Positions 1-30,523 of a stretch of DNA of 30,523 nt are shown here, piece by piece. Every line of letters starts with the position of its first letter. Within the stretch, counting starts at the first letter, position 1. The translations under genes were made by a program, and so were the position numbers. The stretch comes from a virus (lineage: Duplodnaviria; Heunggongvirae; Uroviricota; Caudoviricetes). The notes under the pieces were generated by a model. That model searched no databases, had not been told where the DNA came from, and worked only from the letters and a program-made list of their open reading frames with translations. The DNA lies in IMG/VR virus record IMGVR_UViG_2737471824_000004, positions 1 to 30,523 of that record; one strand, 5' to 3'.

Positions 1-1857
1 ACCGTTCACCTTAATTGAGTGATCTGCCGTCTCGCCAGTTTTATTATCGCTGGCGTGATGCTGATTGCCGCCAGGGTTCTCCTTGTGTGGATGTTCAGCG
101 CCTTCCATTTCCTCCGGATCATTTTCCTGAACTTCAACCTGATTCTCTTCATCGAATGTTTCCTGGTATGTTGCGTCGCCCATCACCGCGCCACAATCAG
201 GGCAGTTGCCGCCACCGCTCTGACCGCAGGCGGTGCAGACTTTTTCCGGTTCCTGTTGCGCTACTGGTTCGGATTGTTTCGTTTCTGGCTCGTTTTGTAA
301 CGCATTTGGGCTGTTTTGTTCCGCTTTTTGGTCGTTCCGTTCCGATTCATGCTGGTTCTGGTTCACAGAATCGCGAGTCTGGATCCCCTTGACCCATTTC
401 GGATCATTAGGGTCGCTAATCCCCTCAACAAATTCACCACGCGATACAGCAAGTAACTTATCGGCGTCAGGCTGGCTGATATTGGCTGCCTGCATAATTT
501 TGTTTACTTCGTCAGCGGTGACTTTTACTTGGTTAGCGGAACTCACCTGCGACTGAGCATCCAGCGACTGCGCGTTCTGGCCATGTTCAGTTGTATCCGG
601 TTCCATTGTTTCAGTTGTTGCCTGTTCACCTGCCATTGCGTCAGATGGTTGTGGTTTTTCTTCTTCTGTTTCACGCTCAGTAACCACCTCGCGGTTAATT
701 TCTTCCAGGATATCTTTTTCCGGCGTATGCCGGGCAGCTGTGAGAGTTTCCTTGCTGGGGTTCTCGTGATCAGTTTCCGTCAAATAGGCGTTGATATACC
801 CCTGAAGGCGTCCCGGGTAGTGATAAAATTCAGGGTGTGCGCTTCGGATAAGTGCAAAAATAGCGGCGCGGGAATAGTCCAGAATACCCGGGGTTGCACG
901 AAGTGCTGCGGACCATTCTTTGAACGGACTTTCTTTGTTCAGGACTACTTCTTTTGCGCGACGATAAACGCTGCCCGGAATTTCATAAATATTAAAATCC
1001 ATCGGAAGTGTGGCTGCTGCAATCTCCACATCCAGTGTGTCGAGGGTGTGTACTAAATTCGGATTGCGATCGGTTTTGTTCCCACCGCCAGCATTAGCAC
1101 CGGAAGCCGTGCGGGTGATGCGTGAAACACGATTTCCTTTCATCCACTCTTTTGTCAGCAGGCCGCGATCGGTGTAGTCAGCGTCCAGGTATGCTTCGAA
1201 AAAAGCAGTCATTAATCCCAGACTGGAATTAACGGGATTAGGGAAAACTTTGTCAGTGTCGCGAACCAGTTTGTGGAGGTCGCGAAGTTCCAGTGGGTCG
1301 AGCAGGCTGGTTTTGTGCGAAATAGCCAGGGCAGTAACTGCCGGTAGCTCTTCAGCCCGAGCGATATGTAATGCCTGAAGTTCATCTCTTGAAACGTGTG
1401 TTACTGGTTTTTCGCTGCCGTGTTGAGCAAGCCAACGGATAGCCACCTCCTGACCGGAAACTGGCAGGAGCATGCTCTCCTCAATCTCCGTCATGTCTTC
1501 GCCGTTAACATTGGTATTTTCGGTGCTGGCTGGTTTGTTCTGCACAGAGGGAGATGGCGCGGTGAATACCATTGTGATGCCATCTTCACCGCCTTTTTCA
1601 TAGCGGTTACAGAATTCGGTATCAAACACGCCTTCTGGTGGAAGGTCATTCACAACAGGCAAATGGACGCGAACAGGTTTTTTAAAGTCCTCTTCGTCGT
1701 AACCAGCATCATCCATTGCGACATTACCGCGGGAAACTGCAACAGATAATTTTTTTGCTGTAGTCCAGTAAAAACCGCCTTTAATACCGAGACGTTTTCT
1801 GACTTTGTCATTTTTGGCTTCGTAATGGAGTGCAATGTCTTGTTTGTCAGTGCTCAT
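1..1857 (-). CDS. recE: RecE-like exodeoxyribonuclease VIII, N-terminal/central part (619 codons in window; gene continues past the left edge)
   Basis: Hand translation of the minus strand from ATG at 1857 (MSTDKQDIALHYEAKNDKV...) to position 1 has no stop. RBS GAGGT about 8 nt upstream. Recalled similarity to Rac RecE (FPVVNDLPPEG, NTNVNGEDMTEIEE, WLAQHGSEKPVTHVSRD). Absent from the ORF track only because it is open at the window edge. Confidence 0.7.
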   Translation of the reverse strand, partial: MSTDKQDIALHYEAKNDKVRKRLGIKGGFYWTTAKKLSVAVSRGNVAMDDAGYDEEDFKKPVRVHLPVVNDLPPEGVFDTEFCNRYEKGGEDGITMVFTAPSPSVQNKPASTENTNVNGEDMTEIEESMLLPVSGQEVAIRWLAQHGSEKPVTHVSRDELQALHIARAEELPAVTALAISHKTSLLDPLELRDLHKLVRDTDKVFPNPVNSSLGLMTAFFEAYLDADYTDRGLLTKEWMKGNRVSRITRTASGANAGGGNKTDRNPNLVHTLDTLDVEIAAATLPMDFNIYEIPGSVYRRAKEVVLNKESPFKEWSAALRATPGILDYSRAAIFALIRSAHPEFYHYPGRLQGYINAYLTETDHENPSKETLTAARHTPEKDILEEINREVVTERETEEEKPQPSDAMAGEQATTETMEPDTTEHGQNAQSLDAQSQVSSANQVKVTADEVNKIMQAANISQPDADKLLAVSRGEFVEGISDPNDPKWVKGIQTRDSVNQNQHESERNDQKAEQNSPNALQNEPETKQSEPVAQQEPEKVCTACGQSGGGNCPDCGAVMGDATYQETFDEENQVEVQENDPEEMEGAEHPHKENPGGNQHHASDNKTGETADHSIKVNG

Positions 1858-1986
1858 TGTTTTTAACCTCAACTAAGATTAAAATTCCTCCGGAATGATG
1901 AATAAATGTCCCAGGTTCATCATTCTGGCCTGCACTGAGTGCAGGCCTTTTTACCATTCAGATTTCATCTTTTAGTTCTGTCCCAA

Positions 1987-2232
1987 TCAGTGAGGCCAGA
2001 TACATGTCTTTTTTTCTGCAGGCAGATTCTTAATGATATGCACCAGACACATTTTTTTAACACCATCGTTAAGTGTTTTAACATTTCCTGAGAAACCGTA
2101 GATATCAACCACAGTGAATGGGGTTTCTTTATTTTCTGTCTTAATTACGTAGCCAATACGCTTTTCTTCAAGATTAACCTCGTGAACAATATTATCAGCA
2201 GTAACAGTAGTGACTTCATAACTGGTAATCAT
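1987..2232 (-). CDS. hypothetical small early protein (81 aa)
   Basis: ORF-track frame 1987..2280 trimmed to ATG at 2232, which has an AGGAG RBS 8 nt upstream; same strand as neighbouring early-left genes. Confidence 0.5.
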   Translation of the reverse strand: MITSYEVTTVTADNIVHEVNLEEKRIGYVIKTENKETPFTVVDIYGFSGNVKTLNDGVKKMCLVHIIKNLPAEKKTCIWPH

Positions 2233-2316
2233 ATTTTTCTCCTTAATTAAGGTTGAGTGAATCCCTGCCATTGCTGGCATATAAGAATGAAACCGTACAT
2301 TTGTGACGTAGCTGCT

Positions 2317-2508
2317 TTAAATACTTGTCGTGACTTCTTTATTATCCTGACGAATAACTTTATCAACCTGATAACAGTTACCTGGAATTTTCTGTTCTTC
2401 TGCAGCAGCCATGCATTCTTTCATGGAGTTGTATATTCCTGCAACTATATCAACCGGTTCACCGGAAACAAGAAAAACAGTCATAACAAGCGCGAATACT
2501 GTATTCAT
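2317..2508 (-). CDS. hypothetical small protein with N-terminal hydrophobic segment (63 aa; sits where YdfD lies in Qin)
   Basis: ORF-track ORF; start ATG shares one base with the upstream gene stop (TGATG); N-terminus VFALVMTVFLV is hydrophobic. Confidence 0.5.
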   Translation of the reverse strand: MNTVFALVMTVFLVSGEPVDIVAGIYNSMKECMAAAEEQKIPGNCYQVDKVIRQDNKEVTTSI

Positions 2509-2693
2509 CAGTGTCTCCAGAAAATACCAAGTCTGAGAAGAGCCATTCTGGAAAGTATGGAATTATCATTGAGAAAATAAGGCTCATATTTCCTCATATT
2601 AATGGCATCTTCAGTAAACTCACGGTTACTGATTTGAACACCAATTTCAAAACAACCTTCAGATGTATTGATGTTTGGTAATAACGTTTCCAT
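2508..2693 (-). CDS. dicB: DicB-like cell-division inhibitor (61 aa)
   Basis: METLLPNINTSEGCFEIGVQISNREFTEDAIN closely resembles my recollection of the E. coli DicB N-terminus (MKTLLPNVNTSEGCFEIGV...); C-terminus diverged. True start is ATG at 2693 with RBS GAGGAAACGATA; the track M at 2711 is TTG. Confidence 0.6.
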   Translation of the reverse strand: METLLPNINTSEGCFEIGVQISNREFTEDAINMRKYEPYFLNDNSILSRMALLRLGIFWRH

Positions 2694-2707
2694 TATCGTT
2701 TCCTCGA

Positions 2708-3262
2708 TCAATGGATATTAAGTAACTGCTCCACGGTCATATTTTTAATTACGTCCCTGTTCACAAGCGTCCATCCCTGTTTCTCCAGATAAAAGCGGAA
2801 GGTTTCCAGGGTACAGACTATTGCTCCATCAGGAACGGTTTCAGTGAATTTGATGTTGCCGTGTTCGTCGAAGTGAACAACCAGAGTACGGCCATCGCCA
2901 GGAATCATCTTGTCAGCGGACGGGGTGTTATTCTGGCGCAGCTCTGCCTCCATGCGGTCAAACTCGGCAATGTAGGCTTCTTTGAACGCGGCGGCTTTTT
3001 TGCCGGTGAACCCCATCACCAAAAAAACGAAGCCGTTTTTGGTGATCTGGTACATTGGGAGCTTGCGTCCTGTTGAGTCGGTGTATTCGCTCGACACAAA
3101 ATTGTGCTCAGTGAATTTTGCTGAACAGTCCAGATTGCGAATTTTATCCAACACTCGTTCGTGGCGTTTACCAAAGAACTCGGCGATCGCAACAGACGTA
3201 GTGACAGCGCGACCATTTTCGATGGTTACATCAGGGTGATAAATGGTAGGGGTAGTAGCCAT
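2708..3262 (-). CDS. Rha-family phage regulatory/antirepressor protein with C-terminal domain shared with the ORF6N protein at 17746..18309
   Basis: Rha motif (VAIAEFFGKRHERVLDKIRNL...YQITKNGFVFLVMGFTGKKAAAFKEAYIAEF). Start chosen at ATG 3262 with GGAGG RBS 8 nt upstream; the in-frame upstream extension to 3670 crosses a terminator and a leader whose paralogue is non-coding. Confidence 0.7.
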   Translation of the reverse strand: MATTPTIYHPDVTIENGRAVTTSVAIAEFFGKRHERVLDKIRNLDCSAKFTEHNFVSSEYTDSTGRKLPMYQITKNGFVFLVMGFTGKKAAAFKEAYIAEFDRMEAELRQNNTPSADKMIPGDGRTLVVHFDEHGNIKFTETVPDGAIVCTLETFRFYLEKQGWTLVNRDVIKNMTVEQLLNIH

Positions 3263-3428
3263 GATGGCAGCCTCCGCGATGAATTTAATTAACTCACCAC
3301 CAGAGGTGCTAATCTCATGGGTGGTGAGACGCACAGGGTTAGCACTACCGGTCATCACGGAACCCGGCCAGCCTTGCGGCTGCCCTGCACGCCTCACCAT
3401 AATGCGAATGTGGCTGTGCTTAACGCAT

Positions 3429-3451
3429 AAAAAAACCGCCTGAGCGCGGTT
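3429..3451 (-). terminator. intrinsic terminator in the Rha leader (stem AACCGC/GCGGTT plus U7 on the minus strand)
   Basis: Hairpin at 3434..3451 followed on the minus strand by a 7-T run (plus-strand A-run 3429..3435). Confidence 0.5.
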
Positions 3452-3511
3452 ATGCGCCGTGATTGACTTCGGGGTGCTAATCCCGGCACCCGTTTTATGA
3501 GGTGCAGGTGA

Positions 3512-3540
3512 ACTATAATTCCACCCGTACTGGTTTTCAA
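3512..3540 (-). promoter_or_regulatory. sigma70-like promoter of the Rha cassette (-35 TTGAAA, 17-nt spacer, -10 TATAGT on the minus strand)
   Basis: Minus-strand hexamers at 3535..3540 and 3512..3517; homologous in position and sequence to the promoter at 17469..17497. Confidence 0.4.
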
Positions 3541-3739
3541 TAGCTACATTCAACATTTTCTCTTGCCTTTCATCACCGAAGTGAACTTTATTGATGCGGT
3601 GCCTGGTGCCTCCAGGTGACGTTAACCAGTTAACAATTAACGCCGGATACAGAGAATCCACCCATAACACTGTTTTTAGTTTTAACTGTTCCGCGTGCGC
3701 TTAGCCGCATTCACCGCATCACAAAATTCACTTTAAAAA

Positions 3740-3792
3740 GGGCGGCAGAGCAGTCACGGAGTAAAACTGATACCGCCAAACGTCACCAGAAA
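3740..3792 (-). ncRNA. dicF: DicF small RNA (53 nt), followed by a T-run at 3735..3739
   Basis: Minus strand reads TTTCTGGTGACGTTTGGCGGTATCAGTTTTACTCCGTGACTGCTCTGCCGCCC then TTTTT, matching my recollection of the 53-nt E. coli DicF including its GGCGG/CCGCC terminator stem. Confidence 0.8.
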
Positions 3793-4127
3793 ATTGATAA
3801 CAGAGGGCGTTGCAGCGGGGTTGTCACTTAAGCGTATGGTCAACCTGACAACCCGGTGTCCTCAACGGGGGAAGGAATAACCCCGCCATACTTACCGCCG
3901 CGCCATTTCGCGGATTGCCACAACCGGAAGCGCACGGTCGACGAAAATTTAACGACAGGCTATCTATGAACCAGCTACCTCGCCGTGCGCTTTCGCGTTA
4001 TGGTCTGACTTTTCAGGGAAATATCCTTTCAGTAAACTGTCAGTGCCGGATGCTCACCCGTGTCCGGCGCACGTACTCCACCTCACCCGTGGAGAACTCC
4101 TTAATCACCAACCCTCAGGAGGGTGAA

Positions 4128-4418
4128 ATGTCGACTGAAAATGATGAAATCATTAACTCCCTGATACGCCAAATTAATAATTTTGATAAAGCATTGCAGC
4201 ATGCTGCGGCGCGTAGTGATATAACTCTTTTAGCAATTTCATTTCTTGCATCTGTTATGGATAAAAATGAAGTCGTACGACAGAGTCTTGTTGATTATAT
4301 CGACTCGCTTCAACCCGGCACTTTCAATCATGAGAGCTTCAATCATGAGAGCTTCAATCATGAGAAAGAGCATGTTAAGTCTGTAATTAATTCTCTTATT
4401 TTGAATCAAAAGAATTAA
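4128..4418 (+). CDS. hypothetical protein (96 aa) with tandem SFNHE repeats; low-GC insert
   Basis: ATG 4128 with strong RBS AGGAGGG 5 nt upstream; low-GC coding sequence; opposite strand to the surrounding leftward operon; 3' end overlaps the convergent gene 4396..4716. Confidence 0.5.
   Translation: MSTENDEIINSLIRQINNFDKALQHAAARSDITLLAISFLASVMDKNEVVRQSLVDYIDSLQPGTFNHESFNHESFNHEKEHVKSVINSLILNQKN
4322..4366 (+). repeat. 15-bp tandem repeat (TTCAATCATGAGAGC x about 3) encoding SFNHE-SFNHE-SFNHE
   Basis: Direct reading of 4321..4370. Confidence 0.8.
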
Positions 4419-4716
4419 TGCTTTTTGTTGCAAAGTAATTTTCAAGGGGCTCTATTCGAATCCCTTTCTTTTTCATTAACAAGCCAAACCCCTTATCAAT
4501 GATGTCCATTAGATCCAGGAAGTATTTTTCATGTAAATCCTGGTTATCAGAGAGCTGCTTCTCTTCGTACAGACCGATAAAGGCACGACGCACGTTACCG
4601 GATATAGTATCGATGGTTTCTTTTTCTACGGTACTCAGGTCAAGAGTCGCCAGTTGGGAACGAACTATATTCGCTGCCATTTCCTGGAATTGCATTGGTA
4701 AATCTTTAAATTCCAT
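4396..4716 (-). CDS. hypothetical protein (106 aa); low-GC insert, convergent with 4128..4418
   Basis: ORF-track ORF; ATG 4716 with GAGG RBS; no family recognised. Confidence 0.55.
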   Translation of the reverse strand: MEFKDLPMQFQEMAANIVRSQLATLDLSTVEKETIDTISGNVRRAFIGLYEEKQLSDNQDLHEKYFLDLMDIIDKGFGLLMKKKGIRIEPLENYFATKSINSFDSK

Positions 4717-4738
4717 TATTAGCCTCGTTGGTTAGCTA

Positions 4739-4957
4739 TTAACGCGGGTATGTAATCATTCTGGCAATGCTTAATGCCGCTGCTTTTTCCAGCCTGGTGA
4801 TATCCTGCTCCAGAGCGGACAGATTTTCAGCCTGCTTAACCCTGGCTTCATTAGCCCATTTCAGATCCTGCGCTGCATTAATTTTCTGGCGCATCCACTC
4901 ATAAAGTTCATCATCGGTATAGTCTGGCGCGATGATGACGGGTTCTCGTTTCTGCAT
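4739..4957 (-). CDS. YdfC-like small protein (72 aa)
   Basis: ORF-track ORF with GAGGA RBS; size and position match YdfC of the Qin dicB operon as I recall it. Confidence 0.5.
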   Translation of the reverse strand: MQKREPVIIAPDYTDDELYEWMRQKINAAQDLKWANEARVKQAENLSALEQDITRLEKAAALSIARMITYPR

Positions 4958-4986
4958 ACTGATTCCTCGCGGTGCTGCTTCGCTTA

Positions 4987-5115
4987 TCAGCCGTTAGATT
5001 TTGCCGAGCTGGAAAGCGCCTGTTTAAACTCACTGAAGCTGAGAGCTTCTTCGCCTTCGGCAAGGCCTTCGAAGTATTCTTCGTAAGCCTTTTCCATGAT
5101 TGTGTCGAAATCCAT
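4987..5115 (-). CDS. YdfB/YdaG-like small protein (42 aa)
   Basis: Hand translation MDFDTIMEKAYEEYFEGLAEGEEALSFSEFKQALSSSAKSNG; RBS AGGTGAG; start 1 nt after the upstream stop; below the ORF-track length cutoff. Confidence 0.5.
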   Translation of the reverse strand: MDFDTIMEKAYEEYFEGLAEGEEALSFSEFKQALSSSAKSNG

Positions 5116-5116
5116 A

Positions 5117-5272
5117 TCACTCACCTGAGTTTCTTTCCAGCCAGCGACGGGCACCATTTTCGGTTTTAAACGTTTTGCTTTTGGTATACGTCATCGCGGT
5201 GAATGTGCCGTCCTGGTTGGGAAACACGCCGTACACCAGAGATTCGTTGTTGCCAAGATCGATAGTATCCAT
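5117..5272 (-). CDS. YdfA/YdaF-like small protein (51 aa)
   Basis: In-frame ATG at 5272 with GAGGT RBS (MDTIDLGNNESLVYGVFPNQDG...); first gene of the leftward early operon. Confidence 0.55.
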   Translation of the reverse strand: MDTIDLGNNESLVYGVFPNQDGTFTAMTYTKSKTFKTENGARRWLERNSGE

Positions 5273-5457
5273 GTTGACCTCATTTCCCCTTAACGCCGGG
5301 GTAGCGGAACAAGAACCTGCTGCATAGTTATTAAAGTTGAACCCTGCCGTCATGTTCTTACGCCTCGGGCTGGCTACTTAACCCCTGACCACTGCCTGGT
5401 AACTCGAAGTATTGCCCTGCGTTCTGTGGGGCGGGGTGGGGTGGTGAAATAAGGATG

Positions 5458-5494
5458 CACTTTTAAAGTTATTATGTCAACACTTATAAAGTTA
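5458..5494. promoter_or_regulatory. left operator-like region: two copies of a 14-bp motif (CACTTTTAAAGTTA 5458..5471, CACTTATAAAGTTA 5481..5494) flanking a minus-strand TTGACA
   Basis: Same motif in opposite orientation in the cI/cro intergenic region (TAACTTTTAAAGTG 6522..6535); a -35-like TTGACA (minus, 5475..5480) lies between the copies. Confidence 0.4.
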
Positions 5495-5507
5495 GTTTGT
5501 GTGCAAC

Positions 5508-5531
5508 AAAAACCGCCTCGAGATGAGACGG
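5508..5531 (-). terminator. intrinsic terminator after the repressor-TA operon (imperfect stem CCGTCTC/GAGGCGG plus T5 on minus strand)
   Basis: Plus-strand hairpin 5513..5531 preceded by an A-run 5508..5512. Confidence 0.45.
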
Positions 5532-5544
5532 CCCTGTGAAAGGG

Positions 5545-5832
5545 TTAGTTCTGCTTAGGGAATTGGCGTCTGGCGTGTACTACACTCACGATCTCAATGC
5601 TTAAAGTGGCTACACGGTAAAGAATTATATAGTTAGGGTGAGCTACAATCTCACGCAAGCCAGGTACTCTGTCGCTTGGTGGGTATAAATACGGGTGTTC
5701 GGATAACGGCAGCACACACCCCCTTAATCGCTGCCATAAGCGTTCTGCCGCATCTATGTCGAAACGAGCAATATAACTAGTTATATCATCCAGGTCGGTA
5801 TCTGCGCTTTCAAGCCATAACACGGGTAACAT
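5545..5832 (-). CDS. type II toxin, ParE/RelE superfamily (95 aa)
   Basis: C-terminal signature ...REIVAHPNYIILYRV...VVHARR typical of ParE/RelE toxins; start ATG 3 nt after the upstream antitoxin stop with RBS ACGGAG inside that gene. Confidence 0.7.
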   Translation of the reverse strand: MLPVLWLESADTDLDDITSYIARFDIDAAERLWQRLRGCVLPLSEHPYLYPPSDRVPGLREIVAHPNYIILYRVATLSIEIVSVVHARRQFPKQN

Positions 5833-5835
5833 TTA

Positions 5836-6024
5836 CTACTTACTCCGTTCCTTGCGCATTTTAGCAAAGCGTTCTGCCATTCTGCGCTCAACCTCGTCAT
5901 GGGGAATTGCTGGGCGCGGATTTGCAAGGCTCGCTGCTACTTTCGCACGCAGCCATTCGTTGTAACTGTTTTCTTGTTCAATGGTTTCGAACTCAGAAAC
6001 CATTGGTGAAAGGGCCGTATTCAT
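5836..6024 (-). CDS. type II antitoxin (ParD/StbD-like, 62 aa) paired with the toxin at 5545..5832
   Basis: ATG 6024 with RBS CGGAGG 6 nt upstream; the longer track frame from 6087 would overlap the repressor gene; small acidic protein directly upstream of a ParE-like toxin. Confidence 0.6.
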   Translation of the reverse strand: MNTALSPMVSEFETIEQENSYNEWLRAKVAASLANPRPAIPHDEVERRMAERFAKMRKERSK

Positions 6025-6053
6025 GGCACACCTCCGTCTGTGTATGGTGGTCA

Positions 6054-6461
6054 TTATGCTCGATGCCCTTTCCGGGCAGCGAGCCATCTTTCAATTGTGC
6101 GCTCCATTAACTCTTTTTTGTCTTTCATCTCCTGAAGCATTTGTCCCTGTTCTTCCTCTGGGAATGCTCCAAATGTCTGAAGTAGCTCTCTTTGCTTCGG
6201 ACCTATTTTCATTGTGTCAGGTACCACAATCTGTTCGTCCTCACTTGGTGGCAACATAAACCAATATGGAGGGAATCCTGTTACTTCAGAAAGTTTATCA
6301 AGATTAGCCATTGATGGGCTTGTGATGCCATGAACCCACTTTTGGACCGATTGTTGGGCAACACCTATTCTGCGGGCTAGTTCTGCTTGCTTAAGCCCTG
6401 TTTTTTCCAGCACCAGTTTTATCCGGTACGTGGTTATTTCAAGAGTGGTCATTCGCTTCAT
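6054..6461 (-). CDS. prophage repressor, DicA/RacR-like (135 aa, N-terminal XRE HTH, no S24 peptidase domain)
   Basis: HTH motif LKQAELARRIGVAQQSVQKW; size and C-terminal pattern resemble DicA as recalled; divergent from the Cro-like gene; leaderless start at the predicted pRM. Confidence 0.75.
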   Translation of the reverse strand: MKRMTTLEITTYRIKLVLEKTGLKQAELARRIGVAQQSVQKWVHGITSPSMANLDKLSEVTGFPPYWFMLPPSEDEQIVVPDTMKIGPKQRELLQTFGAFPEEEQGQMLQEMKDKKELMERTIERWLAARKGHRA

Positions 6462-6568
6462 GCATTCATTTTACACAAAAAAAGTGTAGCTAGCATAATC
6501 AGCTTGAAAGTGTTGATAATGTAACTTTTAAAGTGTATAAGTGATGTCGATTGATTGGAGTTAACGAT
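6462..6568. promoter_or_regulatory. divergent immunity promoter/operator region (pR-like rightward, pRM-like leftward)
   Basis: Rightward TTGATA (6513..6518), 17-nt spacer, TATAAG (6536..6541); leftward -10 TAAAAT (minus, 6468..6473) placing the start at the ATG 6461; three AAAGTGT copies at 6481, 6507, 6530 (spacing 26 and 23 bp); palindrome TACAC-A7-GTGTA at 6472..6488. Confidence 0.55.
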
Positions 6569-6847
6569 ATGCATAAATGTTTAAAAAATAAAATTCGCCA
6601 AATAGGGTTATCCCAAGCGGGTATTGCTCGCTTGATTGGGTTGCCACAGCAGGTTGTATGTCGATGGGTTAATGGGCAACAGGTCCCTGCATCAAGGGTT
6701 TTACAACTGTGTGAGATTATGGCGTGGACTGTCACCCCCCACGAGCTCCGACCAGATATTTACCCTAACCCAACCGATGGCCTGCCTTGTGGACGTAAGA
6801 GTACAGCGAATGAATTACTGGCGGTGAACAATGAAAATCACTCCTGA
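6569..6847 (+). CDS. Cro/YdaS-like HTH regulator (92 aa)
   Basis: ATG 6569 with GGAG RBS 8 nt upstream; HTH LSQAGIARLIGLPQQVVCRW and HELRPD motif typical of YdaS/Cro-like proteins. Confidence 0.7.
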   Translation: MHKCLKNKIRQIGLSQAGIARLIGLPQQVVCRWVNGQQVPASRVLQLCEIMAWTVTPHELRPDIYPNPTDGLPCGRKSTANELLAVNNENHS

Positions 6848-7352
6848 ACAGGTTTGCGAGGCTCTGGATGCCTGGGTATGCAAACCAGGAATGACACAGG
6901 AGCAGGCGACGATATTAATCACAGAAGCATTCTGGGATCTGAAAGAGCGCCCGAACATCGATGTTCAGCGTGTCACGCTTGATGATGGCGGGGTTGATCA
7001 GCGTGCGCTTGGCGTTAACCGGGTGAAGATATTCGAACGCTGGAAGGCTATCGACACCAGGGATAAGCGTGAAAAATTCACGGCGCTGATTCCGGCAATT
7101 ATGGAGGCTATCCGGATTAGTGATTTCAGGTTGTACCGCGAAATTACTGATGGAAAAAGCATTACGTACATGATTGCCGGGTTAAACAAAGAATATGTCG
7201 ATGTGGTGGAGTCCGGGCTGCTTTTTGCAGATCCAGCTGTTGTGGAACGTGAGACAGACGAGCTTATAGAAAAAGCAATCGCTTTCAAGCGTGCCTATCG
7301 TCACCAGTACCAACAAAAAGCCGGATGGAATTATGAGCCTTCTTTTTGCTGA
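6831..7352 (+). CDS. YdaT-like protein (173 aa), function uncertain
   Basis: ORF-track ORF overlapping the Cro-like stop; position after the Cro/YdaS-like gene matches the Rac order racR-ydaS-ydaT-ydaU-ydaV; family assignment from memory only. Confidence 0.4.
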   Translation: MKITPEQVCEALDAWVCKPGMTQEQATILITEAFWDLKERPNIDVQRVTLDDGGVDQRALGVNRVKIFERWKAIDTRDKREKFTALIPAIMEAIRISDFRLYREITDGKSITYMIAGLNKEYVDVVESGLLFADPAVVERETDELIEKAIAFKRAYRHQYQQKAGWNYEPSFC

Positions 7353-8310
7353 ACGCCCGCTGGTTATAAACACACAGCTGGCGATGAAGATTGGTTTAAA
7401 CGAAGCAATTGTGTTGCAGCAACTGCATTACTGGTTGAGGGATACCAGTTCTGGCATGGAATGTGATGGCGTTCGCTGGATTTACAACACAACGGAACAA
7501 TGGCTGGAACAGTTTCCGTTCTGGTCAGAGTCAACGTTAAAGCGTGCGTTTGCAAGTCTGAAAACGCTGGGGCTTTTGCGTAGCGAAAAGCTCAATAAAT
7601 CGAAGCGTGACATGACTAATTTTTACACAATTAACTACGATAGCGCGCTTTTAGATGATGGCAAAGTGAACGAATCCATCGGGTCAAAATGCGCCACTCC
7701 ATCAGGTCAAAATGACACGATGGAAGAGGTCAGGATGAAACGTTCCATTGGTTCAAAACGACCCAATGTCATCAGGTCAAAATGGCACGATGATCCTACA
7801 GAGAATACAACAGAGAATACAACAGAGAATACAACAGAGAATAAAAAACTCTCTTGTCCGGACGCTTCGCAACCGGACGAGTTGACGGCTGAACAGGCGT
7901 TTTTAACCCGCCATCCTGATGCTGTTGTGTTCAGCGTGAAAAAACGCCAGTGGGGAACCCGGGAGGATTTGACATGTGCGCAGTGGATCTGGGGGCGGGT
8001 TGTAAACCTGTACGAACAGGCTGCCAGTGACGATGGTGAGATCACGCGACCGAAAGAGCCCAACTGGACGGCGTGGGCCAATGACGTGCGCACAATGCGG
8101 ATGCTGGATGGAAGAAGTCACAGACAAATTTGCGAAATGTTCAGCCGGGCACAACGGGATCCGTTCTGGATAAAAAACATCAAGAGCCCGGAAAAACTCC
8201 GTGAGAAATGGGATGAACTGGTTATTCGACTGTGGCGTGGTCCCGCGCAGCGTTGCGTGAATCATATTTCTGAACCGGATACCGAAATTCCGCCGGGTTT
8301 CAGGGGGTAG
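7333..8310 (+). CDS. phage replication initiation/replisome organiser protein (O/YdaU-like, about 325 aa)
   Basis: ATG 7333 (track M at 7291 is GTG); N-terminal motif NEAIVLQQLHYWL typical of replisome-organiser N domains; iterons inside the gene; followed by a DnaC-like loader. Confidence 0.6.
   Translation: MSLLFAERPLVINTQLAMKIGLNEAIVLQQLHYWLRDTSSGMECDGVRWIYNTTEQWLEQFPFWSESTLKRAFASLKTLGLLRSEKLNKSKRDMTNFYTINYDSALLDDGKVNESIGSKCATPSGQNDTMEEVRMKRSIGSKRPNVIRSKWHDDPTENTTENTTENTTENKKLSCPDASQPDELTAEQAFLTRHPDAVVFSVKKRQWGTREDLTCAQWIWGRVVNLYEQAASDDGEITRPKEPNWTAWANDVRTMRMLDGRSHRQICEMFSRAQRDPFWIKNIKSPEKLREKWDELVIRLWRGPAQRCVNHISEPDTEIPPGFRG
7678..7784. repeat. putative origin iterons: four copies of ATCRGGTCAAAATG-like motif (7678, 7701, 7747, 7771)
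   Basis: Direct repeats at 23, 46 and 24-bp spacing inside the O-like gene, analogous to ori-lambda lying within gene O. Confidence 0.5.
7798..7845 (+). repeat. 12-bp tandem repeat ACAGAGAATACA x 4 (encodes TENTTENTTENTTEN)
   Basis: Direct reading; immediately downstream of the iterons. Confidence 0.8.
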
Positions 8311-8316
8311 CGCATC

Positions 8317-9057
8317 ATGAAAAACATTACGTCAGGTGGTGTTCTGGCAAGAGTCAGCAGATTTGTGCCGCAGGATGCAATCCCTCCGTACCGTACGGTG
8401 GCGGAGTGGCGGGAATGGCAGCTTGCTGAAGGGCGTAAGCGAAGCGAGGAAGTTAATCGTCTGAATCATCAGACGCGGGTTGAAAAAATCATTAACCGCT
8501 CCGGTATCCAGCCGCTTCACCGGAAGTGTACGTTCGGTAACTACCGGGTGCAGAACGATGGTCAGCGCCATGCCCTGAGTCAGGCGAAATCCATTGCGGC
8601 AGAGCTGGAAGGCGGCTGTACGAATTTTGTTTTCAGTGGCAGGCCTGGCACAGGAAAAAACCACCTGGCGGCGGCTATTGGCAACCACCTTCTGGCGAAA
8701 GGTCGCAGTGTGATTGTGATAACAGTGGCGGATGTGATGCTGGCGTTACATGGCAGCTACGACAACAAAAACTCGGGCGAAAAATTTTTGCAGGGATTGT
8801 GTGGCGTTGACCTGCTGGTACTGGATGAAATTGGCATGCAACGGGATACGCGTAATGAGCAGGTCACGCTGAATCAGATTGTTGACCGCAGAACGGCATC
8901 GTTACTCAGTGTGGGGATGCTGACAAATCTTAACCATGCAGCGATGAATACACTTCTCGGCGAGCGGGTGATGGACCGCATGTCCATGAACGGTGGTCGC
9001 TGGGTGACGTTTAACTGGGAGAGCTGGCGTCCGAACGTCAGCCAGCACAGGAACTGA
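8317..9057 (+). CDS. DnaC-like helicase loader / IstB-like ATPase (YdaV-like, 246 aa)
   Basis: Walker A GRPGTGKNHLAAAIG and Walker B DLLVLDEIG; RBS AGGGGG. Confidence 0.8.
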   Translation: MKNITSGGVLARVSRFVPQDAIPPYRTVAEWREWQLAEGRKRSEEVNRLNHQTRVEKIINRSGIQPLHRKCTFGNYRVQNDGQRHALSQAKSIAAELEGGCTNFVFSGRPGTGKNHLAAAIGNHLLAKGRSVIVITVADVMLALHGSYDNKNSGEKFLQGLCGVDLLVLDEIGMQRDTRNEQVTLNQIVDRRTASLLSVGMLTNLNHAAMNTLLGERVMDRMSMNGGRWVTFNWESWRPNVSQHRN

Positions 9058-9086
9058 GAAGTAATTTTTATCCGGAGGAAGTTTTA

Positions 9087-9857
9087 ATGGAAACCGTATT
9101 GCATGCACTGAAAGCAATGGGAAAAGCCACGTCGGTGGAACTGGCTACGCGACTTGATATCAGTCGTGAAGAAGTGCTGAACGAGCTGTGGGAACTCAAA
9201 AGAAATGGCGTCGTTGATAAAACTGGTCACACCTGGTTTCTGGCTGGCGAAGGTGAATCCCGGGTAACCGAAGAGCGGCCAGTAAAATCTGAAGCACAGG
9301 ATATGCTGACCGGGGAGGTCGAACAAAAAGTTACCGCAGACATGATGATTGAGTTTATCGGTCAGGAGGGGGCTAAAACGTGTGAGGAACTGGCGGGTAA
9401 GTTCGGTGTCAGTACTCGCAAAGTTGCTTCCACGCTGGCTGTGGTAACCGCAACGGGGCGGCTGGCACGCGTTAATCAGAACGGTAAATTTCGTTACTGC
9501 ATGCCGGGCGATAAGTTACCAGCAGAGCCGAAATCCGTGCCGGTAACGGAAAATGATGGTAAGGCCTTTCCTCAGCCAGCAGGTGTTGCGTTACCAGTAC
9601 AGGAAGCGGCAACACAGGAAGATATAAAAACAGAAACTGTAGCGGACATTGTGCAATCGTTGCCATCGTTTACTGAAACGCGAGCGGATGACCTGGTTTT
9701 ACCATCGCTGCATATGGCAAACCGCGAATTGCGTCGGGCGAAAAATCATGTTCAGAAGTGGGAGCGTGTCTGCGCCGCGCTGCGGGAGCTGAACAAGCAC
9801 CGGGATATTGTTCGACATATTACGGATTCTTCCCGCCGTGTTGCATCGGAAAAGTGA
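9087..9857 (+). CDS. hypothetical protein with two winged-helix-like segments (256 aa)
   Basis: Strong RBS GGAGGA; ORF-track ORF. Confidence 0.5.
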   Translation: METVLHALKAMGKATSVELATRLDISREEVLNELWELKRNGVVDKTGHTWFLAGEGESRVTEERPVKSEAQDMLTGEVEQKVTADMMIEFIGQEGAKTCEELAGKFGVSTRKVASTLAVVTATGRLARVNQNGKFRYCMPGDKLPAEPKSVPVTENDGKAFPQPAGVALPVQEAATQEDIKTETVADIVQSLPSFTETRADDLVLPSLHMANRELRRAKNHVQKWERVCAALRELNKHRDIVRHITDSSRRVASEK

Positions 9858-9872
9858 TTGCCGGAGGCGCTT

Positions 9873-10295
9873 ATGGCAAAAGTATTTACACAAGAAGAGC
9901 GGGAAAAAATTAAAGGGCAGGTGGTTGAACTCGTGCGCCAGAGCGGTCGTGAGACGTTACGGCAACTGGAAGCCAAGACAGGTGCGACAAGATATCTGAT
10001 GAGCGTTCTCGCCAGAGAGCTGGTTGCCAGTGGCGACGTATATAACTCCGGCTACGGGTTATTCCCGTCAGAACAGGCTCGTAAGGACTGGCAAAATGCC
10101 CGCAAAAAACTATCCAGGGCAAAGGTGAAGAAACCATCTGTGGTTGATCCTGACCTTATCTGGTCATTACCTGACGGAGAAATACGTCGCTACGACAGGA
10201 GTATGAACATAATCTGTCACGAGTGCCGGAAGAGTGAGGTTATGCAGCGAGTGCTGGCGTTTTATCAGGGTAATTATCAGGAGGTGATGCTGTGA
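9873..10295 (+). CDS. hypothetical protein (140 aa)
   Basis: ATG 9873 with GGAGG RBS (track M at 9858 is TTG). Confidence 0.5.
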   Translation: MAKVFTQEEREKIKGQVVELVRQSGRETLRQLEAKTGATRYLMSVLARELVASGDVYNSGYGLFPSEQARKDWQNARKKLSRAKVKKPSVVDPDLIWSLPDGEIRRYDRSMNIICHECRKSEVMQRVLAFYQGNYQEVML

Positions 10296-10765
10296 GTGCA
10301 CCGGCAACCATTCTTGATATGTGCTGCGGCAGCCGCATGTTCTGGTTTGATAAGAATGACGACCGGGCGATATTTAGCGATATCAGAAAGGAAGAGCACA
10401 CATTGTGTGATGGACGACGCCTGATTATCAGTCCTGATCTGATAGCTGATTTTCGTGCACTACCATTTGCAGACGCATCTTTTTCGATGGTTATATTCGA
10501 TCCTCCGCATCTTGAGCGTGTTGGTGATAACGCCTGGATGGGAAAGAAATATGGACGGCTGAATAAAGATACCTGGCGTGATGATTTGCGGCAGGGATTT
10601 AAAGAAGCCTTTCGTGTGTTGCGTCCATACGGCGTTCTGATTTTTAAATGGAATGAAACGCAAATACCTGTTCGCCAGATATTGGTGCTGACCGACAGAA
10701 AACCTGTTATCGGTCAACGAACAGGAAAAAACGATAAAACCCACTGGATTATTTTTATGAAATAG
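10292..10765 (+). CDS. putative small DNA methyltransferase (157 aa; motifs DMCCGS and FDPPH)
   Basis: GTG start after AGGAGGTGA, overlapping the upstream stop (GTGA); FxGxG-like motif I near the N-terminus and a DPPH motif resembling the (D/N)PP(Y/F/W/H) motif of amino-methyltransferases. Confidence 0.4.
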   Translation: MSAPATILDMCCGSRMFWFDKNDDRAIFSDIRKEEHTLCDGRRLIISPDLIADFRALPFADASFSMVIFDPPHLERVGDNAWMGKKYGRLNKDTWRDDLRQGFKEAFRVLRPYGVLIFKWNETQIPVRQILVLTDRKPVIGQRTGKNDKTHWIIFMK

Positions 10766-10909
10766 GCATCCAGTGAGTAGGTTAGTAAGGTTACAGATAC
10801 GTATATCTGAATAATTAAATTCAGTTCTGTAAATAAAATTTAATCCTTAACCGGAGGGATTTCTGCACCCTCAGAACATCAGGAGGCCACCCGAAAGGGC
10901 GGTAGTGAA

Positions 10910-11092
10910 ATGCGAAAGTTCAAAATAATTATTGAAACTGGAATAGCTGGTGGAGATTTTGAGGATGTATTCGAAGTGGACGATGACGCAACACCTGATG
11001 AAATTCATGACGAAGCAAAAGAAATTTTCTTTAACTACTGCAATTACTCATATCACGAAATAAAAGACGAAGAGGAAGAACAAAATGGCTGA
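10910..11092 (+). CDS. hypothetical small acidic protein (60 aa)
   Basis: ORF-track ORF; weak RBS. Confidence 0.35.
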   Translation: MRKFKIIIETGIAGGDFEDVFEVDDDATPDEIHDEAKEIFFNYCNYSYHEIKDEEEEQNG

Positions 11093-11261
11093 TTTTGGTT
11101 CAACTAAATACAACATCAGTTTTGAAGAATGGCATGAACTGTTAATGGACTATGCCGAGTTACGTGGTGGCAGTGCTGCTGATGCTGAAGCCTGGCGTGA
11201 TGACTACGAAGCAGGAAAAACTCCGGTCGAAGCATATTGTGATGAGTGGGGCGATGAATGA
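11085..11261 (+). CDS. hypothetical small protein (58 aa)
   Basis: Hand translation MADFGSTKYNISFEEWHELLMDYAELRGG...; overlaps neighbours by a few nt at both ends; below track cutoff. Confidence 0.35.
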   Translation: MADFGSTKYNISFEEWHELLMDYAELRGGSAADAEAWRDDYEAGKTPVEAYCDEWGDE

Positions 11262-11617
11262 GCGAGATTAATTATCAGGAAGGGTATGAAACGGCGGGGC
11301 AAGCAAAACCAGTGGCATGGCGATATCGCTACGTGAAAAAAGGCGTTACGGACTTTCAGGAGAAGATGTGGGTTGGTGACTGGAAATATGTACCGACAAA
11401 AGAGGATTGTAACGACAGGCCGAACTATGAAATTCAGGCGTTATTCACTGCCCCGCCTGTGCCACTGACACCAGAAGGATTGATTAAAGCAGTGCGCTTC
11501 TATGAACAGGTTAAGCGTGAAAATCCGCCAGTCGAAACCGGAGCATGGAAAGACGCTGTTGACTGGGTGCTCAAAGAGGCTTGCCAGGCTGTAAACATTG
11601 GCATCAAAGGAGAGTGA
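11258..11617 (+). CDS. hypothetical protein (119 aa)
   Basis: ORF-track ORF; ends ...NIGIKGE, encoded by the 17-bp repeat that also ends the next gene. Confidence 0.45.
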   Translation: MSEINYQEGYETAGQAKPVAWRYRYVKKGVTDFQEKMWVGDWKYVPTKEDCNDRPNYEIQALFTAPPVPLTPEGLIKAVRFYEQVKRENPPVETGAWKDAVDWVLKEACQAVNIGIKGE

Positions 11618-11620
11618 GAG

Positions 11621-12111
11621 TGCAGATTTCACCGGTTACTCTTCGTGTTGCGAAGGCGTTTATATCCAGACATCACCGACACAATAAACCCCCGGTGGGG
11701 CATAAATTCAGCATTGGTCTGAGAAATGATGCCGGAGAATTGATAGGTGTGGCGACAGCCGGTCGACCTGTTGCACGACATTTGGATGATGGATTAACGC
11801 TTGAAGTAAATCGCACATGTACCACAGGAGAACGCAACGCTAACAGCGCGCTTTATGGTGCTGTCTGGCGGGCAGCAAAAGCTATGGGTTATCAACGTTG
11901 TATTACGTACACCCGGGCAGATGAATCAGGAGCATCTCTTCGCGCAGCTGGTTTTGTTCGTGTGAAAGAGCTTCCTCCAAGAAAAAGCTGGGCGGAATCA
12001 AGCGTCGCCCTGCGGAGTAAACGCGATCCAGTCGGAAACGGTGGTGTTCCTCGTGTGCTCTGGGAAATCAGGAGAATGAGTACCACTGGTATTCGCATCA
12101 AAGGAGAGTGA
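11621..12111 (+). CDS. hypothetical protein (163 aa), weak GNAT-acetyltransferase-like motifs
   Basis: GTG 11621 preceded by AGGAG inside the 17-bp repeat; segments ERNANSALYGAVWRAAKAMGYQRCITYT and SGASLRAAGF resemble GNAT motifs (weak). Confidence 0.4.
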
Positions 12112-12112
12112 T

Positions 12113-12376
12113 ATGGCAACTTTGACAAAAAAAGAACGGGCATGGTTGAACGAATTACAGGACGTTCTTGATCGCTGCCCATCACCGAAAAAAATTGGTT
12201 TTTACACCATTGGCGATAAAAGCATTTACCTGTATGACCTACGCCGCATGGATGAAATCATGGAGGCTCTTGATAATCGTTCGTCGATGGATTGGTGTGT
12301 TGCTGTTCATGATATGAATGCAGGGTTTGATGAAAAGATTTTGTTCCCCTCATCAGTTGAAAGCACTGCGGGTTAA
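12113..12376 (+). CDS. hypothetical protein (87 aa)
   Basis: ORF-track ORF; ATG directly after the 17-bp repeat, which supplies its RBS. Confidence 0.45.
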   Translation: MATLTKKERAWLNELQDVLDRCPSPKKIGFYTIGDKSIYLYDLRRMDEIMEALDNRSSMDWCVAVHDMNAGFDEKILFPSSVESTAG

Positions 12377-12386
12377 GGAGTAACAC

Positions 12387-12554
12387 ATGACCACTATTAC
12401 CAAAGAACGTATTGAATTGTTCATTAAAAACCCGCTTGAAAACGGGCTTACCCGTGGTGAACAAATGGAACTGGCACGGATTGCGCTGGCATCGCTGGAA
12501 GCAGAGCCGGTTGTGTTCTGGTTTGAAAAATATCAAGAAGGGGCTACGGCATGA
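12387..12554 (+). CDS. hypothetical small protein (55 aa), paralogue of the N-terminal part of 12551..12895
   Basis: Hand translation [12 protein letters not shown]...[15 protein letters not shown]...; RBS AAGGAG. Confidence 0.35.
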
Positions 12555-12895
12555 CGACTTTTACCAGAGAGCAGTTAATAGCTCACGCAGAGGAGACTAT
12601 TGAAGCACAGAGACTGTGCATACCGGGCACAATCGACCATGACATCATCCGCACATATAAGATGGATATTGCTGTTCTGGAAATCGCACTGGTATCGCTG
12701 GCAGCAGAGCCAGCCGGTAAATTGCATGAATACAAACCAGTGGGATATCAGCGTCTGGTCGATGAGTTAACCATGCTGGTAAAGCAGTTAACCTGGCAAC
12801 TGAGGAAAGCGAAGCCAGACTGCAAATTACCGGATAAGGCGATGAGTTATCTGGAGCGGAACGGACTGATAAGCGTGGAGGATATTTTACGATGA
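12551..12895 (+). CDS. hypothetical protein (114 aa)
   Basis: ORF-track ORF; starts [12 protein letters not shown]..., paralogous to the preceding small ORF. Confidence 0.45.
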
Positions 12896-12982
12896 CCTGG
12901 CCTGAAGCATTAACAACGGTAGGAATTGCGATGGCGGTGGCGCTGGTGGTGTATTCGATTTGCCGCTGGGGATAAAAACGGT

Positions 12983-13010
12983 TTGCGGGAAAAGGAGAGT
13001 TAAGTAGAAT
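12983..13010 (+). promoter_or_regulatory. promoter of the hok mRNA (-35 TTGCGG, 16-nt spacer, -10 TAGAAT)
   Basis: Hexamers at 12983..12988 and 13005..13010; predicted start near 13017 coincides with the 5' element complementary to the mRNA 3' end. Confidence 0.4.
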
Positions 13011-13186
13011 TGCAGCGGGTGCTTGAGGCTATCTGTCTCAGGCATGAACACCAAAAGGCAGATAGAGAAAAGCCCCAGTTAACATTACGCGTCCGGCAAG
13101 ACGCTTAACATTAATCTGAGGCTCAATCTATGAACGGCAAATCTAGGTTAGCCTCTTACGTGCCGAAAGGCAAGGAGAAGCAGGCT

Positions 13187-13342
13187 ATGAAGCAGCAAAA
13201 GGCGATGTTAATCGCCCTGATCGTCATCTGTTTAACCGTCATAGTGACGGCACTGGTAACGAGGAAAGACCTCTGCGAGGTACGAATCCGAACCGGCCAG
13301 ACGGAGGTCGCTGTCTTCACAGCTTACGAACCTGAGGAGTAA
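13187..13342 (+). CDS. hokD: Hok/Gef-family type I toxin (51 aa; HokD/RelF-like)
   Basis: MKQQKAMLIALIVICLTVIVTALVTRKDLCEVRIRTGQTEVAVFTAYEPEE: transmembrane helix plus LCEVR...EVAVF signature; AAGGAG RBS; in-frame upstream extension from 13130 is a mok-like leader frame. Confidence 0.75.
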   Translation: MKQQKAMLIALIVICLTVIVTALVTRKDLCEVRIRTGQTEVAVFTAYEPEE

Positions 13343-13410
13343 GAGACTAGGCGGGGGAGAAATCCCTCGCCACCTCTGATGTGTCAGGCATCCTCAATGC
13401 ACCCGCGCTT

Positions 13411-13433
13411 AACCCGCTTCGGCGGGTTTTTCT
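13411..13433 (+). terminator. intrinsic terminator of the hok mRNA (AACCCGC-TTCG-GCGGGTT plus T-run)
   Basis: Direct reading. Confidence 0.6.
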
Positions 13434-13508
13434 AGCATCTATCTGGTTGACAAAGTTGATGTTAAATGGAAATATGGTTGACACCAAAACAACAAGGATA
13501 TTACGGTC

Positions 13509-14123
13509 ATGCAGAATTTATCTCAACAGTTGTTAGAAGCATATGACAAGGAGTGCCGCAAAGAGCTTTCGATCGCGTTAGCACAGGCTTATCTTCATTC
13601 GCATATGAAGGCAAAAGAGTTTGGTTCTTTTTGGGCTCAAGCACAGTCATATTTGCGCTGGTTTTATGCCGATGCATTGCTTGAGAATGCGGCTAAGCGT
13701 GTGGGGCTGGATTTTGAAGTCGGTAGCAATGCTGCTAAAAATTGTAAACACATTGCGATTCACTCGAACAACTGGAAAATGACGGCACATCATTTATCGG
13801 GTAATGCGCCACTTCCTAAGCAGGCATTGTATAGAGCTGTTTACGCTAATCAAAATTATGAATTGAATTTTGGGGATGAAAATGCCGACTCCCTGGATGG
13901 GAGAGCGTCTGGTGGACATGTTTATATGTTACATGATGGCAGTAATCAGCACTTGTCCAAACTGAATTTAACTGTTCCTTCTTCGGATAATTACGGGATT
14001 CTTTATACTGAGTCTTTACCAATTATGACGATGGTAGAAGTTGAAGCAGAAAATGTGGATTCTGAGATTGAAGATAAAATCAAGATTCTTACCGAACAAA
14101 TAATTAAATCACAGCAATCATGA
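13509..14123 (+). CDS. hypothetical protein (204 aa), first gene of a two-gene low-GC module
   Basis: ATG 13509 with AAGGA RBS; stop overlaps the downstream start (ATGA); two TGGTTGACA boxes upstream (13445..13452, 13477..13484). Confidence 0.55.
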   Translation: MQNLSQQLLEAYDKECRKELSIALAQAYLHSHMKAKEFGSFWAQAQSYLRWFYADALLENAAKRVGLDFEVGSNAAKNCKHIAIHSNNWKMTAHHLSGNAPLPKQALYRAVYANQNYELNFGDENADSLDGRASGGHVYMLHDGSNQHLSKLNLTVPSSDNYGILYTESLPIMTMVEVEAENVDSEIEDKIKILTEQIIKSQQS

Positions 14124-15265
14124 GCATGAATATCGCACAAACACCATTTACTGATAAATCGTTTAATCCTCGTCGCCTTGAGGAGGCAAGAGAGGCAAAA
14201 GGGTTGACGATGGCTGAACTTGCCAGAGTGCTCAATATTTCAAGACAAGCTATTTCGTCATTTGAGAAGGGGTTGAAGTCTCCCTCTGCTGATACACTTT
14301 CTGCAATAGCCAAGGTGTTAGGATTTCCAGAACGATTTTTCTTAGCCTCCAGTGCTTCTCCATCTCTGGAGGGGGCGATTCATTTTAGAAGTCGTTCAAC
14401 TGCGACCAAAAAGGCTCGAGTTACAGGGAAAACACGTGGGCGTTGGGCGGCATTAATATTGGATGAATGTCTAAAATATGCTCAATTACCAGATGTGGTT
14501 CTGCCTGAATTCGATATTATTGATTTTGAGGTTCTGTCTCTATCTGATATTGAGGATATGTCCACCCAATTAAGGCGTTTTTGGGGGTTAGGTGATGGTC
14601 CAATACTCAATTTAACTAGACTTGTTGAAAATAAAGGAATCGTGGTTTCTCATTTACCTTCTGGTGAGAAAGTTGATGCCTTTTCGTTCTGGCATAATGG
14701 GCGGCCTTTAATTATGTTAGATAGCTCGAAGACGGCTGTTCGCATGCGATTTAGTCTTGCTCATGAACTTGGCCATTTAATTATGCATAGGGCAGTGGAG
14801 GATGACTACCTGAATGATAAAGAATTATTCGACCTGGTGGAGTTGCAGGCCGATTATTTTGCCTCCAGCTTTTTAATGCCAGCCACGACTTTCGGGCGTG
14901 AATTTTATAGTCCAAATTTATCAGCGTTAGAACGATTAAAACTACGTTGGATTACATCTATCGGTAGTATTGCCATGAGGAGTCATAGCCTTAAGTTAAT
15001 CAGCGATAATCAGAAAAGCTATATATTTAAGCAATTAGCGCCATTCCATCGTAGGGAGCCGTTAGATGATGCAATCCCAAAAGAAGAGCCTGAGTTACTT
15101 AATAAGTTACTTTTACTTCTTGATAAGCATTCAATCATAAAGGTAACTGAGTTAACTGATATCTTTGCTCTTCCCTTAAATGAGTTATCTGCAATTACAC
15201 GATTTAAAGAATCAGATATGATTCATTCTGACAATGTTATTTCATTTACCATAAAACAAAAATAA
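14120..15265 (+). CDS. XRE-family HTH fused to ImmA/IrrE-type zinc metallopeptidase (COG2856-like), 381 aa with C-terminal extension
   Basis: HTH LTMAELARVLNISRQAISSFEKG; HEXXH motif LAHELGHLIMH. Confidence 0.75.
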   Translation: MSMNIAQTPFTDKSFNPRRLEEAREAKGLTMAELARVLNISRQAISSFEKGLKSPSADTLSAIAKVLGFPERFFLASSASPSLEGAIHFRSRSTATKKARVTGKTRGRWAALILDECLKYAQLPDVVLPEFDIIDFEVLSLSDIEDMSTQLRRFWGLGDGPILNLTRLVENKGIVVSHLPSGEKVDAFSFWHNGRPLIMLDSSKTAVRMRFSLAHELGHLIMHRAVEDDYLNDKELFDLVELQADYFASSFLMPATTFGREFYSPNLSALERLKLRWITSIGSIAMRSHSLKLISDNQKSYIFKQLAPFHRREPLDDAIPKEEPELLNKLLLLLDKHSIIKVTELTDIFALPLNELSAITRFKESDMIHSDNVISFTIKQK

Positions 15266-15276
15266 TTCTCATTCAT

Positions 15277-15300
15277 ACCCGCCTCGGCGGGTTTTTGTTT
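15277..15300 (+). terminator. intrinsic terminator (ACCCGCC-TC-GGCGGGT plus T-run)
   Basis: Direct reading. Confidence 0.6.
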
Positions 15301-15371
15301 TACGTATTCTGGTTTACAATCCACAGGCCAGCCTGAACAACTGGCACCTGCTGCGCCAGCAGAGACAACCG

Positions 15372-15650
15372 ATGGCGCACGATACCAAATTATACAATTC
15401 TGATGATTCTGCCGTCTTTGCCAGCAGGCGCGGACGGTGTTTTCACGCATTCAAATCTGACTGGTACCAGCATCCCCCATGCACTGAAGAACAGGCCGAG
15501 TGGCTAATTCAGTGCTACCGCAGACACGGATACGAGATTAAGAAAGCCCTCAGCCTCGATTATCGTCACTGGATAATCTCCGTCAGGCTTCCTTACTCTG
15601 AACGCCCACCGCGTCCGTCCCGCACATTCCAGCAACGCATCTGGAGGTAA
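15372..15650 (+). CDS. hypothetical protein (92 aa), just upstream of the DUF968 gene
   Basis: ORF-track ORF; weak RBS. Confidence 0.35.
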   Translation: MAHDTKLYNSDDSAVFASRRGRCFHAFKSDWYQHPPCTEEQAEWLIQCYRRHGYEIKKALSLDYRHWIISVRLPYSERPPRPSRTFQQRIWR

Positions 15651-15651
15651 C

Positions 15652-16710
15652 GTGCGGGTATTACTTCGACCTGTTCTGGTACCGGAACTCGGGCTGGTGA
15701 TCGTTAAGCCGGGCCGTGAATCCATGCCGGTATTCCACAATACCCGGGTATTGGTGGAGCCGGAACCGAAAAGCATGCGTAATCTGCCGTCCGGGGTCGT
15801 TCCTGCCGTTCGCCAGCCGCTGGTGGAAGACAAAACATTGCTGCCGTTTTTCAGTAACGCACGGGTGATTCGTGCTGCTGGTGGTGCTGGTGCATTGTCT
15901 GACTGGCTGTTGCGCCATATTAAATCCTGCCAGTGGCCACACGGCGATTATCATCACAGCGAAACCGTCATTCACCGTTATGGTACCGGCGCAATGGTGT
16001 TGTGCTGGCACTGCGACAACCAGCTGCGTGACCAGACATCCGAATCACTCGAGCAACTTGCTCATCAAAACCTGTCAGCATGGATGATTGACGTCATCGG
16101 TCACGCAATAAGCGGTACGCAGGAGCGTGAATTATCTCTGGCTGAATTATCTTGGTGGGCGGTCCGCAATCAGGTGGCGGACGCGCTACCGGAAGCGGTA
16201 TTACGTCGTTCGCTGGGGTTGCGTGCGGAAAAAATCCGCTCAATGTACCGTGAAAGCGACATCGTACCGGGAGAGCAGACCGCCACCAGCATACTGAAAC
16301 AGCGCACAAAAAATCTTGCGCCGCTGCCTCACGCCCACCAGCAACAGAACCCGCCACAGGAAAAGACGGTGGTCAGCATTGCTGTTGATCCGGAGTCACC
16401 GGCTCAGTATCTCCAGCGCCAGAAACCACAACGGGAAGAGATGCCTGTATACACGCGCTGGGTAAAAACGCAGAAATGCATGACGTGCGGTAATCAGGCA
16501 GATGATCCGCATCACATCATTGGTCATGGACTGGGAGGGATGGGAACAAAGGCTGATGATTTGTTCGTTATTCCGCTGTGCCGTAAATGCCATAACGAAC
16601 TACACGCCGGGGTAAAAGATTTTGAAGAAAAACACGGCAGCCAGCTGTTGTTGCTGATTCGTTTTTTAATGCACGCGAAAAATTCGGGCGTCCTGAAGTG
16701 GAAATCATAA
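15652..16710 (+). CDS. DUF968-family prophage protein (YdfU-like, 352 aa) with C-terminal Cys/His-rich HNH-like motif
   Basis: GTG start after GGAGG; C-terminal CMTCG...HHIIGH...CRKCHNELH; position before rusA and Q matches Qin ydfU. Confidence 0.6.
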   Translation: MRVLLRPVLVPELGLVIVKPGRESMPVFHNTRVLVEPEPKSMRNLPSGVVPAVRQPLVEDKTLLPFFSNARVIRAAGGAGALSDWLLRHIKSCQWPHGDYHHSETVIHRYGTGAMVLCWHCDNQLRDQTSESLEQLAHQNLSAWMIDVIGHAISGTQERELSLAELSWWAVRNQVADALPEAVLRRSLGLRAEKIRSMYRESDIVPGEQTATSILKQRTKNLAPLPHAHQQQNPPQEKTVVSIAVDPESPAQYLQRQKPQREEMPVYTRWVKTQKCMTCGNQADDPHHIIGHGLGGMGTKADDLFVIPLCRKCHNELHAGVKDFEEKHGSQLLLLIRFLMHAKNSGVLKWKS

Positions 16711-17088
16711 ATGACTGAACGCATAGAATTTGTTTTGCCTTACCCGCCGACGGTGAATACTTACTGGCGACGTCGCGGCAGCACATATTTTGTATCAAAA
16801 GCCGGTGAGCGTTATCGCCGAGATGTGGCGCTTATTGTTCGCCATCAGCAACTGAAATTAAACCTCTCCGGAAGGCTGGCGATAAAGATTATTGCAGAGC
16901 CACCGGATAAGCGCCGTCGTGACCTGGACAATATCCTGAAAGCACCGCTGGATGCACTAACGCATGCGGGACTGCTTATCGATGACGAGCAGTTTGATGA
17001 AATCAATATTGTGCGCGGACTGCCTGTTCCTGGTGGGCGGTTGGGCGTGAAGATTTACGAAATTACAGGTGATAACGATGGTGCGTGA
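16711..17088 (+). CDS. rusA: RusA Holliday-junction resolvase (125 aa)
   Basis: [15 protein letters not shown]...[27 protein letters not shown] matches RusA hallmarks. Confidence 0.8.
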
Positions 17089-17464
17089 TATTCAGCAGGT
17101 TATGGAGCGGTGGGGAGCATGGGCTGCGAACAATCACGAAGATGTGTCATGGGCGTCAATCGCTGCTGGTTTTAAAGGATTAATCCCGCCGAAAGTGAAA
17201 TCACGCCCTCAGTGTTCTGATGATGATGCAATGATAATTTGTGGCTGTATGGCCCGGTTGAACAAGAAAAATCAGGATTTGCACGATTTGTTGGTGGATT
17301 ATTACGTAGGTGGAATGACTTTTATGGGGTTGGCACGAAAGCATGGGTGTTCGGATACCTGTATTGGCAAGCGCCTGCAGAAAGCGGAAGGGGTTATTGA
17401 TGGCATGTTGATGATGCTTGATATCCGACTGGAGATGGACAGATACGTAGAACGAATCATGTAG
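17078..17464 (+). CDS. late antiterminator Q (Q21/QuuD-like, 128 aa)
   Basis: [23 protein letters not shown]...[10 protein letters not shown]... resembles DLP12 QuuD as recalled; ATG 17078 with AGGTGA RBS; overlaps the rusA end. Confidence 0.75.
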
Positions 17465-17468
17465 GAGC

Positions 17469-17497
17469 TTGACCAGACACATTGTCCGGGGCTATAT
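17469..17497 (+). promoter_or_regulatory. pR'-like promoter directly after Q (-35 TTGACC, 17-nt spacer, -10 CTATAT/TATATT)
   Basis: Hexamers at 17469..17474 and 17492..17499; homologous to the promoter at 3512..3540. Confidence 0.4.
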
Positions 17498-17560
17498 TCC
17501 TCACGCGTCAGCAAAATCTGGCGTCGGGATTAGGAACCCCGGATAGAGACCGCGACAGAT

Positions 17561-17583
17561 ACACGCCGCGAGCGTGTTTTTTA
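17561..17583 (+). terminator. tR'-like intrinsic terminator (ACACGC-CGCGA-GCGTGT plus T6)
   Basis: Direct reading; about 70 nt downstream of the pR'-like promoter. Confidence 0.5.
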
Positions 17584-17745
17584 TTGTCGTATGCACGCGC
17601 ACATCTGAATTATGGTGGGGCGTATGGGGGAGCTGAAAGGCTCGCCGGTTGGTTTCCCGGTAGTTCCTAACCCTGTACGTCTCACCACCCGATGATTAGG
17701 AACCTGACGGTGGTGATAGTTTAGAAACCACTAGAGGGCGTCATT

Positions 17746-18309
17746 ATGACAACTCAAATCTCTGTTGAAACTCTCTCCCCGATCACCCATAACCAGATTC
17801 CTGTTATTACCACTGAACTTTTGGCGCAGCTTTATGGCACCGAAATTCTGAATATCCAGGTTAACTTCACCAGAAACAAAGAGCGTTTTGTCGCAGGAAA
17901 GCACTTTTTTAAAGCAGCGGGTGAGGAATTAAAAAAATTGCGACTTACTTTAAGTAAGTCACAAAATCCCATCTCTCCCAAAACCCGCTTCCTCATCCTA
18001 TGGACAGAACGCGGAGCTGCCCGCCACGCAAAAATGCTGGAAACAGATCAGGCGTGGGAAGTATTCGAAAAACTGGAAGACTGTTATTTCAGCCAGAAAC
18101 AGCCACCAGCAACACAAAACTCCCCCACCGAAAATGATGGATGCGCATTACTGATCCACTTCGATAAACACGGTCAGGTCGACTTCACGGAAAAAGTACC
18201 CGCCGATGCGATGGTATGCACTCTGGAACGGTTCAAATTTTATCTGGAACAACGCGGCTGGATCGTTGCCAGTAAAGAGCAACTGGTGGAACGACTGATG
18301 CGACTTTAA
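17746..18309 (+). CDS. ORF6N/KilA-N-type antirepressor-like protein with the same C-terminal domain as the Rha protein (187 aa)
   Basis: N-terminal ITTELLAQLYGTE...NKERFVAGKHFF...LWTERGAARHAKML resembles the ORF6N domain; C-terminus LLIHFDKHGQVDFTEKVPADAMVCTLERFKFYLEQRGW parallels the Rha C-terminus; RBS GAGGG. Confidence 0.65.
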   Translation: MTTQISVETLSPITHNQIPVITTELLAQLYGTEILNIQVNFTRNKERFVAGKHFFKAAGEELKKLRLTLSKSQNPISPKTRFLILWTERGAARHAKMLETDQAWEVFEKLEDCYFSQKQPPATQNSPTENDGCALLIHFDKHGQVDFTEKVPADAMVCTLERFKFYLEQRGWIVASKEQLVERLMRL

Positions 18310-18385
18310 AAATTTTCCCCGAACACTTTACGATCGTAAAAAGTTGAATATCCTGTTAAGAGTGGTTACTACGCCACACAGCTTA

Positions 18386-18410
18386 AACCCGCCGATGAGC
18401 GGGTTTTTTT
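18386..18410 (+). terminator. intrinsic terminator (AACCCGC-CGATGA-GCGGGTT plus T7)
   Basis: Direct reading. Confidence 0.6.
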
Positions 18411-18533
18411 GTGCCTGAAAAGCAGTACAGGACGTTAAATGCGCTGGTGGTTGCGAATACCGGCCTTTCAACTTGCTGGCTTTTTCGACAAGAGTTATTG
18501 GTATGTCACGTTAACCAGAAAAGGGAAAAAGAC

Positions 18534-18731
18534 ATGCTAAAACAGCAGGATATGAGCGAAACCGCCAGAGTGGTGTTTAATGAATTAAGCGTCACCGAAC
18601 CAGCGACCGTCGGGGAGATTGCGCAGAATACTTACCTTTCACGCGAATGCTGCCAGTTAATACTGACCCAGCTTGTTATGGCGGGCCTGGCAGATTATCA
18701 GTTCGGTTGTTACAGACGCCTTCCGCAGTGA
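18534..18731 (+). CDS. hypothetical small protein (65 aa)
   Basis: In-frame ATG at 18534 with purine-rich RBS; the track start at 18411 is GTG and overlaps the terminator. Confidence 0.4.
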   Translation: MLKQQDMSETARVVFNELSVTEPATVGEIAQNTYLSRECCQLILTQLVMAGLADYQFGCYRRLPQ

Positions 18732-18881
18732 AGGCTTTTTAATTTGTGGTAATGGGCGGCTGGTGGGTGTTAGCGGCACCTGCCAGCCATCTGCTCATGC
18801 GTTGGGGTCACAAGCAAACCTCAGGCCCATCTGCTTTGCGCAAAAGCGGTATGAGCCTATCAGAGAAGCGCTTATTGATCT

Positions 18882-19943
18882 ATGGCTAATACTGTAAAAA
18901 TATCCAGTTGTGAGTTAATCAACGCTGATTGCCTGGAATTTATCCAGACCTTACCGGAAAACTCTGTCGATCTGATAGTCACAGACCCACCATACTTTAA
19001 AGTGAAGCCAGATGGCTGGGATAACCAGTGGAAGGGCGATGATGATTACCTGAAATGGCTGGATCAGTGTCTGGCGCAGTTCTGGCGGGTGTTAAAACCT
19101 GCCGGAAGCCTTTACCTGTTCTGCGGTCATCGTCTGGCATCTGATATCGAAATCATGATGCGTGAACGCTTTAATGTGCTGAACCACATTATCTGGGCGA
19201 AGCCGTCCGGACGTTGGAATGGGTGTAATAAAGAAAGTCTGCGCGCATATTTTCCTGCCACAGAGCGCGTTCTGTTTGCTGAACATTACCAGGGGCCATA
19301 TCGCGGCAAAAGTGACGGCTATGCAGCAAAAGAAAGGAAACTCAAACAGCACATAATGGCACCGCTGATATCGTATTTCAGGGATGCTCGTGCCGAACTG
19401 GGTATAACGGCAAAACAAATTGCCGAAGCCACAGGTAAGAAAAATATGGTTTCCCACTGGTTTGGTGCCAGTCAGTGGCAGTTGCCGAATGAGGCTGACT
19501 ACCGGAAGTTACAGGCACTGTTTTCCCGTATAGCGGCAGAGAAGTTTCAGGAACAACAACTGGAACAACCACACCACCAGTTGGTGGCATCTTATGATTC
19601 ACTGAATCGCAAATATTCTGAATTGCTGGATGAGTTTAAATCTCTCCGGCGCTGGTTCTCCGTATCAGTCTCCGTGCCTTATACCGATGTCTGGATGCAT
19701 AAACCCGTTCAGTTCTACCCGGGCAAACATCCGTGTGAGAAACCGGCGGATATGCTCAGGCAAATAATCAATGCCAGTAGTCGACCTGGCGATCTGGTTG
19801 CTGATTTCTTTATGGGATCCGGTTCCACAATAAAAGCAGCAATGGCGCTGGGGCGTCGGGCATTAGGTGTTGAGCTTGAGACAGAACGGTTCAATAAGAC
19901 CATTCAGGAAATCAGTATGTTATCAGCAAATACAATTTTGTGA
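18882..19943 (+). CDS. DNA methyltransferase, N6-adenine/N4-cytosine family (beta class; 353 aa)
   Basis: Motif IV DPPY (IVTDPPYF) before motif I FxGSGS (FFMGSGSTIKAA); no adjacent restriction gene. Confidence 0.8.
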   Translation: MANTVKISSCELINADCLEFIQTLPENSVDLIVTDPPYFKVKPDGWDNQWKGDDDYLKWLDQCLAQFWRVLKPAGSLYLFCGHRLASDIEIMMRERFNVLNHIIWAKPSGRWNGCNKESLRAYFPATERVLFAEHYQGPYRGKSDGYAAKERKLKQHIMAPLISYFRDARAELGITAKQIAEATGKKNMVSHWFGASQWQLPNEADYRKLQALFSRIAAEKFQEQQLEQPHHQLVASYDSLNRKYSELLDEFKSLRRWFSVSVSVPYTDVWMHKPVQFYPGKHPCEKPADMLRQIINASSRPGDLVADFFMGSGSTIKAAMALGRRALGVELETERFNKTIQEISMLSANTIL

Positions 19944-20184
19944 ATTAACTCAATTATTAGTGGGACATCTGTTACGTATAATCCGTAACAACACGGTGCA
20001 TCCTGCAATGTAGCAGGGCTGATGTGGTATGATGTAATAAGGATTTTCATCATTTTCATGAGCATCAAAAGTTAAAGGGAGCGAGCCACGGTTGACCACG
20101 CCAAAGGCTCATCGGTAAAAATCCGACACCGTGTCTTCTTAACTCACTTATTGTTTCCACCCATGTTTTTGGATACCTGCTGTA

Positions 20185-20221
20185 GCTGTCAGATTAGCGC
20201 GATAATCTGACAGCTTTTTTT
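20185..20221 (+). terminator. strong intrinsic terminator (12-bp stem GCTGTCAGATTA/TAATCTGACAGC plus T7)
   Basis: Direct reading. Confidence 0.6.
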
Positions 20222-20513
20222 ACAACGAATCCTTCTGATCTGCTTTTGCGGGGCTTTTTTGTATCCGCTCCATGCCCGGCGTATAAGCGGAGGTTGGTCA
20301 GTTTTCTAAAAATTGAAATACCTCACAATTCAGCCAGTTAATGGTTGTTTGTCTGGCGAAGAGTTTGTAAATAAAAAAACGCATGGTGAATCCCCCTAAG
20401 CGGCGGGGCGAATCAGCAGTCAGTTCTGGGATAATCGCGGGTTTGTATGCTGATGCCGGACTCACCGGGAGGCACCCGGCACCATGCATCATGGTCATCC
20501 CCTTGTATGATAC

Positions 20514-20568
20514 CCCTCTCCGGAGGGGTATTTTTTGGATAAAAAAGCCCGCGCTGGGAGGCACGGGC
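20514..20568. terminator. back-to-back terminator-like hairpins (plus: CCCCTC-TCCG-GAGGGG plus T6 at 20514..20537; minus: hairpin 20547..20568 with T6 on the minus strand)
   Basis: Direct reading. Confidence 0.4.
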
Positions 20569-20969
20569 GGCAAGGAATAAAACGTGAAGAAATTTTCACA
20601 GGCGCATAATAATCCGATGTTGCCAGATTTTGCAACTGCAGCATCTGGTTATTATGTGAGCTGGAAAATCAGATTCTGTATGGACTGAAGCCATGCTGTT
20701 ATTTAGGGCCAAAGAGCTGGCTTTTTCCCGCCTTCTCTCCAGTAACGATTAATGAGAAAAGAATGAAATGCTTTTCCTGGGGAGGAGGGCAGTAGAAAAA
20801 AGAACCCGCCAGCAAAAATATGGGGGATGAACAGCTTTTGCTACTCAGGTTGCTGGCGGGTATGGTTCTTCATGAAATAAGAATGTTACGCTGTATTTTT
20901 AATGAAAATGATAATCATTGTCAATTGGTTGTGCGTATTTTTTCATACATGACTGGTAAAGGTGATTCA

Positions 20970-21000
20970 GGCCATCAGAGTTTTGCTGATGGCCTTTTTT
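20970..21000 (+). terminator. intrinsic terminator immediately upstream of the holin (GGCCATCAG-AGTTTTG-CTGATGGCC plus T6)
   Basis: Direct reading. Confidence 0.55.
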
Positions 21001-21033
21001 CTTTCCGGTAGCACAGGTCTGTCGGGGCGGGAT

Positions 21034-21249
21034 ATGTATCAGATGGAAAAAATATCAACAGGCATTGCCTACGGCGCCTCCGCAGGCAGTGCTGGCTACT
21101 GGTTTTTACAATGGCTTGATCAGGTTAGTCCGTCTCAGTGGGCTGCGATTGGTGTGCTGGGGAGCCTGTTCCTGGGTTTTCTGACTTATCTGACGAATCT
21201 GTACTTCAAGATAAAAGAGGACCGTCGCAAGGCGGCGCGGGGAGAGTAA
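21034..21249 (+). CDS. class II pinholin, S21-like (71 aa) with dual-start motif MYQM
   Basis: [38 protein letters not shown]...[13 protein letters not shown] matches phage 21 S as recalled; ATGs at 21034 and 21043. Confidence 0.8.
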
Positions 21250-21253
21250 TTCA

Positions 21254-21805
21254 ATGATTAAAAGCTATGAGTTGATTGTGAAAGGAACCCGCAATTTTGA
21301 GAATAAAGTCTCGGTAATTGTAGCCTTACAGGATAAAGAACGTTTTGCCGGTGAAATTGTTGATCTGAATATCAGCATGGATCGTGTTGAAGGGGCAACG
21401 CTGGAGTTTTACGAGACAGAGGCAATCAAACAGGCAAAGATATTGTTCCGGGATATTGCTGCCGGGTTATGTGAAGGGAACGAACCGTTGCCGGGAAAGC
21501 GCCCCATAATTTTAGAGGCGCAGAATGTGTGGATAACCTACAGAGGAAAACTACCGGGAAGAATTACTGGTTCTCTGAAGACGCCACCTACGGCATTGTG
21601 GTCAGAAAAAGATGATATTGAATCGCTCATTGAAAAACTGGAGGGCAGCGTCGCTGATCTGAATAAAAAATTGTCGGTGCTGATTCCTTCTGAAGATGAA
21701 AAAAAACACCGCGATGAGCAGTTTGCGGCGTTTTACGATTATTGCATTGAAGTTACTCGCAGGAATTTTGTGAAGATTTTTGAGGAGGGTAAATCTCTTC
21801 AGTAA
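21254..21805 (+). CDS. hypothetical protein (183 aa) inserted between holin and endolysin; low GC
   Basis: ATG 21254 preceded by GGAGAG inside the holin 3' end; no recognisable family. Confidence 0.55.
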   Translation: MIKSYELIVKGTRNFENKVSVIVALQDKERFAGEIVDLNISMDRVEGATLEFYETEAIKQAKILFRDIAAGLCEGNEPLPGKRPIILEAQNVWITYRGKLPGRITGSLKTPPTALWSEKDDIESLIEKLEGSVADLNKKLSVLIPSEDEKKHRDEQFAAFYDYCIEVTRRNFVKIFEEGKSLQ

Positions 21806-22013
21806 GCTTAATGGCGGACGCTGCAATTAATTCAGGAAGGTCCACAAGGTCATCTGTCAGTGAATATGATGAAAAATCGGCGGCAGTTCTGTTAAGAAGC
21901 GCTTTAACTAATTCCTTTTCCTTCTCTGGCAACAAGTTGATTAGAGCTACGACTGCTTGCCTGAGTGCGATTAAATCAGCAAAAGTTTGTTTTGGTAGAT
22001 TTGTGTAATCCAT
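21753..22013 (-). CDS. hypothetical protein (86 aa), convergent with and overlapping 21254..21805
   Basis: ATG 22013 (MDYTNLPKQTF...) with GAGGTG RBS; 3' ends of the two genes overlap by about 53 nt. Confidence 0.45.
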   Translation of the reverse strand: MDYTNLPKQTFADLIALRQAVVALINLLPEKEKELVKALLNRTAADFSSYSLTDDLVDLPELIAASAIKLTEEIYPPQKSSQNSCE

Positions 22014-22126
22014 AGTCACCTCTGTGTTTATCAGATTGACATCCTCCTCCCGCCAGTGCCCATCACTGGCGAGGTAAGATTTAACATATCCGGGGATTTG
22101 AAGCCGATAAATCCTGATAAATACCC

Positions 22127-22660
22127 ATGAACGTAAAAATCAGATACAGCCTGTCGGCTGCTGTTCTGGCACTGATTGCCGCCAGTGCTCCTGCCCCTGA
22201 CATTCTCGATCAGTTTCTGGATGAAAAAGAGGGGAATCACACCACTGCATACCTCGATGGCTCCGGCATCTGGACCATCTGTCGGGGTGCCACGATGGTG
22301 GATGGAAAACCCGTTTTTCCCGGTATGAAACTGTCGAAGGAAAAATGCGACCAGGTTAACGCCATTGAACGTGATAAGGCGCTGGCATGGGTGGAACGTA
22401 ATATTAAAGTACCACTGACCGAACCCCAGAAAGCGGGTATCGCGTCATTTTGCCCCTATAACATTGGCCCCGGTAAGTGTTTCCCGTCAACGTTTTATAA
22501 GCGGCTTAATGCAGGTGATCGTAAAGGTGCCTGCGAGGCGATTCGCTGGTGGATTAAGGACAGGGGGCACGATTGCCGCATTCGTTCAAATAACTGTTAT
22601 GGTCAGGTTATTCGTCGTGACCAGGAAAGCGCATTAGCCTGTTGGGGGATAGAGCAGTGA
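22127..22660 (+). CDS. SAR endolysin (R21-type lysozyme, 177 aa)
   Basis: N-terminal signal-arrest-release segment ([16 protein letters not shown]) and E...D...T triad region [20 protein letters not shown]. Confidence 0.85.
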
Positions 22661-23121
22661 GAAGAGTAATCGCGATTATTTATGCTCTGGTTATCTGCAT
22701 CATCGTCTGCCTGTCATGGGCTGTTAATCATTACCGTGATAATGCCATTACCTATAAAGCCCAGCGCGATAAAAATGCCAGAGAACTGAAGCTGGCAAAC
22801 TCGACAATTACTGATATGCAGGTGCGCCAGCGTGATGTTGCTGTGCTCGATGCAAAATACACGAAGGAGTTAGCTGATGCGAAAGCTGAAAATGATGCTC
22901 TGCGTGATGATGTTGCCGCTGGTCGTCGTCGGTTGCGCATCAAAGCAGTCTGTCAGTCAGTGCGTGAAGCCACCACCGCCTCCGGCATGGATAATGCAGT
23001 CTCCCCCAGACTGGCAGACGTCGCTGAACGGGATTATTTTACCCTCAGAGAACGAGTGATGGTGATGCAGAAACAACTGGAAGGAGCGCAAGAATATATC
23101 CGTACTCAATGTCTGAAATAA
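22657..23121 (+). CDS. Rz i-spanin (154 aa)
   Basis: GTG 22657 overlapping the endolysin stop; N-terminal TM then coiled-coil ([18 protein letters not shown]...). Confidence 0.75.
22877..23059 (+). CDS. Rz1 o-spanin lipoprotein embedded in +1 frame within Rz (60 aa)
   Basis: AAGGAG RBS 7 nt upstream; lipobox LPLVVVGC; proline-rich. Confidence 0.7.
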
Positions 23122-23270
23122 GTTCCCGGATACGCTGTATCGACGCTGTGTTTCCGTATTAACAGAAATAGTTGACTGATGTAGTTGACTTCATGTTCGT
23201 TGGTACGGAAATAATCGAAACGATGCACATCGGATTTTACAGTGTACAAGGTGTGAGGATTTATTTCCCG

Positions 23271-23510
23271 TCATTGTCCATTAGTACGATGGTAAAAGTA
23301 ACCTGACCGGGTATTTAGTTCTTCAGTATTCCGTTGTGCTGTCTTTATTCTCTTCTCTGTTGACAGTCTTCGGCGACAGGCTTCAATGACCCATGCAGAA
23401 AAATTTCCTGATCCTTTTTCTTCAAGAGCAATATGTATCTGCTCGATCATTCGGTTTGGAAAGCGGATGTTACGGGTAGTTGTTCTGCTGGTTTTATTTT
23501 TTGATGACAT
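23271..23510 (-). CDS. hypothetical protein, possibly ribbon-helix-helix DNA-binding (79 aa)
   Basis: RNIRFPNRMIEQIHIALEE...NFSAWVIEACRRRL resembles a CopG/Arc-type strand-helix-helix; weak RBS. Confidence 0.4.
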   Translation of the reverse strand: MSSKNKTSRTTTRNIRFPNRMIEQIHIALEEKGSGNFSAWVIEACRRRLSTEKRIKTAQRNTEELNTRSGYFYHRTNGQ

Positions 23511-23699
23511 GATGTTGTCCCGTGTTCAGTGTTGCTGATTTGTATTGTCTGAAGTTGTTTTTACGTTAAGTTGATGCGGATCAATTAATGCGACACCTGC
23601 GCCAAAATTGATTATTTGCCGTGGTTTCATGGTGTACATAGAAGTTGTGATGGTCTTTATGAACATGATAATTATTATCATTTGAGTGGGTCCTTTCCG

Positions 23700-23890
23700 G
23701 TGATCCGGCAGGCTACGGGGCGGCGACCTCGCGCGTTTTCACTATTTATGAAAATTTTTCGGGAAAAGCAGATCCGTTCTTCTTCTTTTTAACTAATTGA
23801 TTATCAATAGAATATTAAAAATATAAAAGGATCTGACAAAGGCTGTTTTTGTCCGAAAACGCCATTTTCAGATCCTTTCTGGTTTCCGGA
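23700..23890. other. lambda-like cos site (cosN cohesive-end sequence GGGCGGCGACCT at 23718..23729; cosB toward Nu1)
   Basis: ACGGGGCGGCGACCTCGCGCGTTTTCACTATTTATGAAAATTTT matches the lambda cos region as recalled, immediately upstream of Nu1. Confidence 0.65.
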
Positions 23891-23897
23891 TGAGTGT

Positions 23898-24446
23898 ATG
23901 AACGTCAATAAGAAAAAACTGGCCGATATTTTTGGCGTTGATGTCAGGACCATCACCGCCTGGCAGAGTCAGGGGTTACCACTAGTTTCTGGTGGAGGGA
24001 AAGGGACTGAATCAGTTTTTGATACAACTGCTGCCATTCAGTGGTATGCGCAGAGGGAAGCTGATATCGAAAATGAAAAGCTCCGGAAAGAGCTGGAAGA
24101 TTTGCGGGCGGCTGCAGAATCAGACTTACAACCGGGCACCATTGACTATGAGCGCTACCGGCTCACAAAAGCGCAGGCAGATGCGCAGGAACTGAAAAAT
24201 GCCCGTGAAGAAGGAATGGTTCTGGAAACTGAATTGTTTACCTTCATTCTGCAACGTGTGGCACAGGAAATTTCGGGGATACTTGTGCGTGTGCCATTGA
24301 CGTTACAGCGTAAATATCCAGACATTTCACCATCACATCTTGATGTGGTGAAAACTGAAATCGCGAAAGCCTCCAATGTTGCAGCTAAAGCCGGTAAAAA
24401 CGTGGGCGGGTGGATCGATGATTTCAGACGCACAGAAGGCAGCTAA
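23898..24446 (+). CDS. terminase small subunit Nu1 (182 aa)
   Basis: [23 protein letters not shown]...GGGKG closely resembles lambda gpNu1. Confidence 0.8.
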
Positions 24447-26346
24447 TGCAGCCGGTGCGATAGCTACAGGGCTTTTATCTCTCAATATTCCGGTTCCACT
24501 GACAACAGTTCAGTGGGCTGATCAACATTATTATCTGCCGAAAGAATCTTCATATACTCCCGGAAAATGGGAAACACTGCCGTTTCAGGTTGCCATTATG
24601 AACAGCATGGGAAATGACCGGATCCGCACCATTAATCTGATTAAATCGGCGCGCGTCGGTTATACCAAAATGCTGTTAGGGGTGGAGGCCTATTTTATTG
24701 AGCATAAATCCCGTAACAGTCTGCTTTTTCAGCCAACAGATTCTGCCGCCGAGGATTTCATGAAATCTCATGTCGAGCCAACAATAAGGGATGTTCCTGC
24801 ATTGTTGGATCTGGCTCCATGGTTCGGAAGAAAACACCGCGATAATACGCTCACCCTGAAGCGTTTTTCCTCCGGCGTGGGGCTCTGGTGTCTGGGGGGC
24901 GCGGCAGCAAAAAATTACCGTGAAAAATCTGTGGATGTGGTCTGTTATGACGAACTCTCCTCGTTTGAACCGGATGTGGAAAAAGAAGGTTCGCCAACAC
25001 TGCTTGGCGATAAACGTATTGAAGGTTCGGTATGGCCTAAATCCATACGCGGCTCGACGCCCAAAACCAAAGGCACCTGCCAGATCGAAAAAGCCGCTAA
25101 CGAGTCGGCGCATTTCATGCGGTTTTATGTTCCTTGTCCTCATTGTGGGGAGATCCAGTATCTGAAGTTTGGTGATGAATCCACGCCGTTTGGCCTGAAA
25201 TGGGAGAAGGGTAAACCGGAAACGGTGTATTACCTGTGTGAGCATAATGGCTGTGTGATCCGTCAGTCGGAACTTGACCAGACTGACGGGCGCTGGATTT
25301 GTGACAATACAGGAATGTGGACACGTGACGGCCTGGCATTTTACAGCGCGGGTGATGAGGAGATGCCGCCACCGCGATCCATCACTTTCCACATCTGGAC
25401 GGCCTATAGCCCGTTTACCACCTGGGTACAGATTGTCTATGACTGGCTGGATGCACTGAAAGATCCCAACGGCCTGAAAACCTTTGTGAACACCACGCTG
25501 GGCGAGACCTGGGAAGAGGCCGTGGGCGAAAAACTCGATCACCAGGTTCTGATGGATAAGGTCGTGCATTACACGGCGGCGGTACCTGACAGGGTGGTTT
25601 ATCTGACGGCGGGCATTGACTCGCAGCGAAACCGTTTTGAGATGTATGTCTGGGGATGGGCTCCGGGAGAGGAAGCCTTTCTGGTGGATAAAATCATCAT
25701 TATGGGGCGTCCTGATGAGGAAGAGACGCTGTTACGTGTGGATGCGGCGATCAACAAAAAATACCGCCATGCGGATGGCACCGAAATGACCATTTCCCGT
25801 GTCTGCTGGGACATAGGGGGGATCGATGGTGAAATTGTTTATCAGAGATCAAAAAAACACGGTGTTTTCCGGGTGCTGCCGGTAAAAGGCGCATCTGTCT
25901 ATGGCAAGCCGGTGATCACCATGCCAAAAACCCGCAATCAGCGGGGCGTGTATCTGTGTGAAGTGGGGACGGACACCGCAAAAGAAATTCTCTATGCCCG
26001 TATGAAAGCCGATCCCACGCCTGCGGATGAAGCCACGTCGTATGCCATCCGTTTTCCTGATGATCCGGAGATTTTTTCGCAGACAGAGGCGCAGCAACTG
26101 GTTGCGGAAGAGCTTGTGGAGAAGTGGGAAAAAGGAAAGATGCGTCTGCTGTGGGATAACAAAAAGCGGCGTAACGAAGCGCTGGACTGCCTGGTGTATG
26201 CCTACGCGGCATTACGTGTGTCCGTGCAGCGCTGGCAGCTCGATCTGGCTGTACTGGCAAAATCCCGGGAAGAAGAGACGACCCGGCCAACCCTTAAAGA
26301 ACTGGCAGCGAAGCTGTCCGGAGGAGTGAATGGTTACAGTCGCTGA
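24418..26346 (+). CDS. terminase large subunit A (642 aa)
   Basis: Extensive similarity to lambda gpA ([12 protein letters not shown]..., [33 protein letters not shown]); start overlaps the Nu1 end. Confidence 0.9.
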
Positions 26347-26536
26347 ATTGCAGGCGCTGCGTCAGGCGCGCCTTGATTTATTAACCGGTAAACGGGTGGT
26401 GTCTGTCCAGAAAGATGGTCGCAGAATTGAATATACGGCGGCTTCTCTGGATGAGCTTAACCGGGCGATCAATGATGCGGAGTCGGTACTGGGGACAACC
26501 CGACGTCGCCGTCGTCCGCTGGGAGTGAGGTTATGA
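26330..26536 (+). CDS. head-tail joining protein W (68 aa)
   Basis: LTGKRVVSVQKDGRRIEYTAASL resembles lambda gpW; GGAGG RBS. Confidence 0.75.
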   Translation: MVTVAELQALRQARLDLLTGKRVVSVQKDGRRIEYTAASLDELNRAINDAESVLGTTRRRRRPLGVRL

Positions 26537-27480
26537 AACTAACGCCTGTCCTGATTGATGTGAACGGCGTTCCGCTTCGTGAGAGTCTCAGCTACAACGG
26601 GGGCGGCGCAGGATTTGGCGGGCAAATGGCGGAGTGGTTGCCACCGGCGCAGAGTGCCGATGCGGCCCTGCTGCCCGCGTTGCGTCTGGGGAATGCCCGG
26701 GCAGATGATCTGGTGCGCAATAACGGAATAGCGGCTAATGCGGTGGCCCTGCATAAAGATCACATTGTCGGGCATATGTTTCTGATCAGCTACCGTCCGA
26801 ACTGGCGCTGGCTGGGGATGCGGGAGACTGCAGCCAAAAGCTTTGTCGATGAGGTGGAGGCGGCCTGGTCGGAATACGCCGAAGGGATGTTTGGCGAGAT
26901 CGACGTGGAAGGAAAACGCACCTTCACGGAATTTATCCGTGAAGGTGTGGGCGTTCATGCGTTTAACGGCGAAATATTTGTGCAGCCGGTCTGGGATACG
27001 GAAACCACGCAGTTATTCCGTACGCGTTTTAAAGCCGTGAGTCCGAAACGGGTGGACACGCCAGGACACGGTATGGGGAACCGTTTTCTGCGGGCCGGTG
27101 TGGAGGTCGATCGATATGGCCGTGCCGTTGCGTACCACATCTGTGAGGATGATTTTCCGTTCTCTGGTAGTGGAGGATGGGAACGGATCCCGCGTGAACT
27201 TCCCACCGGGCGTCCGGCCATGCTGCATATTTTCGAGCCGGTGGAGGACGGGCAGACCCGTGGGGCTAATCAGTTTTACAGCGTCATGGAGCGGCTGAAG
27301 ATGCTCGATTCCCTGCAGGTAACACAGCTTCAGTCGGCCATTGTGAAGGCCATGTATCCGCACCTGATACCAGCCGTCGCTCAGTTTCTGGCGAAACGCA
27401 GGGAGCTGTGTGGCCAGCGCCCGGATGGCTTCTGCCCCCGTTTTCACACGCAGGTCGATGCGGCGGCCAAATCGTTGTAA
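26533..27480 (+). pseudogene. portal protein B, 3'-truncated (homology ends near 27360)
   Basis: N-terminal about 276 aa resemble lambda gpB through ...SAIVKAMY; the following 39 codons are antisense to the I fragment; lambda B is far longer as recalled. Confidence 0.7.
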
Positions 27481-27546
27481 ATCCCCGTAAAGGCAGATGC
27501 GTGCCATGCCCGGTGACGCCAGACGGAGTGTGTGCGTCGCTGCCAT
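27357..27546 (-). pseudogene. tail assembly protein I, N-terminal fragment (about 64 codons), inverted
   Basis: MAATHTLRLASPGMARICLYGDLQRFGRRIDLRVKTGAEAIRALATQLPAFRQKLSDGWYQVRI resembles the lambda gpI N-terminus; homology stops at the junction with the portal remnant. Confidence 0.6.
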
Positions 27547-28187
27547 TTGTCGGTGTACCTCTCTCGTTTGCTCAGTTGTTCAGGAATATGGTGCAGCAGC
27601 TCGCCGTCACCACAGTAAATGGCGGCATGATTGGCAACAGGCGAGCCAAAACAACACAGCAGCACGTCGCCTGCCTGTGCCTCATGCGGTGAGACCCGGT
27701 AAAAACCCTGTGTTTCAAGGTTATCCAGATAGAGATTCTGACCGTGACACCACCAGTCATCCTCACGATGAAAATCAGGCAGCTCAATCCCCGCCAGATG
27801 GTACGCATCCCGGAACAGCGTGTAACAGTCCGTCACCCCGTGCTCAAAGCGCCGCCCGGTGAGATGCGGCACACAGCGGAACTTATGAATCGCCCCCCGG
27901 CAGACCAGCAACCACGGCAAATCACTCTGCACCTGCAGCCGCCGGTCAGCCTCACTCAGCCAGGGCAGACCACCGGGGTGGCTGTGGACCAGCGCCACAA
28001 TCTCACCCTGCATTTCTGCCTGCAGCCAGTCCTCCGGAGCCATCCGGAAATAATCCTCCGGCTCACCGGAAATATTCACGCAGGGAAAATATCTTTCCCC
28101 CACCGGCGTTCTCACCACGAAGCCGCACGACTCCGCTGGCGCACATCGCCGGGCGTGCGCCAGAATCGCTGATTCTGTCTCTGTCAT
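27444..28187 (-). CDS. tail tip assembly protein K-like (MPN/JAB plus NlpC/P60 domains, 247 aa)
   Basis: MTETESAILAHARRCAPAESCGFVV...HSHP...GVTDCYTLFRDAYHLAGIELPD resembles lambda gpK; apparently intact. Confidence 0.75.
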   Translation of the reverse strand: MTETESAILAHARRCAPAESCGFVVRTPVGERYFPCVNISGEPEDYFRMAPEDWLQAEMQGEIVALVHSHPGGLPWLSEADRRLQVQSDLPWLLVCRGAIHKFRCVPHLTGRRFEHGVTDCYTLFRDAYHLAGIELPDFHREDDWWCHGQNLYLDNLETQGFYRVSPHEAQAGDVLLCCFGSPVANHAAIYCGDGELLHHIPEQLSKRERYTDKWQRRTHSVWRHRAWHASAFTGIYNDLAAASTCV

Positions 28188-28192
28188 GGGAT

Positions 28193-28819
28193 TTACTGCG
28201 AAAGTTTGTTAATGGAAAGGTAGCCGCCAAAGTTACCGATGTTATTGCGAAACTTACAGCCGCTCAGGCATTTGCTGCATTTATCTTTCGTGATATCGGA
28301 CGTTGGCTGGTCATATTCATCCGCGACCGCCGGACCGTGATAACCGCACTCATCACCGCGATAGGTCCAGGTGCAGGTGTTGGCCAGCATGATGCGCCCC
28401 GGAAAAACGGCGCCATCCGTTTCCGTCGGTGTGGCCAGCACAAAGGAGGCACTCACCGCGCTCAGTTCGCTGCACTGCTCGATGCGCCAGCGGCTGACCA
28501 CCTCCTGCTCCGGGTCGGCGTCACTGTTTCCGTTGAAGAAGTTCACCGCATCCAGAAAACGGGCGTAAACCTTACGTCGGACCACCGTTCCGCCAACCAG
28601 ACTCTGCCAATCCTCCACCATCCCGGTGACCAGACCATACAGATTGGACACGCTCAGCACTGGTCTGGCGCTGGCCCCTTTGCCATTCAGTTCAAAACCG
28701 CTCCCCTGAATGGGGTATGCCTGATACTGCCGCCCCTGCCAGGTGACCGGTTCACCTTTTTCGTTCTGCTCATTACAGAAAAAATAACGTTCACCACCGA
28801 CCTCTGTCAGGTCGATTTC
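28193..28819 (-). pseudogene. minor tail protein L, 5'-truncated
   Basis: Homology to lambda gpL begins at ...EIDLTEVGGERYFFCNEQNEKGEPVTWQGRQYQ; the upstream in-frame stretch in the track ORF is antisense to a tail-fibre fragment. Confidence 0.7.
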
Positions 28820-28855
28820 CTGACGGCGCAGTGATACACCTGGTTCCTCGGACAG

Positions 28856-29539
28856 GTGCAGCAACTGGTCAGCCGGGCGGAAGACAGTGCCACGACAGCA
28901 GGTGAACATGAGCAGGGGGCACTGAAGGCACTGGAGGAAGCCAGGGAGATTGCAAAAACGCCAGGACCACAGGGAGAGCCGGGACCGCAGGGAGAAAAAG
29001 GTGAGAAAGGCGATAAAGGTGATACCGGTGCCCGGGGAGCCACCGGCCCTCAGGGGCCTCAGGGACCCATGGGTCCCAGCGGAGTTTACCCGGAAGACGG
29101 GATAAAGACTGCGAAAAAATTCACGGGCATTCTGGCTCATGGTTTTATGTATTCTGACCTTCAGTTTCCGTTGCTGAAATATAACCACTACCTTGCCTGT
29201 GAAGACCACCCCGTTCCGGGGGCCGTGGGGAATTATGCATATGGTCTGATGTGGCAGGTTCCGACGAATGAGAATGTTTCAGGTCAGATTTTCCTTAACT
29301 GTATGGGACAGGCATTCATCAGGGCTTACAGCGGACTGGGTACCACTCCGTGGTGGCAGTTCGCCGGTCGTCCGGTAGCCGGTGGAGTGGGGAGTTACCT
29401 GTTCTGTGCTTCTCAGGATGCGGTCAGTTACGGAGATGAACTGGCCGGAGAGCGGCTTGACCCGGTACAGTCAGGAATCTGGATGGCCTGCGGAAATGCA
29501 GAAGCTGAAGAGAAAATGCTTTTTCTGAGGGTGAAATAA
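28856..29539 (+). pseudogene. side tail-fibre C-terminal fragment with collagen-like Gly-X-Y repeats
   Basis: PGPQGEPGPQGEKGEKGDKGDTGARGATGPQGPQGPMGP then a tail-fibre C-terminal region; no credible start or N-terminal portion; abuts the inverted L remnant. Confidence 0.5.
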
Positions 29540-30150
29540 TGGATACCAGGAATTCAGAAGCGGACGTCCGCAATGCCCGTTTTAATGAAGATGGCAGCAT
29601 TACCTGTGAGGTGTTCATGGCAGACCGTTCTGATGACAGTCATCGGGTATATGTACCTTATACTGCCAGAGCTTCAGACCCGACAGAATTCGGGTTAAGG
29701 CTCTGGTCAGGACTGATATCAGGGGCCTGGGGTGGAGTCACGCCGTTTGTGGTGACAGAGGAGATACTGGAAAAGGCCAGAAATCAGAAATACGGTGAAA
29801 TCAGTCGCTGGCGTGACAGCCAGGAGAACAGCAGTTTTGTTTTTGAATTCAGTGGTCATCGCTGGGATGCCGGAAAGGCGTCACAGTCCAGACTGACACC
29901 TGTTGTTGCGGTGGCAGGAAACGGGCTGTTGCCGGAGCATTTTTTCTGGACGGATGCGGATAATCAGGATGTCACTCTGACGCCGGAAGAGCTGATACAA
30001 CTGGATACTGCGATGAATGCGGCAATGGTGATGCAGGGGTTTAAAATCCACGAACGCCAGCGCCGGATGAAAGAAGAAGTGGCAGGGCTGACCGCACTGC
30101 CGGATATTCGTGCGTATCCTGTTGGCTGGCCGGAGGGTGATGATGAGTAA
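29539..30150 (+). CDS. tail-fibre assembly protein (Tfa-like, 203 aa)
   Basis: Start overlaps the fibre-fragment stop (TAATG); position and C-terminal W-P-containing end typical of Tfa. Confidence 0.55.
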   Translation: MDTRNSEADVRNARFNEDGSITCEVFMADRSDDSHRVYVPYTARASDPTEFGLRLWSGLISGAWGGVTPFVVTEEILEKARNQKYGEISRWRDSQENSSFVFEFSGHRWDAGKASQSRLTPVVAVAGNGLLPEHFFWTDADNQDVTLTPEELIQLDTAMNAAMVMQGFKIHERQRRMKEEVAGLTALPDIRAYPVGWPEGDDE

Positions 30151-30523
30151 GTTCACCACACCGGCCATTCTGGAGATGCTGGATGATTACCGCTGGCGGC
30201 TGGTTGAGCCGTTTGAATTCTGGCTGACGGATAACCCGGATGATGTGATTTATGTTCCGGAGGGATATGTGACGGACCTTGCCAGTGTGCCCCGGCTTCT
30301 GTGGGCACTGTTCCCGCCGCATGGTCGTTATGCGAAAGCCGCGATTATTCATGACTGGCTGTATGACAATGCCCTGCGCACGAAGGCGGAAGCGGACAGG
30401 ATATTTCTGGATGCGATGACGGTGCTGGGAGTTCCACGCTGGCGCAGACGGTTGATGTATCTTGCGGTAAGGTTGTTCGGGAAAGGGAAATACAGCGACA
30501 CGCAACAGGGGACCTGTTGCTGA
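30140..30523 (+). CDS. hypothetical protein (DUF1353-like, 127 aa) downstream of tfa
   Basis: ATG 30140 with GGAGGGTGA RBS; stop at the window end; family assignment from memory, weak. Confidence 0.4.
   Translation: MMSKFTTPAILEMLDDYRWRLVEPFEFWLTDNPDDVIYVPEGYVTDLASVPRLLWALFPPHGRYAKAAIIHDWLYDNALRTKAEADRIFLDAMTVLGVPRWRRRLMYLAVRLFGKGKYSDTQQGTCC

Follow-up and report, generated by a model that had tools for sequence, protein, structure and literature searches.

Introduction

Since 1978 it has been a matter of debate whether the mosaicism of phage genomes arises via conserved linkers or via random illegitimate joins and subsequent selection; to our knowledge most mosaic joints show no linker. The closest described systems are those of the lambdoid phages, for which short conserved boundary sequences were proposed to be sites of homologous recombination, as outlined in a passage of PMC3029335 that refers back to Clark 2001 and Susskind & Botstein 1978. 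Next to these, the ea22 genes were reported to be mosaic and to possess exchangeable C-terminal domains (PMC10834534), and morons were described as extra phage genes whose open reading frame (ORF) lies between a promoter and a terminator of its own (PMC3029335).

The locus considered here resides in a stretch of 30,523 nt, which was analysed over its whole length (the window) and within which the 17-mer GCATCAAAGGAGAGTGA was found on both sides of a single gene of the XF1762 family. Judged by comparison with other phages and prophages, we assign a probability of roughly 0.75 to the reading that the 17-mers are two copies of a conserved gene-boundary island, which occurs in accessory arrays of E. 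coli lambdoid and some P2-like prophages and would be a site of gene exchange. By its sequence context the island is a boundary sequence of the lambdoid-phage kind, and the mechanism that it would serve has long been proposed and is not new. It is positioned at gene boundaries, it joins unrelated modules at mosaic joints, and the slot that it delimits holds alternative contents including none at all. Like the lambdoid boundary sequences (Susskind & Botstein 1978; Clark et al. 2001, HK620), as these are portrayed in the respective passage of PMC3029335, it is short, conserved and located between unrelated accessory modules. Unlike them, it puts a foreign C-terminal tail on an enzyme that is not Ea22 (XF1762), and, in contrast to boundary sequences confined to the exo-xis region, its occurrences extend to P2-like prophages and to a Rac-like prophage, where it lies in the early-right operon.

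The two repeat copies and the genes that they join

The following features of the window are referred to throughout.

11258..11617, plus strand: upstream ORF of 119 aa, phrog_660 mosaic family (PHROG match), ending NIGIKGE-stop
11601..11617, plus strand: copy 1 of the boundary core GCATCAAAGGAGAGTGA, comprising the last 5 codons and the TGA of the 119-aa ORF and the Shine-Dalgarno sequence for the XF1762 gene
11620..12111, plus strand: cassette gene with GTG start for a 163-aa XF1762-family, putatively Mom-like protein (NCBIfam NF045478, phrog_1384)
12079..12111, plus strand: tail of the XF1762 ORF, judged non-native from homologue comparison, codons 154-163 (STTGIRIKGE) plus stop, carrying copy 2
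12095..12111, plus strand: copy 2 of the boundary core GCATCAAAGGAGAGTGA, comprising the last 5 codons and the TGA of the XF1762 ORF and the Shine-Dalgarno sequence for the 87-aa ORF
12113..12376, plus strand: downstream ORF of 87 aa, phrog_1714 (PHROG match), its ATG 1 nt past the TGA of copy 2

Within the whole window GCATCAAAGGAGAGTGA occurs exactly twice, both times on the plus strand and with a spacing of 494 bp; no further match was found in the 30,523 nt when up to three mismatches were allowed, and none of 100 dinucleotide shuffles of the window contained two matches. A sequence-only reading had described identical 17-bp direct repeats bracketing a single 163-aa gene, and indeed both copies were recovered with the ORF 11620-12111 between them. 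The position given there for copy 2 (12095-12111) was exact, whereas copy 1 had been placed at 11602-11618 and is to be shifted by one base to 11601-11617. When the comparison is extended upstream, the identity of the copies covers 21 nt with 20 of 21 positions matching (11597-11617 versus 12091-12111), the common sequence being ATT, then G or C, then GCATCAAAGGAGAGTGA. If its upstream bases are included (CTGGTATTCGCATCAAAGGAGAGTGA), copy 2 agrees with the lambda ea22 3' end in 24 of 25 positions.

Each copy was also claimed to provide the IKGE-stop of the upstream ORF and the ribosome binding site of the next gene, which agrees with the translations: copy 1 yields G-I-K-G-E-stop of the 119-aa ORF and possesses the Shine-Dalgarno sequence AAGGAG at 11607-11612, 7 nt ahead of the GTG start at 11620, while copy 2 yields R-I-K-G-E-stop of the 163-aa ORF with AAGGAG at 12101-12106, 6 nt ahead of the ATG at 12113. 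The two copies hence represent two length alleles, one ending NIGIKGE-stop (copy 1) and the other TGIRIKGE-stop (copy 2). With respect to the flanking genes, an internal mosaic joint was located near position 11470 of the 119-aa ORF, and the 87-aa gene was identified behind at least five different upstream gene ends among 80 IMG/VR loci. Neither of these two ORFs matched any Pfam family, the Ead/Ea22-like family PF13935 included, and the 119-aa ORF matched no NCBIfam family either.

As a background control GCATCAAAGGAGAGTGA was scanned against species-representative genomes (596 Gb), and the 113 matches obtained are mostly chance matches and lambda contamination, so they are uninformative on taxonomic spread. 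Phage lambda accounts for 37 of them, 33 at 99.5-100% identity, which are almost certainly contamination, and 4 at 90-97% (partial matches); 75 of the 76 non-lambda occurrences are without junction context. According to our own estimate, approximately 70 chance matches are expected for a random 17-mer in 596 Gb. As the background is close to this estimate and is nearly devoid of junction context, two copies at stop/start junctions 494 bp apart are far beyond chance.

The XF1762 gene and its grafted tail

The bracketed protein is, by a profile score above the curated cut-off, a member of the XF1762 family: the NCBIfam equivalog model NF045478 was matched with 203.7 bits (cut-off 50, E 1e-60) at residues 3-136, and close matches to the protein likewise carry the XF1762 name in PGAP. 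It also matched phrog_1384, annotated as 'Mom-like DNA modification protein' (E 1e-41), while the score against the Pfam Mom family PF25680 (22.1 bits) stayed under the gathering cut-off of 27.1, so that the likeness to Mom is one of remote homology and a function in DNA modification is possible, yet putative. Other alleles have ATG where the window has its GTG start codon, a polymorphism that supports the start at 11620.

More distant XF1762 homologues end VLWEIRRMK-stop, EIRRGV-stop or EIRRR-stop and are without the tail. Nucleotide identity to these homologues breaks off directly after AGGAGAATGA, and the NCBIfam profile match on the 163-aa protein is already finished at residue 136. Because distant homologues end EIRRMK-stop instead, homologue comparison identifies the last 10 codons of the window's allele as a graft, and it is this grafted tail on which copy 2 sits. 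At XF1762 loci that were collected independently of the 17-mer, alleles with the tail hardly vary over their last 27 nt, showing no more than occasional single-base changes, whereas the adjoining sequence is unrelated.

Like morons, the XF1762 gene is accessory, is absent at the same position in relatives and has a cargo that may benefit phage or host. It differs from them in being embedded in an operon by stop/start apposition and in being bounded by a common island. A moron with own promoter and terminator was considered and rejected, as no promoter-like site was found on the plus strand in 10700-13500: the scan of this region gave one promoter-like match, on the minus strand, versus 3.9 expected, and terminator-like matches were at chance level with none flanking the XF1762 ORF.

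The boundary island and its unrelated flanks

The 17-mer was identified to be the core of an island of about 21-27 nt, whose consensus GCTGGCATTCGCATCAAAGGAGAGTGA coincides base for base with the final 27 nt of lambda ea22 (NC_001416, 29847-30395, complement), which ends with the exact 27-mer (AGIRIKGE-stop) and thus includes the exact GCATCAAAGGAGAGTGA. The island comprises the upstream codons (A)GI(R)IKGE, the strong Shine-Dalgarno sequence AAGGAG and a TGA 1-2 nt before the next start. In lambda it is followed by a non-coding gap, whereas in the window the start codon is tightly apposed; moreover, in contrast to lambda ea22, neither flanking ORF of the window is an Ea22 homologue by Pfam. 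On the lambda Ea22 protein the Pfam Ead_Ea22 match comprises residues 2-101 only and does not cover the tail. By these matches, what ea22 and the window genes have in common is the terminal 17-27 nt and not the Ead_Ea22 domain.

It had been proposed to search related prophages for the 17-mer, and it proved to be widespread and not confined to the window, being found in at least 120 IMG/VR contigs, a set chosen for the presence of the 17-mer. At least 133 occurrences (window, loci L001-L003 and IMG/VR loci) were assigned to 14 upstream and 24 downstream flank classes in 66 combinations, whereby these, as all locus counts given here, are inflated by near-identical prophages and are not counts of independent events. 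Clustering on the distal flanks yielded at least 17 unrelated upstream and at least 28 unrelated downstream types. Pairwise identity among the flank types is 0.25-0.3, which is the random level, past -15 and +5 and 0.66-0.74 at -10 to -1, with the 100% identity inside the 17-mer being the search criterion itself; the position-wise identity profile reveals an island of about 27 nt. A BLAST search with 11258-12376 against phage and E. coli sequences returned matches ending at query positions 355-362 and matches starting at 826-852, which are the two copies, and some matches span 829-881 only. In the histogram of HSP ends (283 loci), peaks are located at 11595-11624 and 12075-12134, in addition to other gene boundaries. 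Lambda and locus L022 are nearly identical right of the island and unrelated left of it.

On the protein level, the tail (A)GIRIKGE ends about 13-14 mutually dissimilar upstream proteins, with similarity dropping abruptly before the tail. Its carriers are XF1762, several ends of ea22-type arrays including lambda Ea22, and others lacking known function. That the same 7-8 residues end so many dissimilar C-termini might suggest a portable functional peptide, i.e., a degradation, localisation or oligomerisation tag whose spread was selected at the protein level, and some XF1762 homologues of other lineages possess analogous AAGI-type tails (IRSAAGIKVEVK-stop, IRRAAGIKWEAE-stop). This is considered very improbable, as K-G-E follows from the Shine-Dalgarno sequence AAGGAG in that frame, and as the variants GTKGD-stop, HGKGE-stop and TGIKGG-stop alter the peptide yet keep a purine-rich Shine-Dalgarno sequence.

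Alternatively, common descent and purifying selection may be assumed, meaning that the flanking ORFs are paralogous and that the AGIRIKGE peptide and the overlapping Shine-Dalgarno sequence were kept without a role in exchange. Many of the ORFs are annotated as Ead/Ea22-like, and the preceding gene of more distant phages has the endings AAGIKEESE-stop, AAGIKVEAE-stop, AGIRINGEG-stop or AGIQIQGGE-stop, which looks like a diverging protein/Shine-Dalgarno motif. The tail carriers, however, are non-homologous upstream of the tail, as XF1762, several C-terminal regions of Ea22 arrays and others are at random-level identity, and XF1762 homologues occur both with and without the tail. Neither the end of the Ead_Ea22 match before the lambda Ea22 tail and its absence from the 119-aa ORF, nor the nearly invariant last 27 nt of the tail-bearing XF1762 alleles next to unrelated sequence, fit such a descent, which is hence regarded as improbable.

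A third alternative is that illegitimate joins occur anywhere and that selection keeps those at gene boundaries, the island being a good translation-initiation region which hitch-hikes with one neighbour. In the literature most mosaic joints are attributed chiefly to illegitimate recombination (PMC3029335). In line with this, the left edge of identity differs among the junctions, which keep 27, 21, 18 or just 12 nt; the last of these retain only the 12-nt AAAGGAGAGTGA (endings HGKGE-stop, RTKGE-stop and SNKGE-stop), from which it follows that breakpoints lie at variable depth and that there is room for illegitimate joins. Likewise, the fusion point of XF1762 and its tail, between AGGAGAATGA and GTACC, is located outside the island and without extended homology, so that at least this join looks illegitimate or microhomology-mediated. 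Against this stands the independence of the island from both sides, i.e., 17 left and 28 right unrelated flanks in 66 combinations, due to which it cannot hitch-hike with one side alone; furthermore, independent illegitimate joins would give differing junction sequences and not one recurrent 17-27-mer. As a general origin of the junctions, illegitimate joining is therefore thought rather unlikely. A literature search retrieved neither GCATCAAAGGAGAGTGA nor 'IRIKGE' nor 'XF1762', and six matches to the 12-mer AAAGGAGAGTGA were unrelated primer or construct sequences.

Contents of the slot

The slot between the 119-aa and the 87-aa genes was found to be polymorphic. It is occupied by the XF1762 gene in the window and in the loci L003 and L286, by an Ea22-like gene of 146/137 aa in L002 and L400, and by a 71-aa gene together with a DUF4014 gene in L285. 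In L059 it is empty: the 87-aa gene is preceded by a single 17-mer and, before this, by a 143-aa gene that matches the 119-aa gene in its 3' part, and two alignments of L003 and L059 overlap exactly at this junction. L001 has an upstream gene end of this type and a single 17-mer followed by another gene, and L071 has another cassette, of two genes, between two exact 17-mer copies with a spacing of 843 bp. The sequence-only reading had asked whether different genes occur between copies and whether single-copy junctions lacking the 163-aa gene exist; the former was seen for the three slot contents named and for the other cassette of L071, the latter for L059 and L001. Its view of a modular junction through which a cassette could be inserted or exchanged gains support from the slot variation, the single-copy junctions and the presence of the repeat elsewhere, with the exchange itself being suggested by these sequence comparisons.

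In 80 of 5,426 E. coli genomes one place matched at least 80% of the query that contains XF1762, and in 249 both flanking genes were located in one place. When complete E. coli genomes were queried with a synthetic empty site (119-aa gene, one 17-mer, 87-aa gene), none was present among the best 40 of 250 records, all 40 being two-piece matches with the slot occupied and with spans of 1119, 1067 or 1040 bp. The only exact empty site found, that of L059, lies in a P2-like context, and its left flank is about 90% identical.

Since identical direct repeats directly flank a single gene, a target-site duplication left by a mobile element with the 163-aa gene as cargo, or a site of the integron attC type, may come to mind, yet the probability of either is negligible. 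Neither terminal inverted repeats nor palindromes are present in or next to the repeats, the 71-nt windows around the copies have folding z-scores of -0.36 and -1.26, which are not significant, and the cassette is without transposase or integrase, its sole ORF being that of XF1762. In addition, scores of junctions without the XF1762 gene carry the same 17-mer, lambda ea22 among them, and the identity of copy 2 runs on into the lambda ea22 end and not into copy 1, which means that copy 2 is not a duplicate of copy 1. A transposon target-site duplication was consequently rejected, and so was an attC site, given the folding z-scores, the missing inverted repeat and the lack of an integrase in the subset of window ORFs scanned. 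By analogy only, the locus is comparable to integron cassettes, in that single promoterless ORFs would be exchanged inside an operon at one short junction that recurs; in contrast to these no attC-like palindrome and no integron integrase were seen, and exchange would rest on sequence identity. Two further candidates were rejected as well, namely a structured RNA element, for which the same z-scores give no evidence, and a Chi-like hotspot, as the GCTGGCAT of the island has three mismatches to the 8-nt Chi sequence (GCTGGTGG).

Proposed exchange at the island

Because the same island is found between many unrelated genes in many phages, it would represent a patch of identity between co-infecting or co-resident phages. 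We infer that recombination starts within this patch and that the adjoining genes are translationally coupled. Recombination at the island would exchange whole ORFs in register, whereby the upstream frame, the ribosome binding site and the tight stop/start spacing would be kept. The pathway may be RecA-dependent or, more likely, may involve phage single-strand-annealing recombinases of the Red/RecET type, which were reported to act on short or diverged homologies (PMC2327257, PMC3945230). In the window the XF1762/Mom-like gene occupies one slot, its own 3' end having been replaced by the island with the addition of 10 foreign codons, and the cassette may have been gained here or, conversely, lost elsewhere. 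Owing to the direct repeat 494 bp apart it should be precisely deletable, leaving a functional single junction. The size of the island speaks against recombination as the best explanation: the exact core is limited to 17 nt, and the island does not exceed about 27 nt, or about 40 nt where identity runs on into the opening codons of the following gene. For Red-beta recombination the minimum homology is quoted as roughly 30 bp (PMC3945230); with an island at or below this minimum, exchange events would be rare.

A more far-reaching suggestion, which we put forward as tentative and rather doubtful, is that the island did not just arise passively but is a selectively maintained and recombinase-independent 'plug-in' connector of stop codon and ribosome binding site for the in-register exchange of single accessory ORFs in the polycistronic operons of E. 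coli prophages, with a common tail of 7-10 residues on proteins that are otherwise unrelated as its price. If this were true, it would be a functional counterpart of integron cassette sites that is based on homology, and would provide direct evidence for the Susskind-Botstein linker hypothesis; among the ORFs exchanged would be those of candidate anti-restriction enzymes, the Mom-like XF1762 protein for example.

Returning to the reading as a gene-boundary island at which recombination would take place, the locus is an exceptionally clear instance in favour of the linker view of phage mosaicism, as an ea22-anchored island of about 27 nt has dozens of unrelated partners on both sides; the polymorphic slot, the empty site and the enzyme gene with its visible grafted tail favour this view, too. 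The island is moreover an easily engineered substrate with which the effect of 17-27 nt on exchange and deletion could be measured under RecA, Red and RecET. For annotation, GIRIKGE tails on unrelated small phage proteins are to be taken as junction artefacts and not as domain signatures, and 'Ea22' labels are spreading onto non-homologous ORFs, probably via shared mosaic segments.

Two copies of a 17-mer bracket an XF1762-family gene

Exactly two copies of the 17-mer GCATCAAAGGAGAGTGA are present in the 30,523-nt window, at 11601-11617 (+) and 12095-12111 (+), with no further site at up to three mismatches, and two matches were found in 0 of 100 dinucleotide shuffles. Both copies are alike over 21 nt bar one mismatch (ATT[G/C]GCATCAAAGGAGAGTGA, 11597-11617 versus 12091-12111). 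The sequence-only reading had located the second copy exactly and the first one base too high (11602-11618); its statements that the repeats bracket the 163-aa gene, and that each copy combines the IKGE-stop of the upstream protein with the Shine-Dalgarno sequence of the downstream gene, are borne out by the ORF ends and the AAGGAG positions.

11258-11617, +: upstream 119-aa ORF, phrog_660, mosaic family
11601-11617, +: copy 1, coding for …G-I-K-G-E-stop of the 119-aa ORF
11620-12111, +: bracketed 163-aa ORF, XF1762-family protein
12095-12111, +: copy 2, coding for …R-I-K-G-E-stop of the 163-aa ORF
ATG at 12113, +: downstream 87-aa ORF, phrog_1714

The AAGGAG of copy 1 lies 7 nt ahead of the GTG start of the 163-aa ORF (11620), which is supported by the fact that ATG stands at the same position in sister alleles, and that of copy 2 lies 6 nt ahead of the ATG of the 87-aa ORF. 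Judged from this geometry, with the Shine-Dalgarno inside the last codons and the stop 1-2 nt from the start, translational coupling is plausible. The 163-aa protein matches NCBIfam NF045478 (XF1762) with 203.7 bits (cut-off 50) and the PHROGs 'Mom-like DNA modification protein' with an E-value of 1e-41; the Pfam Mom match stayed under threshold (22.1 vs 27.1 bits), and no Pfam or NCBIfam family was found for the 119-aa and 87-aa ORFs.

Unrelated genes share an island built around the 17-mer

The BLAST query 11258-12376, in which the copies occupy 344-360 and 838-854, was compared with phages and 5,426 complete E. coli genomes, whereby matching segments were found to start or stop at both copies: many end at query 355-362, many start at 826-852 and some span 829-881 only. 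HSP end-points from 283 fetched loci, binned in a histogram, pile up at 11595-11624 and 12075-12134, besides other gene boundaries. An exact search of IMG/VR for the 17-mer yielded at least 120 contigs, which together with the window and phages mEp460, vB_EcoS-689R5 and PhiR44_2 formed the flank set. Among the matches listed, 133 occurrences of the 17-mer fall into at least 14 upstream and at least 24 downstream flank classes in at least 66 combinations, and clustering of these listed matches by distal flanks gave at least 17 upstream and at least 28 downstream types. Mean pairwise identity of the flank types remains at the random level (0.25-0.30) beyond -15 and +5 and climbs to 0.66-0.74 at -10 to -1, the 100% identity within the 17-mer being the search criterion itself. 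This profile therefore delimits a conserved island of ~27 nt plus start codon with the consensus GCTGGCATTCGCATCAAAGGAGAGTGA (…AGIRIKGE-stop), of which the window copies are two length alleles, …AACATTGGCATCAAAGGAGAGTGA (IGIKGE) and …ACTGGTATTCGCATCAAAGGAGAGTGA (GIRIKGE).

The encoded tail is found on ~13-14 mutually dissimilar protein C-termini, including XF1762 and several ea22-type gene-array ends. That pure paralogy or selection for the peptide maintains the tail is thus contradicted, as its carriers are non-homologous and XF1762 alleles without it exist. The 3' end of lambda ea22 is the exact 27-nt island (…SDAGIRIKGE-stop; NC_001416 29847-29873, minus strand, corresponding to 1048-1074 of the fetched lambda locus L402), where a non-coding gap of ~190 nt ahead of ea8.5 leaves an 'orphan' Shine-Dalgarno. 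Compared with lambda, locus L022 is identical right of the island bar an 11-nt indel and unrelated left of it. More distant phages carry further alleles at the corresponding position ahead of XF1762 homologues (AAGIKEESE-stop, AAGIKVEAE-stop, AGIRINGEG-stop and others), and the gene ahead of XF1762 almost always ends in one or another allele of a motif composed of (A)AGI…E-stop and a Shine-Dalgarno, even at 80-87% protein identity (L124-L203).

As a background control, species-representative genomes (596 Gb) were scanned, giving 113 matches to the 17-mer (L287-L399). Phage lambda is matched by 37 of these 113 contigs, 33 at 99.5-100% identity and four, enteric contigs among them, at 90-97% over partial length; 75 of the remaining 76 occurrences lack any junction context, which is about the chance expectation of, by our own estimate, roughly 70. 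Many lambda-matching contigs are ~1 kb long and stem from assemblies of unrelated organisms (Streptomyces, Prevotella, Streptococcus, Shewanella, Pseudomonas, Bradyrhizobium); they look like lambda DNA contamination in public assemblies.

The slot between the junctions is polymorphic

Content of the slot flanked by the 119-aa and 87-aa genes
XF1762: window, phage PhiR44_2 (L003), L286
146-aa or 137-aa Ea22-like ORF: phage vB_EcoS-689R5 (L002), E. coli REF1 (L400), many genomes
71-aa ORF plus DUF4014 gene: L285
Empty, single 17-mer: L059

Of the 5,426 E. coli genomes, 80 contain a place that covers the XF1762-containing query to 80% or more. In L059 the upstream gene encodes 143 aa, and over their 3' parts it and the 119-aa gene match at 90%; one 17-mer follows and then directly the 87-aa gene. 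Comparison of L059 with the XF1762-bearing relative PhiR44_2 gives two alignments overlapping exactly at the junction. Phage mEp460 (L001) possesses an upstream gene end of the same type, one 17-mer and then a different gene. Within locus L071, two exact 17-mers 843 bp apart enclose a different two-gene cassette, of which one ORF ends in …ATGIRIKGE-stop and the other is Cys-rich and, in our reading, resembles a product annotated as ClpX-like in PhiR44_2. Across 80 unbiased loci at least five different gene ends precede the 87-aa gene, some retaining only the 12-nt AAAGGAGAGTGA.

The earlier proposal of a modular junction for cassette insertion or exchange is hence supported at the sequence level by the shared island, the polymorphic slot and the empty site: related prophages hold different genes between the junctions (XF1762, Ea22-like, 71-aa plus DUF4014, and the L071 cassette), and single-copy junctions without the 163-aa gene are represented by L059 and, with another gene, by mEp460.

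For the slot gene of E. coli REF1 (L400 662-1076), PGAP reports an incomplete pseudogene (123 nt). The frame reads through intact as a 137-aa Ea22-like ORF ending in …CRAAMLHGKGE-stop; the pseudogene call probably results from faulty annotation in this mosaic family.

The XF1762 tail is chimeric

For the tail comparison, 78 IMG/VR homologue loci were picked by protein and not by 17-mer. More distant XF1762 homologues end in …VLWEIRRMK-stop, …EIRRGV-stop or …EIRRR-stop at ~152-153 aa, the E. coli lineage ends in …VLWEIRRM-STTGIRIKGE-stop, and nucleotide identity to the native form ends directly after AGGAGAATGA. The island thus came with codons 154-163 (12079-12111), which are foreign to the gene. 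Other XF1762 lineages bear different AAGI-type tails (…IRSAAGIKVEVK-stop, …IRRAAGIKWEAE-stop; L124-L203), so such grafting has recurred. The junction between gene and tail falls outside the island; it probably goes back to an illegitimate or microhomology-based joining event, which, once it had happened, would have given the XF1762 gene a boundary island on both sides. Illegitimate recombination followed by selection accounts for this graft as well as for the junctions retaining only 12 nt, but does not explain the recurrence of one 17-27-mer with at least 17 x at least 28 independent partners.

Proposed recombination within the island and relation to known systems

A discrete island is common to unrelated neighbours on both sides, and homology end-points coincide with it. 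Homologous or homeologous recombination inside the island would exchange genes between phages that are co-resident or co-infecting, and the 494-bp direct repeat would permit precise cassette loss. The island is short, given that the Red-beta minimum is quoted as about 30 bp (PMC3945230); identity reaches 30-40 nt where the downstream gene shares its first codons as well (TATGGCAACTTTG), and phage recombinases are known to cope with homology that is short or diverged (PMC2327257). A target-site duplication or attC-like site was rejected, with neither inverted repeats, a recombinase among the ORFs scanned nor significant structure found and the identical sequence present at many other junctions, as was a classical moron, the cassette lacking its own promoter and terminator.

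The island fits the concept of 'boundary sequences' or linkers in lambdoid phages (Susskind & Botstein 1978; Clark et al. 2001), for which PMC3029335 gives a summary, and the window junctions are an unusually clear case of this known kind. Its position at the ea22 3' end agrees with ea22 mosaicism, in which N-terminal parts are conserved and C-terminal domains exchangeable (PMC10834534). In the papers searched, neither the 17-mer nor the encoded IRIKGE tail nor XF1762 is mentioned. The junctions would not surprise a phage genomicist, but they are useful as material for testing the linker hypothesis and as a caution in annotation.

Prophage setting and further repeats

The window represents an E. 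coli prophage of Rac/lambdoid type, starting within a gene whose nearest relative is annotated as '3'-5' exonuclease' and which we think is a RecE-like candidate. Repressor-type HTH, YdaT-like, replication (DnaC-like) and DUF1627 genes follow, then the small-ORF array, a hok-like gene and a region matching the relative's DUF968, RusA and Q. The nearest complete-genome relative shows 97.6% identity across 10807-13403. Many phage and E. coli matches start at query 213-217, which places a mosaic joint about halfway along the 119-aa ORF (~11470-11474). The C-terminal half of this ORF (…GLIKAVRFYEQVKRENPP…) is common to longer phage ORFs, some annotated as ead/Ea22-like or Ea22.

The segment 13403-15321 is missing from the closest relative, L286, and may have been inserted as a module of two accessory or defence genes.

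13130-13342: hok-like ORF, adjoining the segment
13509-14123: 204-aa ORF, no family, overlapping the 381-aa ORF
14120-15265: 381-aa ORF, HTH plus M78 (ImmA/IrrE-like) peptidase

A 29-nt direct repeat (86% identical; 12480-12508 and 12683-12711), coding for a 10-residue motif in both copies, sits in the adjacent small ORFs 12387-12554 and 12551-12895, both beginning with MTT(I/F)T. The region's largest accumulation of homology end-points (12495-12524) coincides with this repeat, which therefore resembles a second recombination joint, here intragenic. Further repeats cluster at 7700-7840 (23-nt dyad-like CATCAGGTCAAAATGACACGATG, three times; 12-nt ATACAACAGAGA, three to four times) within a 339-aa ORF (7291-8310; no Pfam match) immediately upstream of the DnaC-like gene, and by analogy with lambda O look like origin iterons in a replication-initiator gene. 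Near the early regulatory region, the 15-nt TTCAATCATGAGAGC forms a perfect tandem repeat at 4323-4367, except that the third of its three copies is degenerate.

Follow-up and report, generated by a model that had tools for sequence, protein, structure and literature searches.

The viral DNA analysed here, 30,523 nt in all (IMGVR_UViG_2737471824_000004; hereafter the window), carries with high confidence a complete hok/mok/sok type I toxin-antitoxin cassette of the hokD/hokW subfamily, located in the nin region of a lambdoid prophage. Sequence reading, folding and homology together place all hok/mok/sok elements in canonical order within 12983-13433, read on the + strand (Table 1), and counterparts were found for every mRNA element of the plasmid R1 system, namely tac, the metastable hairpin, ucb, dcb, fbi and the terminator. 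The evidence obtained here consists of these sequence elements, their predicted pairings, and the conservation and covariation of both. That the peptide is toxic, that sokW exists and acts as an antitoxin, and that HokW is produced when the prophage is induced has been shown in close homologues, while 3' processing and the order of the refolding steps are what we infer from plasmid R1.

Elements of the cassette

Table 1. Coordinates of the features of the hok/mok/sok cassette, numbered from the first base of the window
Feature	Coordinates	Strand	Details
hok promoter	12983..13010	+	-35 TTGCGG 12983-12988, 16-nt spacer, -10 TAGAAT 13005-13010; assigned by position and homology
Full-length hok mRNA, about 415 nt	13017..~13431	+	predicted ends
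tac (translational activator element)	13017..13028	+	GGGUGCUUGAGG; C13016 can supply a 13th pair
Metastable 5' hairpin, 3' arm	13035..13045	+	predicted to hold tac during transcription
ucb (upstream complementary box, mok anti-SD)	13070..13078	+	AAGCCCCAG
mok Shine-Dalgarno	13118..13121	+	GAGG, 8 nt ahead of ATG 13130; invariant in 37 homologues
mok reading frame, 70 codons	13130..13342	+	in frame with hok, stop codon in common
dcb (downstream complementary box)	13150..13155	+	AGCCUC
hok Shine-Dalgarno	13172..13177	+	AAGGAG, 9 nt ahead of ATG 13187; overlaps the opposite-strand Sok -35
hok toxin gene, 51 aa	13187..13342	+	MKQQKAMLIALIVICLTVIVTALVTRKDLCEVRIRTGQTEVAVFTAYEPEE
fbi (fold-back inhibitory element)	13392..13405	+	CCUCAAUGCACCCG; U13398 bulged
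hok mRNA intrinsic terminator	13411..13433	+	AACCCGC-UUCG-GCGGGUU then UUUCU; hairpin present in MFE structure
Sok promoter	13145..13173	-	-35 TTGCCT 13173-13168, 17-nt spacer, -10 TAACCT 13150-13145; assigned by sequence and homology
Predicted Sok antisense RNA, ~71 nt	13138..~13068	-	transferred from the sokW misc_RNA of AF125520 by alignment

The toxin gene encodes a member of the Hok family (Pfam PF01848 HOK_GEF, 81.6 bits against a cut-off of 22, E = 3e-23) that is 100% identical (51/51) to HokD/RelF of K-12 (WP_000813254.1) and identical to HokW at 46 of 51 residues. HokD, the same peptide, has served as a toxic control (bioRxiv 10.1101/2025.08.07.668861). The mok start codon lies 57 nt upstream of that of hok, giving mok a lead of 19 in-frame codons, equal to that in mokW of phage 933W and in the R1-type locus.

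The leader upstream of hok is matched over its full length by an Rfam model, RF01794 'sok antitoxin (CssrC)', at 112.4 bits against a gathering threshold of 59 (13017-13192 on the + strand, model positions 1-157). The consensus of this model begins GGGUGCUUGAG and finishes at the hok AUG. Because the + strand match spans the interval from the 5' end of the hok mRNA to the hok AUG, the model describes the sense leader of that mRNA, and we rejected the reading of the match as a + strand antisense RNA. It follows that annotations derived from RF01794 misplace 'sok' in both strand and extent; the match supports the hok leader, and the Sok gene by implication alone. Sub-threshold Rfam matches in the 3' UTR to isrK (26 bits against a threshold of 50) and to rsmX were set aside as chance hits in a hairpin-rich 3' end.

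The hok promoter is identical in 933W, and its -10 box aligns with the TATGAT box of the R1-type locus; it agrees with consensus at 8 of 12 positions, the -35 box being poor. The predicted 5' end of the transcript, G13017, coincides with the start of the RF01794 model and lies 6-7 nt past the -10 box, and the predicted 3' end lies just after the terminator hairpin. A consensus scan for promoters and terminators (threshold 9/12) listed none of the hok promoter, the Sok promoter and the hok terminator. The two promoters went unlisted because, at 8/12 and 7/12, they fall below that threshold, and the terminator was probably missed since its stem can absorb two of the five T's; the negative scan was therefore treated as uninformative.

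A previous reading of the sequence alone (hereafter the sequence-only reading) had proposed a complete hok-type type I locus comprising a Hok-family toxin, a promoter ahead of it and an in-frame mok-like leader. The HOK_GEF and RF01794 matches, together with the presence of all defining elements in order, bear out this proposal and each of its parts.

One further feature of the toxin gene concerns its mRNA. The codon for Tyr47 of Hok is TAC and the next base is G (13325-13328, + strand), and the surrounding TTACGAA is invariant in 37 homologues. A-to-I editing by TadA at TACG is reported to recode Tyr to Cys in the K-12 hokC, hokD and hokE mRNAs (PMC5630033).

Pairing of the mRNA ends and alternative conformers

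The two ends of the predicted hok mRNA are complementary, as the sequence-only reading had described correctly to the base: CGGGTGCTTGAGG (13016-13028) and CCTCAATGCACCCG (13392-13405) are joined by 13 base pairs that leave a single U (13398) bulged. The isolated tac/fbi duplex has an energy of -22.6 kcal/mol. Folding of 13016-13433, the segment put forward for this check, gives an MFE structure of -170 kcal/mol (z = -6.6) that contains the end pairing, in agreement with the long-range fold-back proposed earlier; for the full-length mRNA the MFE lies between -168.9 and -170 kcal/mol (z = -6.6), and no shuffled sequence folds as well.

Two controls address how often such a duplex would arise by chance. 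Its energy was matched by 28 of 5000 dinucleotide shuffles of the 3' UTR (0.56%) and by 3 of 4301 places of the same geometry in the window. The complementarity is thus real and uncommon; it is not decisive on its own. It could in principle be a chance match of two segments rich in G+C with no regulatory role, since the 3' UTR is itself G+C-rich and, because 0.56% of its shuffles reach the duplex energy, the match taken alone is not overwhelming.

Comparison with related loci bears directly on this alternative. A scan with the Hok peptide, using one genome per species, gave 53 loci, of which 37 non-identical homologues were used; they come from Escherichia, Kluyvera, Pseudocitrobacter, Citrobacter, Photorhabdus, Pantoea, Erwinia, Kalamiella and further Enterobacteriaceae, and include phage 933W. 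A search for duplexes across the entire upstream and downstream zones yielded long pairings that could not be interpreted; a 14-nt tac probe was used instead, and it found its best partner 353-396 nt downstream in the 37 homologues. On a MAFFT alignment of whole transcripts, RNAalifold predicted the inner six end pairs (tac 2-7) unaided. In the raw MAFFT alignment 90% of tac/fbi cells are paired, a figure that falls to 32-56% with the partner shifted by one to three columns. The unbulged fbi elements of Photorhabdus, Pantoea and Erwinia sit one column out of register in this alignment, and pairing in the outer half of tac/fbi is understated for that reason. With the register corrected for each sequence, 36 of the 37 homologues retain 12 tac/fbi pairs, the exception being a single mismatch in one Photorhabdus copy.

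Compensatory changes affecting both sides of the duplex occur at three positions of tac among these 37 sequences. Position 5 pairs with fbi as U-A in 23, C-G in 11 and U-G in two, with one mismatch; position 12 as G-C in 29, G-U in seven and A-U in one; and position 13 as G-C in 21, A-U in 15 and G-U in one. Loss of the complementarity in homologues had been named in advance as grounds for abandoning the proposal, and the pairing is instead kept across the set. Recurrence at the same distance from the 5' end, double-sided change at three positions, independent recovery by RNAalifold and the drop in the slid-register controls leave the chance reading with a vanishingly small probability, and at the level of sequence comparison we regard it as already refuted.

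The same tac sequence has a second predicted partner close by. In the MFE structure of 13017-13045, positions 13019-13029 pair with 13035-13045 to form a metastable hairpin of 11 bp (-16.5 kcal/mol). Across the 37 homologues 96% of its cells are paired, compared with 30-52% when the partner is slid; three pairs have changed on both sides, and 0 of 500 shuffles score as high. Positions 5, 12 and 13 of tac covary with both fbi and the metastable partner. Gultyaev et al. are said to have reported such 'coupled covariation' for the hok family in 1997, and the double covariation of tac seen here is that pattern.

Folding of the full-length RNA further pairs ucb (13071-13078) with the mok SD region (13116-13123), so that the mok SD is sequestered by ucb, and pairs the hok SD with 13154-13159. 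The ucb core is invariant in the 37 homologues and its flanking stem covaries (AU in 25, GC in 12); the hok SD is invariant in them except at two positions, which are conserved at 90% or more. When the RNA is ended at 13391, tac (13017-13024) pairs with ucb (13070-13076) and the mok SD (13118-13123) pairs with dcb (13150-13155), the latter forming an antisense-target hairpin. The four core pairs of mok SD/dcb are invariant or nearly so in the 37 homologues (one G-U), and the outer two are less well kept, being paired in 31 and 6 of the 37, respectively. Because the core columns are invariant or nearly so, they yield no covariation signal for or against tac/ucb and mok SD/dcb.

These two folds reproduce the conformers described for plasmid R1, in which the closed full-length RNA has tac paired with fbi and the mok SD sequestered by ucb, the open 3'-trimmed RNA has tac/ucb and mok SD/dcb, and a metastable 5' hairpin forms during transcription (PMC9841398). 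The open form is sensitive to the 3' end assumed. With ends at 13380, 13385 and 13395 the MFE folds are different ones, where ucb continues to pair with the mok SD, and 13391 is the only tested end-point with the open conformer as MFE. Given this fragility, the refolding step rests on the R1 precedent.

The predicted Sok antisense gene and related cassettes

On the minus strand, the window is predicted to carry a cis-encoded Sok gene whose promoter lies over the hok SD region and whose RNA would be complementary to the mok translation start. The promoter is base-for-base identical to that of 933W, occupies a position equivalent to TTGCGC-17-TATCCT of the R1-type locus, and matches consensus at 7 of 12 positions. 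The predicted RNA begins 7 nt past the -10 box and comprises a free 5' tail of 14 nt over the mok AUG (13138-13125), a long hairpin (13124-13070) and a U-run; it folds with -32.9 kcal/mol (z = -5.5). An antisense Sok-like RNA had been anticipated over the leader at 13100-13190. Its strand agrees with the gene that aligns with sokW, and its range has to be shifted to the promoter and RNA positions given in Table 1.

The homologous system supplies functional information by analogy. In 933W, sokW is annotated as a 71-nt RNA (AF125520). In Sp5/933W, HokW arrests growth and sokW expressed from its own promoter prevents this arrest (Takada et al. 2021, PMC8621323). Protection is lost in a 'pro-less' sokW carrying a mutation of the same -10 box (primer YO-421), and is regained in part when sokW is provided in trans. 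Both hokW and sokW RNAs were visible on northern blots, and shorter, uncharacterised hokW RNAs are reported; after mitomycin C, sokW disappears and HokW then appears, in a RecA-dependent manner, and deletion of the locus halves the release of Sp5 phage (PMC8621323).

The window and the 933W/Sakai prophage 5 hokW-sokW locus share 93.5% DNA identity over 12983-13414. Both are borne by prophages, with mok in frame and a 71-nt Sok at the same position, and the hok and Sok promoters, tac, ucb, dcb and both SD sequences are identical. In fbi one base differs, 933W having C for U13398 of the window. The differences are otherwise concentrated in a few places. Over 13133-13144, in the Sok 5' tail and mok codons 2-5, 7 of 12 bases are changed, and the C-terminus of Hok reads FTAYEPEE in the window and FVDYESEK in HokW. 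Similarity to 933W (L001, 1925-1975) stops a few bases past fbi, where the window (13406-13433) continues into the GC-rich terminator hairpin that 933W lacks. The terminator is present in a K-12 hokD-type homologue (L006), whereas unrelated sequence stands in its place in 933W. Because the sequence beyond fbi is unrelated between the window and L006 on one side and 933W on the other, the 3' tail to be trimmed differs between the subtypes.

The region corresponding to the Sok 5' tail is also the most variable more generally. Across 14 related cassettes, no part of the transcribed unit varies more than 13123-13142 (0.29-0.44 differences per site), a segment that covers this tail together with mok codons 2-5. 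Diversification of antisense specificity among co-resident copies is a possible explanation.

Like the window cassette, hokD (relF) of the K-12 Qin prophage lies in a lambdoid prophage upstream of a DUF968 (ydfU-type) gene, and its DNA is 98.1% identical over 13173-13431, fbi and terminator included. In K-12, however, relB-relE stands directly upstream, and the hok promoter, tac, ucb, mok start, Sok RNA and Sok -10 box are absent. K-12 hokD is thus a remnant of the complete form carried by the window.

The plasmid R1 hok/sok (parB) system agrees with the window in the order and spacing of all elements. Its 5' end likewise reads GG(C/U)GCUUGAGGCU, fbi lies near the 3' end, the Sok -35 box overlaps the hok SD with a 17-nt spacer, mok starts 19 codons upstream in frame, and the conformers predicted for the full-length RNA and for the RNA ending at 13391 are the same. 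The R1 system is carried by a plasmid whereas that of the window is carried by a prophage and has one bulge in its tac/fbi stem, and the Sok/target hairpin is 18-20 nt longer in the window than in R1. In a three-way alignment of the window, 933W and the R1-type locus the mean column identity is 77%, the R1-type row being by far the most divergent; HokW and R1 Hok are 44% identical (PMC8621323).

Related DNA is widespread in E. coli. Megablast found it in 4935 of 5426 complete genomes (>90%), at up to nine places per genome, and among the matches listed every full-length one is annotated hokD. Several individual relatives are damaged. One E. coli copy (L005) has a degenerate 5' end without the tac motif, a hokC-type copy (L015) lacks fbi at the corresponding site in the flank that was fetched, and a Shigella flexneri copy (L047) encodes a scrambled Hok. 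These three show how such cassettes become inactivated, unlike the intact copy of the window.

Proposed action, role and significance

By analogy with R1, the weak hok promoter would give rise to a stable mRNA of about 415 nt from G13017. During transcription, tac would be held in a local hairpin with 13035-13045, and in the finished RNA it would pair with fbi (13392-13405), yielding the closed form. As this form pairs the mok ribosome-binding site with ucb, neither Mok nor the coupled Hok would be translated and Sok would bind poorly. Slow exonucleolytic trimming from the 3' end, for which R1 provides the precedent, would then take off fbi; slow 3' processing is what activates translation of the R1 mRNA (PMC9841398). 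Once fbi is gone, tac would switch to ucb and the mok start would be exposed in the target hairpin (mok SD/dcb), making the RNA translatable. While synthesis of the short-lived 71-nt Sok continues, the free 5' tail of this RNA would pair across the mok start and RNase III would destroy the duplex. If Sok synthesis stops, the processed mRNA would be translated and the 51-aa Hok would damage the inner membrane. In the Sp5 homologue, Hok production comes on prophage induction (PMC8621323).

The surroundings of the cassette are those of a lambdoid prophage, with replication genes and nin-type small ORFs leading up to hok, and DUF968, RusA, an anti-repressor module, a methyltransferase, lysis genes and terminase beyond it. 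The cassette has the same orientation as its neighbours in the window, in four further lambdoid settings and in a P1-like one.

Several neighbouring features were recorded alongside. Two overlapping ORFs directly downstream of hok (13509-15265, + strand) match the RosmerTA anti-phage defence pair in PADLOC. The first, 13509-14123 (204 aa), matches RmrT with E = 7.5e-10, and the second, 14120-15265 (381 aa), matches RmrA with E = 5.5e-102 and contains HTH_3 and Peptidase_M78 domains; Pfam and NCBIfam gave no match for the flanking ORFs 12551-12895 and 13509-14123. The adjoining RosmerTA-like pair places the hok cassette in a small toxin/defence island of the nin region. On the upstream side, a putative hydrophobic ORF of 27 codons (12892-12975, + strand) overlaps the stop codon of the preceding gene. 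Its protein is 77-96% conserved, it has an internal stop in one copy (L002), and it is annotated in one phage record alone; because DNA similarity to the hok loci of 933W, L004, L022 and L056 starts exactly at its start codon, it marks the left edge of the mobile cassette. Elsewhere in the window, RNA matches at 3317-3505 (-), 3740-3791 (-), 17505-17692 (+) and 20352-20540 (+) comprise two isrK + C4 antisense-RNA modules in opposite orientations, one of them on the + strand, together with a DicF sRNA and an STnc100 sRNA. The + strand module lies just upstream of an ORF6N anti-repressor-like gene (17746-18309), and the prophage thus has two immI-like modules.

An intact appearance does not by itself establish activity. 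According to earlier work cited in bioRxiv 10.1101/2025.08.07.668861, chromosomal hokA, hokB and hokC were tested and gave no post-segregational killing, so intact architecture is no proof that a cassette is active. The window copy might accordingly be a physiologically silent relic in which Hok never reaches amounts that matter, a state that has been proposed for chromosomal hok loci in laboratory E. coli. Four of five K-12 loci are reported to be inactive (PMC5630033), both promoters here are weak by consensus, and decayed homologues exist, namely the copy without tac (L005), the copy with scrambled Hok (L047) and K-12 hokD, which is without everything left of 13173. Those decayed copies differ from the window, however, where no inactivating lesion was seen in either promoter, in tac, ucb, the mok SD and ATG, the hok ORF, fbi or the terminator. 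Across the 14 related cassettes there is moreover almost no variation in the hok coding region (0-0.06 differences per site over 13173-13322, and 0.13-0.17 in the last 20 nt), which points to selection, and the 93.5% identical hokW-sokW is active in its native prophage (PMC8621323). We consider a silent relic quite improbable.

A functional cassette need not serve mainly to maintain the prophage. We give roughly even chances to a main role of another kind, either help with lysis and phage release on induction or abortive infection against other phages. In Sp5, the RecA-dependent loss of sokW and rise of HokW, and the halving of phage release on deletion, fit such a role (PMC8621323), as does the lowering of T4 plating by R1 hok/sok cited in the same source. 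In the window, the cassette adjoins the RosmerTA-like defence pair (RmrA, E = 5.5e-102) and in every lambdoid context examined it runs in the direction of the early-right operon. The genomic position speaks against such a role: the cassette lies in the nin region here, whereas the 933W/Sp5 locus is elsewhere, near the right end of the prophage map. Both lysis help and phage exclusion would, in addition, be compatible with maintenance.

A more speculative proposal, which we hold to be doubtful, treats the cassette as a built-in sensor of prophage induction and, separately, the variability of the Sok 5' tail as insulation between co-resident cassettes. The cassette is embedded in, and co-oriented with, an antiterminated early operon in every lambdoid context examined. 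After induction, read-through may meet the convergent Sok promoter head-on and shut Sok off, and it may also make 5'-extended hok transcripts that are unable to form the tac/fbi clamp. If true, this would explain the RecA-dependent loss of sokW and appearance of HokW in Sp5. The variable Sok 5' tail (13123-13142), for its part, may insulate up to nine co-resident cassettes from each other's antitoxins.

Whatever its main role, the complete hok/mok/sok cassette of the window belongs to a family that is well known. hok/sok has been a textbook type I toxin-antitoxin system since the 1980s. For the hokW-sokW subtype, mok and sok are annotated in 933W (AF125520), and the locus was experimentally characterized in Sp5 in 2021 (PMC8621323). 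With the family in textbooks and the subtype already annotated and characterized, the cassette carries little weight as a discovery; it is an intact member of a well-studied family, and its identification is correct but ordinary. Its use lies in base-level coordinates for every regulatory element, including an unannotated Sok gene, of a cassette that pipelines label only 'hokD'. It also shows the K-12 reference copy to be a remnant of the complete form, and it illustrates clearly how a single tac position covaries with two alternative pairing partners.

Follow-up and report, generated by a model that had tools for sequence, protein, structure and literature searches.

RosmerTA was described by Millman et al. 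in 2022 (10.1101/2022.05.11.491447), and the sequences of the OLC-716 system used here were taken from the supplement of that report. OLC-716 is a verified anti-phage system in which deletion of rmrA was unobtainable. As a precedent for the zinc-peptidase configuration, the same authors cite a prophage toxin-antitoxin pair of E. coli E101 (10.1101/2022.05.11.491447). The E101 pair makes clpP essential and comprises a domain-less toxin and a downstream antidote, which are 33% and 42% identical to a Vibrio pair (10.1101/2020.05.25.114553). In the Vmi480/Vmi470 pair of Vibrio mimicus, the toxin kills when expressed alone but not together with its antitoxin, whose gene could not be deleted (PMC4671572). 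The pneumococcal Rosmer toxin RipA targets DnaN, according to genetic data, and makes clpX essential (PMC12795458). RmrT toxins are heterogeneous, since the toxin of Gordonia phage Kita depolarizes membranes (PMC10440598).

We compared these systems with a gene pair, rmrT-rmrA, located in a 30,523-nucleotide stretch of viral DNA (IMG/VR record IMGVR_UViG_2737471824_000004), which is referred to as the window. We propose, with a probability of about 0.78, that rmrT-rmrA is a RosmerTA-type toxin-antitoxin module and forms a moron, or autonomously expressed cargo, of a lambdoid Qin/Tritos-like prophage. The pair is a new member of the recognized RosmerTA anti-virus family, and analogy with other members suggests that this subfamily would be toxic and would act in defense.

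Layout and genomic slot of the module

The module and its borders are as follows.

13411 to 13433, + strand: left border, hok mRNA terminator hairpin and T-run (stem 13411-13427, T-run to 13431)
13509 to 14123, + strand: rmrT, 204-aa ORF, putative toxin
14120 to 15265, + strand: rmrA, 381-aa ORF, predicted antitoxin/regulator
15277 to 15300, + strand: module-closing intrinsic terminator (hairpin 15277-15292)

The original prediction, made from the sequence alone, described a compact, lower-GC two-gene unit between two terminators. The ORF coordinates proved exact, as did the 4-nt overlap (ATGA, 14120-14123) between the rmrT stop and the rmrA start, and both hairpins are real by folding. The left hairpin was missed by a simple consensus terminator scanner and folds at -14.1 kcal/mol (z = -3.25), with 1 of 200 shuffled sequences folding equally well. 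The right terminator was called by the scanner (6-bp stem with 5 GC pairs, followed by a T-run) and folds at -12.1 kcal/mol (z = -2.95). The G+C content is 0.38 to 0.44 within the module versus 0.49 to 0.57 in the flanks, as had been claimed. Translation of rmrA from a second in-frame ATG at 14126, the start used in many public gene calls, would give a 379-aa protein and remove the overlap. We rejected this 379-aa form as a separate variant, since only the choice of the second ATG as the start distinguishes it.

The left terminator is part of the conserved hok backbone and lies outside the module. Homology to K-12 Qin and to LF82 passes through this hairpin, the K-12 match ends directly after the T-run, and homology to K-12 Qin restarts approximately 10 to 20 bp beyond the right terminator. 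The neighbors of the module are hok, a 92-aa ORF, and a DUF968 gene. In K-12 Qin, the same slot reads hokD-rem-ydfU; rem is absent from the window, indicating that the module replaces rem in a cargo swap. Occupants other than rem and this module were also found between hok and ydfU, which is thus a variable cargo slot. The view of the unit as a moron inserted relative to K-12 Qin is therefore retained in part: the K-12 interval does hold rem and the slot is variable, but the module took the place of rem instead of being inserted beside it. The downstream 92-aa ORF was considered as a candidate Rem and rejected: Rem is missing here, and K-12 also carries this ORF, a conserved backbone gene left unannotated there.

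The module was detected at ≥99% identity in 41 of 5,426 complete E. coli genomes, and phage Tritos of E. coli LF82 carries an identical pair (100% protein identity). In RNA-seq data from the LF82 lysogen, LF82_281 and LF82_280 are expressed 30-fold and 14-fold, respectively, above the prophage background (PMC9928086). In the past, Tritos could plate on an hsdR- strain of E. coli K-12. In the 41 complete E. coli genomes, including that of the Crohn's-associated strain LF82, the annotations "hypothetical protein" and "helix-turn-helix domain-containing protein" can be replaced by RmrT and RmrA.

RmrA, RmrT, and the conservation of their pairing

RmrA matches the PADLOC RmrA model PDLC03947 with an E value of 5.5e-102, residues 11 to 380 aligning with positions 7 to 381 of the 383-position profile. 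Three regions were delineated.

14177 to 14338, + strand: XRE-type HTH, residues 20-73 (Pfam HTH_3, E = 2.4e-16)
14627 to 14980, + strand: M78 (ImmA/IrrE, COG2856) zinc-peptidase domain, residues 170-287 (Pfam PF06114, E = 9.7e-19)
14990 to 15262, + strand: C-terminal domain, residues 291-381, covered by RmrA profiles and the least conserved part of the protein

The predicted fusion of an XRE HTH to a HEXXH metallopeptidase was confirmed by the HTH_3 and Peptidase_M78 matches, the HEXXH motif being H215-E-L-G-H219 (nucleotides 14762-14776). Six RmrA proteins, with identities down to 31%, all share H215, E216, H219, and E241. The C-terminal extension that had been noted is present but corresponds to a standard domain of the RmrA family and not to a special extension. 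Identity to relatives is 59 to 73% in this domain versus 76 to 86% in the M78 domain, and we infer that it is a candidate toxin-specific region. Over 354 residues, RmrA is 31% identical to its counterpart in the experimentally verified OLC-716 system of E. coli (E = 4e-41), and it displays 28% identity over the full length with pneumococcal RipB (E = 4e-36). The nearest solved structures are those of CapP (7t5t) and IrrE (3dte), with ImmR (7t8i) and DdrO also near; matches to the PADLOC capP (E = 1.5e-21) and capH (E = 1.7e-10) models are at the domain level only.

RmrT is predicted to be soluble, with a pI of 5.7 and without a transmembrane segment. The 204-aa protein had been singled out as a candidate effector, and the remote-homology search suggested for it placed it in a catalogued toxin class: PADLOC RmrT model PDLC03933 was matched with an E value of 7.5e-10, over residues 47 to 161 only, and PHROG 35814 over the full length. 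All 46 members of the RmrT family alignment match PDLC03933 (best E = 1.8e-53). Toxicity of the protein itself would follow by analogy with this class. Word-index searches for homologues returned only about 10 to 13 toxin clusters, and an exhaustive HMM search went further. An AlphaFold2 model from a shallow 9-sequence alignment was unusable (pLDDT 40) and was replaced by a model from the 46-sequence alignment (pLDDT 88), for which Foldseek found no significant match in the PDB and BFVD. RmrT has no pairwise similarity to the verified OLC-716 toxin, and alignment-versus-single-sequence comparison detected none; comparison of the two family profiles gave a marginal match (E of about 4e-4, probability of 33 to 36%). 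The profile comparison between the RmrT and RipA families was not significant (E = 0.1).

The locus combines the features that mark RosmerTA: an XRE HTH and an M78 domain with HEXXH in an antitoxin matched over its full length by an RmrA profile, an adjacent co-directional gene of a catalogued RmrT family, and a pairing of rmrT and rmrA that is conserved across genomes. The pair is retained down to 28%/36% identity and occurs in at least four contexts in phages, namely, just past cI in a Yersinia prophage, past Ea22 in a lambdoid phage, past a primase gene, and with a 28%-identical toxin. At two related loci (L002 and L003), the pair adjoins a separate S24 CI repressor gene, and at another (L008) it lies near a large helicase-nuclease gene. 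We examined 80 RmrA loci from species-representative genomes of many phyla. At 74 of them, an ORF on the same strand abuts rmrA on its upstream side; 34 of these ORFs (plus 3 weak matches) belong to the toxin family of the module, the most frequent in this sample, and 19 belong to the verified OLC-716 family. Of 600 matches to a pattern in species-representative genomes, 548 encode an RmrA relative; a locus search of such genomes with one of the alignments (A1) found no relative. This check of co-occurrence, in unrelated phage contexts and across the 80 loci, bears out the pair as a conserved, mobile two-gene unit, and RosmerTA is widespread. The concern that the 204-aa ORF might be unconserved or unexpressed was dispelled by its conservation with rmrA and its transcription in the LF82 lysogen.

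Candidate operator, possible toxin target, and competing readings

Upstream of rmrT, the following elements were identified.

13444 to 13452, + strand: box 1, TGGTTGACA, including a perfect -35 hexamer, TTGACA (13447-13452); probable first operator half
13467 to 13475, + strand: extended -10, consisting of TG (13467-13468), one base, and AAATAT (13470-13475), 17 bp past the -35
13475 to 13483, + strand: box 2, TGGTTGACA, 31 bp past box 1; likely the other operator site, serving autorepression
13494 to 13498, + strand: Shine-Dalgarno-like AAGGA, 10 nt ahead of the rmrT start codon, as read from the sequence

The two boxes are the only exact copies of TGGTTGACA in the whole 30.5-kb window, for a chance expectation that we estimate at about 0.23 for the exact 9-mer on both strands. 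An upstream alignment revealed that both boxes are invariant in five diverged modules with unrelated flanks, and that the TG and the A-rich -10 hexamer are conserved. At L008, whose RmrA is 36% identical, the same TGGTTGACA box is found with the same 31-bp spacing, and TAAAAT stands at the matching -10 distance. The -10 of the window was missed by a generic scanner because its hexamer matches the consensus at 3 of 6 positions only. Box 2 covers the final position of the -10 as well as the expected +1, and is unsuited as a -35 for rmrT because it is too near the ATG at 13509. Both promoter-like boxes of the original prediction are thus real, but box 1 alone can be a -35, box 2 more likely being an operator site on the -10/+1 region. 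Pairs of GGTTGACA separated by 30 to 34 bp also precede homologues of RmrA whose partner toxins are of other families. When the regions preceding distant family members were searched generically for 8- to 10-nt direct repeats, most gave none, indicating that the box pair is a trait of some RmrA lineages and not of all of them; the published upstream DNA of OLC-716 contains no TGGTTGACA box. We conclude that the TGGTTGACA pair covering the -35 and the transcription start is probably an operator bound by RmrA. This candidate operator offers a concrete and inexpensively testable hypothesis of autoregulation. If it is correct, the paired sites would tie the supply of the toxin to the presence of intact RmrA.

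In the model that we favor, the promoter, with its perfect -35 and extended -10, would drive rmrT-rmrA, and the HTH of RmrA would bind both boxes, leading to autorepression. RmrA would also hold RmrT inactive. In related Rosmer systems, restraint of the toxin needs ClpX or ClpP (PMC12795458; 10.1101/2020.05.25.114553). RmrT, freed when another phage infects the cell or when RmrA function is lost, would stop growth and abort the infection. By analogy with ImmA/ImmR, IrrE/DdrO, and CapP/CapH, the M78 peptidase domain would likely be the signal-responsive element, with a putative proteolytic event.

A short motif in RmrT led to a possible target.

13854 to 13871, + strand: codons of N116-Y-E-L-N-F121, the window version of N-x-D-L-F; candidate beta-clamp-binding motif

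Beta-clamp-binding proteins dock an exposed peptide into the hydrophobic pocket of DnaN, and the consensus of this peptide is reportedly QL[SD]LF or QLxLxL, in work attributed to Dalrymple in 2001 and Wijffels in 2004. In the RmrT family, the consensus is N-[LPY]-D-L-F, and the acidic loop after it is modeled with low confidence (pLDDT falls to 57 over residues 121 to 130 of RmrT). Among 78 family members, the motif columns contain N in 66, D in 39, L in 56, and F in 61, and the sister family has Q-L-[DE]-L-F at the aligned position. The NYELNF form of the window corresponds to a one-residue insertion relative to the family motif. When toxin sequences were shuffled, 6% of them still contained a loose version of it at some position. 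The L and F of the motif lie at a helix end and could be plain core residues. At the homologous position, RipA has N-T-[LP]-Y-L; its own DLF is N-terminal (N3-Q-D-L-F7), with TDLFD in S. constellatus. By analogy, our preferred and tentative guess is that RmrT might target the beta sliding clamp via N-x-D-L-F. It is possible, though doubtful, that the dominant RmrT family and the sister (OLC-716) family would both be DnaN poisons acting through a clamp-like peptide at the end of helix 2 and restrained by RmrA and ClpXP. The motif provides an inexpensive hypothesis linking the Rosmer toxins of E. coli to the DnaN/ClpX biology of S. pneumoniae.

Instead of binding the clamp, RmrT could be a restriction-endonuclease-like (PD-(D/E)xK) nuclease cutting DNA or RNA. 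We consider this unlikely. Such enzymes have a catalytic D opening strand 2 and a (D/E)xK in strand 3 on an alpha-beta-beta-beta-alpha-beta core, a description that RmrT does not match; a canonical PD-(D/E)xK nuclease was rejected on the catalytic residues. At the level of the module, rmrT-rmrA could be a plain addiction (post-segregational killing) system stabilizing the prophage or the cargo region, without any role against other phages. Its position directly next to hok, another addiction-type locus, would fit, as would the behavior of related pairs as classical toxin-antitoxin systems (Vmi480/470, PMC4671572; RipAB, PMC12795458) and the role of RipAB in the induction of competence, which is unrelated to phage (PMC12795458). 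However, phage protection of E. coli has been shown for a system whose RmrA is homologous (10.1101/2022.05.11.491447) and the Kita system also protects against phages (PMC10440598), making this restricted role improbable. The locations of two relatives point in the same direction, the Yersinia pair being directly past a CI-type (S24) repressor gene and the L008 pair close to the helicase-nuclease gene. The rexAB exclusion genes of phage lambda occupy the same position, after the CI repressor gene.

Very little weight can be given to the reading of the HTH-peptidase fusion as the regulator of the prophage itself, either an ImmR/ImmA- or IrrE/DdrO-like switch or a remnant repressor, with the 204-aa gene as an unrelated passenger. 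RmrA does combine the domains of ImmR and ImmA, its nearest structures are the four listed above, and the PHROG label of its family is "transcriptional regulator." However, the immunity and replication region of the window is several kb upstream of the module, and L002 and L003 have the separate S24 CI repressor beside the pair. Because of this distance and this separate repressor, the fusion is not the prophage repressor, and the remnant that the original prediction had allowed for can be set aside. The 204-aa gene is moreover present at each of four different phage genome locations, a partner gene precedes rmrA at 74 of the 80 distant loci, and the conserved operator boxes precede the rmrT-rmrA pair itself. 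The RosmerTA-type module remains our preferred reading. The family was already known; the candidate operator pair and the conserved N-x-D-L-F motif are new here. The high frequency of the toxin family, the past plating of Tritos on K-12 hsdR-, and the transcription in the lysogen make this module a convenient model system.

Comparison with known systems

The OLC-716 system resembles the module in having two co-directional genes, of which the first encodes the toxin, in the HTH, M78, and C-terminal architecture of RmrA, and in its E. coli host. Both RmrA proteins are full-length matches to PADLOC RmrA models. The systems differ by the toxin class (PDLC03935 in OLC-716 versus PDLC03933 here) and by the RmrA class (PDLC03949 versus PDLC03947). 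Vmi480/Vmi470 shares with the module a domain-less toxin of about 200 residues followed by an HTH and zinc-peptidase antitoxin of 360 to 380 residues; the protein accessions of this pair and of the E101 pair are unlike those of the module. The E101 suppressor substitution T46S fits the OLC-716 toxin, which has T46; the toxin of the window has Q46 instead, indicating that the Vmi480/470 and E101 toxins probably belong to the OLC-716-type family and not to that of the window.

Like the module, RipA/RipB (Spr1630/Spr1629) of S. pneumoniae has the toxin first, with a size of about 200 to 240 residues, and RipB is homologous to RmrA. The DLF of RipA resembles the N-x-D-L-F of the toxin family but is N-terminal and not internal. 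The module is not a RipAB equivalog: RmrA scored 187 bits (E = 4.8e-55) against the NCBIfam spr1629 model (NF052239), below the equivalog cut-off of 335 bits, and RmrT did not match the spr1630 model (NF052238, cut-off of 125 bits). As a positive control, the RipB and RipA sequences recovered here scored 466 and 219 bits, respectively, against these models. A search for the ripA primer was negative in viral contigs and positive in metagenome contigs.

ImmR/ImmA of ICEBs1, DdrO/IrrE of Deinococcus, and CapH/CapP of CBASS also associate an XRE HTH repressor with a stress-responsive M78 zinc peptidase. In these systems, the repressor and the protease are separate and control the induction of the element or an effector operon, whereas in RmrA the HTH and the peptidase are fused and the protein would, by analogy, also neutralize a toxin. 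The module differs from the ImmR/ImmA type by this fusion and by its location between hok and ydfU, away from the immunity region of the window, and no CBASS or ICE genes adjoin it, unlike the setting of CapH/CapP.

The last comparison, with SocA/SocB of Caulobacter crescentus, is by analogy. SocA is an adaptor and not an HTH-peptidase. SocB is a beta-clamp-binding toxin in a system that makes ClpXP essential, and the comparison was made by the authors of the RipAB study (PMC12795458). Its extension to the toxin of the window is hypothetical. If the clamp is indeed the target, defense by RosmerTA would amount to replication fork arrest, a SocB-like strategy invented independently.

Architecture and family of the gene pair

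The original prediction described a terminator-insulated unit of lower G+C content, in which a 204-aa protein precedes a 381-aa protein with an XRE-type HTH and an HEXXH core, and each of these elements was recovered. The features are as follows (window positions; rmrT and rmrA are on the + strand).

13130-13433, hok/mok-type type I toxin locus with its own terminator
13444-13452, box 1, TGGTTGACA, containing a perfect -35 element
13475-13483, box 2, TGGTTGACA, overlapping the end of the -10 element and the expected start site
13509..14123, rmrT, 204 aa, putative toxin
14120..15265, rmrA, 381 aa, antitoxin/regulator
15277..15292 plus T-run, right terminator of the module (terminator scanner)
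15372-15650, 92-aa ORF, PHROG 1212, without a Pfam match

The rmrT stop and the rmrA start share ATGA. An in-frame ATG is also present at 14126, giving 379 aa, a 2-nt gap, and no overlap with rmrT. Public rmrA calls are in some cases 381 aa and in many 379 aa; the two "different" database proteins thus reflect two start codons of one gene. The terminator hairpins of the Hok/Gef gene located 5' of the module (Pfam HOK_GEF, E = 3e-23) and of the right border fold at -14.1 kcal/mol (z, -3.25) and -12.1 kcal/mol (z, -2.95), respectively, and the G+C content is 0.38 to 0.44 within the module versus 0.49 to 0.57 in the flanks. The 381-aa protein contains HTH_3 (residues 20 to 73) and Peptidase_M78 (residues 170 to 287) Pfam domains, with HELGH at residues 215 to 219.

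By PADLOC models, the gene pair is a RosmerTA system at the level of sequence, which supports the overall reading of the two-gene module. The best RmrA model for the 381-aa protein was PDLC03947 (E = 5.5e-102; residues 11 to 380 on profile positions 7 to 381 of 383). Because RmrA models match end to end, the predicted C-terminal extension is present but is an ordinary part of the family rather than a special addition. For the 204-aa protein, the matches to RmrT models were weaker (PDLC03933, E = 7.5e-10, residues 47 to 161). An exhaustive profile search with this toxin yielded 78 representative relatives, mostly of about 200 to 220 aa, and PDLC03933 was matched by all 46 aligned relatives (best E = 1.8e-53). 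On these profile matches, the link of the putative toxin to RmrT is solid at the level of the family. Neither the ImmR/ImmA nor the CapH/CapP arrangement, both of which were considered, is what the module shows.

Conservation, expression, and genomic setting

Each of the toxin homologues with 64 to 74% identity overlaps a downstream gene for a 381-aa HTH-M78 protein; the pair follows an Ea22-like gene in a further lambdoid element and a primase gene in locus L006. In the distant RosmerTA locus (L008, 4482-5116), a 28%-identical toxin is followed by a 377-aa HTH-M78 gene. A gene of at least 1442 aa with AAA_11/AAA_12 helicase, DUF559, and MTES_1575 domains starts 2.2 kb downstream, in a defence-island-like neighbourhood. 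Enterococcus and Lacticaseibacillus phages also carry window-type modules. In a wider sample, drawn from species-representative genomes across many phyla, 74 of 80 RmrA homologues are abutted at the 5' side by a same-strand ORF (median, about 220 aa), which belongs to the window's toxin family in 34 cases (plus 3 weak), to the OLC-716 family in 19, and to small groups in the remainder. Co-occurrence of the two genes was therefore borne out, both across phage settings and in this sample.

Of 5426 complete E. coli genomes, 41 carry the entire module, in every case with at least 99% identity. Carriers include LF82, in which the copy resides in prophage Tritos (protein identity, 100%). In the lysogen, the 204-aa ORF (LF82_281, hypothetical) and LF82_280 (ImmA/IrrE) are transcribed 30- and 14-fold above the prophage background, respectively, and HokD, the top-transcribed prophage gene, 3792-fold; a Tritos plaque was obtained once, on MG1655 hsdR- (Misson et al., PMC9928086). 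The hokD genes of the window and LF82 are identical. Conservation of the 204-aa ORF with the peptidase fusion, its transcription, and the presence of a separate CI (S24) repressor gene directly 5' of the pair in two Yersinia loci (L002 and L003) argue against the fusion being simply a remnant prophage repressor.

The gene order in K-12 Qin is hokD-rem-ydfU, in keeping with the original statement that this interval contains only rem there. Homology to K-12 includes the hok terminator, ends directly after its T-run, and restarts at about 15310-15320, ahead of the conserved 92-aa ORF, indicating that the module replaces rem. Thus, the predicted moron is indeed cargo foreign to K-12 Qin but takes the place of rem. 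By comparison with L004 (K-12 Qin), L090, and L091, a variable cargo slot extends from the hok terminator to the 92-aa ORF (window 13433-15320). It contains rem in K-12 Qin, RosmerTA in the window and Tritos, and a rem-sized ORF in HannyBb; in vB_EcoS-689R5, it is occupied by a 131-aa hypothetical ORF together with a fragment of a mobile element. The 92-aa ORF is conserved directly 5' of ydfU, its stop being just ahead of the ydfU GTG start; homologous DNA is present, unannotated, in the K-12 rem-ydfU interval, and one phage record labels the ORF "toxin to Rem". Since the hok/mok locus is immediately 5' of the module, two toxin systems lie side by side. Mosaicism extends to the left side of hok, where the window has other genes than LF82. 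An FRG-domain protein gene is located on the opposite strand just 5' of hok in LF82 (L001, 9712-11046), in L113 (1-1260), and in some other genomes. The window contains no tRNA gene. Its other accessory genes are as follows.

2708-3670 (- strand), Rha/Ash-type antirepressor
11581-12111, weak Mom-like match (E = 1.2e-4, below cut-off)
17746-18309, ORF6N-domain protein
18882-19943, N6/N4 DNA methylase

Putative RmrA operator

The predicted promoter-like boxes held for box 1, whose -35 is followed 17 bp later by an extended -10 (TG-n-AAATAT), but box 2 does not provide a -35 for rmrT because it is too near the ATG. The window has no further exact copy of TGGTTGACA. Both boxes are invariant across five diverged modules with unrelated surrounding DNA, and they are present in L008 with the same 31-bp spacing although RmrA is only 36% identical. 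Pairs of GGTTGACA at 30- to 34-bp spacing also precede RmrA homologues with other toxin families, indicating that the boxes track the antitoxin, not the toxin. Exact or near-exact pairs were found in unrelated bacteria at L061 (1804 and 1838), L062 (1725 and 1756), L037, L060, L063, L019, and L023, the toxin being outside the window's family in five of these seven loci. From this conservation, we infer that the two boxes would form the RmrA operator. A copy with one mismatch, TGGTTTACA, is located at 15310-15318, directly past the module terminator at the right-hand backbone junction; it could be due to chance, serve the 92-aa ORF as a -35, or be a third RmrA site.

Candidate toxin target and relation to known systems

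As a soluble, acidic protein that lacks transmembrane segments, the rmrT product differs from the toxin of Gordonia phage Kita, which depolarises membranes (PMC10440598). In the confident model obtained from the 46-sequence alignment (pLDDT, 88; pTM, 0.78), a long helical hairpin forms the N-terminus, an alpha-beta-beta-beta-alpha-beta core follows, and one helix lies at the C-terminus. Foldseek searches of PDB and BFVD with this model gave no significant match, and the weak lists were enriched in the same fold. The proposal that RmrT is a nuclease is a weak one, as the toxin lacks the canonical catalytic residues of PD-(D/E)xK nucleases.

A conserved motif at the end of helix 2 in the window's toxin family (n = 78) reads N (66), hydrophobic or Pro, D (39), L (56), and F (61) and leads into an acidic loop that is modelled with low confidence. 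The OLC-716-type family has, in the aligned columns, Q (14/21), L, D/E, L, and F, which matches the canonical clamp-binding pentapeptide. The OLC-716 toxin itself has QLKLDL at the motif and the window toxin NYELNF, with one residue inserted; the two families display a marginal link (E of about 4e-4). [quoted passage not shown] The RipA sequence, recovered from metagenome contigs via a primer in the PMC12795458 supplement and confirmed by matches in NCBIfam (219 bits for the spr1630 family) and PADLOC (PDLC03931), begins with MLNQDLFD, and TDLFD is retained in the S. constellatus homologue. However, this DLF sits elsewhere in the protein than N-x-D-L-F, and profile comparison detected no homology between RipA and the window's toxin family (E = 0.1). 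The motif residues may instead belong to the structural core of the protein, and the sliding clamp is our favoured candidate target for the window's toxin family, though less likely than not.

In E. coli E101, clpP is essential owing to a prophage toxin-antitoxin pair, and toxin substitution T46S suppresses this essentiality (Rousset et al., 2021, 10.1101/2020.05.25.114553); Millman et al. (10.1101/2022.05.11.491447) refer to this study as an earlier instance of the Zn-peptidase configuration. The OLC-716 toxin has Thr at position 46 (supplement of 10.1101/2022.05.11.491447). Judging from this match, the OLC-716 and E101 systems are probably of the same type; if so, verified RosmerTA would be tied to ClpP dependence.

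The class itself is ordinary, but this member lends itself to work in E. coli and comes with two concrete mechanistic leads that can be tested. RosmerTA was verified with the system of E. coli OLC-716, which could not be transformed once rmrA was deleted (bioRxiv 10.1101/2022.05.11.491447). The module falls short of the RipAB equivalog cut-offs. RmrA of the window is 31% identical to that of OLC-716 over 354 aa (E = 4e-41), whereas pairwise comparison of the two toxins revealed no similarity and they match separate PADLOC models; RmrA is described as a hub antitoxin with many toxin partners (Ernits et al., PMC10440598).

Follow-up and report, generated by a model that had tools for sequence, protein, structure and literature searches.

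An IsrK/C4-type small-RNA antirepressor cassette between the Q gene and the predicted late promoter of an Escherichia coli prophage

In the Gifsy-1 prophage of Salmonella Typhimurium, pairing between a box in the small RNA IsrK (site 1) and a box in a C4-type antisense RNA (site 2) was shown experimentally to lock the antirepressor message in a translationally silent fold, and compensatory mutants validated that pairing (PMC4825925). Trans-activation by IsrK and a cascade from the antirepressor AnrP to Q were shown in the same work, which described IsrK as a structural homologue of the P4 seqA RNA. The published model covered nucleotides 1 to 180, and a further copy of the box, which we refer to as site 3, is not in that model. 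In addition, constitutive expression of the Gifsy-1 C4-type RNA, STnc1160, did not block IsrK toxicity but increased it (PMC4825925), a result that speaks against this RNA being a simple repressor. For late transcription, the PR' start of the Stx phage of strain Sakai has been placed by dRNA-seq 258 nt before the 3' end of tR' (Sy et al. 2020, PMC7547250).

Here, we analyzed a stretch of 30,523 nucleotides (the window; IMG/VR record IMGVR_UViG_2737471824_000004). The locus that follows its Q gene is an E. coli prophage version of a known switch in which a small RNA, IsrK, and a C4-type antisense RNA gate an antirepressor gene. We hold it to be very probable that positions 17469-18309 form a self-contained, portable IsrK/C4-type antirepressor cassette that lies between Q and the Q-cognate late promoter and works as in Gifsy-1 (Table 1). 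The locus does not represent a novel type of late-gene control, because the cassette has its own promoter and sits between Q and the real late promoter.

Table 1. Features of the Q-to-holin region, in window coordinates
Feature	Coordinates	Strand	Basis
Q antiterminator gene, phage 21/933W type	17069..17464	+	Pfam PF06530, E=2.5e-52
Cassette promoter, PisrK homologue (-35 TTGACC 17469-17474; -10 TATATT 17493-17498)	17469..17498	+	Scan and register
IsrK-family sRNA	17505..17583	+	Rfam RF01394
C4-type antisense RNA, equivalent to Gifsy-1 STnc1160/'orf45' RNA	17608..17692	+	Rfam RF01695
Leader ORF, 27 codons, positional equivalent of Gifsy-1 orf45	17612..17695	+	Read from sequence
Hairpin TCACCACC/GGTGGTGA with site 3 (TTAGGAAC, 17696-17703) in its loop	17682..17716	+	Predicted folds
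RBS GAGGG of the ORF6N gene	17734-17738	+
ORF6N antirepressor-like protein, AnrP homologue	17746..18309	+	Pfam PF10543, E=6e-20
Predicted Q-cognate late promoter pR', 933W type (-35 TTTACG 18327-18332; -10 TATCCT 18349-18354; predicted start A18361)	18327..18369	+	Homology
Conserved late-promoter core TAAGAGTGGTTAC	18357-18369	+
First terminator after pR', candidate tR' (hairpin AAACCCGC/GCGGGTTT and U7)	18385..18413	+	Terminator scan
Putative late leader for Q-modified polymerase	18414..21033	+
Small ORF in late leader	18534-18731
Terminator in late leader	18718-18735
DNA methylase gene in late leader	18882-19943
Terminator in late leader	20184-20215
STnc100 RNA (own terminator 20509-20532)	20352-20540
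Terminator before holin	20969-20995
Phage-21-type holin S, dual start (MYQM), first lysis gene	21034..21249	+	Pfam PF04971, E=2.8e-35

The Q protein, for which an alternative start codon is possible at the ATG at 17078, is 80-83% identical to the Q proteins of VT2-Sakai and BP-4795 until ...DRYVER and divergent beyond. Because Q21 is only distantly related (structures 6P18/6JNX; E=2.6e-7 to PDB chains), the late-promoter comparison described below was made against the 933W-type Q region, which is closer to the window Q than is phage 21. Directly after Q, TTGACC-18-TATATT scores 10/12, the joint best sigma-70 score within 15500-23000. As a class, promoter-like sites were not enriched in that interval (10 found versus 9.4 expected from shuffles), and therefore the promoter scan alone validates no promoter. 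The RNA that follows matched the Rfam isrK family over the full length of the model (1-77, at 17505-17582) with 66.9 bits against a gathering score of 50. It contains a 5' hairpin, a second hairpin with site 1 (TTAGGAAC, 17530-17537) in a 9-nt loop of the predicted fold, and an intrinsic terminator made of the hairpin ACACGC/GCGTGT (17561..17577) and a U-run to 17583. Homology to the Gifsy-1 numbering (G28, G31, A107) and the start of the Rfam match suggest G17505 as the transcription start. Over the RNA part, the window and the Gifsy-1 isrK locus share 81% identity. A second family, c4-a1b1 (RF03163), matched 17492-17545 with 45.5 bits (E=5.9e-10), just below its gathering score of 46.7; in Gifsy-1 and VT2-Sakai it scores above that value.

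The C4 family matched 17608-17692 with 65.7 bits against a gathering score of 45. Its fold was calculated at -42.3 kcal/mol (z=-3.6; 0/200 shuffles were equally stable), and site 2 (GTTCCTAA, 17663-17670) is predicted to be unpaired in the junction of this RNA. The 5' arm of the hairpin at 17682-17716 doubles as the 3' strand of the C4 basal stem. Farther downstream, the ORF6N protein shares 56% identity with Gifsy-1 STM2616/AnrP (E=3e-66), and thus the locus is of the published IsrK-orf45-AnrP type; other cassette copies encode ORF6N+P22_AR_C, Bro-N, Rha, or PF25738 'Derepression' proteins. The stop codon of the leader ORF (17693-17695) lies 50 nt ahead of the antirepressor ATG at 17746, so the published orf45-anrP coupling step cannot operate unchanged here. 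The AUGA overlap between the orf45 stop and the antirepressor start is absent in the window and was present in 2/90 distinct cassettes, Gifsy-1-type copies only, which makes it a peculiarity of Gifsy-1 and not a family trait. Across the cassette census, the leader ORF varies from 14 to 45 codons.

The word TTAGGAAC occurs three times in the window, where 0.66 occurrences are expected by chance, and all three lie inside 175 nt: 17530-17537 and 17696-17703 on the plus strand and, as the complement, 17663-17670. The minimum-energy fold of 17500-17760 yields a long-range site 1:site 2 helix, the 'structure A' of the Gifsy-1 paper, in which the 8-nt exact match sits inside a helix of ~22 bp. Matches of 8 nt can arise randomly, and the word was found thrice in 5/100 shuffles of the window, as would suit a chance repeat or remnants of duplicated sequence with no RNA function. 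The cassette census and the pair count in a MAFFT alignment rule this reading out, and we give it practically no weight. Among 95 distinct homologous cassettes, an unselected set scored by exact matching, the loop box was complementary to both flanking boxes in 88 and, with boxes swapped between classes, in none. Site 3 covaried with site 2 in 92/95 cassettes. At least 12 box classes show this three-way co-variation, and in the class of the window each of the three sites has a coordinated insertion of one nucleotide. In the MAFFT alignment of 27 cassettes, five of the eight site 1:site 2 pairs were changed on both sides; 100% of site 1:site 2 cells were paired, versus 13-45% with slid partners, a value that is partly by construction because these 27 were pre-selected for matching boxes, so that the unbiased figures are 88/95 and 0/95. 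The site 2:site 3 co-variation rests on the exact-match census, since the MAFFT alignment (A6) set site 3 off register by 1-2 columns. The compensatory mutants of Gifsy-1 likewise contradict a chance origin (PMC4825925). Judged by comparison across cassettes, the TTAGGAAC/GTTCCTAA boxes form a code for RNA-RNA recognition whose three sites co-vary.

A preliminary description of this DNA had named the gene at 17069-17464 as Q, which the Pfam match bears out, and had placed a structured leader ahead of the antirepressor gene, whose complementary elements proved genuine in the census. The sequence features that it listed are all present, and the coordinates given for an upstream copy of the box, GGGATTAGGAACCCC at 17526..17540, are correct; one arm, listed at 17664..17671, actually lies one base earlier.

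The prophage carries two cassettes, with the boxes AGGAAC and AGCAC; the IsrK of the AGCAC cassette is at 3429-3505 on the minus strand. E. coli R1 (NZ_CP031706) harbors the prophage at 99.3% identity. Gifsy-1 and many Stx phages have a GGCGT box, as do most of the sampled copies, and the cassette is widespread in E. coli, Stx phages included. In the box class of the window, site 3 contains AGGA.

By analogy, we infer that the Gifsy-1 logic also operates in the window cassette, which would consist of a sigma-70 promoter, a 78-nt IsrK-family sRNA with an intrinsic terminator, the C4-type antisense RNA, and the ORF6N gene. The majority of transcripts would end at the IsrK terminator and yield free sRNA, and the read-through transcripts would contain the C4-type RNA and the antirepressor message. 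In the long transcript, the IsrK loop box (UUAGGAAC, site 1) is expected to pair with the unpaired C4-type box (GUUCCUAA, site 2). Free IsrK would compete in trans for site 2 and so turn antirepressor translation on, and the antirepressor would then inactivate the prophage repressor and allow early transcription, Q included. Since the cassette sits between Q and the Q-cognate promoter/terminator region at 18327-18413, Q would act on polymerase that started at ~18361 and subsequently crossed ~2.7 kb and five terminator-like sites to the holin. Finally, site 3 (UUAGGAAC), located 3' of the C4-type RNA and 5' of the antirepressor RBS, may be a second target of site 2, like P1 a2/b2 or P4 seqC, and may help to keep the antirepressor off.

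The place of site 3 bears on a different reading of the same parts, in which the locus is purely a P1/P4-type immunity module: the C4-type RNA, excised from the read-through transcript, would repress in trans through site 3, by a translation block or by premature termination ahead of the antirepressor gene, with IsrK acting only as a decoy that titrates it and the cis lock being secondary. The C4 match and the near-threshold c4-a1b1 match do reproduce the P1 order, with one target on either side of the antisense RNA; the co-variation of site 3 is as strict as that of site 1; site 3 of this box class contains AGGA; and Salmonella has a stable processed form of STnc1160 (PMC4825925). However, site 3 lies 43 nt 5' of the ORF6N ATG and leaves the RBS uncovered, and no icd-like coupled ORF follows it in the window, only a reading frame of 4 codons. 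The predicted site 2:site 3 duplex is also weaker than that of site 1 with site 2 (-14.1 versus -23.7 kcal/mol). In Gifsy-1, the cis mutations G28A and G31A in site 1 raised basal expression, where a decoy-only role for IsrK predicts a fall, and extra STnc1160 enhanced IsrK toxicity (PMC4825925). We therefore consider a pure P1/P4-type module unlikely and prefer the Gifsy-1-type switch, in which IsrK is both the cis lock and the activator in trans.

Within this Gifsy-1-type switch, the published two-partner model of IsrK may be incomplete. We raise, tentatively and as less probable than not, the possibility of a three-site switch in which the box is an address code and prophages with the same box cross-unlock through diffusible IsrK. 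If so, site 3 would be as strictly conserved a partner of the C4 loop as IsrK is, and the 5- to 6-nt box would specify one of at least 12 address classes. Prophages that share a box could then unlock each other's antirepressors through their diffusible IsrK RNAs, and unlike boxes, such as those of the AGGAAC and AGCAC cassettes of this prophage, would keep circuits independent. The antitermination-regulated leader of phages with a Q-adjacent cassette would in that case be the element 3' of the antirepressor gene (IsrJ in Gifsy-1, the 933W-type leader here) and not IsrK.

We examined the genomic neighborhoods of the cassette in 128 sampled copies. A Q gene lies directly before the cassette in only 8 of these, and 95 have no Q inside 1.3 kb upstream; locations include the nin region, the early-left region, and elsewhere. 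The Q genes beside the eight cassettes fall into two families without detectable similarity. The Q proteins of Gifsy-1 and the window are unrelated (E=11), and yet the two cassette promoters are nearly identical. Our first strict promoter regex recognized 32/101 cassettes and was too narrow, because cassettes aligned on site 1 have a -35/-10 pair at constant register with variant hexamers (TACACT, CATAGT, TATAGT). Whatever the genomic context, nearly all cassette copies have such a pair ahead of them in this position, and a T6 run separates IsrK from the C4-type RNA in 97/101 cassettes. Each Q-adjacent cassette with enough flanking sequence is then followed by a late leader that matches its own Q type, namely the 933W type for the window and L071, and isrJ for Gifsy-1, L100, and L102. 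On this comparison, the 17469 promoter and the 17561 terminator belong to the portable cassette.

The preliminary description had instead read 17469 as a Q-dependent pR' and 17561 as tR', with Q driving the antirepressor and, as one version of this reading has it, the lysis genes reached by read-through from 17469. With its location directly after Q and its short terminated transcript, the unit at 17469 looks like the classic arrangement, and AntQ reportedly acts broadly on terminators. Furthermore, Sy et al. (2020) mention in passing IsrK from an antitermination-regulated promoter (PMC7547250), and Gifsy-1 IsrK supplied in trans raised the long transcript ~8-fold in AntQ-capable cells (PMC4825925). 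Against these points, promoter and terminator also go with the cassette in places that have no Q nearby (no Q within 1.3 kb upstream in 95/128), and the cassette follows two unrelated Q families although, according to 10.1101/651190, Q loading requires a family-specific binding element. The 17469 region also has no similarity to the late-promoter core of this Q family, whose single copy is at 18357-18369. Control of the antirepressor by Q from 17469 is accordingly very improbable in our estimate, and assignment of these elements to the IsrK cassette is retained.

The positions 17469-17583 showed no homology to the post-Q region of VT2-Sakai or BP-4795; that homology lies at 18327-18413, which is ~85% identical to the DNA directly 3' of Q in VT2-Sakai (5427-5510) and BP-4795. 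The late-promoter element is also ~85% identical to a pre-holin element of PhiR68_2, where it precedes holin S, and was found in 360 phage records. The Sakai PR' mapping fits positions 5460 to 5718 of record L004. In the window, the core TAAGAGTGGTTAC has a single copy, at 18357; no second core was found near the holin, where the best candidate has three mismatches, a chance frequency. The predicted -10 sequence, TATCCT, is weaker than the TATCAT of Stx phages. The segment 18361-18413 folds with -19.8 kcal/mol (z=-3.2), and the terminator at 18385..18413 is conserved with Stx phages. The 3' end mapped in Sakai is that of a second terminator, which is not conserved in the window, and the hairpin at 18385 is one candidate for tR' in this prophage. 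This homology argues for promoter activity and Q dependence at 18327-18413, and Q probably acts at 18327 only. Because 18327-18413 is homologous to the mapped Stx late-promoter region, the holin at 21034 is expected to depend on the 18327 promoter and on Q-driven read-through over ~2.7 kb, as is the case in Stx phages. Scanning the window for tRNAs detected none, which makes the arrangement of 933W, with tRNAs following Q, inapplicable.

With the IsrK match (66.9 bits), the 17469 promoter and the 17561 terminator are those of an sRNA; their identification as pR' and tR' is unsupported, as is antirepressor expression under Q control, in that both elements accompany the cassette into nin, early-left, and other regions. 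The preliminary description was right that the lysis genes rely on a distant promoter and long read-through. It had named a Q-dependent promoter just upstream of the holin as one finding that would overturn its view; by homology, the promoter does map away from 17469, but 2.7 kb upstream of the holin. The terminators that it listed at 18386, 20185, 20514, and 20970 were recovered by the terminator scan near 18385, 20184, 20509, and 20969, the first of them belonging to the late regulatory region 18327-18413.

For annotation, these results mean that a promoter and a short terminated transcript after Q are not automatically pR' and tR'. In both the window and Gifsy-1, the post-Q position is taken by an inserted sRNA cassette, with the cognate late promoter one gene downstream. 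The cassette would provide an RNA-gated route to prophage induction, which in Stx phages determines toxin release, and the box code suggests candidate prophage pairs for cross-activation. Known principles are unchanged; a system described in one Salmonella prophage is extended to a large, diversified family, in which a third site is identified.

Compared with known systems, the window resembles the immI locus of P1/P7 (c4-icd-ant; Citron and Schuster 1990, via PMC8198154) in that a C4-family RNA comes from its target's own transcript, the RNA is flanked by an upstream (a1b1) and a downstream (a2b2) target, an antirepressor is the output, and short variable recognition sequences define specificity classes, there P1 versus P7 and here the classes of the cassette family. 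The immI locus, whose C4 is processed from its precursor by RNase P, has two boxes (a and b), whereas the window has one; the window has no icd gene, and its downstream box does not lie over the ribosome-binding site of any coupled ORF. In window-type cassettes, the upstream target is released as a separate terminated sRNA, which in Gifsy-1 is an activator and more than a by-product of processing. P4 immunity (CI RNA, seqA, seqC), in the outline given in PMC4825925, likewise places a structured RNA between two complementary sites on one transcript; P4 CI keeps replication genes off by premature transcription termination, whereas the Gifsy-1-type output is translational activation of an antirepressor.

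The late switch of 933W/Sakai Stx phages with its StxS leader (Sy et al. 2020, PMC7547250) corresponds to the homologous region 18327-18413 and to the 80-83% identical Q, and in both Stx phages and the window the late promoter is separated from the holin by several kilobases of accessory genes (tRNAs and stx in the former, the methylase and STnc100 in the latter). Unlike in Stx phages, an 860-bp cassette separates Q from the promoter in the window, the Q C terminus is replaced after ...DRYVER, and the StxS leader part and terminator are not conserved. Gifsy-1 (Hershko-Shalev et al. 2016, PMC4825925) differs from the window in its box (GGCGT/ACGCC versus AGGAAC/GTTCCT, the window being one nucleotide longer at all three sites), in the AUGA overlap that takes the place of a 27-codon leader ORF ending 50 nt before the ATG, in its neighboring Q (82 family versus 21/933W family), and in its late leader (IsrJ versus the 933W type). 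The order of the parts is nevertheless the same, with Q, the cassette's own promoter, IsrK and its terminator, the C4-type RNA, the ORF6N antirepressor, and a short late-leader transcript; the RNA-part DNA is 81% and the antirepressors are 56% identical, and the same IsrK loop:C4-type helix is predicted in both.

The preliminary description placed a promoter, a hairpin with a T-run and three boxes beside the Q gene, and these elements are present, with the flanking genes as it had them (see the table). In a promoter scan, the sigma-70-like TTGACC-18-TATATT scored 10/12, the joint best score in 15500-23000; promoter-like matches as a class were not more frequent in that interval than in shuffled sequence. 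Three occurrences of the box TTAGGAAC were counted in the whole window, all inside 175 nt: two direct ones and one as the complement GTTCCTAA, where chance predicts about 0.66 occurrences per window. The inverted arms exist as described, except that the arm given at 17664..17671 was one base off and lies at 17663-17670. The observation is real and nonrandom.

Features of the window discussed in the text
Feature	Position	Strand	Evidence or remark
Second cassette	2508-3791	minus	early region; same family, box AGCAC/GTGCT
dicB (second cassette)	2508-2711	minus	follows Rha-family gene
Rha-family gene (second cassette)	2708-3262	minus	
C4 RNA (second cassette)	3317-3404	minus	
isrK RNA (second cassette)	3429-3505	minus	
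DicF RNA (second cassette)	3740-3791	minus	
hok/sok-type toxin-antitoxin RNA	13017-13192		Rfam sok, 112 bits
Q antiterminator gene	17069-17464		PF06530
Cassette promoter	17469-17498		promoter scan
a1, b1 targets of C4 antisense RNA	17492-17545		45.5 bits, just below cutoff of 46.7 (permissive threshold)
isrK family	17505-17582		Rfam scan, 66.9 bits (gathering score, 50)
Site 1	17530-17537		IsrK loop
Hairpin and T-run	17561-17583		terminator scan
C4 antisense RNA family	17608-17692		Rfam scan, 65.7 bits (gathering score, 45)
Site 2	17663-17670		C4-type RNA
Site 3	17696-17703		before antirepressor RBS
ORF6N protein gene	17746-18309		
Late-promoter element	18327-18413		directly after ORF6N stop codon
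STnc100-family RNA	20352-20540		between late promoter and lysis genes
Phage-21-type holin gene	21034-21249		
DUF1327 gene	21254-21805		between holin and lysozyme genes
Lysozyme gene	22127-22660		

In the Salmonella prophage Gifsy-1, the isrK locus shares 81% identity with the RNA region, and the antirepressor-like protein AnrP shares 56% identity with the ORF6N protein. A minimum-energy fold of 17500-17760 recovered the silent long-range helix of the Gifsy-1 type. When each RNA was folded alone, UUAGGAAC was predicted to be exposed in a hairpin loop of IsrK and GUUCCUAA to be unpaired in a junction of the C4-type RNA; site 3 fell in the loop of a predicted hairpin (17682-17716) whose 5' arm doubles as the 3' strand of the C4 basal stem. 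The locus belongs, as an E. coli representative, to a cassette family that is known, has been characterized experimentally and is already covered by two or three Rfam families; all functional statements for the locus are based on homology and co-variation.

The promoter and terminator had been taken for a Q-acting pR'/tR' pair that puts the antirepressor under Q control. The Q families found beside cassettes, the 131-amino-acid 21/933W type in the window and the 225-amino-acid phage-82 type in Gifsy-1, have no detectable similarity (E = 11), and the two cassette promoters are nearly identical despite the unrelated Q proteins. The DNA element at which a Q protein loads, next to the promoter, is specific to its family (10.1101/651190). 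A Q gene lies directly upstream in 8 of 128 cassette copies, 95 of the 128 are without Q within 1.3 kb upstream, and in nearly every copy a -35/-10 pair precedes the IsrK hairpins by a constant distance. Because one promoter accompanies two unrelated Q proteins and also occurs far from any Q, the 17469 promoter is unlikely to be a Q-loading site; judged by these comparisons, this promoter and its terminator are part of the cassette rather than of the Q system. Transcription of the antirepressor gene most likely starts at the cassette promoter and is not the work of Q-modified polymerase; early rightward transcription through Q probably adds to it during induction. A rewired Q-dependent late unit was rejected, since the cassette promoter is also found without Q and a homologue of the Q-cognate late promoter lies elsewhere, at 18327-18413.

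That homologue was found through Q itself. The window Q is 80 to 83% identical to the Q proteins of the Stx phages VT2-Sakai/933W and BP-4795 as far as ...DRYVER and diverges thereafter. The DNA directly after Q in those phages, TTTACGATCGTAAAAATCTGCATATCATGATAAGAGTGGTTAC...AACCCGCCGATGCGCGGGTTTTTTT, has an approximately 85% identical counterpart in the window behind the ORF6N gene. By dRNA-seq, Sy et al. 2020 (PMC7547250) placed the primary late start of the Sakai Stx phages 258 nt before the 3' end of tR'. VT2-Sakai has exactly 258 nt between 5460 (7 nt past the -10 TATCAT) and 5717-5718, where the U-tract of the second terminator ends. The chromosome coordinates of Sy et al. differ from the current record by a constant offset of about 142, presumably a change of record version. 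By homology, the late start of the window would lie near A18361. In all, 360 phage records contain the element, which there extends over the 3' end of annotated Q genes; the window has a single copy of its core, TAAGAGTGGTTAC. The position of the element implies that the cassette (17465 to about 18326) was inserted between Q and the late promoter belonging to it. PhiR68_2, a DLP12-like phage (600-2850 of the sampled locus), has a reverse-oriented ompD/nmpC porin gene between Q and a 933W-type late-promoter element, which lies about 100 nt before holin S; accessory DNA has therefore entered at this junction recurrently.

Terminator-like sites follow in the late leader at 18385, 18718, 20184, 20509 (the end of the STnc100-family RNA) and 20969. 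On this layout, the lysis genes would need the promoter at 18327-18361 and about 2.7 kb of Q-dependent read-through, so that the long read-through proposed earlier stands, although not from 17469. The layout is normal for the group: VT2-Sakai carries tRNAs, stx2AB and a 1.9-kb esterase gene between late promoter and lysis genes. The mapped late 3' end of Sakai, 258 nt downstream of the start, is the second terminator, which is not conserved in the window; the only late terminator that is conserved is the first, a hairpin with U7 at +27 to +50 from the mapped start (VT2-Sakai locus, 5486-5510; window, 18385-18413). In Stx phages, STnc100-family RNA is likewise found behind stx2B and stx1B (VT2-Sakai, 7537-7742; L005, another sampled locus, 7250-7463), and in a Klebsiella phage after isrJ (L126, 2693-2885); it is a recurrent late-leader element. 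The holin gene has a MYQM dual start (21034-21045), typical of the phage 21 pinholin S21 with its 71- and 68-residue forms.

The three other Q-adjacent cassettes whose flanks are long enough all have a matching late leader after the antirepressor gene. The isrJ RNA follows anrP in Gifsy-1, with the isrK-C4-anrP cassette lying between it and Q; where Klebsiella and Enterobacter phages have a homologous Q, this RNA lies 12 to 16 nt past the Q stop codon, which argues that the Gifsy-1 cassette was likewise inserted between Q and the late promoter. Given this spacing and an IsrJ promoter that overlaps the 3' end of the phage-82-type Q genes in these phages, IsrJ (L001, 4860-4934; L126, 2533-2611; L127, 2537-2610) appears to serve that Q family as its late-promoter leader RNA. 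In the literature, it is IsrK that has been pointed to (PMC7547250).

The cassette sits after Q in Gifsy-1, between ninE and roi in Stx2 phages, toward the integrase end of VT2phi_272 and, as a second minus-strand copy that drives a Rha-family gene followed by dicB, in the early region of the window. Different cargo genes stand behind the C4-type RNA in five sampled IMG/VR loci (L004, L011, L035, L022 and L050): ORF6N alone, ORF6N plus P22_AR_C, Bro-N, Rha or a 76-amino-acid "Derepression" protein (PF25738); their function is antirepressor or derepression type throughout.

In five aligned copies, the three sites change together: AGGAAC/GTTCCT/AGGAAC in the Q-adjacent copy of the window, GGCGT/ACGCC/GGCGT in Gifsy-1 and an Stx2a phage, CGAAC/GTTCG/CGAAC in VT2phi_272 and AGCAC/GTGCT/AGCAC in the second window copy. 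We retrieved 120 further IMG/VR loci with a pattern from an invariant part of the C4-type RNA. An exact complement of the loop box was present both upstream and downstream in 88 of 95 distinct cassette sequences, and none matched in 200 trials in which boxes were swapped between classes. At least 12 box classes have all three sites matched, and, relative to the GGAAC class, the window class carries a one-nucleotide insertion at each of the three sites. In a MAFFT alignment of 27 cassettes, five of eight site 1:site 2 pairs had changed on both sides, and all cells were paired versus 13 to 45% with partners slid; this set was prefiltered for matching boxes, and the unbiased figure is the 95-cassette census. 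The three boxes are a co-varying code. In IMG/VR 2703718851_000010 (about 11150-11380), Q is 100% identical to the window Q and the Q/cassette junction is identical; its box is GGCGT/ACGCC, not AGGAAC/GTTCCT, which suggests a box exchange inside an otherwise identical cassette. Between the two window cassettes, predicted IsrK:C4 duplexes were -23.7/-21.1 kcal/mol for cognate versus -16.2/-14.5 for noncognate pairs, and site 3:C4 duplexes were -14.1/-19.3 versus -8.2/-7.5 kcal/mol. These modeled energies suggest that the two circuits are mutually insulated.

In Gifsy-1, the isrK promoter yields a short terminated small RNA and, by partial read-through, an isrK-orf45-anrP-isrJ message of about 910 nt (Hershko-Shalev et al. 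2016, PMC4825925). Pairing of the middle of IsrK with the 3' part of "orf45" keeps this message translationally silent; when free, IsrK competes in trans for that pairing and raises translation about 140-fold, and AnrP increases transcription of the operon with the Q-like gene antQ (PMC4825925). The Gifsy-1 compensatory mutants G28/C162 and G31/C159 map exactly onto sites 1 and 2. Translation of anrP is coupled there to a 45-codon leader open reading frame (ORF) whose stop overlaps the anrP start, whereas in the window the leader ORF is 27 codons long, and 50 nt separate its end from the antirepressor start. Across the family, this ORF is between 14 and 45 codons long or continues in frame into the cargo coding sequence, with stop/start overlap in 2 of 90 copies; the coupling step therefore cannot be general. 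What is new here is limited to the AGGAAC box class and the uncoupled leader ORF, plus the family-wide third site, the box code and the insertion at the Q/late-promoter junction. The structural model in PMC4825925 covers an RNA of nt 1-180; the Gifsy-1 site 3, at about +194 to +199, falls outside it and goes unmentioned in the main text. A simple repressor role for the C4-type RNA is disfavored because extra STnc1160, the Gifsy-1 equivalent of the C4-type RNA, strengthened IsrK toxicity (PMC4825925). We infer that site 3 may be a second target of the C4-type loop, by analogy with a2b2 of P1 or seqC of P4.

Follow-up and report, generated by a model that had tools for sequence, protein, structure and literature searches.

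The window analysed here, a stretch of DNA of 30,523 nucleotides, carries upstream of its lysis genes a DNA methyltransferase which is, with a probability of about 0.7, an orphan of the M.EcoGII family that likely methylates adenines at N6 without sequence specificity, is expressed late, acts against restriction and stands under a second gate of expression. The gene is accompanied by a structured RNA leader and a small winged-helix gene; in our reading, these two form a cassette that controls a toxic enzyme. From the observations below we infer that expression is confined to the late phase, that the enzyme counters restriction and that the leader or the winged-helix protein may have a regulatory effect.

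The open reading frame occupies exactly positions 18882-19943 of the plus strand. It starts with ATG, is intact and encodes 353 residues. Pfam PF01555 (N6_N4_Mtase) matches residues 29-338 with an E-value of 2.4e-42 (145.8 bits against a cutoff of 26.7), and the PADLOC model MTase_II (PDLC03265) matches the 353-residue protein at E 5e-153. In the translation, the catalytic, adenine-binding motif IV (DPPY) is located at residues 35-38 (18984..18995, plus strand) and is invariant across ten aligned members of the family. The SAM-binding motif I follows at residues 310-314 (19809..19823, plus strand); it has the form FxGxG (FMGSG, within FFMGSGST) and aligns with motif I of the solved beta-class methyltransferases 8urk, RsrI, CcrM and MboIIA. 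Between the two, residues 160-237 (19359..19592, plus strand) are equivalent to the target recognition domain (TRD), following the domain limits given for M.EcoGII in PMC11551740, where this domain is described as a four-helix bundle with a helix-turn-helix. The succession of motif IV, TRD and motif I is the defining order of the beta class. Solved beta-class enzymes align with both ends of the protein, as a catalytic core, but not with its middle; a search of solved structures found none matching the TRD stretch (residues 160-237). Published structure models exist for a protein 82% identical to this one. Membership of the Dam family (alpha-class, GATC) was considered and rejected, as the motif order is reversed (IV before I) and Dam-family matches are absent from the Pfam and NCBIfam searches. 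By profile and motif content, the product is a predicted SAM-dependent amino-methyltransferase of the PF01555 beta class, and the original prediction of a beta-class DPPY enzyme is borne out by the strength of the Pfam match and by the position of DPPY ahead of FxGxG.

Full-length alignment to M.EcoGII shows 287 identical residues out of 348 without real gaps and with the TRD included (~82%, an approximate value since the M.EcoGII sequence was machine-read from the SUPREM supplement and contains a few evident misreads). The comparison with the phage 1720a-02 enzyme, which Murray et al. named as very similar to M.EcoGII (PMC5778455), is clean and gives 83%. The annotated genes of phages mEp460, cdtI and SfV are closer (93-94%), and the reconstructed ancestor Anc291 and SUPREM show 86% and 68% identity, respectively. 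Divided by region, identity to M.EcoGII amounts to 127/134 in the N-terminal catalytic part, 60/78 in the TRD and 18/25 in the linker. The TRD aligns gaplessly throughout, with 67/78 identities to Anc291 and 78/78 to mEp460. Residues 97-110 and 116-140, the predicted dimer interface, are called invariant among M.EcoGII and its ancestors in PMC11551740, and relative to M.EcoGII they are kept here except for N98 and I130V. The ancestral proteins carry N at position 98 too. Position 103 is I, as in 1720a-02; the H in the machine-read M.EcoGII copy is taken for a misread.

Judged by these identities, the enzyme is not novel but a member of a well-known, characterised family, and it is therefore very common: close DNA copies of the gene are present in 2689 of 5426 complete E. 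coli genomes. It most likely methylates DNA adenines with little or no sequence preference, because it is 82% identical to M.EcoGII and 86% identical to a reconstructed ancestor that has been assayed. M.EcoGII, Anc291 and SUPREM are all reported as active on DNA and RNA, and an RNA methylation motif was not found for any of them (PMC11551740). On DNA, non-specificity was shown for M.EcoGII only (PMC5778455), and the ancestors are active (PMC11551740). The 18 of 78 TRD positions that differ from M.EcoGII make some sequence preference possible.

The surroundings of the gene are those of a late operon. The antiterminator Q gene (17069..17464, plus strand; Pfam PF06530, E 2.5e-52) lies upstream, and the lysis cassette (20962..23121, plus strand) forms the downstream bound; the methyltransferase gene touches neither, which agrees with its original placement between the two. 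According to Pfam, the cassette comprises a P21-type holin (20962-21249), a DUF1327 (YdfR) gene (21254-21805), a lysozyme gene (22127-22660) and an Rz gene (22642-23121). About 1 kb with STnc100-type sRNA matches separates the methyltransferase from the holin, and in most relatives the holin starts ~45 nt past the methyltransferase stop codon. The gene is found between Q and holin in mEp460, 1720a-02 and E. coli R1. It stands next before the holin or lysis genes in N15, phiKO2, PY54, Morganella and Vibrio phages, and between holin and muramidase in Aeromonas phiO18P. A late-operon position by the lysis genes is common to lambdoid, N15-like, P2-like and Vibrio phages. The prophage in the window looks rearranged, with a truncated portal and one inverted tail gene, and the methyltransferase gene may never serve phage production in this host.

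Behind Q, an isrK/C4 RNA region, an ORF6N antirepressor and a 65-residue winged-helix ORF all precede the methyltransferase. The promoter and terminator scan places a promoter-like site at 17469-17498 and a terminator at 17561-17577, within an isrK-like short RNA (17505-17582; Rfam isrK, 66.9 bits against a gathering score of 50), all on the plus strand. By analogy with lambda pR'/tR', we interpret this unit as a putative Q-dependent late promoter with its first terminator. Gifsy-1 has the same layout of Q, isrK and antirepressor (PMC4825925). Its isrK promoter fires in the lysogen, with partial read-through of the terminator (PMC4825925), which makes low-level transcription toward the methyltransferase conceivable. 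Two further terminator-like hairpins on the plus strand bring the number between the isrK promoter and the methyltransferase to three. One follows the ORF6N antirepressor gene (18385..18406); the other, with a T run, overlaps the winged-helix stop codon just 5′ of the leader (18718..18735). An equivalent of the latter precedes the leader in N15 and phiKO2, whose records list it as a terminator behind a promoter (‘putative late promoter’ in phiKO2). Overall, 18 terminator-like sites were counted in 17300-21300 against 4.5 expected by chance. Lastly, the methyltransferase start codon lacks a Shine-Dalgarno sequence at normal spacing.

The region that ends at this start codon is a structured RNA leader of ~130 nt (18750..18881, plus strand). 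Its helices are P1 (UGGGC:GCCCA), P2, P3, P4 and P5, with the alternative pairings seg1:seg2 and seg3:seg4. Alignment with MAFFT and RNAalifold recovered invariant P1 alone, as the variable stems were misaligned. The structure was instead written by hand, converted into a covariance model and used for realignment. On the resulting alignment, which leans toward the model and was cross-checked with single-sequence folds and raw sequences, covariation is strong, with both-side changes in 26 of 36 pairs, compared with 12.6 in shuffles and 7-12 in slid controls, and the alternative helices are 95% pair-compatible. Built from Enterobacterales, the model finds the leader in N15, PY54, phiKO2 and Vibrio phages, all outside the seed. 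The leader keeps a fixed distance of 126-132 nt from the ATG in 151 of 177 loci, and its pattern is followed by the methyltransferase in 117 of 120 IMG/VR matches. A Shine-Dalgarno core at -16..-5 is present in just 8 of 65 leaders, and the median energy of the duplex with the anti-Shine-Dalgarno is +0.5 kcal/mol. In Photorhabdus and Xenorhabdus loci no significant match to the model was obtained; by eye, only the 5′ part of the leader is kept in these loci. A coding origin was rejected, given length differences that are not multiples of three and compensatory changes in the stems. A DNA-level element is less likely, as many pairs are G-U on the plus strand only.

The leader is possibly a new element, in neither Rfam nor the searched literature. 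Rfam 15 returned nothing at E<=1 for it in 17300-21300; in 18700-18900 the matches were chance-level miRNA/CRISPR at E>4, and ten related loci gave nothing at E<=0.1. Literature searches (the leader sequence, RNA motifs by N6_N4_Mtase genes, and a methylase in the Stx pR' region) yielded nothing relevant, and the published work on M.EcoGII describes neither an upstream leader nor the winged-helix gene.

This winged-helix gene (18534..18731, plus strand) is a conserved partner upstream of leader and methyltransferase. It is found ~350 nt upstream of the methyltransferase start in 82 of 84 viral loci, as well as in Klebsiella, Buttiauxella and Salmonella prophages with other Q and holin families. 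Its 65-residue product is homologous to N15 gp51, PY54 ORF59 and phiKO2 gp51 (hhalign 92%, E 6e-7). The best AF2 model shows a canonical winged helix with a pLDDT of 92.7 (the other four models reach 55-64), and Foldseek on this model gave generic winged-helix matches only (E>=1e-3).

In the scenario which we favour, the methyltransferase would be made solely after induction, once Q-modified RNA polymerase reads through the terminators. Replicated phage DNA would then become heavily N6-adenine methylated ahead of packaging, and the progeny DNA would resist the many restriction enzymes that are blocked by N6-methyladenine. Since an enzyme of this type harms the host chromosome, expression appears to be subject to additional gating. 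The second gate could be provided by the folded leader of ~130 nt, which abuts a start codon lacking a Shine-Dalgarno sequence at the usual distance, and by the winged-helix protein encoded just upstream. In a reading to which we give somewhat less than even odds, leader and winged-helix protein form a post-transcriptional, com-mom-like switch which gates translation of the toxic non-specific enzyme through two exclusive folds shifted by a factor. The leader would take either P1 and P3, or seg1:seg2 together with seg3:seg4, both conserved and mutually exclusive. One of the folds would hide a purine-rich, Shine-Dalgarno-like segment ~25-35 nt 5′ of the start codon, which has no other ribosome-binding site, and candidates for the factor shifting the balance are the winged-helix protein, the methylase itself, or small molecules like SAM and SAH.

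Of the two functions originally suggested for the gene, protection of phage DNA from host restriction is the likelier, in view of the late-operon position and of the same proposal made for M.EcoGII by its authors (PMC5778455). Blanket N6-adenine methylation would also make DNA a target of methyl-dependent restriction; whether the enzyme pays off on balance therefore depends on the host. The other suggested function, altered host gene expression in lysogens, fares poorly. It supposes an epigenetic regulator of lysogenic conversion that is expressed in the lysogen, and has a parallel in orphan phage methyltransferases which change host phenotypes, for example in an S. aureus prophage (PMC12435837); the active isrK promoter and leaky terminator of Gifsy-1 (PMC4825925) point the same way. 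However, the gene sits behind Q, the promoter-terminator unit and two more hairpins, has no normally spaced Shine-Dalgarno sequence, and has the lysis cassette as its conserved neighbour. Furthermore, M.EcoGII and M.EcoGI caused no detectable methylation in their lysogen, and Murray et al. found that constitutive expression is deleterious and leads to slow, unstable growth (PMC5778455). Because of the Q-type promoter, the three hairpins and the lack of M.EcoGII methylation in its lysogen, we regard regulation in the lysogen as very unlikely. Nearly the same doubt applies to RNA or single-stranded DNA as the main substrate, where methylation of phage or host transcripts, or of replication and packaging intermediates, late in infection would tune the life cycle instead of evading restriction. 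M.EcoGII does methylate RNA, single-stranded DNA and DNA:RNA hybrids, and the mRNA of the present enzyme bears a conserved structured leader. A ‘life-cycle regulator’ was moreover proposed for the adenine methyltransferase of phage VHML (Bochow et al. 2012, as cited in PMC7919010); the VpaM_MAR relative is annotated as similar to VHML ORF17, which we assume to be the subject of that study. Against this, the RNA activity of M.EcoGII is much weaker, 12-fold below that of the engineered variant Anc284/SUPREM, and position 179 is Q, as in M.EcoGII, rather than the RNA-favouring E (PMC11551740). A phage phenotype due to RNA methylation was not reported in the literature examined.

A site-specific orphan of the same fold and family, protecting against particular restriction systems only, is unlikely too, though less so. 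The differences from M.EcoGII in the TRD and at 7 of 25 linker positions leave room for it, and some known relatives retain a reduced specificity, for example M.HaeV (BA) and M.CsaII (AB) (PMC5778455). However, the alignment contains no insertions or deletions able to add a reading head, M.EcoGII is non-specific on DNA, and the RNA assays named no motif for the three relatives at 82%, 86% and 68% identity (PMC11551740). A partner endonuclease is harder still to accommodate. Among the more than 40 ORFs of the window tested with Pfam and PADLOC, no restriction-endonuclease family was matched; the nuclease families present are limited to RusA, a DUF968/HNH protein and terminase. Nor was such a partner found in the related loci whose gene content was read, so that the claimed lack of an adjacent restriction endonuclease stands. 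A Type II restriction-modification system was rejected accordingly, the neighbours being the winged-helix ORF, the antirepressor, sRNA matches and the holin. We consider it extremely improbable that the enzyme serves as the modification part of a restriction-modification system, with the endonuclease encoded beyond the window or by one of its unannotated small ORFs. Room for such an endonuclease would be left by several small ORFs in 1-5000 that matched no family and by the end of the window at 30.5 kb. Yet the immediate neighbours are constant in kind while the flanks vary: in the relatives read, a winged-helix gene or a promoter-terminator unit lies upstream and lysis genes, stx or sRNA inserts lie downstream (the larger locus sets were screened just for the flanking genes of the window). 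In addition, a non-specific methylase is unable to partner a sequence-specific endonuclease in the usual sense. The second candidate methylase originally announced for the window is real: it has 157 residues (10292-10765), carries DMCCGS followed by DPPH, and matches PADLOC MTase_II (7e-73) and PHROG 954 ‘DNA methyltransferase’ (3e-86).

Taken alone, the methyltransferase gene adds little, being a further instance of a family whose type member is sold commercially. The fitting annotation is an M.EcoGII-family, probably non-specific, adenine methyltransferase rather than a generic orphan methylase. Prophages of this kind can release DNA shielded from many restriction systems, and such protected DNA matters for the host range of phages and for horizontal transfer among Enterobacterales, Stx phages included. 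More is gained from the conserved cassette that surrounds the gene. If leader and winged-helix protein do control translation, they would explain how a gene whose product methylates every adenine is tolerated, and would offer a small system in which RNA-based gating of a toxic phage enzyme can be tested, as well as a new RNA family for annotation pipelines. The cassette would then be a com-mom-like device that is shared by lambdoid, N15-like and Vibrio phages and that about half of E. coli genomes carry.

Among known systems, M.EcoGII itself (E. coli O104:H4 C227-11 prophage; EGT69837.1) is similar in length (349 versus 353 residues), shares the beta-class order and is likewise prophage-borne, whereas 18/78 TRD residues, 7/25 linker residues and the C-terminal six residues differ. 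The methylases of mEp460 (mEp460_053), cdtI, SfV (orf48), phiP27, 1720a-02 and Stx2 phages have 82-94% protein identity, and their genes also lie between Q and the lysis genes or stx. In Stx phages, unlike here, stx fills the slot after the methylase (1720a-02 record). The lambdoid relatives mostly have the holin within ~45 nt, in contrast to the ~1-kb STnc100-type insert of the window. tRNA genes too occupy the post-methylase slot in Stx phages; none was found in the window. At 49-62% full-length identity, N15 gp52, phiKO2 gp52, PY54 ORF60 and VpaM_MAR gp58 are encoded directly before the holin and lysin and have the same structured leader. The N15 group, linear-plasmid prophages, shares a homologous small winged-helix gene upstream of the methylase but has a promoter-terminator unit between this gene and the leader. 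N15-like and Vibrio phages differ in their phage backbone, and their leader stems are wholly different in sequence while the structure is kept. T4 and P1 Dam, alpha-class orphan phage methylases, have in common phage-encoded N6-adenine methylation and an anti-restriction rationale; unlike the PF01555 enzyme described here, with IV before I, they carry motif I before IV and have a defined GATC target. Finally, com-mom of phage Mu comprises a toxic, late enzyme which modifies DNA adenines; the gene of a small protein immediately precedes it, and the mRNA is structured where the modification gene begins. Mom, however, is no methyltransferase, and Com belongs to the zinc fingers rather than the winged helices. 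A zinc-ribbon ORF takes the winged-helix spot in Vibrio phage Val-yong3 only, and a Com-like identity for it was rejected as weak (Pfam E 0.28). Com-mom and the cassette of leader and winged-helix gene thus resemble each other in control logic only.

The methylase gene spans positions 18882-19943 on the plus strand, with an ATG start and 353 codons, exactly as in the original prediction. Its product is, as also proposed there, a beta-class DPPY methyltransferase. It matches Pfam PF01555 (N6_N4_Mtase; E 2.4e-42, 145.8 bits where the gathering score is 26.7) and the PADLOC Type II methyltransferase model PDLC03265 (E 5e-153). In the translation, DPPY (residues 35-38) precedes FxGxG (FFMGSGST, residues 310-314), and this order of motif IV, central region and motif I defines the beta class. 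The solved structures 8urk, RsrI, CcrM, MboIIA and DpnA align to the ends of the protein only; residues ~116-279 found no relative among solved structures.

At the DNA level, the gene shares 92-93% identity with annotated DNA methylase genes of mEp460, cdtI, SfV and others, and ~81% with their counterparts in Stx2 phages, phiP27 and 1720a-02. The corresponding proteins share 82-94% identity with the methylase (83% for 1720a-02). Murray et al. characterised M.EcoGII, an adenine methyltransferase that is non-specific on DNA and is encoded by a prophage in E. coli O104:H4, and noted very similar enzymes in enterobacterial phages, 1720a-02 among them (PMC5778455). The methylase is identical to M.EcoGII at 287 of 348 positions (82%), an approximate value given that the M.EcoGII sequence is a machine-read copy from the supplement of PMC11551740 with a few evident misreads. 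With the domain limits of PMC11551740 (Rossmann core, residues 1-134 and 260-349; four-helix target-recognition domain, 160-237), 127 of 134 residues of the N-terminal core and 60 of 78 in the recognition domain are identical. Identity to the reconstructed ancestor Anc291 reaches 86% (67/78 in the recognition domain) and to SUPREM 68%. These values, together with essentially gap-free alignments to all three tested proteins, place the methylase in the M.EcoGII family. Judged from its sequence, its activity is most likely non-specific adenine methylation.

The methylase gene is not new, and it is very common. Of 5426 complete E. coli genomes, 2689 match leader and methylase gene at megablast level; a single genome has as many as 7 copies, and the annotation is plainly 'DNA-methyltransferase'. 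IMG/VR holds at least 594 relatives of the methylase; among the matches listed, one contig (L004) is 100% identical including its neighbours and is probably the source contig. In GTDB, sampled at one genome per species, 217 relatives are distributed over many Enterobacterales genera.

The lambdoid prophage, which appears rearranged or defective, extends in the window from the immunity/replication region into the head genes. Repressor/Cro-like genes with YdaS/YdaT-like ORFs (6054-7352), an O-like initiator (7291-8310) and a DnaC-like loader (8317-9057) are followed by a nin-type region, a DUF968/HNH gene (15652-16710), RusA (16711-17088) and antiterminator Q (17069-17464). Directly after Q lies a promoter-like site (17469-17498), the sole one in the interval from Q to the methylase. 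Then come c4-a1b1 targets (17492-17545; Rfam, just below gathering score), an isrK-like RNA with a terminator at its end (17505-17582; Rfam, 66.9 bits), a C4-type antisense RNA match (17608-17692), an ORF6N antirepressor gene (17746-18309, plus strand), a terminator-like hairpin (18385-18406) and a 65-aa winged-helix ORF (18534-18731, plus strand) whose end is overlapped by another such hairpin (18718-18735). Downstream of the methylase, ~1 kb is free of ORFs and carries two plus-strand matches to the small RNA STnc100, a weak second copy (19956-20174, 29.3 bits) and a strong one (20352-20540, 113.9 bits), each followed by a terminator-like hairpin; this insert is absent from most relatives. 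A P21-type holin (20962-21249), DUF1327 (21254-21805), lysozyme (22127-22660), Rz (22642-23121) and packaging genes with terminase Nu1/gpA (23898-26346) and a portal fragment complete the layout. The placement between Q and the lysis cassette stands, but the methylase adjoins neither, being separated by the isrK/C4/ORF6N/65-aa segment upstream and the STnc100 stretch downstream. No tRNA genes were found in the window. The DUF1327/YdfR ORF (21254-22019 region) encodes 183 aa with the family profile spanning the first 112 residues only, an 88-aa ORF runs antisense to its end, and its E. coli R1 equivalent is marked partial by PGAP. Within 26533-29209, the lambda-type portal ORF ends at 315 aa, a tail protein L gene comes next in the opposite orientation, and G+C climbs to 0.57-0.59.

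No match to a restriction endonuclease family was obtained among the tested ORFs of the window, and the methylase keeps its orphan status. The second candidate methylase that had been counted is a 157-aa protein (10292-10765, plus strand) in which DMCCGS precedes DPPH; PADLOC and PHROG methyltransferase matches are strong, Pfam matches are sub-threshold only, and comparison with solved structures gave no relative. A 176-aa ORF (11581-12111, plus strand) matches the NCBIfam XF1762 family with 203 bits (cutoff 50) and also PHROG 1384 'Mom-like DNA modification protein'; it is possibly a third DNA-modification gene of the prophage. The nin region also carries two genes that PADLOC matches to the RosmerTA defence system (13509-15265, plus strand), RmrA (HTH and M78 peptidase, E 5e-102) and a weak RmrT-like ORF before it (E 7.5e-10). 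A ParE-family toxin ORF (5545-5832, minus strand; Pfam E 8e-16) adjoins the immunity region.

In every relative whose gene content was examined, the methylase gene lies on the late strand near lysis genes. Typically, the holin starts ~45 nt past the methylase stop in close relatives. In N15 and phiKO2, whose records place a promoter (labelled 'putative late promoter' in phiKO2) and a terminator ahead of it, the gene directly precedes holin/lysis genes, as it does in PY54, two Vibrio phages and a Morganella phage. In phiO18P, a P2-like phage of Aeromonas, it is flanked by holin and muramidase. In the window, positions 17300-21300 contain 18 terminator-like hairpins against 4.5 +/- 2.3 in shuffled sequence (~4x), which is consistent with an antitermination-requiring region full of small inserted modules. 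We infer that Q-modified polymerase transcribes the methylase gene after induction. This agrees with the reported behaviour of M.EcoGI and M.EcoGII, which produce no methylation in the lysogen and slow growth when expressed constitutively (PMC5778455). Replicated phage DNA would then undergo late blanket methylation before packaging, which fits the anti-restriction role proposed in the same study. Protection of phage DNA, one of the two functions originally suggested, is probably the role of the methylase. The other, regulation of lysogen genes, is a poor fit with such late methylation and is unlikely.

Upstream, 82 of 84 viral loci have the 65-aa ORF ~350 nt 5′ of the methylase start, in two allelic types of ~50% mutual identity, against 94% for the methylase. 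Prophages of Klebsiella, Buttiauxella and Salmonella with other Q and holin families likewise have it ahead of the methylase. At NCBI, homologs of the 65-aa protein are listed as TrmB-family or DprA-like winged-helix proteins. Of five AlphaFold models, the best (pLDDT 92.7; the other four, 55-64) shows a canonical winged helix, and Foldseek returned generic winged-helix domains only. N15 gp51, phiKO2 gp51 and PY54 ORF59 occupy the same position and are homologous to it (hhalign probability 92%, E 6e-7).

Between this ORF and the methylase lies the leader (18750-18881, plus strand). Its 130 nt directly 5′ of the ATG are conserved above the flanking genes, and in 151 of 177 loci its anchors TGGGCG...GCCCA keep a constant distance of 126-132 nt to the ATG. 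Seeded with 24 Enterobacterales sequences and a five-helix structure written by hand, a covariance model detects the leader outside the seed in N15, PhiR46_1, phiKO2, PY54, two Vibrio phages and a Chania genome. Each locus has one match, always on the coding strand and directly 5′ of the methylase except in Val-yong3 (L098), where it directly precedes a 38-aa ORF that itself precedes the methylase. This ORF (L098 1832-1948) encodes a CxxC...CxxC zinc ribbon with weak likeness to Mu Com (Pfam E 0.28). In the model-fitted alignment of 67 distinct sequences, two-sided changes occur in 26 of 36 pairs, against 12.6 +/- 1.5 in shuffles (0/500 reach the observed value) and 7-12 with slid partners; paired cells make up 84.8%, compared with 29-45% after sliding. 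Independently of the alignment, single-sequence minimum-energy folds contain P2 in 67/67 and P4 in 63/67 leaders, with 22 different arm sequences each, and compensatory stem changes are seen in raw sequences too. The many plus-strand G-U pairs point to an RNA read in the sense direction.

The leader appears to have a choice of pairings. P1 joins an invariant 5′ (A)UGGGC to an invariant GCCCA, with compensatory UGAGC/GCUCA in Mixta. Alternatively, (A)UGGGC can pair with GCUCAU, and GGCCCA with a conserved (G)UGAGCC. Pair compatibility reaches 95% in these alternative helices (22-53% in slid controls), which include one covarying pair (GC 52, AU 7, GU 5); minimum energy selects them in 51 of the 67 leaders and P1 in 11. 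A Shine-Dalgarno core at -16 to -5 exists in only 8 of 65 leaders (median anti-SD duplex energy +0.5 kcal/mol). A purine-rich SD-like core lies in the conserved segment -36 to -23 in 59 of 65, with the P5 hairpin between core and AUG.

The leader DNA pattern gave at least 120 matches in IMG/VR. Among the 120 listed, the methylase follows within 60 nt in 117, two lie at contig ends, and in one (L199 2096-2458) the leader runs straight into the final ~80 methylase codons, the remnant of an internal deletion. Photorhabdus and Xenorhabdus prophages (L152-L180) keep the winged-helix gene and, ~90 nt before the methylase, a shorter leader, a natural minimal variant that has the 5′ part only (GUGAAAUGG..., P2) and lacks the GCCCA/P4 half. 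Among the loci compared, the leader is absent from two Erwiniaceae loci and phiO18P. Rfam 15 gave no leader match in the window or ten related loci, and text searches of the literature retrieved neither the sequence nor such a motif. As far as our tools show, the winged-helix gene and the structured leader are undescribed.

We propose that the leader is a putative cis-acting RNA whose two conserved conformations would limit or time translation of the methylase, an enzyme that would be harmful to the host. The winged-helix protein is a candidate partner. Alternatively, the methylase, an RNA-binding enzyme, may regulate its own synthesis, or the leader may act as a small-molecule riboswitch or as a polymerase-modifying element. 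Of the whole locus, only the conserved winged-helix gene and leader merit experimental work.

Several elements have counterparts in known systems. Directly after Q, the plus-strand segment 17469-18309 has the antQ-isrK-anrP layout of Gifsy-1, and the Q-isrK-antirepressor arrangement dissected there equals that of the window (PMC4825925). A C4/ant module of the P1 type is joined to this Gifsy-1 layout. The promoter-like site, followed by a short RNA and terminator, corresponds to the pR'/tR' layout of lambda. In phage Mu, the toxic adenine-modifying Mom is controlled by the small Com protein and by mRNA structure. The control logic of com-mom is comparable to that proposed for the leader and winged-helix cassette, as a resemblance only.

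Follow-up and report, generated by a model that had tools for sequence, protein, structure and literature searches.

IsrK has been described as a short RNA made from a promoter under antitermination control, and at least StxS and IsrK are known to have regulatory functions (PMC7547250). Copies of STnc100 are transcribed in EHEC EDL933 according to RNA-seq, and one of them has been confirmed by northern blot and some carry ribosome footprints (PMC5331693). PasD of EPEC, seen on northern blots, is Hfq-dependent, has many RIL-seq targets and has an experimentally mapped 5' end (PMC8550237, Table S6); in the judgement of the authors of bioRxiv 10.64898/2026.05.13.724894, PasD and STnc100 have a common ancestor. 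EcOnc42 has been seen by northern blot and Hfq-CRAC (PMC7873438), and E2348C_1409.1408.IGR was detected by RIL-seq in EPEC (PMC8550237).

The window analyzed here is a 30,523-nt stretch of DNA from an E. coli-type lambdoid prophage. A 1.1-kb gap (19944-21033) separates its methylase gene from its holin gene, within the late operon between the Q-controlled promoter and the lysis genes. An earlier note on this DNA had described the gap as crowded with transcription signals and free of credible ORFs. All the signals it listed were recovered, offset by at most 1-5 nt. TGGTATGAT is present at 20025-20033, the terminator near 20185..20221 consists of a 13-bp stem (20184-20215) followed by T7, the back-to-back terminators occupy 20509-20540 (plus strand) and 20568..20541 (minus strand), the inverted repeat has perfect 12-nt arms (20800-20811 and 20848-20859), and the 10-bp pre-holin terminator (20969-20995) ends 39 nt upstream of the holin ATG (21034). 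Their density is well above expectation, with eight terminator-like sites in 1,090 bp compared with 1.1 +/- 0.9 in dinucleotide-preserving shuffles, and 16 compared with 4.2 +/- 2.1 in the wider 4 kb. Only two of the region's predicted promoters pass a simple consensus scan. We estimate at roughly 75% the probability that the region groups several small non-coding RNA genes within the late operon, each transcribed on its own (Table 1). The region is mostly ordinary for such phages, since two of its units fall in families known from pathogenic E. coli. All transcript ends given for the locus were placed from homology and sequence.

Table 1 Features of the region and related features elsewhere in the window.
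Feature	Coordinates	Strand	Basis or remark
Late control region: pR'-like promoter, isrK, terminator (tR')	17469..17582	+	outside the region
Predicted sigma-70 promoter of copy 1: weak -35 TTATTA, consensus -10 TATAAT (19977-19982)	19954..19982	+	read from sequence
STnc100-like copy 1, diverged tandem paralogue	19990..20222	+	Rfam, R1 and fold
Copy 1, multi-helix 5' domain	19991-20134	+	
Copy 1, single-stranded linker	20135-20183	+	
Copy 1, intrinsic terminator stem, T7 following	20184-20215	+	
Weak second terminator-like hairpin and T6	20239..20258	+	terminator scan
Predicted promoter of copy 2: TTGTTT-N17-TAAATA, TG ahead	20345..20373	+	read from sequence
STnc100 copy 2, PasD/EcOnc13 relatives	20381..20540	+	Rfam RF02076
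Copy 2, 5' domain (107 nt)	20381-20487	+	
Copy 2, linker, likely seed	20488-20508	+	
Copy 2, terminator, U-run following	20509-20532	+	
EcOnc42/EcOnc21/EcOnc08-family RNA (E2348C_1409.1408.IGR)	20541..20598	-	blastn, alignment A8
Predicted promoter of EcOnc42-like RNA: TTGCAA-N18-TATTAT	20606..20635	-	promoter scan
Small hairpin, then U-rich stretch	20678..20696	+	terminator scan
Candidate small RNA, ~95-100 nt	20795..20893	-	fold, conservation; predicted ends
Predicted promoter of the minus-strand candidate: TTGACA-N17-TAAAAA	20896..20924	-	scan gives TTGACA-N18-AAAAAT
Unit X, terminator unit	20922..21001	+	scans, variant comparison
Third STnc100-like 5' domain, without own terminator	3587..3728	-	R1, Rfam; outside the region

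The earlier note had offered small RNAs, a displaced late-promoter control region, or both, as the content of the gap. The promoter-like sequences of the region, with strong terminators behind them, do resemble a pR'-tR' layout. However, Q (PF06530, E = 2.5e-52) is encoded at 17069-17464, and 5 nt past its stop codon there is a pR'-like promoter, TTGACC-N18-TATATT (17469-17498; 10/12 matches), which is the only strong sigma-70-like promoter in 17000-19000. It is directly followed by isrK (RF01394, 17505-17582, 66.9 bits) with its own terminator. The elements to be expected directly downstream of Q are found at 17469-17582 and not within 19944-21033, and their order can be recognized as the normal pR'-tR' arrangement, 2.4 kb upstream of the region. 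This agrees with the published role of IsrK (PMC7547250). In other phages, STnc100 units are found a long way from Q, on the 3' side of stx2 or of tRNA genes. A displaced pR', Q-utilization site and tR' in the region is hardly credible, and we rejected this part of the earlier proposal on the strength of the Q-promoter-isrK cluster (17069-17582). The small-RNA part stands for at least two units, as the region holds a full-length STnc100 match and an EcOnc42-homologous unit, together with a diverged STnc100 paralogue.

The gap might instead encode small proteins. Candidates are a 63-aa ORF (20820-21011) and a 65-aa ORF (20383-20580), the latter overlapping STnc100 copy 2. Hypothetical proteins are annotated over both stretches in some RefSeq records, and footprints on some EHEC STnc100 copies could point the same way (PMC5331693). 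However, a Pfam search with the eight small ORFs of the region returned no matches. The 63-aa ORF is retained only in the near-identical IHE3034 copy and has lost its ATG and acquired frameshifts or stops in each of the four more clearly divergent variants. Relatives carry shortened forms of the 65-aa ORF, with ~25 codons left in one of them, and a GTG-started 34-aa ORF (20584-20688) would, by alignment, shrink to two codons in E2348/69. Conservation tracks RNA helices rather than codons. These observations make a coding explanation highly improbable; the region contains no conserved or recognizable ORF, and a small protein gene that could account for it, the outcome against which the earlier note had set its own reading, was looked for by Pfam and ORF conservation and not found. 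We likewise discarded tRNA and tmRNA genes as its content, since ARAGORN finds none in the window. No relatives of the region were found in the E. coli K-12 prophages DLP12 and Qin; at the analogous place, Qin carries the small protein gene ynfU, which is unrelated in sequence.

The covariance search proposed in the earlier note yielded a match to STnc100 (Rfam RF02076) at 20352-20540, with 113.9 bits (E = 1.9e-24) over the full length of the model (positions 1-206). The score is far above the gathering score of 47 bits and places copy 2 clearly within the STnc100 family. Copy 2 also scores 107.8 bits against R1, our own model of the 5' domain, from whose building copy 1 was left out. The mapped 5' end of PasD aligns to position 20381, and the block AGTTTGT(T/A)AA upstream of copy 2 keeps the same spacing to GCATGG in family members. 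A discrete, Hfq-dependent RNA of ~160-210 nt would be expected from the STnc100/PasD units here, judging from their EPEC and EHEC relatives.

Convergent on copy 2, with the two terminators back to back, is a minus-strand unit that matches the EPEC small RNA at 81% over 86 nt (blastn, E = 1e-16). It comprises a 5' mini-hairpin, an invariant UUAUUCCUUGCC and a terminator at 20568..20547, its 5' end having been placed from the predicted promoter. In an alignment of five sequences, the -10 element TATTAT and the UUAUUCCUUGCC seed are invariant and TTGC is conserved; the terminator stems vary among members yet look able to pair, by inspection rather than by count. With homology that includes both seed and terminator, the unit can be assigned to the EcOnc42/21/08 family. 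The convergent pair recurs in five of the loci compared, L015 among them, and is found in an Stx2a phage, phage PhiR5_1, E2348/69 PP6 and IMG/VR prophages. Reports of expression and Hfq binding concern only the relatives in EHEC and EPEC; for the unit in the window, both would be expected from homology.

Copy 1 folds into the same architecture as copy 2 (-71.4 kcal/mol, z = -3.4), and its closing helix and first and last hairpins are preserved by compensatory changes. It scores 29.3 bits against Rfam STnc100 (E = 3.4e-4, 1.25-kb search), below the gathering score, and 22.6 bits against R1 (E = 1.3e-3, whole window). Copy 1 is best called a diverged STnc100 relative, and not a member by the Rfam criterion. 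The TATAAT at 19977-19982, which is kept in the IHE3034 variant despite diverged flanks, would give a start at ~19990, where the closing helix begins, which matches the start position in the PasD/STnc100 family. We prefer it to TGGTATGAT because it fits this family start position; TGGTATGAT at 20025 was rejected as a promoter because it lies ~35 nt within the folded domain of copy 1. In IHE3034, the closing helix of copy 1 has one A-C mismatch, and this, with the sub-gathering score, suggests that copy 1 could be decaying.

A third 5' domain is found outside the region, between DicF and a second isrK, and scores 33.4 bits against R1 (E = 4e-6) and 38.9 bits against Rfam STnc100 (model positions 22-154). 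Across 19 distinct sequences, 94.7% of cells in the three helices of the 5' domain are paired, compared with 37-46% in slid controls, and 11 of 18 pairs have changed on both sides, values that none of 500 shuffles reached, with the caveat that the alignment was fitted to the model. All three copies in the window share the closing helix and the first and last hairpins through compensatory changes. The units of the region are also placed as STnc100/PasD units are in E2348/69, PhiR5_1 and an Stx2a phage, in the late region from Q (17069-17464) to the lysis genes (holin at 21034-21249) and on the late-operon strand. Tandem arrays of diverged STnc100-like units occur again in L015, and some other prophages have a terminator-less 5' domain in front of accessory (moron) genes. 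The last hairpin contains a Shine-Dalgarno-like GGGAGG, and we considered whether this and the closing-helix AUG form a translational leader; this was dropped, since none of the terminator-less relatives has an ORF of at least 40 aa starting at that AUG.

The remaining 3' part of the region contains a minus-strand candidate and a plus-strand terminator unit. In the candidate, a single-stranded 5' stretch leads into a long hairpin (20859..20800), which is followed by a UCUUUUUU tail, and the predicted fold is unusually stable (-31.2 kcal/mol, z = -5.2). Two G-U pairs in the inner stem would be A-C if read on the plus strand. The stems are nearly invariant, leaving covariation nothing to act on, and the sole stem change, in ColV plasmids, preserves pairing only on the plus strand. 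Among six variants, the -35 element of its promoter (TGTCAA) is invariant and the -10 element nearly so. Unit X has a possible weak promoter (-10 GATAAT, 20910-20915), an invariant GUAAAGGUGAUUCAG and a strong terminator followed by T6; lacking a convincing promoter, it may be just a terminator. Neither the candidate nor unit X matched any sequence printed in the papers searched, and unit X has no demonstrable named relative. The smaller hairpin at 20678..20696 shows U-G to C-G and G-C to G-U changes in variants, which keep pairing only on the plus strand. Sponge or antisense relations within the island were dropped, because no pairing among its RNAs, isrK, the holin start region and the PasD seed reached z below -2. 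The window's copies are close to ExPEC/APEC-type prophages.

Beyond the STnc100 and EcOnc42-like genes, the region could be decaying mosaic filler in which the minus-strand hairpin and unit X have no function. It is indeed a mosaic: copy 1 occupies the site of tRNA genes in other prophages, its 5' half is swapped relative to IHE3034, and none of 50,697 sequenced phages contains segment 20640-20985. A 44-nt stretch (20242-20285) has matches of ~89-91% identity in many E. coli genomes and lies directly 3' of tRNA genes in three of the loci; the weak hairpin at 20239..20258 sits inside this stretch. However, no other block in the 3' half is as well conserved as the minus-strand hairpin, in which 0.9 of the columns are invariant among variants that are otherwise 85-91% identical. 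It is retained in IS-flanked remnants and in ColV plasmids from which the lysis genes are gone. We regard functionless filler as very unlikely.

As a cluster of small RNA genes, the region would work as follows. Two tandem plus-strand STnc100/PasD/EcOnc13 units would each consist of a sigma-70 promoter, a multi-helix 5' domain of roughly 105-145 nt with an 8-bp closing helix, a single-stranded stretch, which in relatives carries the seed for Hfq-dependent mRNA pairing, and an intrinsic terminator. In the lysogen, each unit would use its own promoter and its RNA would act in trans, while the terminators, chiefly the one closest to the holin, would shield the lysis genes from sRNA transcription. 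After induction, RNA polymerase modified by Q would start at pR' (17469-17498), pass all the plus-strand terminators and so express the holin, lysozyme and Rz genes.

Shielding could also be the entire function, with the terminators blocking read-through into the holin in the lysogen and the short RNAs being functionless by-products. At least five plus-strand terminator-like sites in the region (20184, 20239, 20509, 20678 and 20969) are consistent with such a stack of insulators, as are further sites between pR' and the region (17561, 18385 and 18718), all of them before the holin. Furthermore, the terminator of unit X is intact where a holin follows (the window, IHE3034 and FDA943) and weakened in holin-less remnants (ColV plasmids and ST131). 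However, conservation of the 5' domains, promoters and seeds extends well past the terminators, two of the units are on the minus strand and are unable to protect the holin, and relatives bind Hfq and have defined target sets. Insulation alone is therefore unlikely, and a cluster of small RNA genes whose terminators would also insulate remains our preferred reading.

A more speculative extension, which we think probably wrong, is that the 105-145-nt 5' domain may be an autonomous RNA module, serving for instance protein binding, RNA processing or stability, and not mere packaging for a seed, and that, independently, the nearly invariant minus-strand hairpin RNA, which sequenced phages lack and which persists in ColV iss plasmids and ST131 prophage remnants, may be a domesticated regulator in extraintestinal E. 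coli. The first part is suggested by the strong covariation of the domain while linker and terminator are freely exchanged, by the presence of three such domains in one prophage, and by its terminator-less occurrence in the DicF-isrK unit and before moron genes.

Taken as a whole, a seemingly empty 1.1 kb of late operon appears to be densely used, since it holds no fewer than three non-coding RNA genes and perhaps as many as five. Standard annotation leaves such stretches blank or adds spurious hypothetical proteins. In EPEC and EHEC, prophage small RNAs of these families are known to bind Hfq and to base-pair with mRNAs of the host and of virulence genes; thus, copies in other E. coli lineages may rewire host regulation during lysogeny. 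For annotation, these results indicate that diverged tandem STnc100-like units can fall under the Rfam threshold and pair with a convergent EcOnc42-like gene, and that the late control region should be sought right after Q, not beside the lysis genes.

Unit X weakly matches Rfam SgrS (RF00534) over the 3' seed-plus-terminator part with 24.9 bits, below the gathering score of 37, and, unlike SgrS, it has neither the 5' part nor an sgrT-like ORF. We excluded it as an SgrS mimic acting on ptsG, because the match is sub-threshold and 154 of 500 shuffles gave a duplex energy with the ptsG leader at least as good as its own. An 11-mer, ACCCGCCAGCA, is common to the minus-strand candidate and the SgrS terminator region. 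The candidate, which has no demonstrable named relative, is positioned and oriented like PasA/PasC (EcOnc51/52): as with these, it would be a small RNA of ~80-100 nt encoded against the late operon and immediately before the holin (here 140 nt from the holin start), with a TTGACA -35 box and GCCAGC in the terminator stem, whereas the associated holin type differs. Homology to PasA/PasC was dropped as not significant, since local alignment scores of 18 and 17 were reached by 245 and 335 of 1000 dinucleotide shuffles (p ~0.25-0.33) and blastn gave no match.

The EcOnc42-like unit shares with EHEC Sakai EcOnc42/21/08 and its EPEC equivalent E2348C_1409.1408.IGR the -10 element, the seed CCUUGC and a homologous terminator, as well as its orientation against the late operon and an STnc100 partner ending a few nt away. 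In contrast, homology of the window ends upstream of the -10 region, and the EPEC RNA is estimated at 182 nt while ~58 nt are predicted here from the conserved promoter, so that the RNA described in EPEC may represent a longer form or a precursor.

Copy 2 resembles PasD/STnc100 in its closing helix (GCAUGGUG/CACCAUGC), first and last hairpins, terminator layout and prophage late-region site, but its linker, CCCCUUGUAUGA, differs from the PasD seed, CCUUGUGAGU, and its targets may therefore differ. In copy 1 and in the copy at 3728..3587, compensatory changes have preserved this architecture; unlike STnc100/PasD, copy 1 differs in its central part and linker and scores below threshold, and the other copy lacks its own terminator and lies within the DicF-isrK transcript unit. 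Finally, like lambda 6S RNA, StxS and IsrK, the units of the region would be short terminated transcripts from the late region of a lambdoid prophage. Those RNAs begin at pR' after Q, a role played here by isrK, whereas the region's units are located 2.4-3.5 kb downstream of pR' and have their own predicted promoters.

The window is a lambdoid prophage of E. coli type. Gene placement by Pfam identifies 19944-21033 as a gap between the methylase gene and the lysis cassette, within the late operon (see table). This stretch is 95.3% identical overall to prophages of E. coli IHE3034, APEC O78 and about 120 other complete E. coli genomes, rising to ~99% once a 130-bp diverged patch is set aside, and the sequence recurs in an IMG/VR contig (L012), with a 100% match for each element except copy 2 (99.5%). 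The terminators, hairpins and -10-like sequence listed in the earlier note were all found in place, and the terminators are indeed dense (eight terminator-like sites per 1,090 bp, versus 1.1 +/- 0.9 in shuffles). The absence of a credible ORF was also borne out: none of the eight candidate ORFs had a Pfam match, and ORFs are broken in relatives. The 63-aa ORF at 20820-21011, labelled hypothetical protein by some RefSeq records, is kept only by the near-identical IHE3034 copy; in all four appreciably differing variants ATT replaces ATG, with additional frameshifts or stops. The ORF across STnc100 is shortened in relatives. The holin frame is open 5'-ward for 24 extra codons, across the terminator hairpin to a GTG at 20962 (20962-21249, +), but use of this extension is unlikely because a phage-21-type dual start (MYQM) is present at 21034.

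Features of the prophage, with the five predicted RNA units of the methylase-holin gap
Feature	Coordinates	Strand	Basis or detail
DicB	2508-2711		
Rha-family regulator	2708-3298		
isrK-C4 pair	3317-3505	-	
Third STnc100-like 5' domain	3587-3728	-	no own terminator
hok/sok locus	13017-13342	+	sok RNA 112.4 bits
Hok/Gef protein	13130-13342		70 aa
DUF968	15652-16710		Pfam
RusA	16711-17088		Pfam
Q antiterminator (PF06530)	17069-17464		Pfam
Predicted late promoter	17469-17498		TTGACC-N18-TATATT
isrK	17505-17582		66.9 bits
isrK-C4 pair	17505-17692	+	
ORF6N-domain protein	17746-18309		Pfam
N6/N4 DNA methylase	18882-19943		Pfam
Unit 1 (copy 1), STnc100-like	19990-20222	+	predicted
Unit 1 -10 candidate	19977-19982		TATAAT
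Unit 1 terminator	20184-20222		13 bp
Unit 2 (copy 2), STnc100	20381-20540	+	predicted extent
Unit 2 5' domain		+	107 nt; closing helix GCAUGGUG/CACCAUGC
Unit 2 linker		+	21 nt; AUCAUGGUCAUCCCCUUGUAU
Unit 2 terminator		+	10 bp stem
Unit 3, EcOnc42 family	20598..20541	-	predicted extent
Unit 4, hairpin RNA candidate	20893..20795	-	predicted
Unit 4 inverted arms	20800-20811 / 20848-20859		12 nt each
Unit 4 predicted promoter	20924..20896		TTGACA-N17-TAAAAA
Unit 5 (unit X), candidate	20922-21001	+	
Unit X -10 candidate	20910-20915		GATAAT
Unit X terminator	20969-20995	+	39 nt before holin ATG
Phage-21-type class II holin	21034-21249		Pfam
DUF1327	21254-21805		Pfam
Lysozyme	22127-22660		Pfam
Rz	22642-23121		Pfam

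The earlier note had attributed the transcription signals to small RNAs and/or a displaced late control region. Covariance models and blastn support the first part, since members of two small RNA families, STnc100 and EcOnc42, were identified. At the Rfam gathering threshold, STnc100 (RF02076) matches 20352-20540 with 113.9 bits, and unit 2 is a member of this family. STnc100 is prophage-borne and transcribed, with about 11 copies in EHEC EDL933, one of which was confirmed by northern blot (PMC5331693); in Stx2 phages it lies 75 nt downstream of stx2 (PMC12370729). STnc100 is judged to have a common ancestor with PasD1/PasD2 (bioRxiv 10.64898/2026.05.13.724894), which are Hfq-dependent EPEC small RNAs equivalent to EcOnc13 (PMC8550237). 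The PasD 5' end GCATGGTGAATCC, set by RNA-seq coverage and northern size (PMC8550237), aligns with window 20381. Upstream of this position is a predicted promoter, TTGTTT-N17-TAAATA with TG before it, and elsewhere in the family the AGTTTGT(T/A)AA block has the same spacing from the start. The predicted RNA would thus extend from 20381 to about 20540.

When the region was scanned with Rfam at permissive settings, STnc100 also matched 19956-20174, with a score under the gathering cutoff (29.3 bits, E 3.4e-4). Our own covariance model of the 5' domain (R1) was built from nine family members from other loci, with copy 1 left out, and matches the window in three places: 20381-20487 (107.8 bits), 19991-20134 (22.6 bits; whole-window E 1.3e-3) and 3719..3594 (minus strand, 33.4 bits), the last of these unexpected. 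By comparison, PasD, an accepted relative, reaches 33.8 bits with R1. Judged by its sequence, copy 1 is a diverged tandem STnc100 paralogue whose predicted architecture is kept via compensatory changes. The closing helix is GCAUGGUG/CACCAUGC in the family and ACACGGUG/CACCGUGU in copy 1, the first hairpin CCCCC/GGGG and CCUGC/GCAGG, and the last hairpin, which adjoins the 3' strand of the closing helix in both, CCGGG/CCCGG and UCGG/CCGA. Across 19 distinct sequences, standard pairs occupy 94.7% of pair cells (versus 37-46% with partners slid 1-3 columns) and 11 of 18 pairs have changes on both sides, although these counts lean somewhat on an alignment fitted to the model. The extended -10-like TGGTATGAT, previously read as a promoter signal, falls within the folded domain and probably does not serve as the promoter of copy 1; the consensus TATAAT instead predicts a start at the foot of the closing helix. 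Most differences between the window and IHE3034 fall in the central and promoter-proximal part of copy 1, the part that is variable across the family. Copy 1 may be decaying, because its IHE3034 counterpart has one A-C mismatch in the closing helix. Tandem arrays are not peculiar to the window: the IMG/VR prophage L015 has three successive STnc100-like units, each with its own terminator, and the middle one (closing helix GUGAUG/CAUCAC) is as diverged as copy 1.

The third STnc100-like domain lies between DicF and isrK. Its closing helix, AUGCGGUG/CACCGCAU, has four compensatory pair changes, and it appears to be embedded in a DicF-isrK-C4-Rha-DicB transcript unit. The prophage has two isrK-C4 pairs, one followed by the Rha-family regulator and DicB, the other located after Q and before the ORF6N-domain protein; the layout is similar to that of the phage P1 c4-icd-ant immunity module. 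A weak match to c4-a1b1, the C4 target family, at 3466-3518 overlaps isrK. The prophage also carries a hok/sok toxin-antitoxin locus. In five other loci (L090, L068, L071, L076 and L088; ~1974-2164), a hairpin without a U-run comes after an STnc100 5' domain, and two lipoprotein-like accessory ORFs (2275-2703, 2854-3249) come next; there the domain may act as an mRNA leader. In E2348/69 PP6 (L004, 2638-2743, -), RefSeq places a partial 'hypothetical protein' pseudogene, probably a spurious call, exactly over an STnc100 5' domain (64.5 bits). In E. coli FDAARGOS_943 (L094, 2400-4489), four tRNA genes (Ile, Arg, Thr, Gly) come after the same methylase, in the place of the window's STnc100-like units (cf. 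19990-20222), and in the prophages checked (L052, L065, L031) a 44-nt stretch matching window 20242-20285 comes after the tRNA genes. The site thus seems to accept either tRNA clusters or STnc100 units, as interchangeable cassettes.

On the minus strand, the terminator at 20568..20547 is part of a unit homologous (81% over 86 nt, E 1e-16) to E2348C_1409.1408.IGR, an EPEC RIL-seq small RNA equated by its authors with EHEC EcOnc08/21/42 (PMC8550237). Northern blot and Hfq-CRAC have both revealed EcOnc42 (PMC7873438), which 'bookends' stx1 on the 3' side. Unit 3 is a member of this family. Alignment of five members shows no variation in the -35 TTGC, the -10 TATTAT, a small hairpin or UUAUUCCUUGCC, which contains the site complementary to the common target motif of the EPEC study (PMC8550237); the terminator stems vary, with pairing that still looks possible (uncounted). 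The RNA predicted from this promoter is about 58 nt, whereas the EPEC RNA is estimated at 182 nt, which may be a longer form. EcOnc42-like and STnc100 genes converge, their 3' ends separated by a few nucleotides, in each of five settings: the window, a Stx2a phage (L008), phage PhiR5_1 (L009), E2348/69 PP6 (L004) and IMG/VR prophages (L015, L027, L054). The back-to-back terminators thus mark where the two genes of a conserved module meet.

Before the holin, the inverted arms form a long hairpin (minus-strand fold z = -5.2), followed on the minus strand by UCUUUUUU. In the inner stem, two G-U pairs would become A-C mismatches in an RNA of the plus strand. The predicted promoter is conserved in six variants, and from it a candidate RNA of about 95-100 nt is predicted. 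The hairpin block is the best-conserved part of the region's 3' half (0.9 of columns invariant; variants 85-91% identical overall); its stems barely vary, and the sole stem change, in ColV plasmids, keeps pairing on the plus strand only. PasA and PasC are likewise minus-strand RNAs just upstream of a holin (PMC8550237), but their sequence similarity to unit 4 is not significant, and unit 4 is therefore only a positional analogue. In unit X, an invariant GUAAAGGUGAUUCAG precedes the terminator, and the only promoter candidate is weak. Shielding of the holin from read-through fits as a putative role, because the terminator is intact with the holin downstream and weakened where the holin is lost. 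A sub-threshold match to SgrS (24.9 bits) was discarded, as predicted pairing with the ptsG leader was no better than for shuffled sequence.

The segment with units 4 and 5 is found in 1,427 of 5,426 complete E. coli genomes, with 642 places on plasmids. ColV-type IncF plasmids carry it about 380 bp from iss, beside iro genes and with the lysis genes deleted; in two such plasmids (L010, L011) the equivalent of window 20642-21004 is next to this serum-survival gene. PLSDB has 554 plasmid records with this stretch at about 85% identity, the lysis genes being deleted. In ST131 and related chromosomes, the segment is in an IS-flanked remnant beside an Rz fragment. It was restricted to E. coli and Shigella among 185,579 species representatives, and was not found in 50,697 sequenced phage records.

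The best sigma-70-like promoter of 17000-19000 lies 5 nt past the Q stop codon, at the pR' position, and is followed by isrK and its terminator. IsrK, StxS and lambda 6S RNA have each been described as the short RNA of an antitermination-regulated promoter (PMC7547250). Given this published role, the control region sits directly after Q and is therefore not displaced, contrary to the second part of the earlier proposal. On the way from there to the holin, polymerase modified by Q would need to get past terminator-like sites at 17561, 18385, 18718, 20184, 20239, 20509, 20678 and 20969. By analogy with relatives and lambda biology, each unit would be transcribed from its own promoter in the lysogen, the RNAs may work with Hfq on mRNAs via single-stranded stretches, and the terminators would hold transcription off the lysis genes until Q is made. 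Complementarity suggesting sponge relations was not found among the island's own RNAs.

It is already established that late regions of prophages in pathogenic E. coli abound in small RNAs, and units 2 and 3 belong to described families. Modestly new relative to the literature consulted are copy 1 as a diverged tandem unit and the third copy next to DicF, the recurring module in which STnc100 and EcOnc42-like genes converge, and two unnamed conserved pre-holin candidates that persist in ColV plasmids, points that are unsurprising to a specialist.

What the first reader, a model, noticed from the sequence alone, without database searches (positions are those of the whole stretch)
21254..22013. 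Low-GC convergent gene pair inserted between holin and endolysin
In S21-type lysis cassettes the endolysin normally follows the holin directly (as I recall for phage 21 and DLP12). Here two unknown genes sit between them: a 183-aa gene translationally coupled to the holin end, and an 86-aa gene on the opposite strand with its own RBS, their 3' ends overlapping by about 53 nt. Both are low in GC and match no family I recognise. A convergent pair expressed at lysis is a plausible place for a superinfection-exclusion, abortive-infection or lysis-timing module.
Basis: partly seen in the sequence, partly recalled or inferred. Interest (0 to 1): 0.75.

Follow-up and report, generated by a model that had tools for sequence, protein, structure and literature searches.

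The report
Known YdfR gene with antisense partner
The two genes between this prophage's membrane-hole (holin) and wall-cutting (endolysin) lysis genes are real and travel together, but the larger belongs to a common, already catalogued prophage family (YdfR/DUF1327), and neither has a proven function.

Summary
ORF A (21254-21805, +, 183 aa) and ORF B (21753-22013, -, 86 aa) converge with a 53-nt 3' overlap between an S21-type holin and a SAR (signal-anchor-release) endolysin. Their GC is about 40-43%, against 51% for the flanking lysis genes.

The novelty claim does not hold. ORF A is a YdfR/DUF1327 protein (Pfam E 5.5e-35). That family sits in this same slot in K-12 Qin (essQ-ydfR-rrrQ) and matches 2542 of 5426 complete E. 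coli genomes. The whole pair occurs in 273 of them and in plaque-forming phages.

New here: the unit that is conserved as a pair is ORF B plus only the C-terminal helical tail of ORF A (about residues 117-183). This two-gene convergent cassette also occurs free-standing, after the holin in E. coli and after the spanin in Salmonella. It keeps the same 53-59-nt overlap and a conserved hairpin plus U-run just after ORF B.

A putative minus-strand promoter next to the endolysin start is present in every related locus that carries any reverse gene (five unrelated families) and lacks its -10 element in loci without one.

Best model: a nested antisense ("noncontiguous operon") gene slot, as in phi80 Tai/Ati. 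Function is unproven.

The parts
20969..20995 (+). tR'-like intrinsic terminator upstream of the lysis genes (context). Late transcripts stop here unless the Q antiterminator acts.
   Evidence: A 10-bp perfect stem followed by a T-run. A Q antiterminator gene lies upstream in identical loci.
21034..21249 (+). S21-type class II holin (pinholin) with dual start MYQM.
   Evidence: PF04971, E 1.3e-35; phrog_9876 / phrog_20 holin.
21254..21592 (+). ORF A, N-terminal DUF1327 (YdfR) core, residues 1-113.
   Evidence: PF07041, E 5.5e-35, residues 1-112. 62% identical to K-12 YdfR over residues 1-74. The homology arm shared with all YdfR loci ends at about 21588-21612.
21593..21805 (+). ORF A, C-terminal helical tail ("module C", residues 114-183), fused in frame to the core. 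It occurs elsewhere as a free-standing 67-73-aa gene.
   Evidence: Modular alignment. Free-standing homologues P0154, P0152 and P0162. BLASTP E 2e-4 against the Salmonella 73-aa protein. AF2 predicts long helices over residues 112-181, at low confidence.
21699..21732 (-). Hairpin (arms 21725-21732 and 21705-21712) followed by a U-run (21699-21704), about 20 nt downstream of the ORF B stop. Probable intrinsic terminator of the ORF B transcript, embedded in ORF A codons.
   Evidence: Terminator scan hit and RNA fold. Conserved in three lineages: 99.1% of cells paired, one compensatory G-C to A-U change, and wobble pairs that work only on the minus strand, while the encoded amino acids change.
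21753..22013 (-). ORF B, an 86-aa acidic (pI 4.6) three-helix protein of unknown function.
   Evidence: phrog_2572, E 3.4e-52, 86/86 positions. Homologues at 38-50% identity. AF2 gives three helices, pLDDT 72. The exact protein is on record in 785 blocks of the assembly collection.
22017..22022 (-). Shine-Dalgarno sequence GAGGTG of ORF B.
   Evidence: Read from the sequence. TAAGGA sits at the equivalent place in the Salmonella and lineage-3 copies.
22051..22071 (.). Palindrome CGCCAGTG-N5-CACTGGCG in the predicted 5' UTR of ORF B. This is also where homology with loci carrying other reverse genes resumes.
   Evidence: Its role is unexplained.
22083..22111 (-). Putative promoter P_rev: -35 TTTATC (22106-22111), a 17-nt spacer, and -10 TATGTT (22083-22088).
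   Evidence: Present in all 12 representative loci that carry a reverse ORF. The -10 is missing in all 5 loci without one. Salmonella copies have TTTATC-17-TATTGT even though no endolysin start lies next to it. It matches only 7 of 12 consensus positions and was not called by the scan.
22127..22660 (+). SAR-type endolysin (R21-like).
   Evidence: PF00959, E 1.2e-23. Its N-terminus is [24 protein letters not shown].
22657..23121 (+). Rz i-spanin, with Rz1 embedded at 22877-23059.
   Evidence: PF03245, E 6.2e-52. The Rz1-like lipoprotein ORF is listed.

Best explanation
**Shown.** The locus is the variable "S-R slot" of an S21-type lysis cassette in a lambdoid E. coli prophage.
- ORF A is a gene fusion. 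It joins a YdfR/DUF1327 core, which regularly sits 4 nt behind the S21 holin, to a 70-aa helical tail.
- That tail and the convergent ORF B form a separately mobile two-gene cassette. The cassette also occurs free-standing behind the holin in E. coli and behind the spanin in Salmonella. It always keeps a 53-59-nt 3' overlap and a conserved hairpin plus U-run just after ORF B.

**Inferred mechanism.** The slot works as a noncontiguous operon.
- In the lysogen, late transcription stops at tR' (20969-20995). The weak minus-strand promoter next to the endolysin start (22083-22111) then expresses ORF B, and its transcript ends at the hairpin inside ORF A.
- After induction, Q-antiterminated late transcription reads through S, ORF A, R and Rz. 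This opposes ORF B expression by convergent transcription and RNA overlap, and it produces the tail module.
- The strict linkage of the tail with ORF B suggests that the tail is ORF B's cognate protein partner, most likely an antagonist. The logic is the same as for phi80 Tai/Ati.
- The DUF1327 core probably acts separately. Its K-12 orthologue binds the catalytic half of RNase E.

**Unknown.** What ORF B does in the lysogen is not known.
For: **Family and position.** ORF A matches PF07041, and both ORFs match PHROG families at full length. A YdfR gene lies directly after the holin in all 80 viral loci, in K-12 Qin and in identical E. coli contexts.

**Modularity.** Tails of YdfR-family proteins give total lengths of 114 to 330 aa on a constant core. 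Recombination breakpoints fall at about 21588-21612 and 22051.

**Cassette conservation.**
- Free-standing tail genes P0154 (67 aa, with its own N-terminus) and P0152/P0162 (73 aa) are convergent with 86/93-aa ORF B homologues.
- A third lineage has diverged copies of both the tail and ORF B.
- ORF B and the tail end co-occur in 84 loci, against 4 exceptions.

**ORF B is coding.** The divergent homologues stay open in frame, while the shadow frame is broken in Salmonella. Amino-acid replacements are milder in the ORF B frame: BLOSUM sum -1, against -14 in the shadow frame.

**Terminator.**

**Promoter correlation with reverse cargo.**

**Precedents.**
- Reverse immune gene plus forward late inhibitor inside the Q operon: phi80 tai/ati (PMC11364771).
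- 80alpha tha/ith (PMC11087260).

**RNase E binding.** Residues 1-72 of K-12 YdfR bind RNase E (PMC13232886). ORF A is 62% identical over that stretch.
Against: - No transcript, translation or phenotype data exist for this locus.
- P_rev matches only 7 of 12 consensus positions, and the promoter scan did not call it. Its -35 overlaps the conserved upstream region of the endolysin, so part of its conservation has another cause. Its link with reverse cargo could also reflect shared deletions.
- Hairpin covariation is thin: one compensatory pair, and 29 of 500 shuffles do as well. The lineage-3 U-run is poor.
- Linkage of the tail end with ORF B is partly forced, because the two physically overlap. 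The front half of the tail also occurs without ORF B, in the 296-329-aa forms.
- Both the tail and ORF B are acidic (pI 4.8 and 4.6). I could not test whether they bind each other.
- The tail is made late, together with the lysis proteins. It could therefore relieve only a block on late events.
- There is no sequence or fold similarity to Tai/Ati, Tha/Ith or any defence family.
Confidence: 0.5

Rival explanations
1. Anti-phage defence or superinfection exclusion. ORF B, alone or with ORF A, protects the lysogen against other phages. The tail of ORF A serves only to prevent self-targeting.
For: - The slot holds interchangeable reverse cargo of five unrelated families behind one conserved promoter-like element. 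This is typical of prophage accessory or immunity hot spots.
- GC is low.
- Architecture precedents come from validated immune genes (PMC11364771, PMC11087260).
- The Salmonella copy sits in the "upstream of the packaging module" locus, where Tai genes are predominantly found.
- PADLOC v2 also misses the validated TaiEcA protein, so the lack of a PADLOC hit carries little weight.
Against: - No hit in PADLOC, Pfam or NCBIfam.
- ORF B is an 86-aa helical protein with no enzymatic or sensor domain.
- No experimental data exist.
- Other cargo types (c, d) have no dedicated forward partner.
Confidence: 0.2
2. Lysis-timing module. The tail and/or ORF B are cytoplasmic regulators of the holin, endolysin or spanin, comparable in role to T4 RIII or P1 LydB (from my own knowledge of those systems).
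For: - The cassette is found only inside lysis cassettes, of three different compositions.
- It is always tightly coupled to the preceding lysis gene: 4 nt after the S21 holin, or an ATGA overlap with the DUF2514 spanin.
Against: - Neither protein has a transmembrane segment or signal.
- S21 already encodes its own antiholin through the dual start.
- Many related cassettes lack the cassette or carry only the DUF1327 core. K-12 Qin and the 114/116-aa forms are examples, so it is dispensable.
- It accompanies unrelated holin and endolysin types, which argues against a specific lysis-protein target.
Confidence: 0.15
3. Two unrelated passengers. ORF A is simply a long YdfR variant acting on RNase E or RNA decay late in infection. 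ORF B is an independent lysogenic-conversion gene (a moron, like lambda bor). Their overlap reflects tight packing, not a functional link.
For: - K-12 YdfR binds the N-terminal half of RNase E and co-purifies with RNA (PMC13232886).
- The tail's front half occurs without ORF B.
- Other reverse cargo types need no special tail.
- In degraded Salmonella prophages, ORF B has lost its start while the 73-aa tail gene is intact.
Against: - The free-standing tail gene and ORF B stay together in three lineages and three genomic contexts. They have diverged in parallel (ORF B 38-50% identity, tail about 22-40%) and keep the same overlap geometry.
Confidence: 0.12
4. ORF B is not a gene. It is an antisense shadow ORF of non-coding 3' sequence, kept open by chance or by the codon usage of the other strand.
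For: - ORF B and the + strand 65-aa ORF share third codon positions, so codon periodicity cannot separate them.
- Only 14 of 29 variable sites in the non-overlap part of ORF B fall at its third positions.
- PGAP leaves the tail of ORF A unannotated in strain R1.
Against: - Homologues at 38-50% identity keep the frame open and share 27 invariant residues.
- The + strand shadow frame is broken in Salmonella.
- ORF B has a good ribosome-binding site in all lineages.
- Its BLOSUM sum is better than that of the shadow frame.
- It matches a PHROG along its full length.
- AF2 predicts three helices at pLDDT 72 from a shallow alignment.
Confidence: 0.03

Closest known systems
YdfR of E. coli K-12 cryptic prophage Qin (Pfam PF07041, DUF1327)
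   Same: - ORF A residues 1-112 match the family model (E 5.5e-35) and are 62% identical to K-12 YdfR over residues 1-74.
- The position is the same: directly after an S21-type holin (essQ) and before the lysozyme (rrrQ).
- NCBI already names close copies "YdfR family protein".
   Different: - K-12 YdfR is 103 aa, its stop overlaps the rrrQ start, and no reverse gene follows it.
- ORF A carries an extra 70-aa helical tail that exists elsewhere as a separate gene, and a convergent partner follows it.
phi80 Tai/Ati (orf63/orf64) noncontiguous operon (PMC11364771)
   Same: - It is a lambdoid coliphage.
- A gene in reverse orientation is nested in the Q-dependent late operon and expressed in the lysogen.
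- An adjacent small forward late gene encodes its cognate inhibitor, which binds it.
- It lies at the lysis end of the late operon. The Salmonella copy of the present cassette sits in the same place, after the spanin and before the packaging genes.
   Different: - There is no sequence similarity: TaiEcA is 204 aa, and BLASTP against ORF B gives E 0.15. AtiEcA is a beta-rich 76-aa protein, unlike the helical tail.
- tai and ati overlap at their 5' ends (divergent). Here the 3' ends overlap (convergent).
- No immune activity has been shown for ORF B.
80alpha Tha/Ith antisense unit in Staphylococcus aureus prophages (PMC11087260)
   Same: - A small gene overlaps antisense inside an operon.
- Expression of the two partners is mutually exclusive between lysogeny and the lytic cycle.
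- The partner protein inhibits the effector.
   Different: - The polarity is opposite: there the effector sits in the lysogenic cI operon and the small antisense gene is the inhibitor.
- The host is Gram-positive.
- Tha is a HEPN protein, and no such domain is present here.
Classical lambdoid morons such as lambda bor (from my own knowledge of Hendrix-type morons)
   Same: - Reverse orientation within or next to the late operon.
- Its own terminator.
- Lower GC than the neighbouring genes.
- The flanking genes are adjacent in relatives.
   Different: - bor is a lipoprotein located after Rz.
- ORF B is cytoplasmic, sits between S and R, and is tied to a forward partner gene.

Membership tests
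Pfam PF07041 DUF1327 / NCBI 'YdfR family protein' | Match to the family profile above the curated gathering score | tested here: met
   119.9 bits against a cut-off of 25, E 5.5e-35, covering residues 1-112 of ORF A and positions 1-92 of the 93-position profile.
Pfam PF07041 DUF1327 / NCBI 'YdfR family protein' | Genomic position directly downstream of a phage-21-type holin and upstream of the lysozyme | tested here: met
   The window itself, K-12 Qin essQ-ydfR-rrrQ, and nearly all of the 80 related viral loci (the holin went undetected in one locus and lay about 135 nt away in two).
Pfam PF07041 DUF1327 / NCBI 'YdfR family protein' | Binding of the N-terminal catalytic half of RNase E through residues 1-72. 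This is reported for K-12 YdfR only (PMC13232886). | not testable with these tools
   Only sequence identity is available: 62% over residues 1-74. This is a property of one family member, not an established family trait.
PHROG 2572 (ORF B) | Full-length profile match | tested here: met
   E 3.4e-52, residues 1-86 on profile positions 1-86 of 86. The family's function is listed as unknown.
Pfam PF08853 DUF1823 (the label given to the ORF B homologue in the PhiR12 phage records) | Match above the gathering score | tested here: not met
   13.8 bits against a cut-off of 25, E 0.07. The divergent homologues do not hit it either.
S21-type (pinholin / SAR endolysin) lysis cassette | PF04971 holin with a dual start, a lysozyme with an N-terminal signal-anchor-release segment, and Rz with embedded Rz1 | tested here: met
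   I judged the SAR segment from the sequence ([24 protein letters not shown]), not with a predictor.
Moron (autonomous accessory transcription unit in a phage late region) | The flanking genes are adjacent in related phages | tested here: met
   In K-12 Qin the ydfR stop overlaps the rrrQ start. In loci L120-L123 the endolysin follows the 116-aa YdfR after 63 nt.
Moron (autonomous accessory transcription unit in a phage late region) | Deviant base composition | tested here: met
   The tail plus ORF B is about 40% GC, against 51% for the holin and endolysin.
Moron (autonomous accessory transcription unit in a phage late region) | Own terminator | tested here: met
   In silico only. A hairpin plus U-run lies about 20 nt after the ORF B stop and is conserved in three lineages, with one compensatory change and strand-specific wobble changes.
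Moron (autonomous accessory transcription unit in a phage late region) | Own promoter | tested here: inconclusive
   TTTATC-17-TATGTT matches only 7 of 12 consensus positions and was not called by the scan. It is nevertheless conserved and correlates perfectly with the presence of reverse cargo in 17 representative loci, and it is retained in Salmonella.
Noncontiguous operon (Saenz-Lahoya 2019; Tha/Ith; Tai/Ati) | A gene in opposite orientation nested inside an operon | tested here: met
   ORF B lies between S/ORF A and R/Rz of the late operon.
Noncontiguous operon (Saenz-Lahoya 2019; Tha/Ith; Tai/Ati) | Overlapping transcripts with reciprocal regulation | not testable with these tools
   This needs strand-specific RNA-seq or reporter assays, with and without induction or Q expression.
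Tai/Ati tail-assembly-inhibition system | Sequence homology to TaiEcA or AtiEcA | tested here: not met
   BLASTP of ORF B against TaiEcA gives E 0.15 over 15 residues. The AtiEcA sequence is unrelated to the tail by inspection.
Known anti-phage defence systems (PADLOC-DB v2.0.0) | A profile match for any component | tested here: not met
   ORF A and ORF B give 0 families at E up to 1. The Salmonella homologues and the other cargo types give only chance-level hits. Caveat: the validated TaiEcA protein is also missed.

The most novel reading that the evidence does not exclude
ORF B and the tail module form a new two-protein immunity switch.
- ORF B is a lysogen-expressed small binder that blocks a late step (assembly, packaging or lysis) of incoming lambdoid phages.
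- The late-expressed tail, fused here to YdfR, is its cognate antidote and spares the resident phage.
- More broadly, the S-R junction of S21 cassettes would be an unrecognised hot spot that swaps at least five such reverse cargo genes behind one fixed promoter.
Probability: 0.2. Interest if true: 0.7.

Novelty: new member of a known kind. Interest (0 to 1): 0.38.

Why it matters
YdfR-family genes match about half of complete E. coli genomes, and no function has been assigned to them.

If the tail module and ORF B are a cognate pair in a nested antisense arrangement, the S-R junction would be a second lambdoid slot, besides the one upstream of the packaging genes, where prophages keep lysogen-expressed accessory genes and switch them off during their own lytic growth. 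That would give a simple handle for finding small, domain-less immunity or regulatory proteins that profile-based defence finders miss.

It also corrects annotation. The 183-codon gene is intact, not a truncated pseudogene as PGAP labels it, and "DUF1823" is not a supported label for ORF B.

If there is no phenotype, the locus is only another mosaic moron site.

Tried and rejected
- **Codon-position periodicity for ORF B.** This was uninformative. ORF B and the + strand shadow ORF share third positions. I relied on divergent homologues and the broken shadow frame instead.
- **Homology among the four small reverse-ORF families (B, b, c, d).** BLASTP and hhalign found none. They are separate PHROGs.
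- **PDB sequence searches.** Only chance-level hits appeared, such as AcrIIC4 at E 0.3.
- **PADLOC, NCBIfam and Pfam for both proteins, their homologues and other cargo.** Nothing beyond DUF1327.
- **GTDB representative-genome scan for ORF B.** It returned one E. coli locus only.
- **Salmonella cassette against phage records.** No match.
- **Sigma-70 scan.** No minus-strand promoter was called upstream of ORF B, in E. coli or in Salmonella.
- **The 233-aa reverse cargo of locus L119 as a possible Tai homologue.** Rejected. It matches only hypothetical proteins of Stx-converting phages, not phi80.
- **Literature searches** for DUF1327, ydfR, lysis-cassette morons and the PhiR12 phages. These found only the RNase E interaction study and the two noncontiguous-operon papers.
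- **Structure prediction of the tail-ORF B complex.** Not possible with the tools and caps available.
Full report
**1.
- The window holds ORF A at 21254-21805 (+, 183 aa) and ORF B at 21753-22013 (-, 86 aa; 88 aa from a GTG at 22019). Their 3' ends overlap by exactly 53 nt.
- ORF A starts 4 nt after the stop of a 71-aa phage-21-type holin (PF04971, E 1.3e-35, dual start MYQM).
- ORF B's start lies 113 nt before a lysozyme (PF00959) that has a SAR-like N-terminus. Rz and Rz1 follow.
- ORF B has the Shine-Dalgarno sequence GAGGTG 3 nt upstream of its ATG.
- ORF A is 42.9% GC, its last 70 codons 39.9%, and ORF B 40.2%. The two flanking lysis genes are 51% and the window is 48.6%.

**2. ORF A belongs to a known family that is common in this position.**
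- Residues 1-112 match Pfam DUF1327 (PF07041) at 119.9 bits, E 5.5e-35. The whole protein matches phrog_2091, and ORF B matches phrog_2572 end to end. Both PHROGs are of unknown function.
- The type member is YdfR of the K-12 cryptic prophage Qin, where the gene order is essQ-ydfR-rrrQ-rzpQ. ORF A is 62% identical to it over residues 1-74.
- A megablast of the finding's 766 nt hits 2542 of 5426 complete E. coli genomes, mostly through the DUF1327 core. It hits 273 genomes over at least 80% of its length. The hits are annotated "YdfR family protein | hypothetical protein".
- The same pair is present in the phages 2H10, PhiR63_1, PhiR12_x and PhiR5_1. Several of these records list laboratory strains (K-12 MG1655, E. 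coli C) as host.
- The exact ORF B protein is on record in 785 blocks of the public assembly collection, always in the same context: Q antiterminator, methyltransferase, holin, DUF1327 gene, ORF B, lysozyme, Rz.

**3. The family is modular, and the slot is mosaic.**
- In nearly all of the 80 related viral contigs, the DUF1327 core sits 4 nt after the holin. In one the holin was not detected, and in two it lies about 135 nt away. The protein's total length runs 114, 116, 169, 171, 176, 183, 211, 268, 296 and 325-330 aa, and the distance from the gene's start to the endolysin start runs from 414 to 1442 nt.
- Homology with the window breaks at about 21588-21612 (in some loci 21668 or 21745). It resumes at about 22051, or at 22083, 22100 or 22121.
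- Behind the YdfR gene I found small minus-strand ORFs of at least five kinds:
  - ORF B;
  - an 87-91-aa family (phrog_18136);
  - a 104-aa family (phrog_1853; orf6 of Stx2-converting phage 86);
  - a 90-aa family (phrog_2411);
  - a 210-233-aa ORF that also occurs in Stx-converting phages.
- These families show no mutual similarity by BLASTP or hhalign. Other loci have no reverse gene at all.

**4. The conserved pair is the tail of ORF A plus ORF B.**
- A profile search of 1.84 billion representative proteins found ORF B relatives at 40-45% identity, P0139 and P0140.
- Their contigs show the same convergent geometry with a different forward partner.
  - *Salmonella.* The cassette is holin_8 / holin_3_7 / GH19 endolysin / DUF2514 spanin, then a 73-aa gene whose start overlaps the spanin stop. 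That gene is convergent with the 93-aa ORF B homologue with a 59-nt overlap, and the small terminase gene follows.
  - *The 73-aa protein.* It aligns with ORF A residues 149-183 (BLASTP E 2e-4) and, in a multiple alignment, with residues 117-183.
  - *E. coli.* A free-standing 67-aa version with its own N-terminus (MNPEEMNRR...; P0154, 393 contigs) sits directly behind the S21 holin, with no DUF1327 domain. It is convergent with an 86-aa ORF B with a 53-nt overlap.
  - *A third lineage.* It has a DUF1327 core, a different middle section, a diverged tail (...NERQRHHENGVAFVAKAVQQTIDGMTTKFLQELKLSQQE) and a 93-aa ORF B homologue at 38% identity, again with a 59-nt overlap.
- Over all loci held, ORF B and the tail end co-occur in 84. 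The tail end lacks an intact ORF B in 3, and in 1 the tail is too diverged to detect. The loci are not independent of one another.
- Caveats:
  - The last 17-19 codons of the two genes overlap physically, so part of this linkage is forced.
  - The front half of the tail also occurs without ORF B, in the 296-330-aa forms.

**5. ORF B is a real coding frame.**
- The + strand carries a 65-aa ORF (21811-22008) whose third codon positions coincide with those of ORF B, so periodicity cannot discriminate between the frames. Variable sites fall 7: 8: 14 by codon position.
- Three observations decide for ORF B:
  - The divergent homologues keep the ORF B frame open and share 27 invariant residues.
  - The + strand shadow frame is broken in the Salmonella loci, where the longest piece is 28 aa.
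  - Replacements are milder in the ORF B frame: BLOSUM62 sum -1, against -14.
- AlphaFold2 predicts three helices (residues 8-27, 30-48, 59-74) at mean pLDDT 72 from a shallow alignment.
- ORF B is acidic (pI 4.6), with no hydrophobic segment long enough to span a membrane.

**6. ORF B shows signs of being its own transcription unit.**
- *Terminator-like hairpin.* About 20 nt after the ORF B stop, the minus strand forms a hairpin followed by uridines: AAAACGCCGC-N12-GCGGUGUUUU, then UUUUC (21699-21732).
- *Conservation of the hairpin.* It is present in all three lineages, although the flanks and the loop have diverged. Over 14 distinct sequences, 99.1% of cells pair. One pair changes G-C to A-U on both sides. 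Two pairs change to G-U or U-G, which pair only in the minus-strand RNA. 29 of 500 column shuffles do as well, so the statistics are modest.
- *Coding versus structure.* In lineage 3 the amino acids encoded on the + strand change (RRD..AA to RHH..GVA) while the stem is kept. This points to selection on the RNA structure.
- *Promoter-like element.* Upstream of ORF B lies TTTATC (22106-22111), a 17-nt spacer, then TATGTT (22083-22088). It matches only 7 of 12 consensus positions, and the scan did not call it.
- *Correlation with reverse cargo.* The element is present in all 12 representative loci with any reverse ORF, whatever the cargo. Its -10 is absent from all 5 loci without one.
- *Retention in Salmonella.* The Salmonella cassettes keep TTTATC-17-TATTGT, within a roughly 26-nt stretch that resembles the E. 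coli endolysin start region, although no endolysin gene adjoins it there.
- I regard the promoter as probable, not shown.

**7. Clues to function are thin.**
- *Published data.* The only experimental data on the family concern K-12 YdfR. [quoted passage not shown] The protein co-purifies with RNase E(1-598) and with RNA. Overproduction changes few transcripts (PMC13232886).
- *ORF B structure.* It gives only generic helical matches.
- *Database searches.* PADLOC, NCBIfam and PDB sequence searches are negative. PADLOC v2 also fails to detect the validated TaiEcA protein, so that negative result is weak.

**8. The closest known systems resemble this one by architecture, not by sequence.**
- *phi80.* The immune gene tai (orf63, 204 aa) lies in reverse orientation inside the Q-dependent late operon and is expressed in the lysogen. 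The adjacent forward gene ati (orf64, 76 aa) is expressed late and neutralises its cognate Tai; binding was shown for a Salmonella pair. The authors call this a noncontiguous operon. They note that Tai genes mostly sit upstream of the packaging module (PMC11364771). That is where the Salmonella copy of the present cassette lies.
- *S. aureus 80alpha.* Tha/Ith follows the same logic with opposite polarity (PMC11087260).
- *The present locus.* The geometry fits this logic: ORF B is reverse and probably lysogenic, and the tail is forward, late and strictly linked to it. However, TaiEcA and AtiEcA show no similarity to ORF B or the tail. The overlap here is 3'-3' rather than 5'-5'.

**9. Verdict.**
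- The feature is real but largely ordinary. It is a YdfR-family gene in its usual place, here fused to one half of a small convergent two-gene cassette that occupies a mosaic accessory slot of the lysis operon.
- What I did not find described in the literature I searched:
  - the cassette as a conserved unit;
  - its free-standing forms;
  - the conserved hairpin;
  - the promoter-like element shared by interchangeable reverse cargo.
- My best model is a noncontiguous operon that separates ORF B (lysogeny) from its probable partner, the tail (late). I give the whole model about 0.5. The anatomy is much more certain than that, and the protein-protein antagonism much less.
- Defence or superinfection exclusion (0.2) and lysis timing (0.15) remain open, and are not exclusive of this architecture.
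- Interest is moderate to low. It would rise if ORF B shows a phenotype.

Noticed in passing
window 20352-20540 (+), and 19956-20174 (+): A strong Rfam match to the sRNA family STnc100 (113.9 bits against a gathering score of 47). A weak second copy scores 29.3 bits. Both lie between the DNA methyltransferase gene and the late promoter region.
   Followed up: no
window 20969-20995 (+): A tR'-like terminator (10-bp stem plus T-run) just upstream of the holin. The sub-threshold SgrS hit at 20904-21000 probably reflects only this hairpin.
   Followed up: partly
window 23271-23510 (-): A second reverse-oriented small gene: 79 aa, PF13132 DUF3950, YlcI/YnfO family. It lies between Rz and the small terminase gene. 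This is the "upstream of the packaging module" slot where phi80 carries tai/ati.
   Followed up: partly
L003 3001-3342 (E. coli R1, D0T88_RS25635), equivalent to window 21254-21595: PGAP annotates ORF A as a pseudogene ("incomplete; missing C-terminus"), although the 183-codon frame is intact. The likely reason is that the tail lies outside the YdfR model and overlaps ORF B.
   Followed up: yes
window 22051-22071, and 22180-22187: The palindrome CGCCAGTG-N5-CACTGGCG sits in the predicted 5' UTR of the reverse gene in loci of cargo types B, b, c and e, with small variations. One arm recurs inside the endolysin gene. Whether it acts as an RNA hairpin or a protein-binding site is unknown.
   Followed up: partly
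window 22024-22034 and 22114-22124: An 11-nt inverted repeat (91% complementary). In the late mRNA it could pair the antisense of ORF B's ribosome-binding region with the sequence just before the endolysin ATG. That ATG has no obvious Shine-Dalgarno sequence. The fold z-score is only -2.0.
   Followed up: no
L105, L113, L114, L119 (relative to the YdfR start: 311-583, 464-739, 817-1131, 544-1245, all minus strand): Four further unrelated reverse genes occupy the same S-R slot behind the same promoter-like element: phrog_2411, phrog_18136, phrog_1853 and a 210-233-aa ORF. The last is 100% identical in Stx1a- and Stx2a-converting phages.
   Followed up: partly
proteins P0141, P0143, P0145: The ORF B profile collects large TPR-repeat proteins through many weak repeated stretches (for example LTDLAEAISAQQKAVNLTPEGH against FADLIALRQAVVALINLLPEKE). 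Helices 1-2 of ORF B may therefore resemble a single TPR-like hairpin.
   Followed up: no
L141-L143, positions 5167-5400: In degraded Salmonella prophages the ORF B homologue has lost its first 15 codons, while the 73-aa forward partner is intact.
   Followed up: partly
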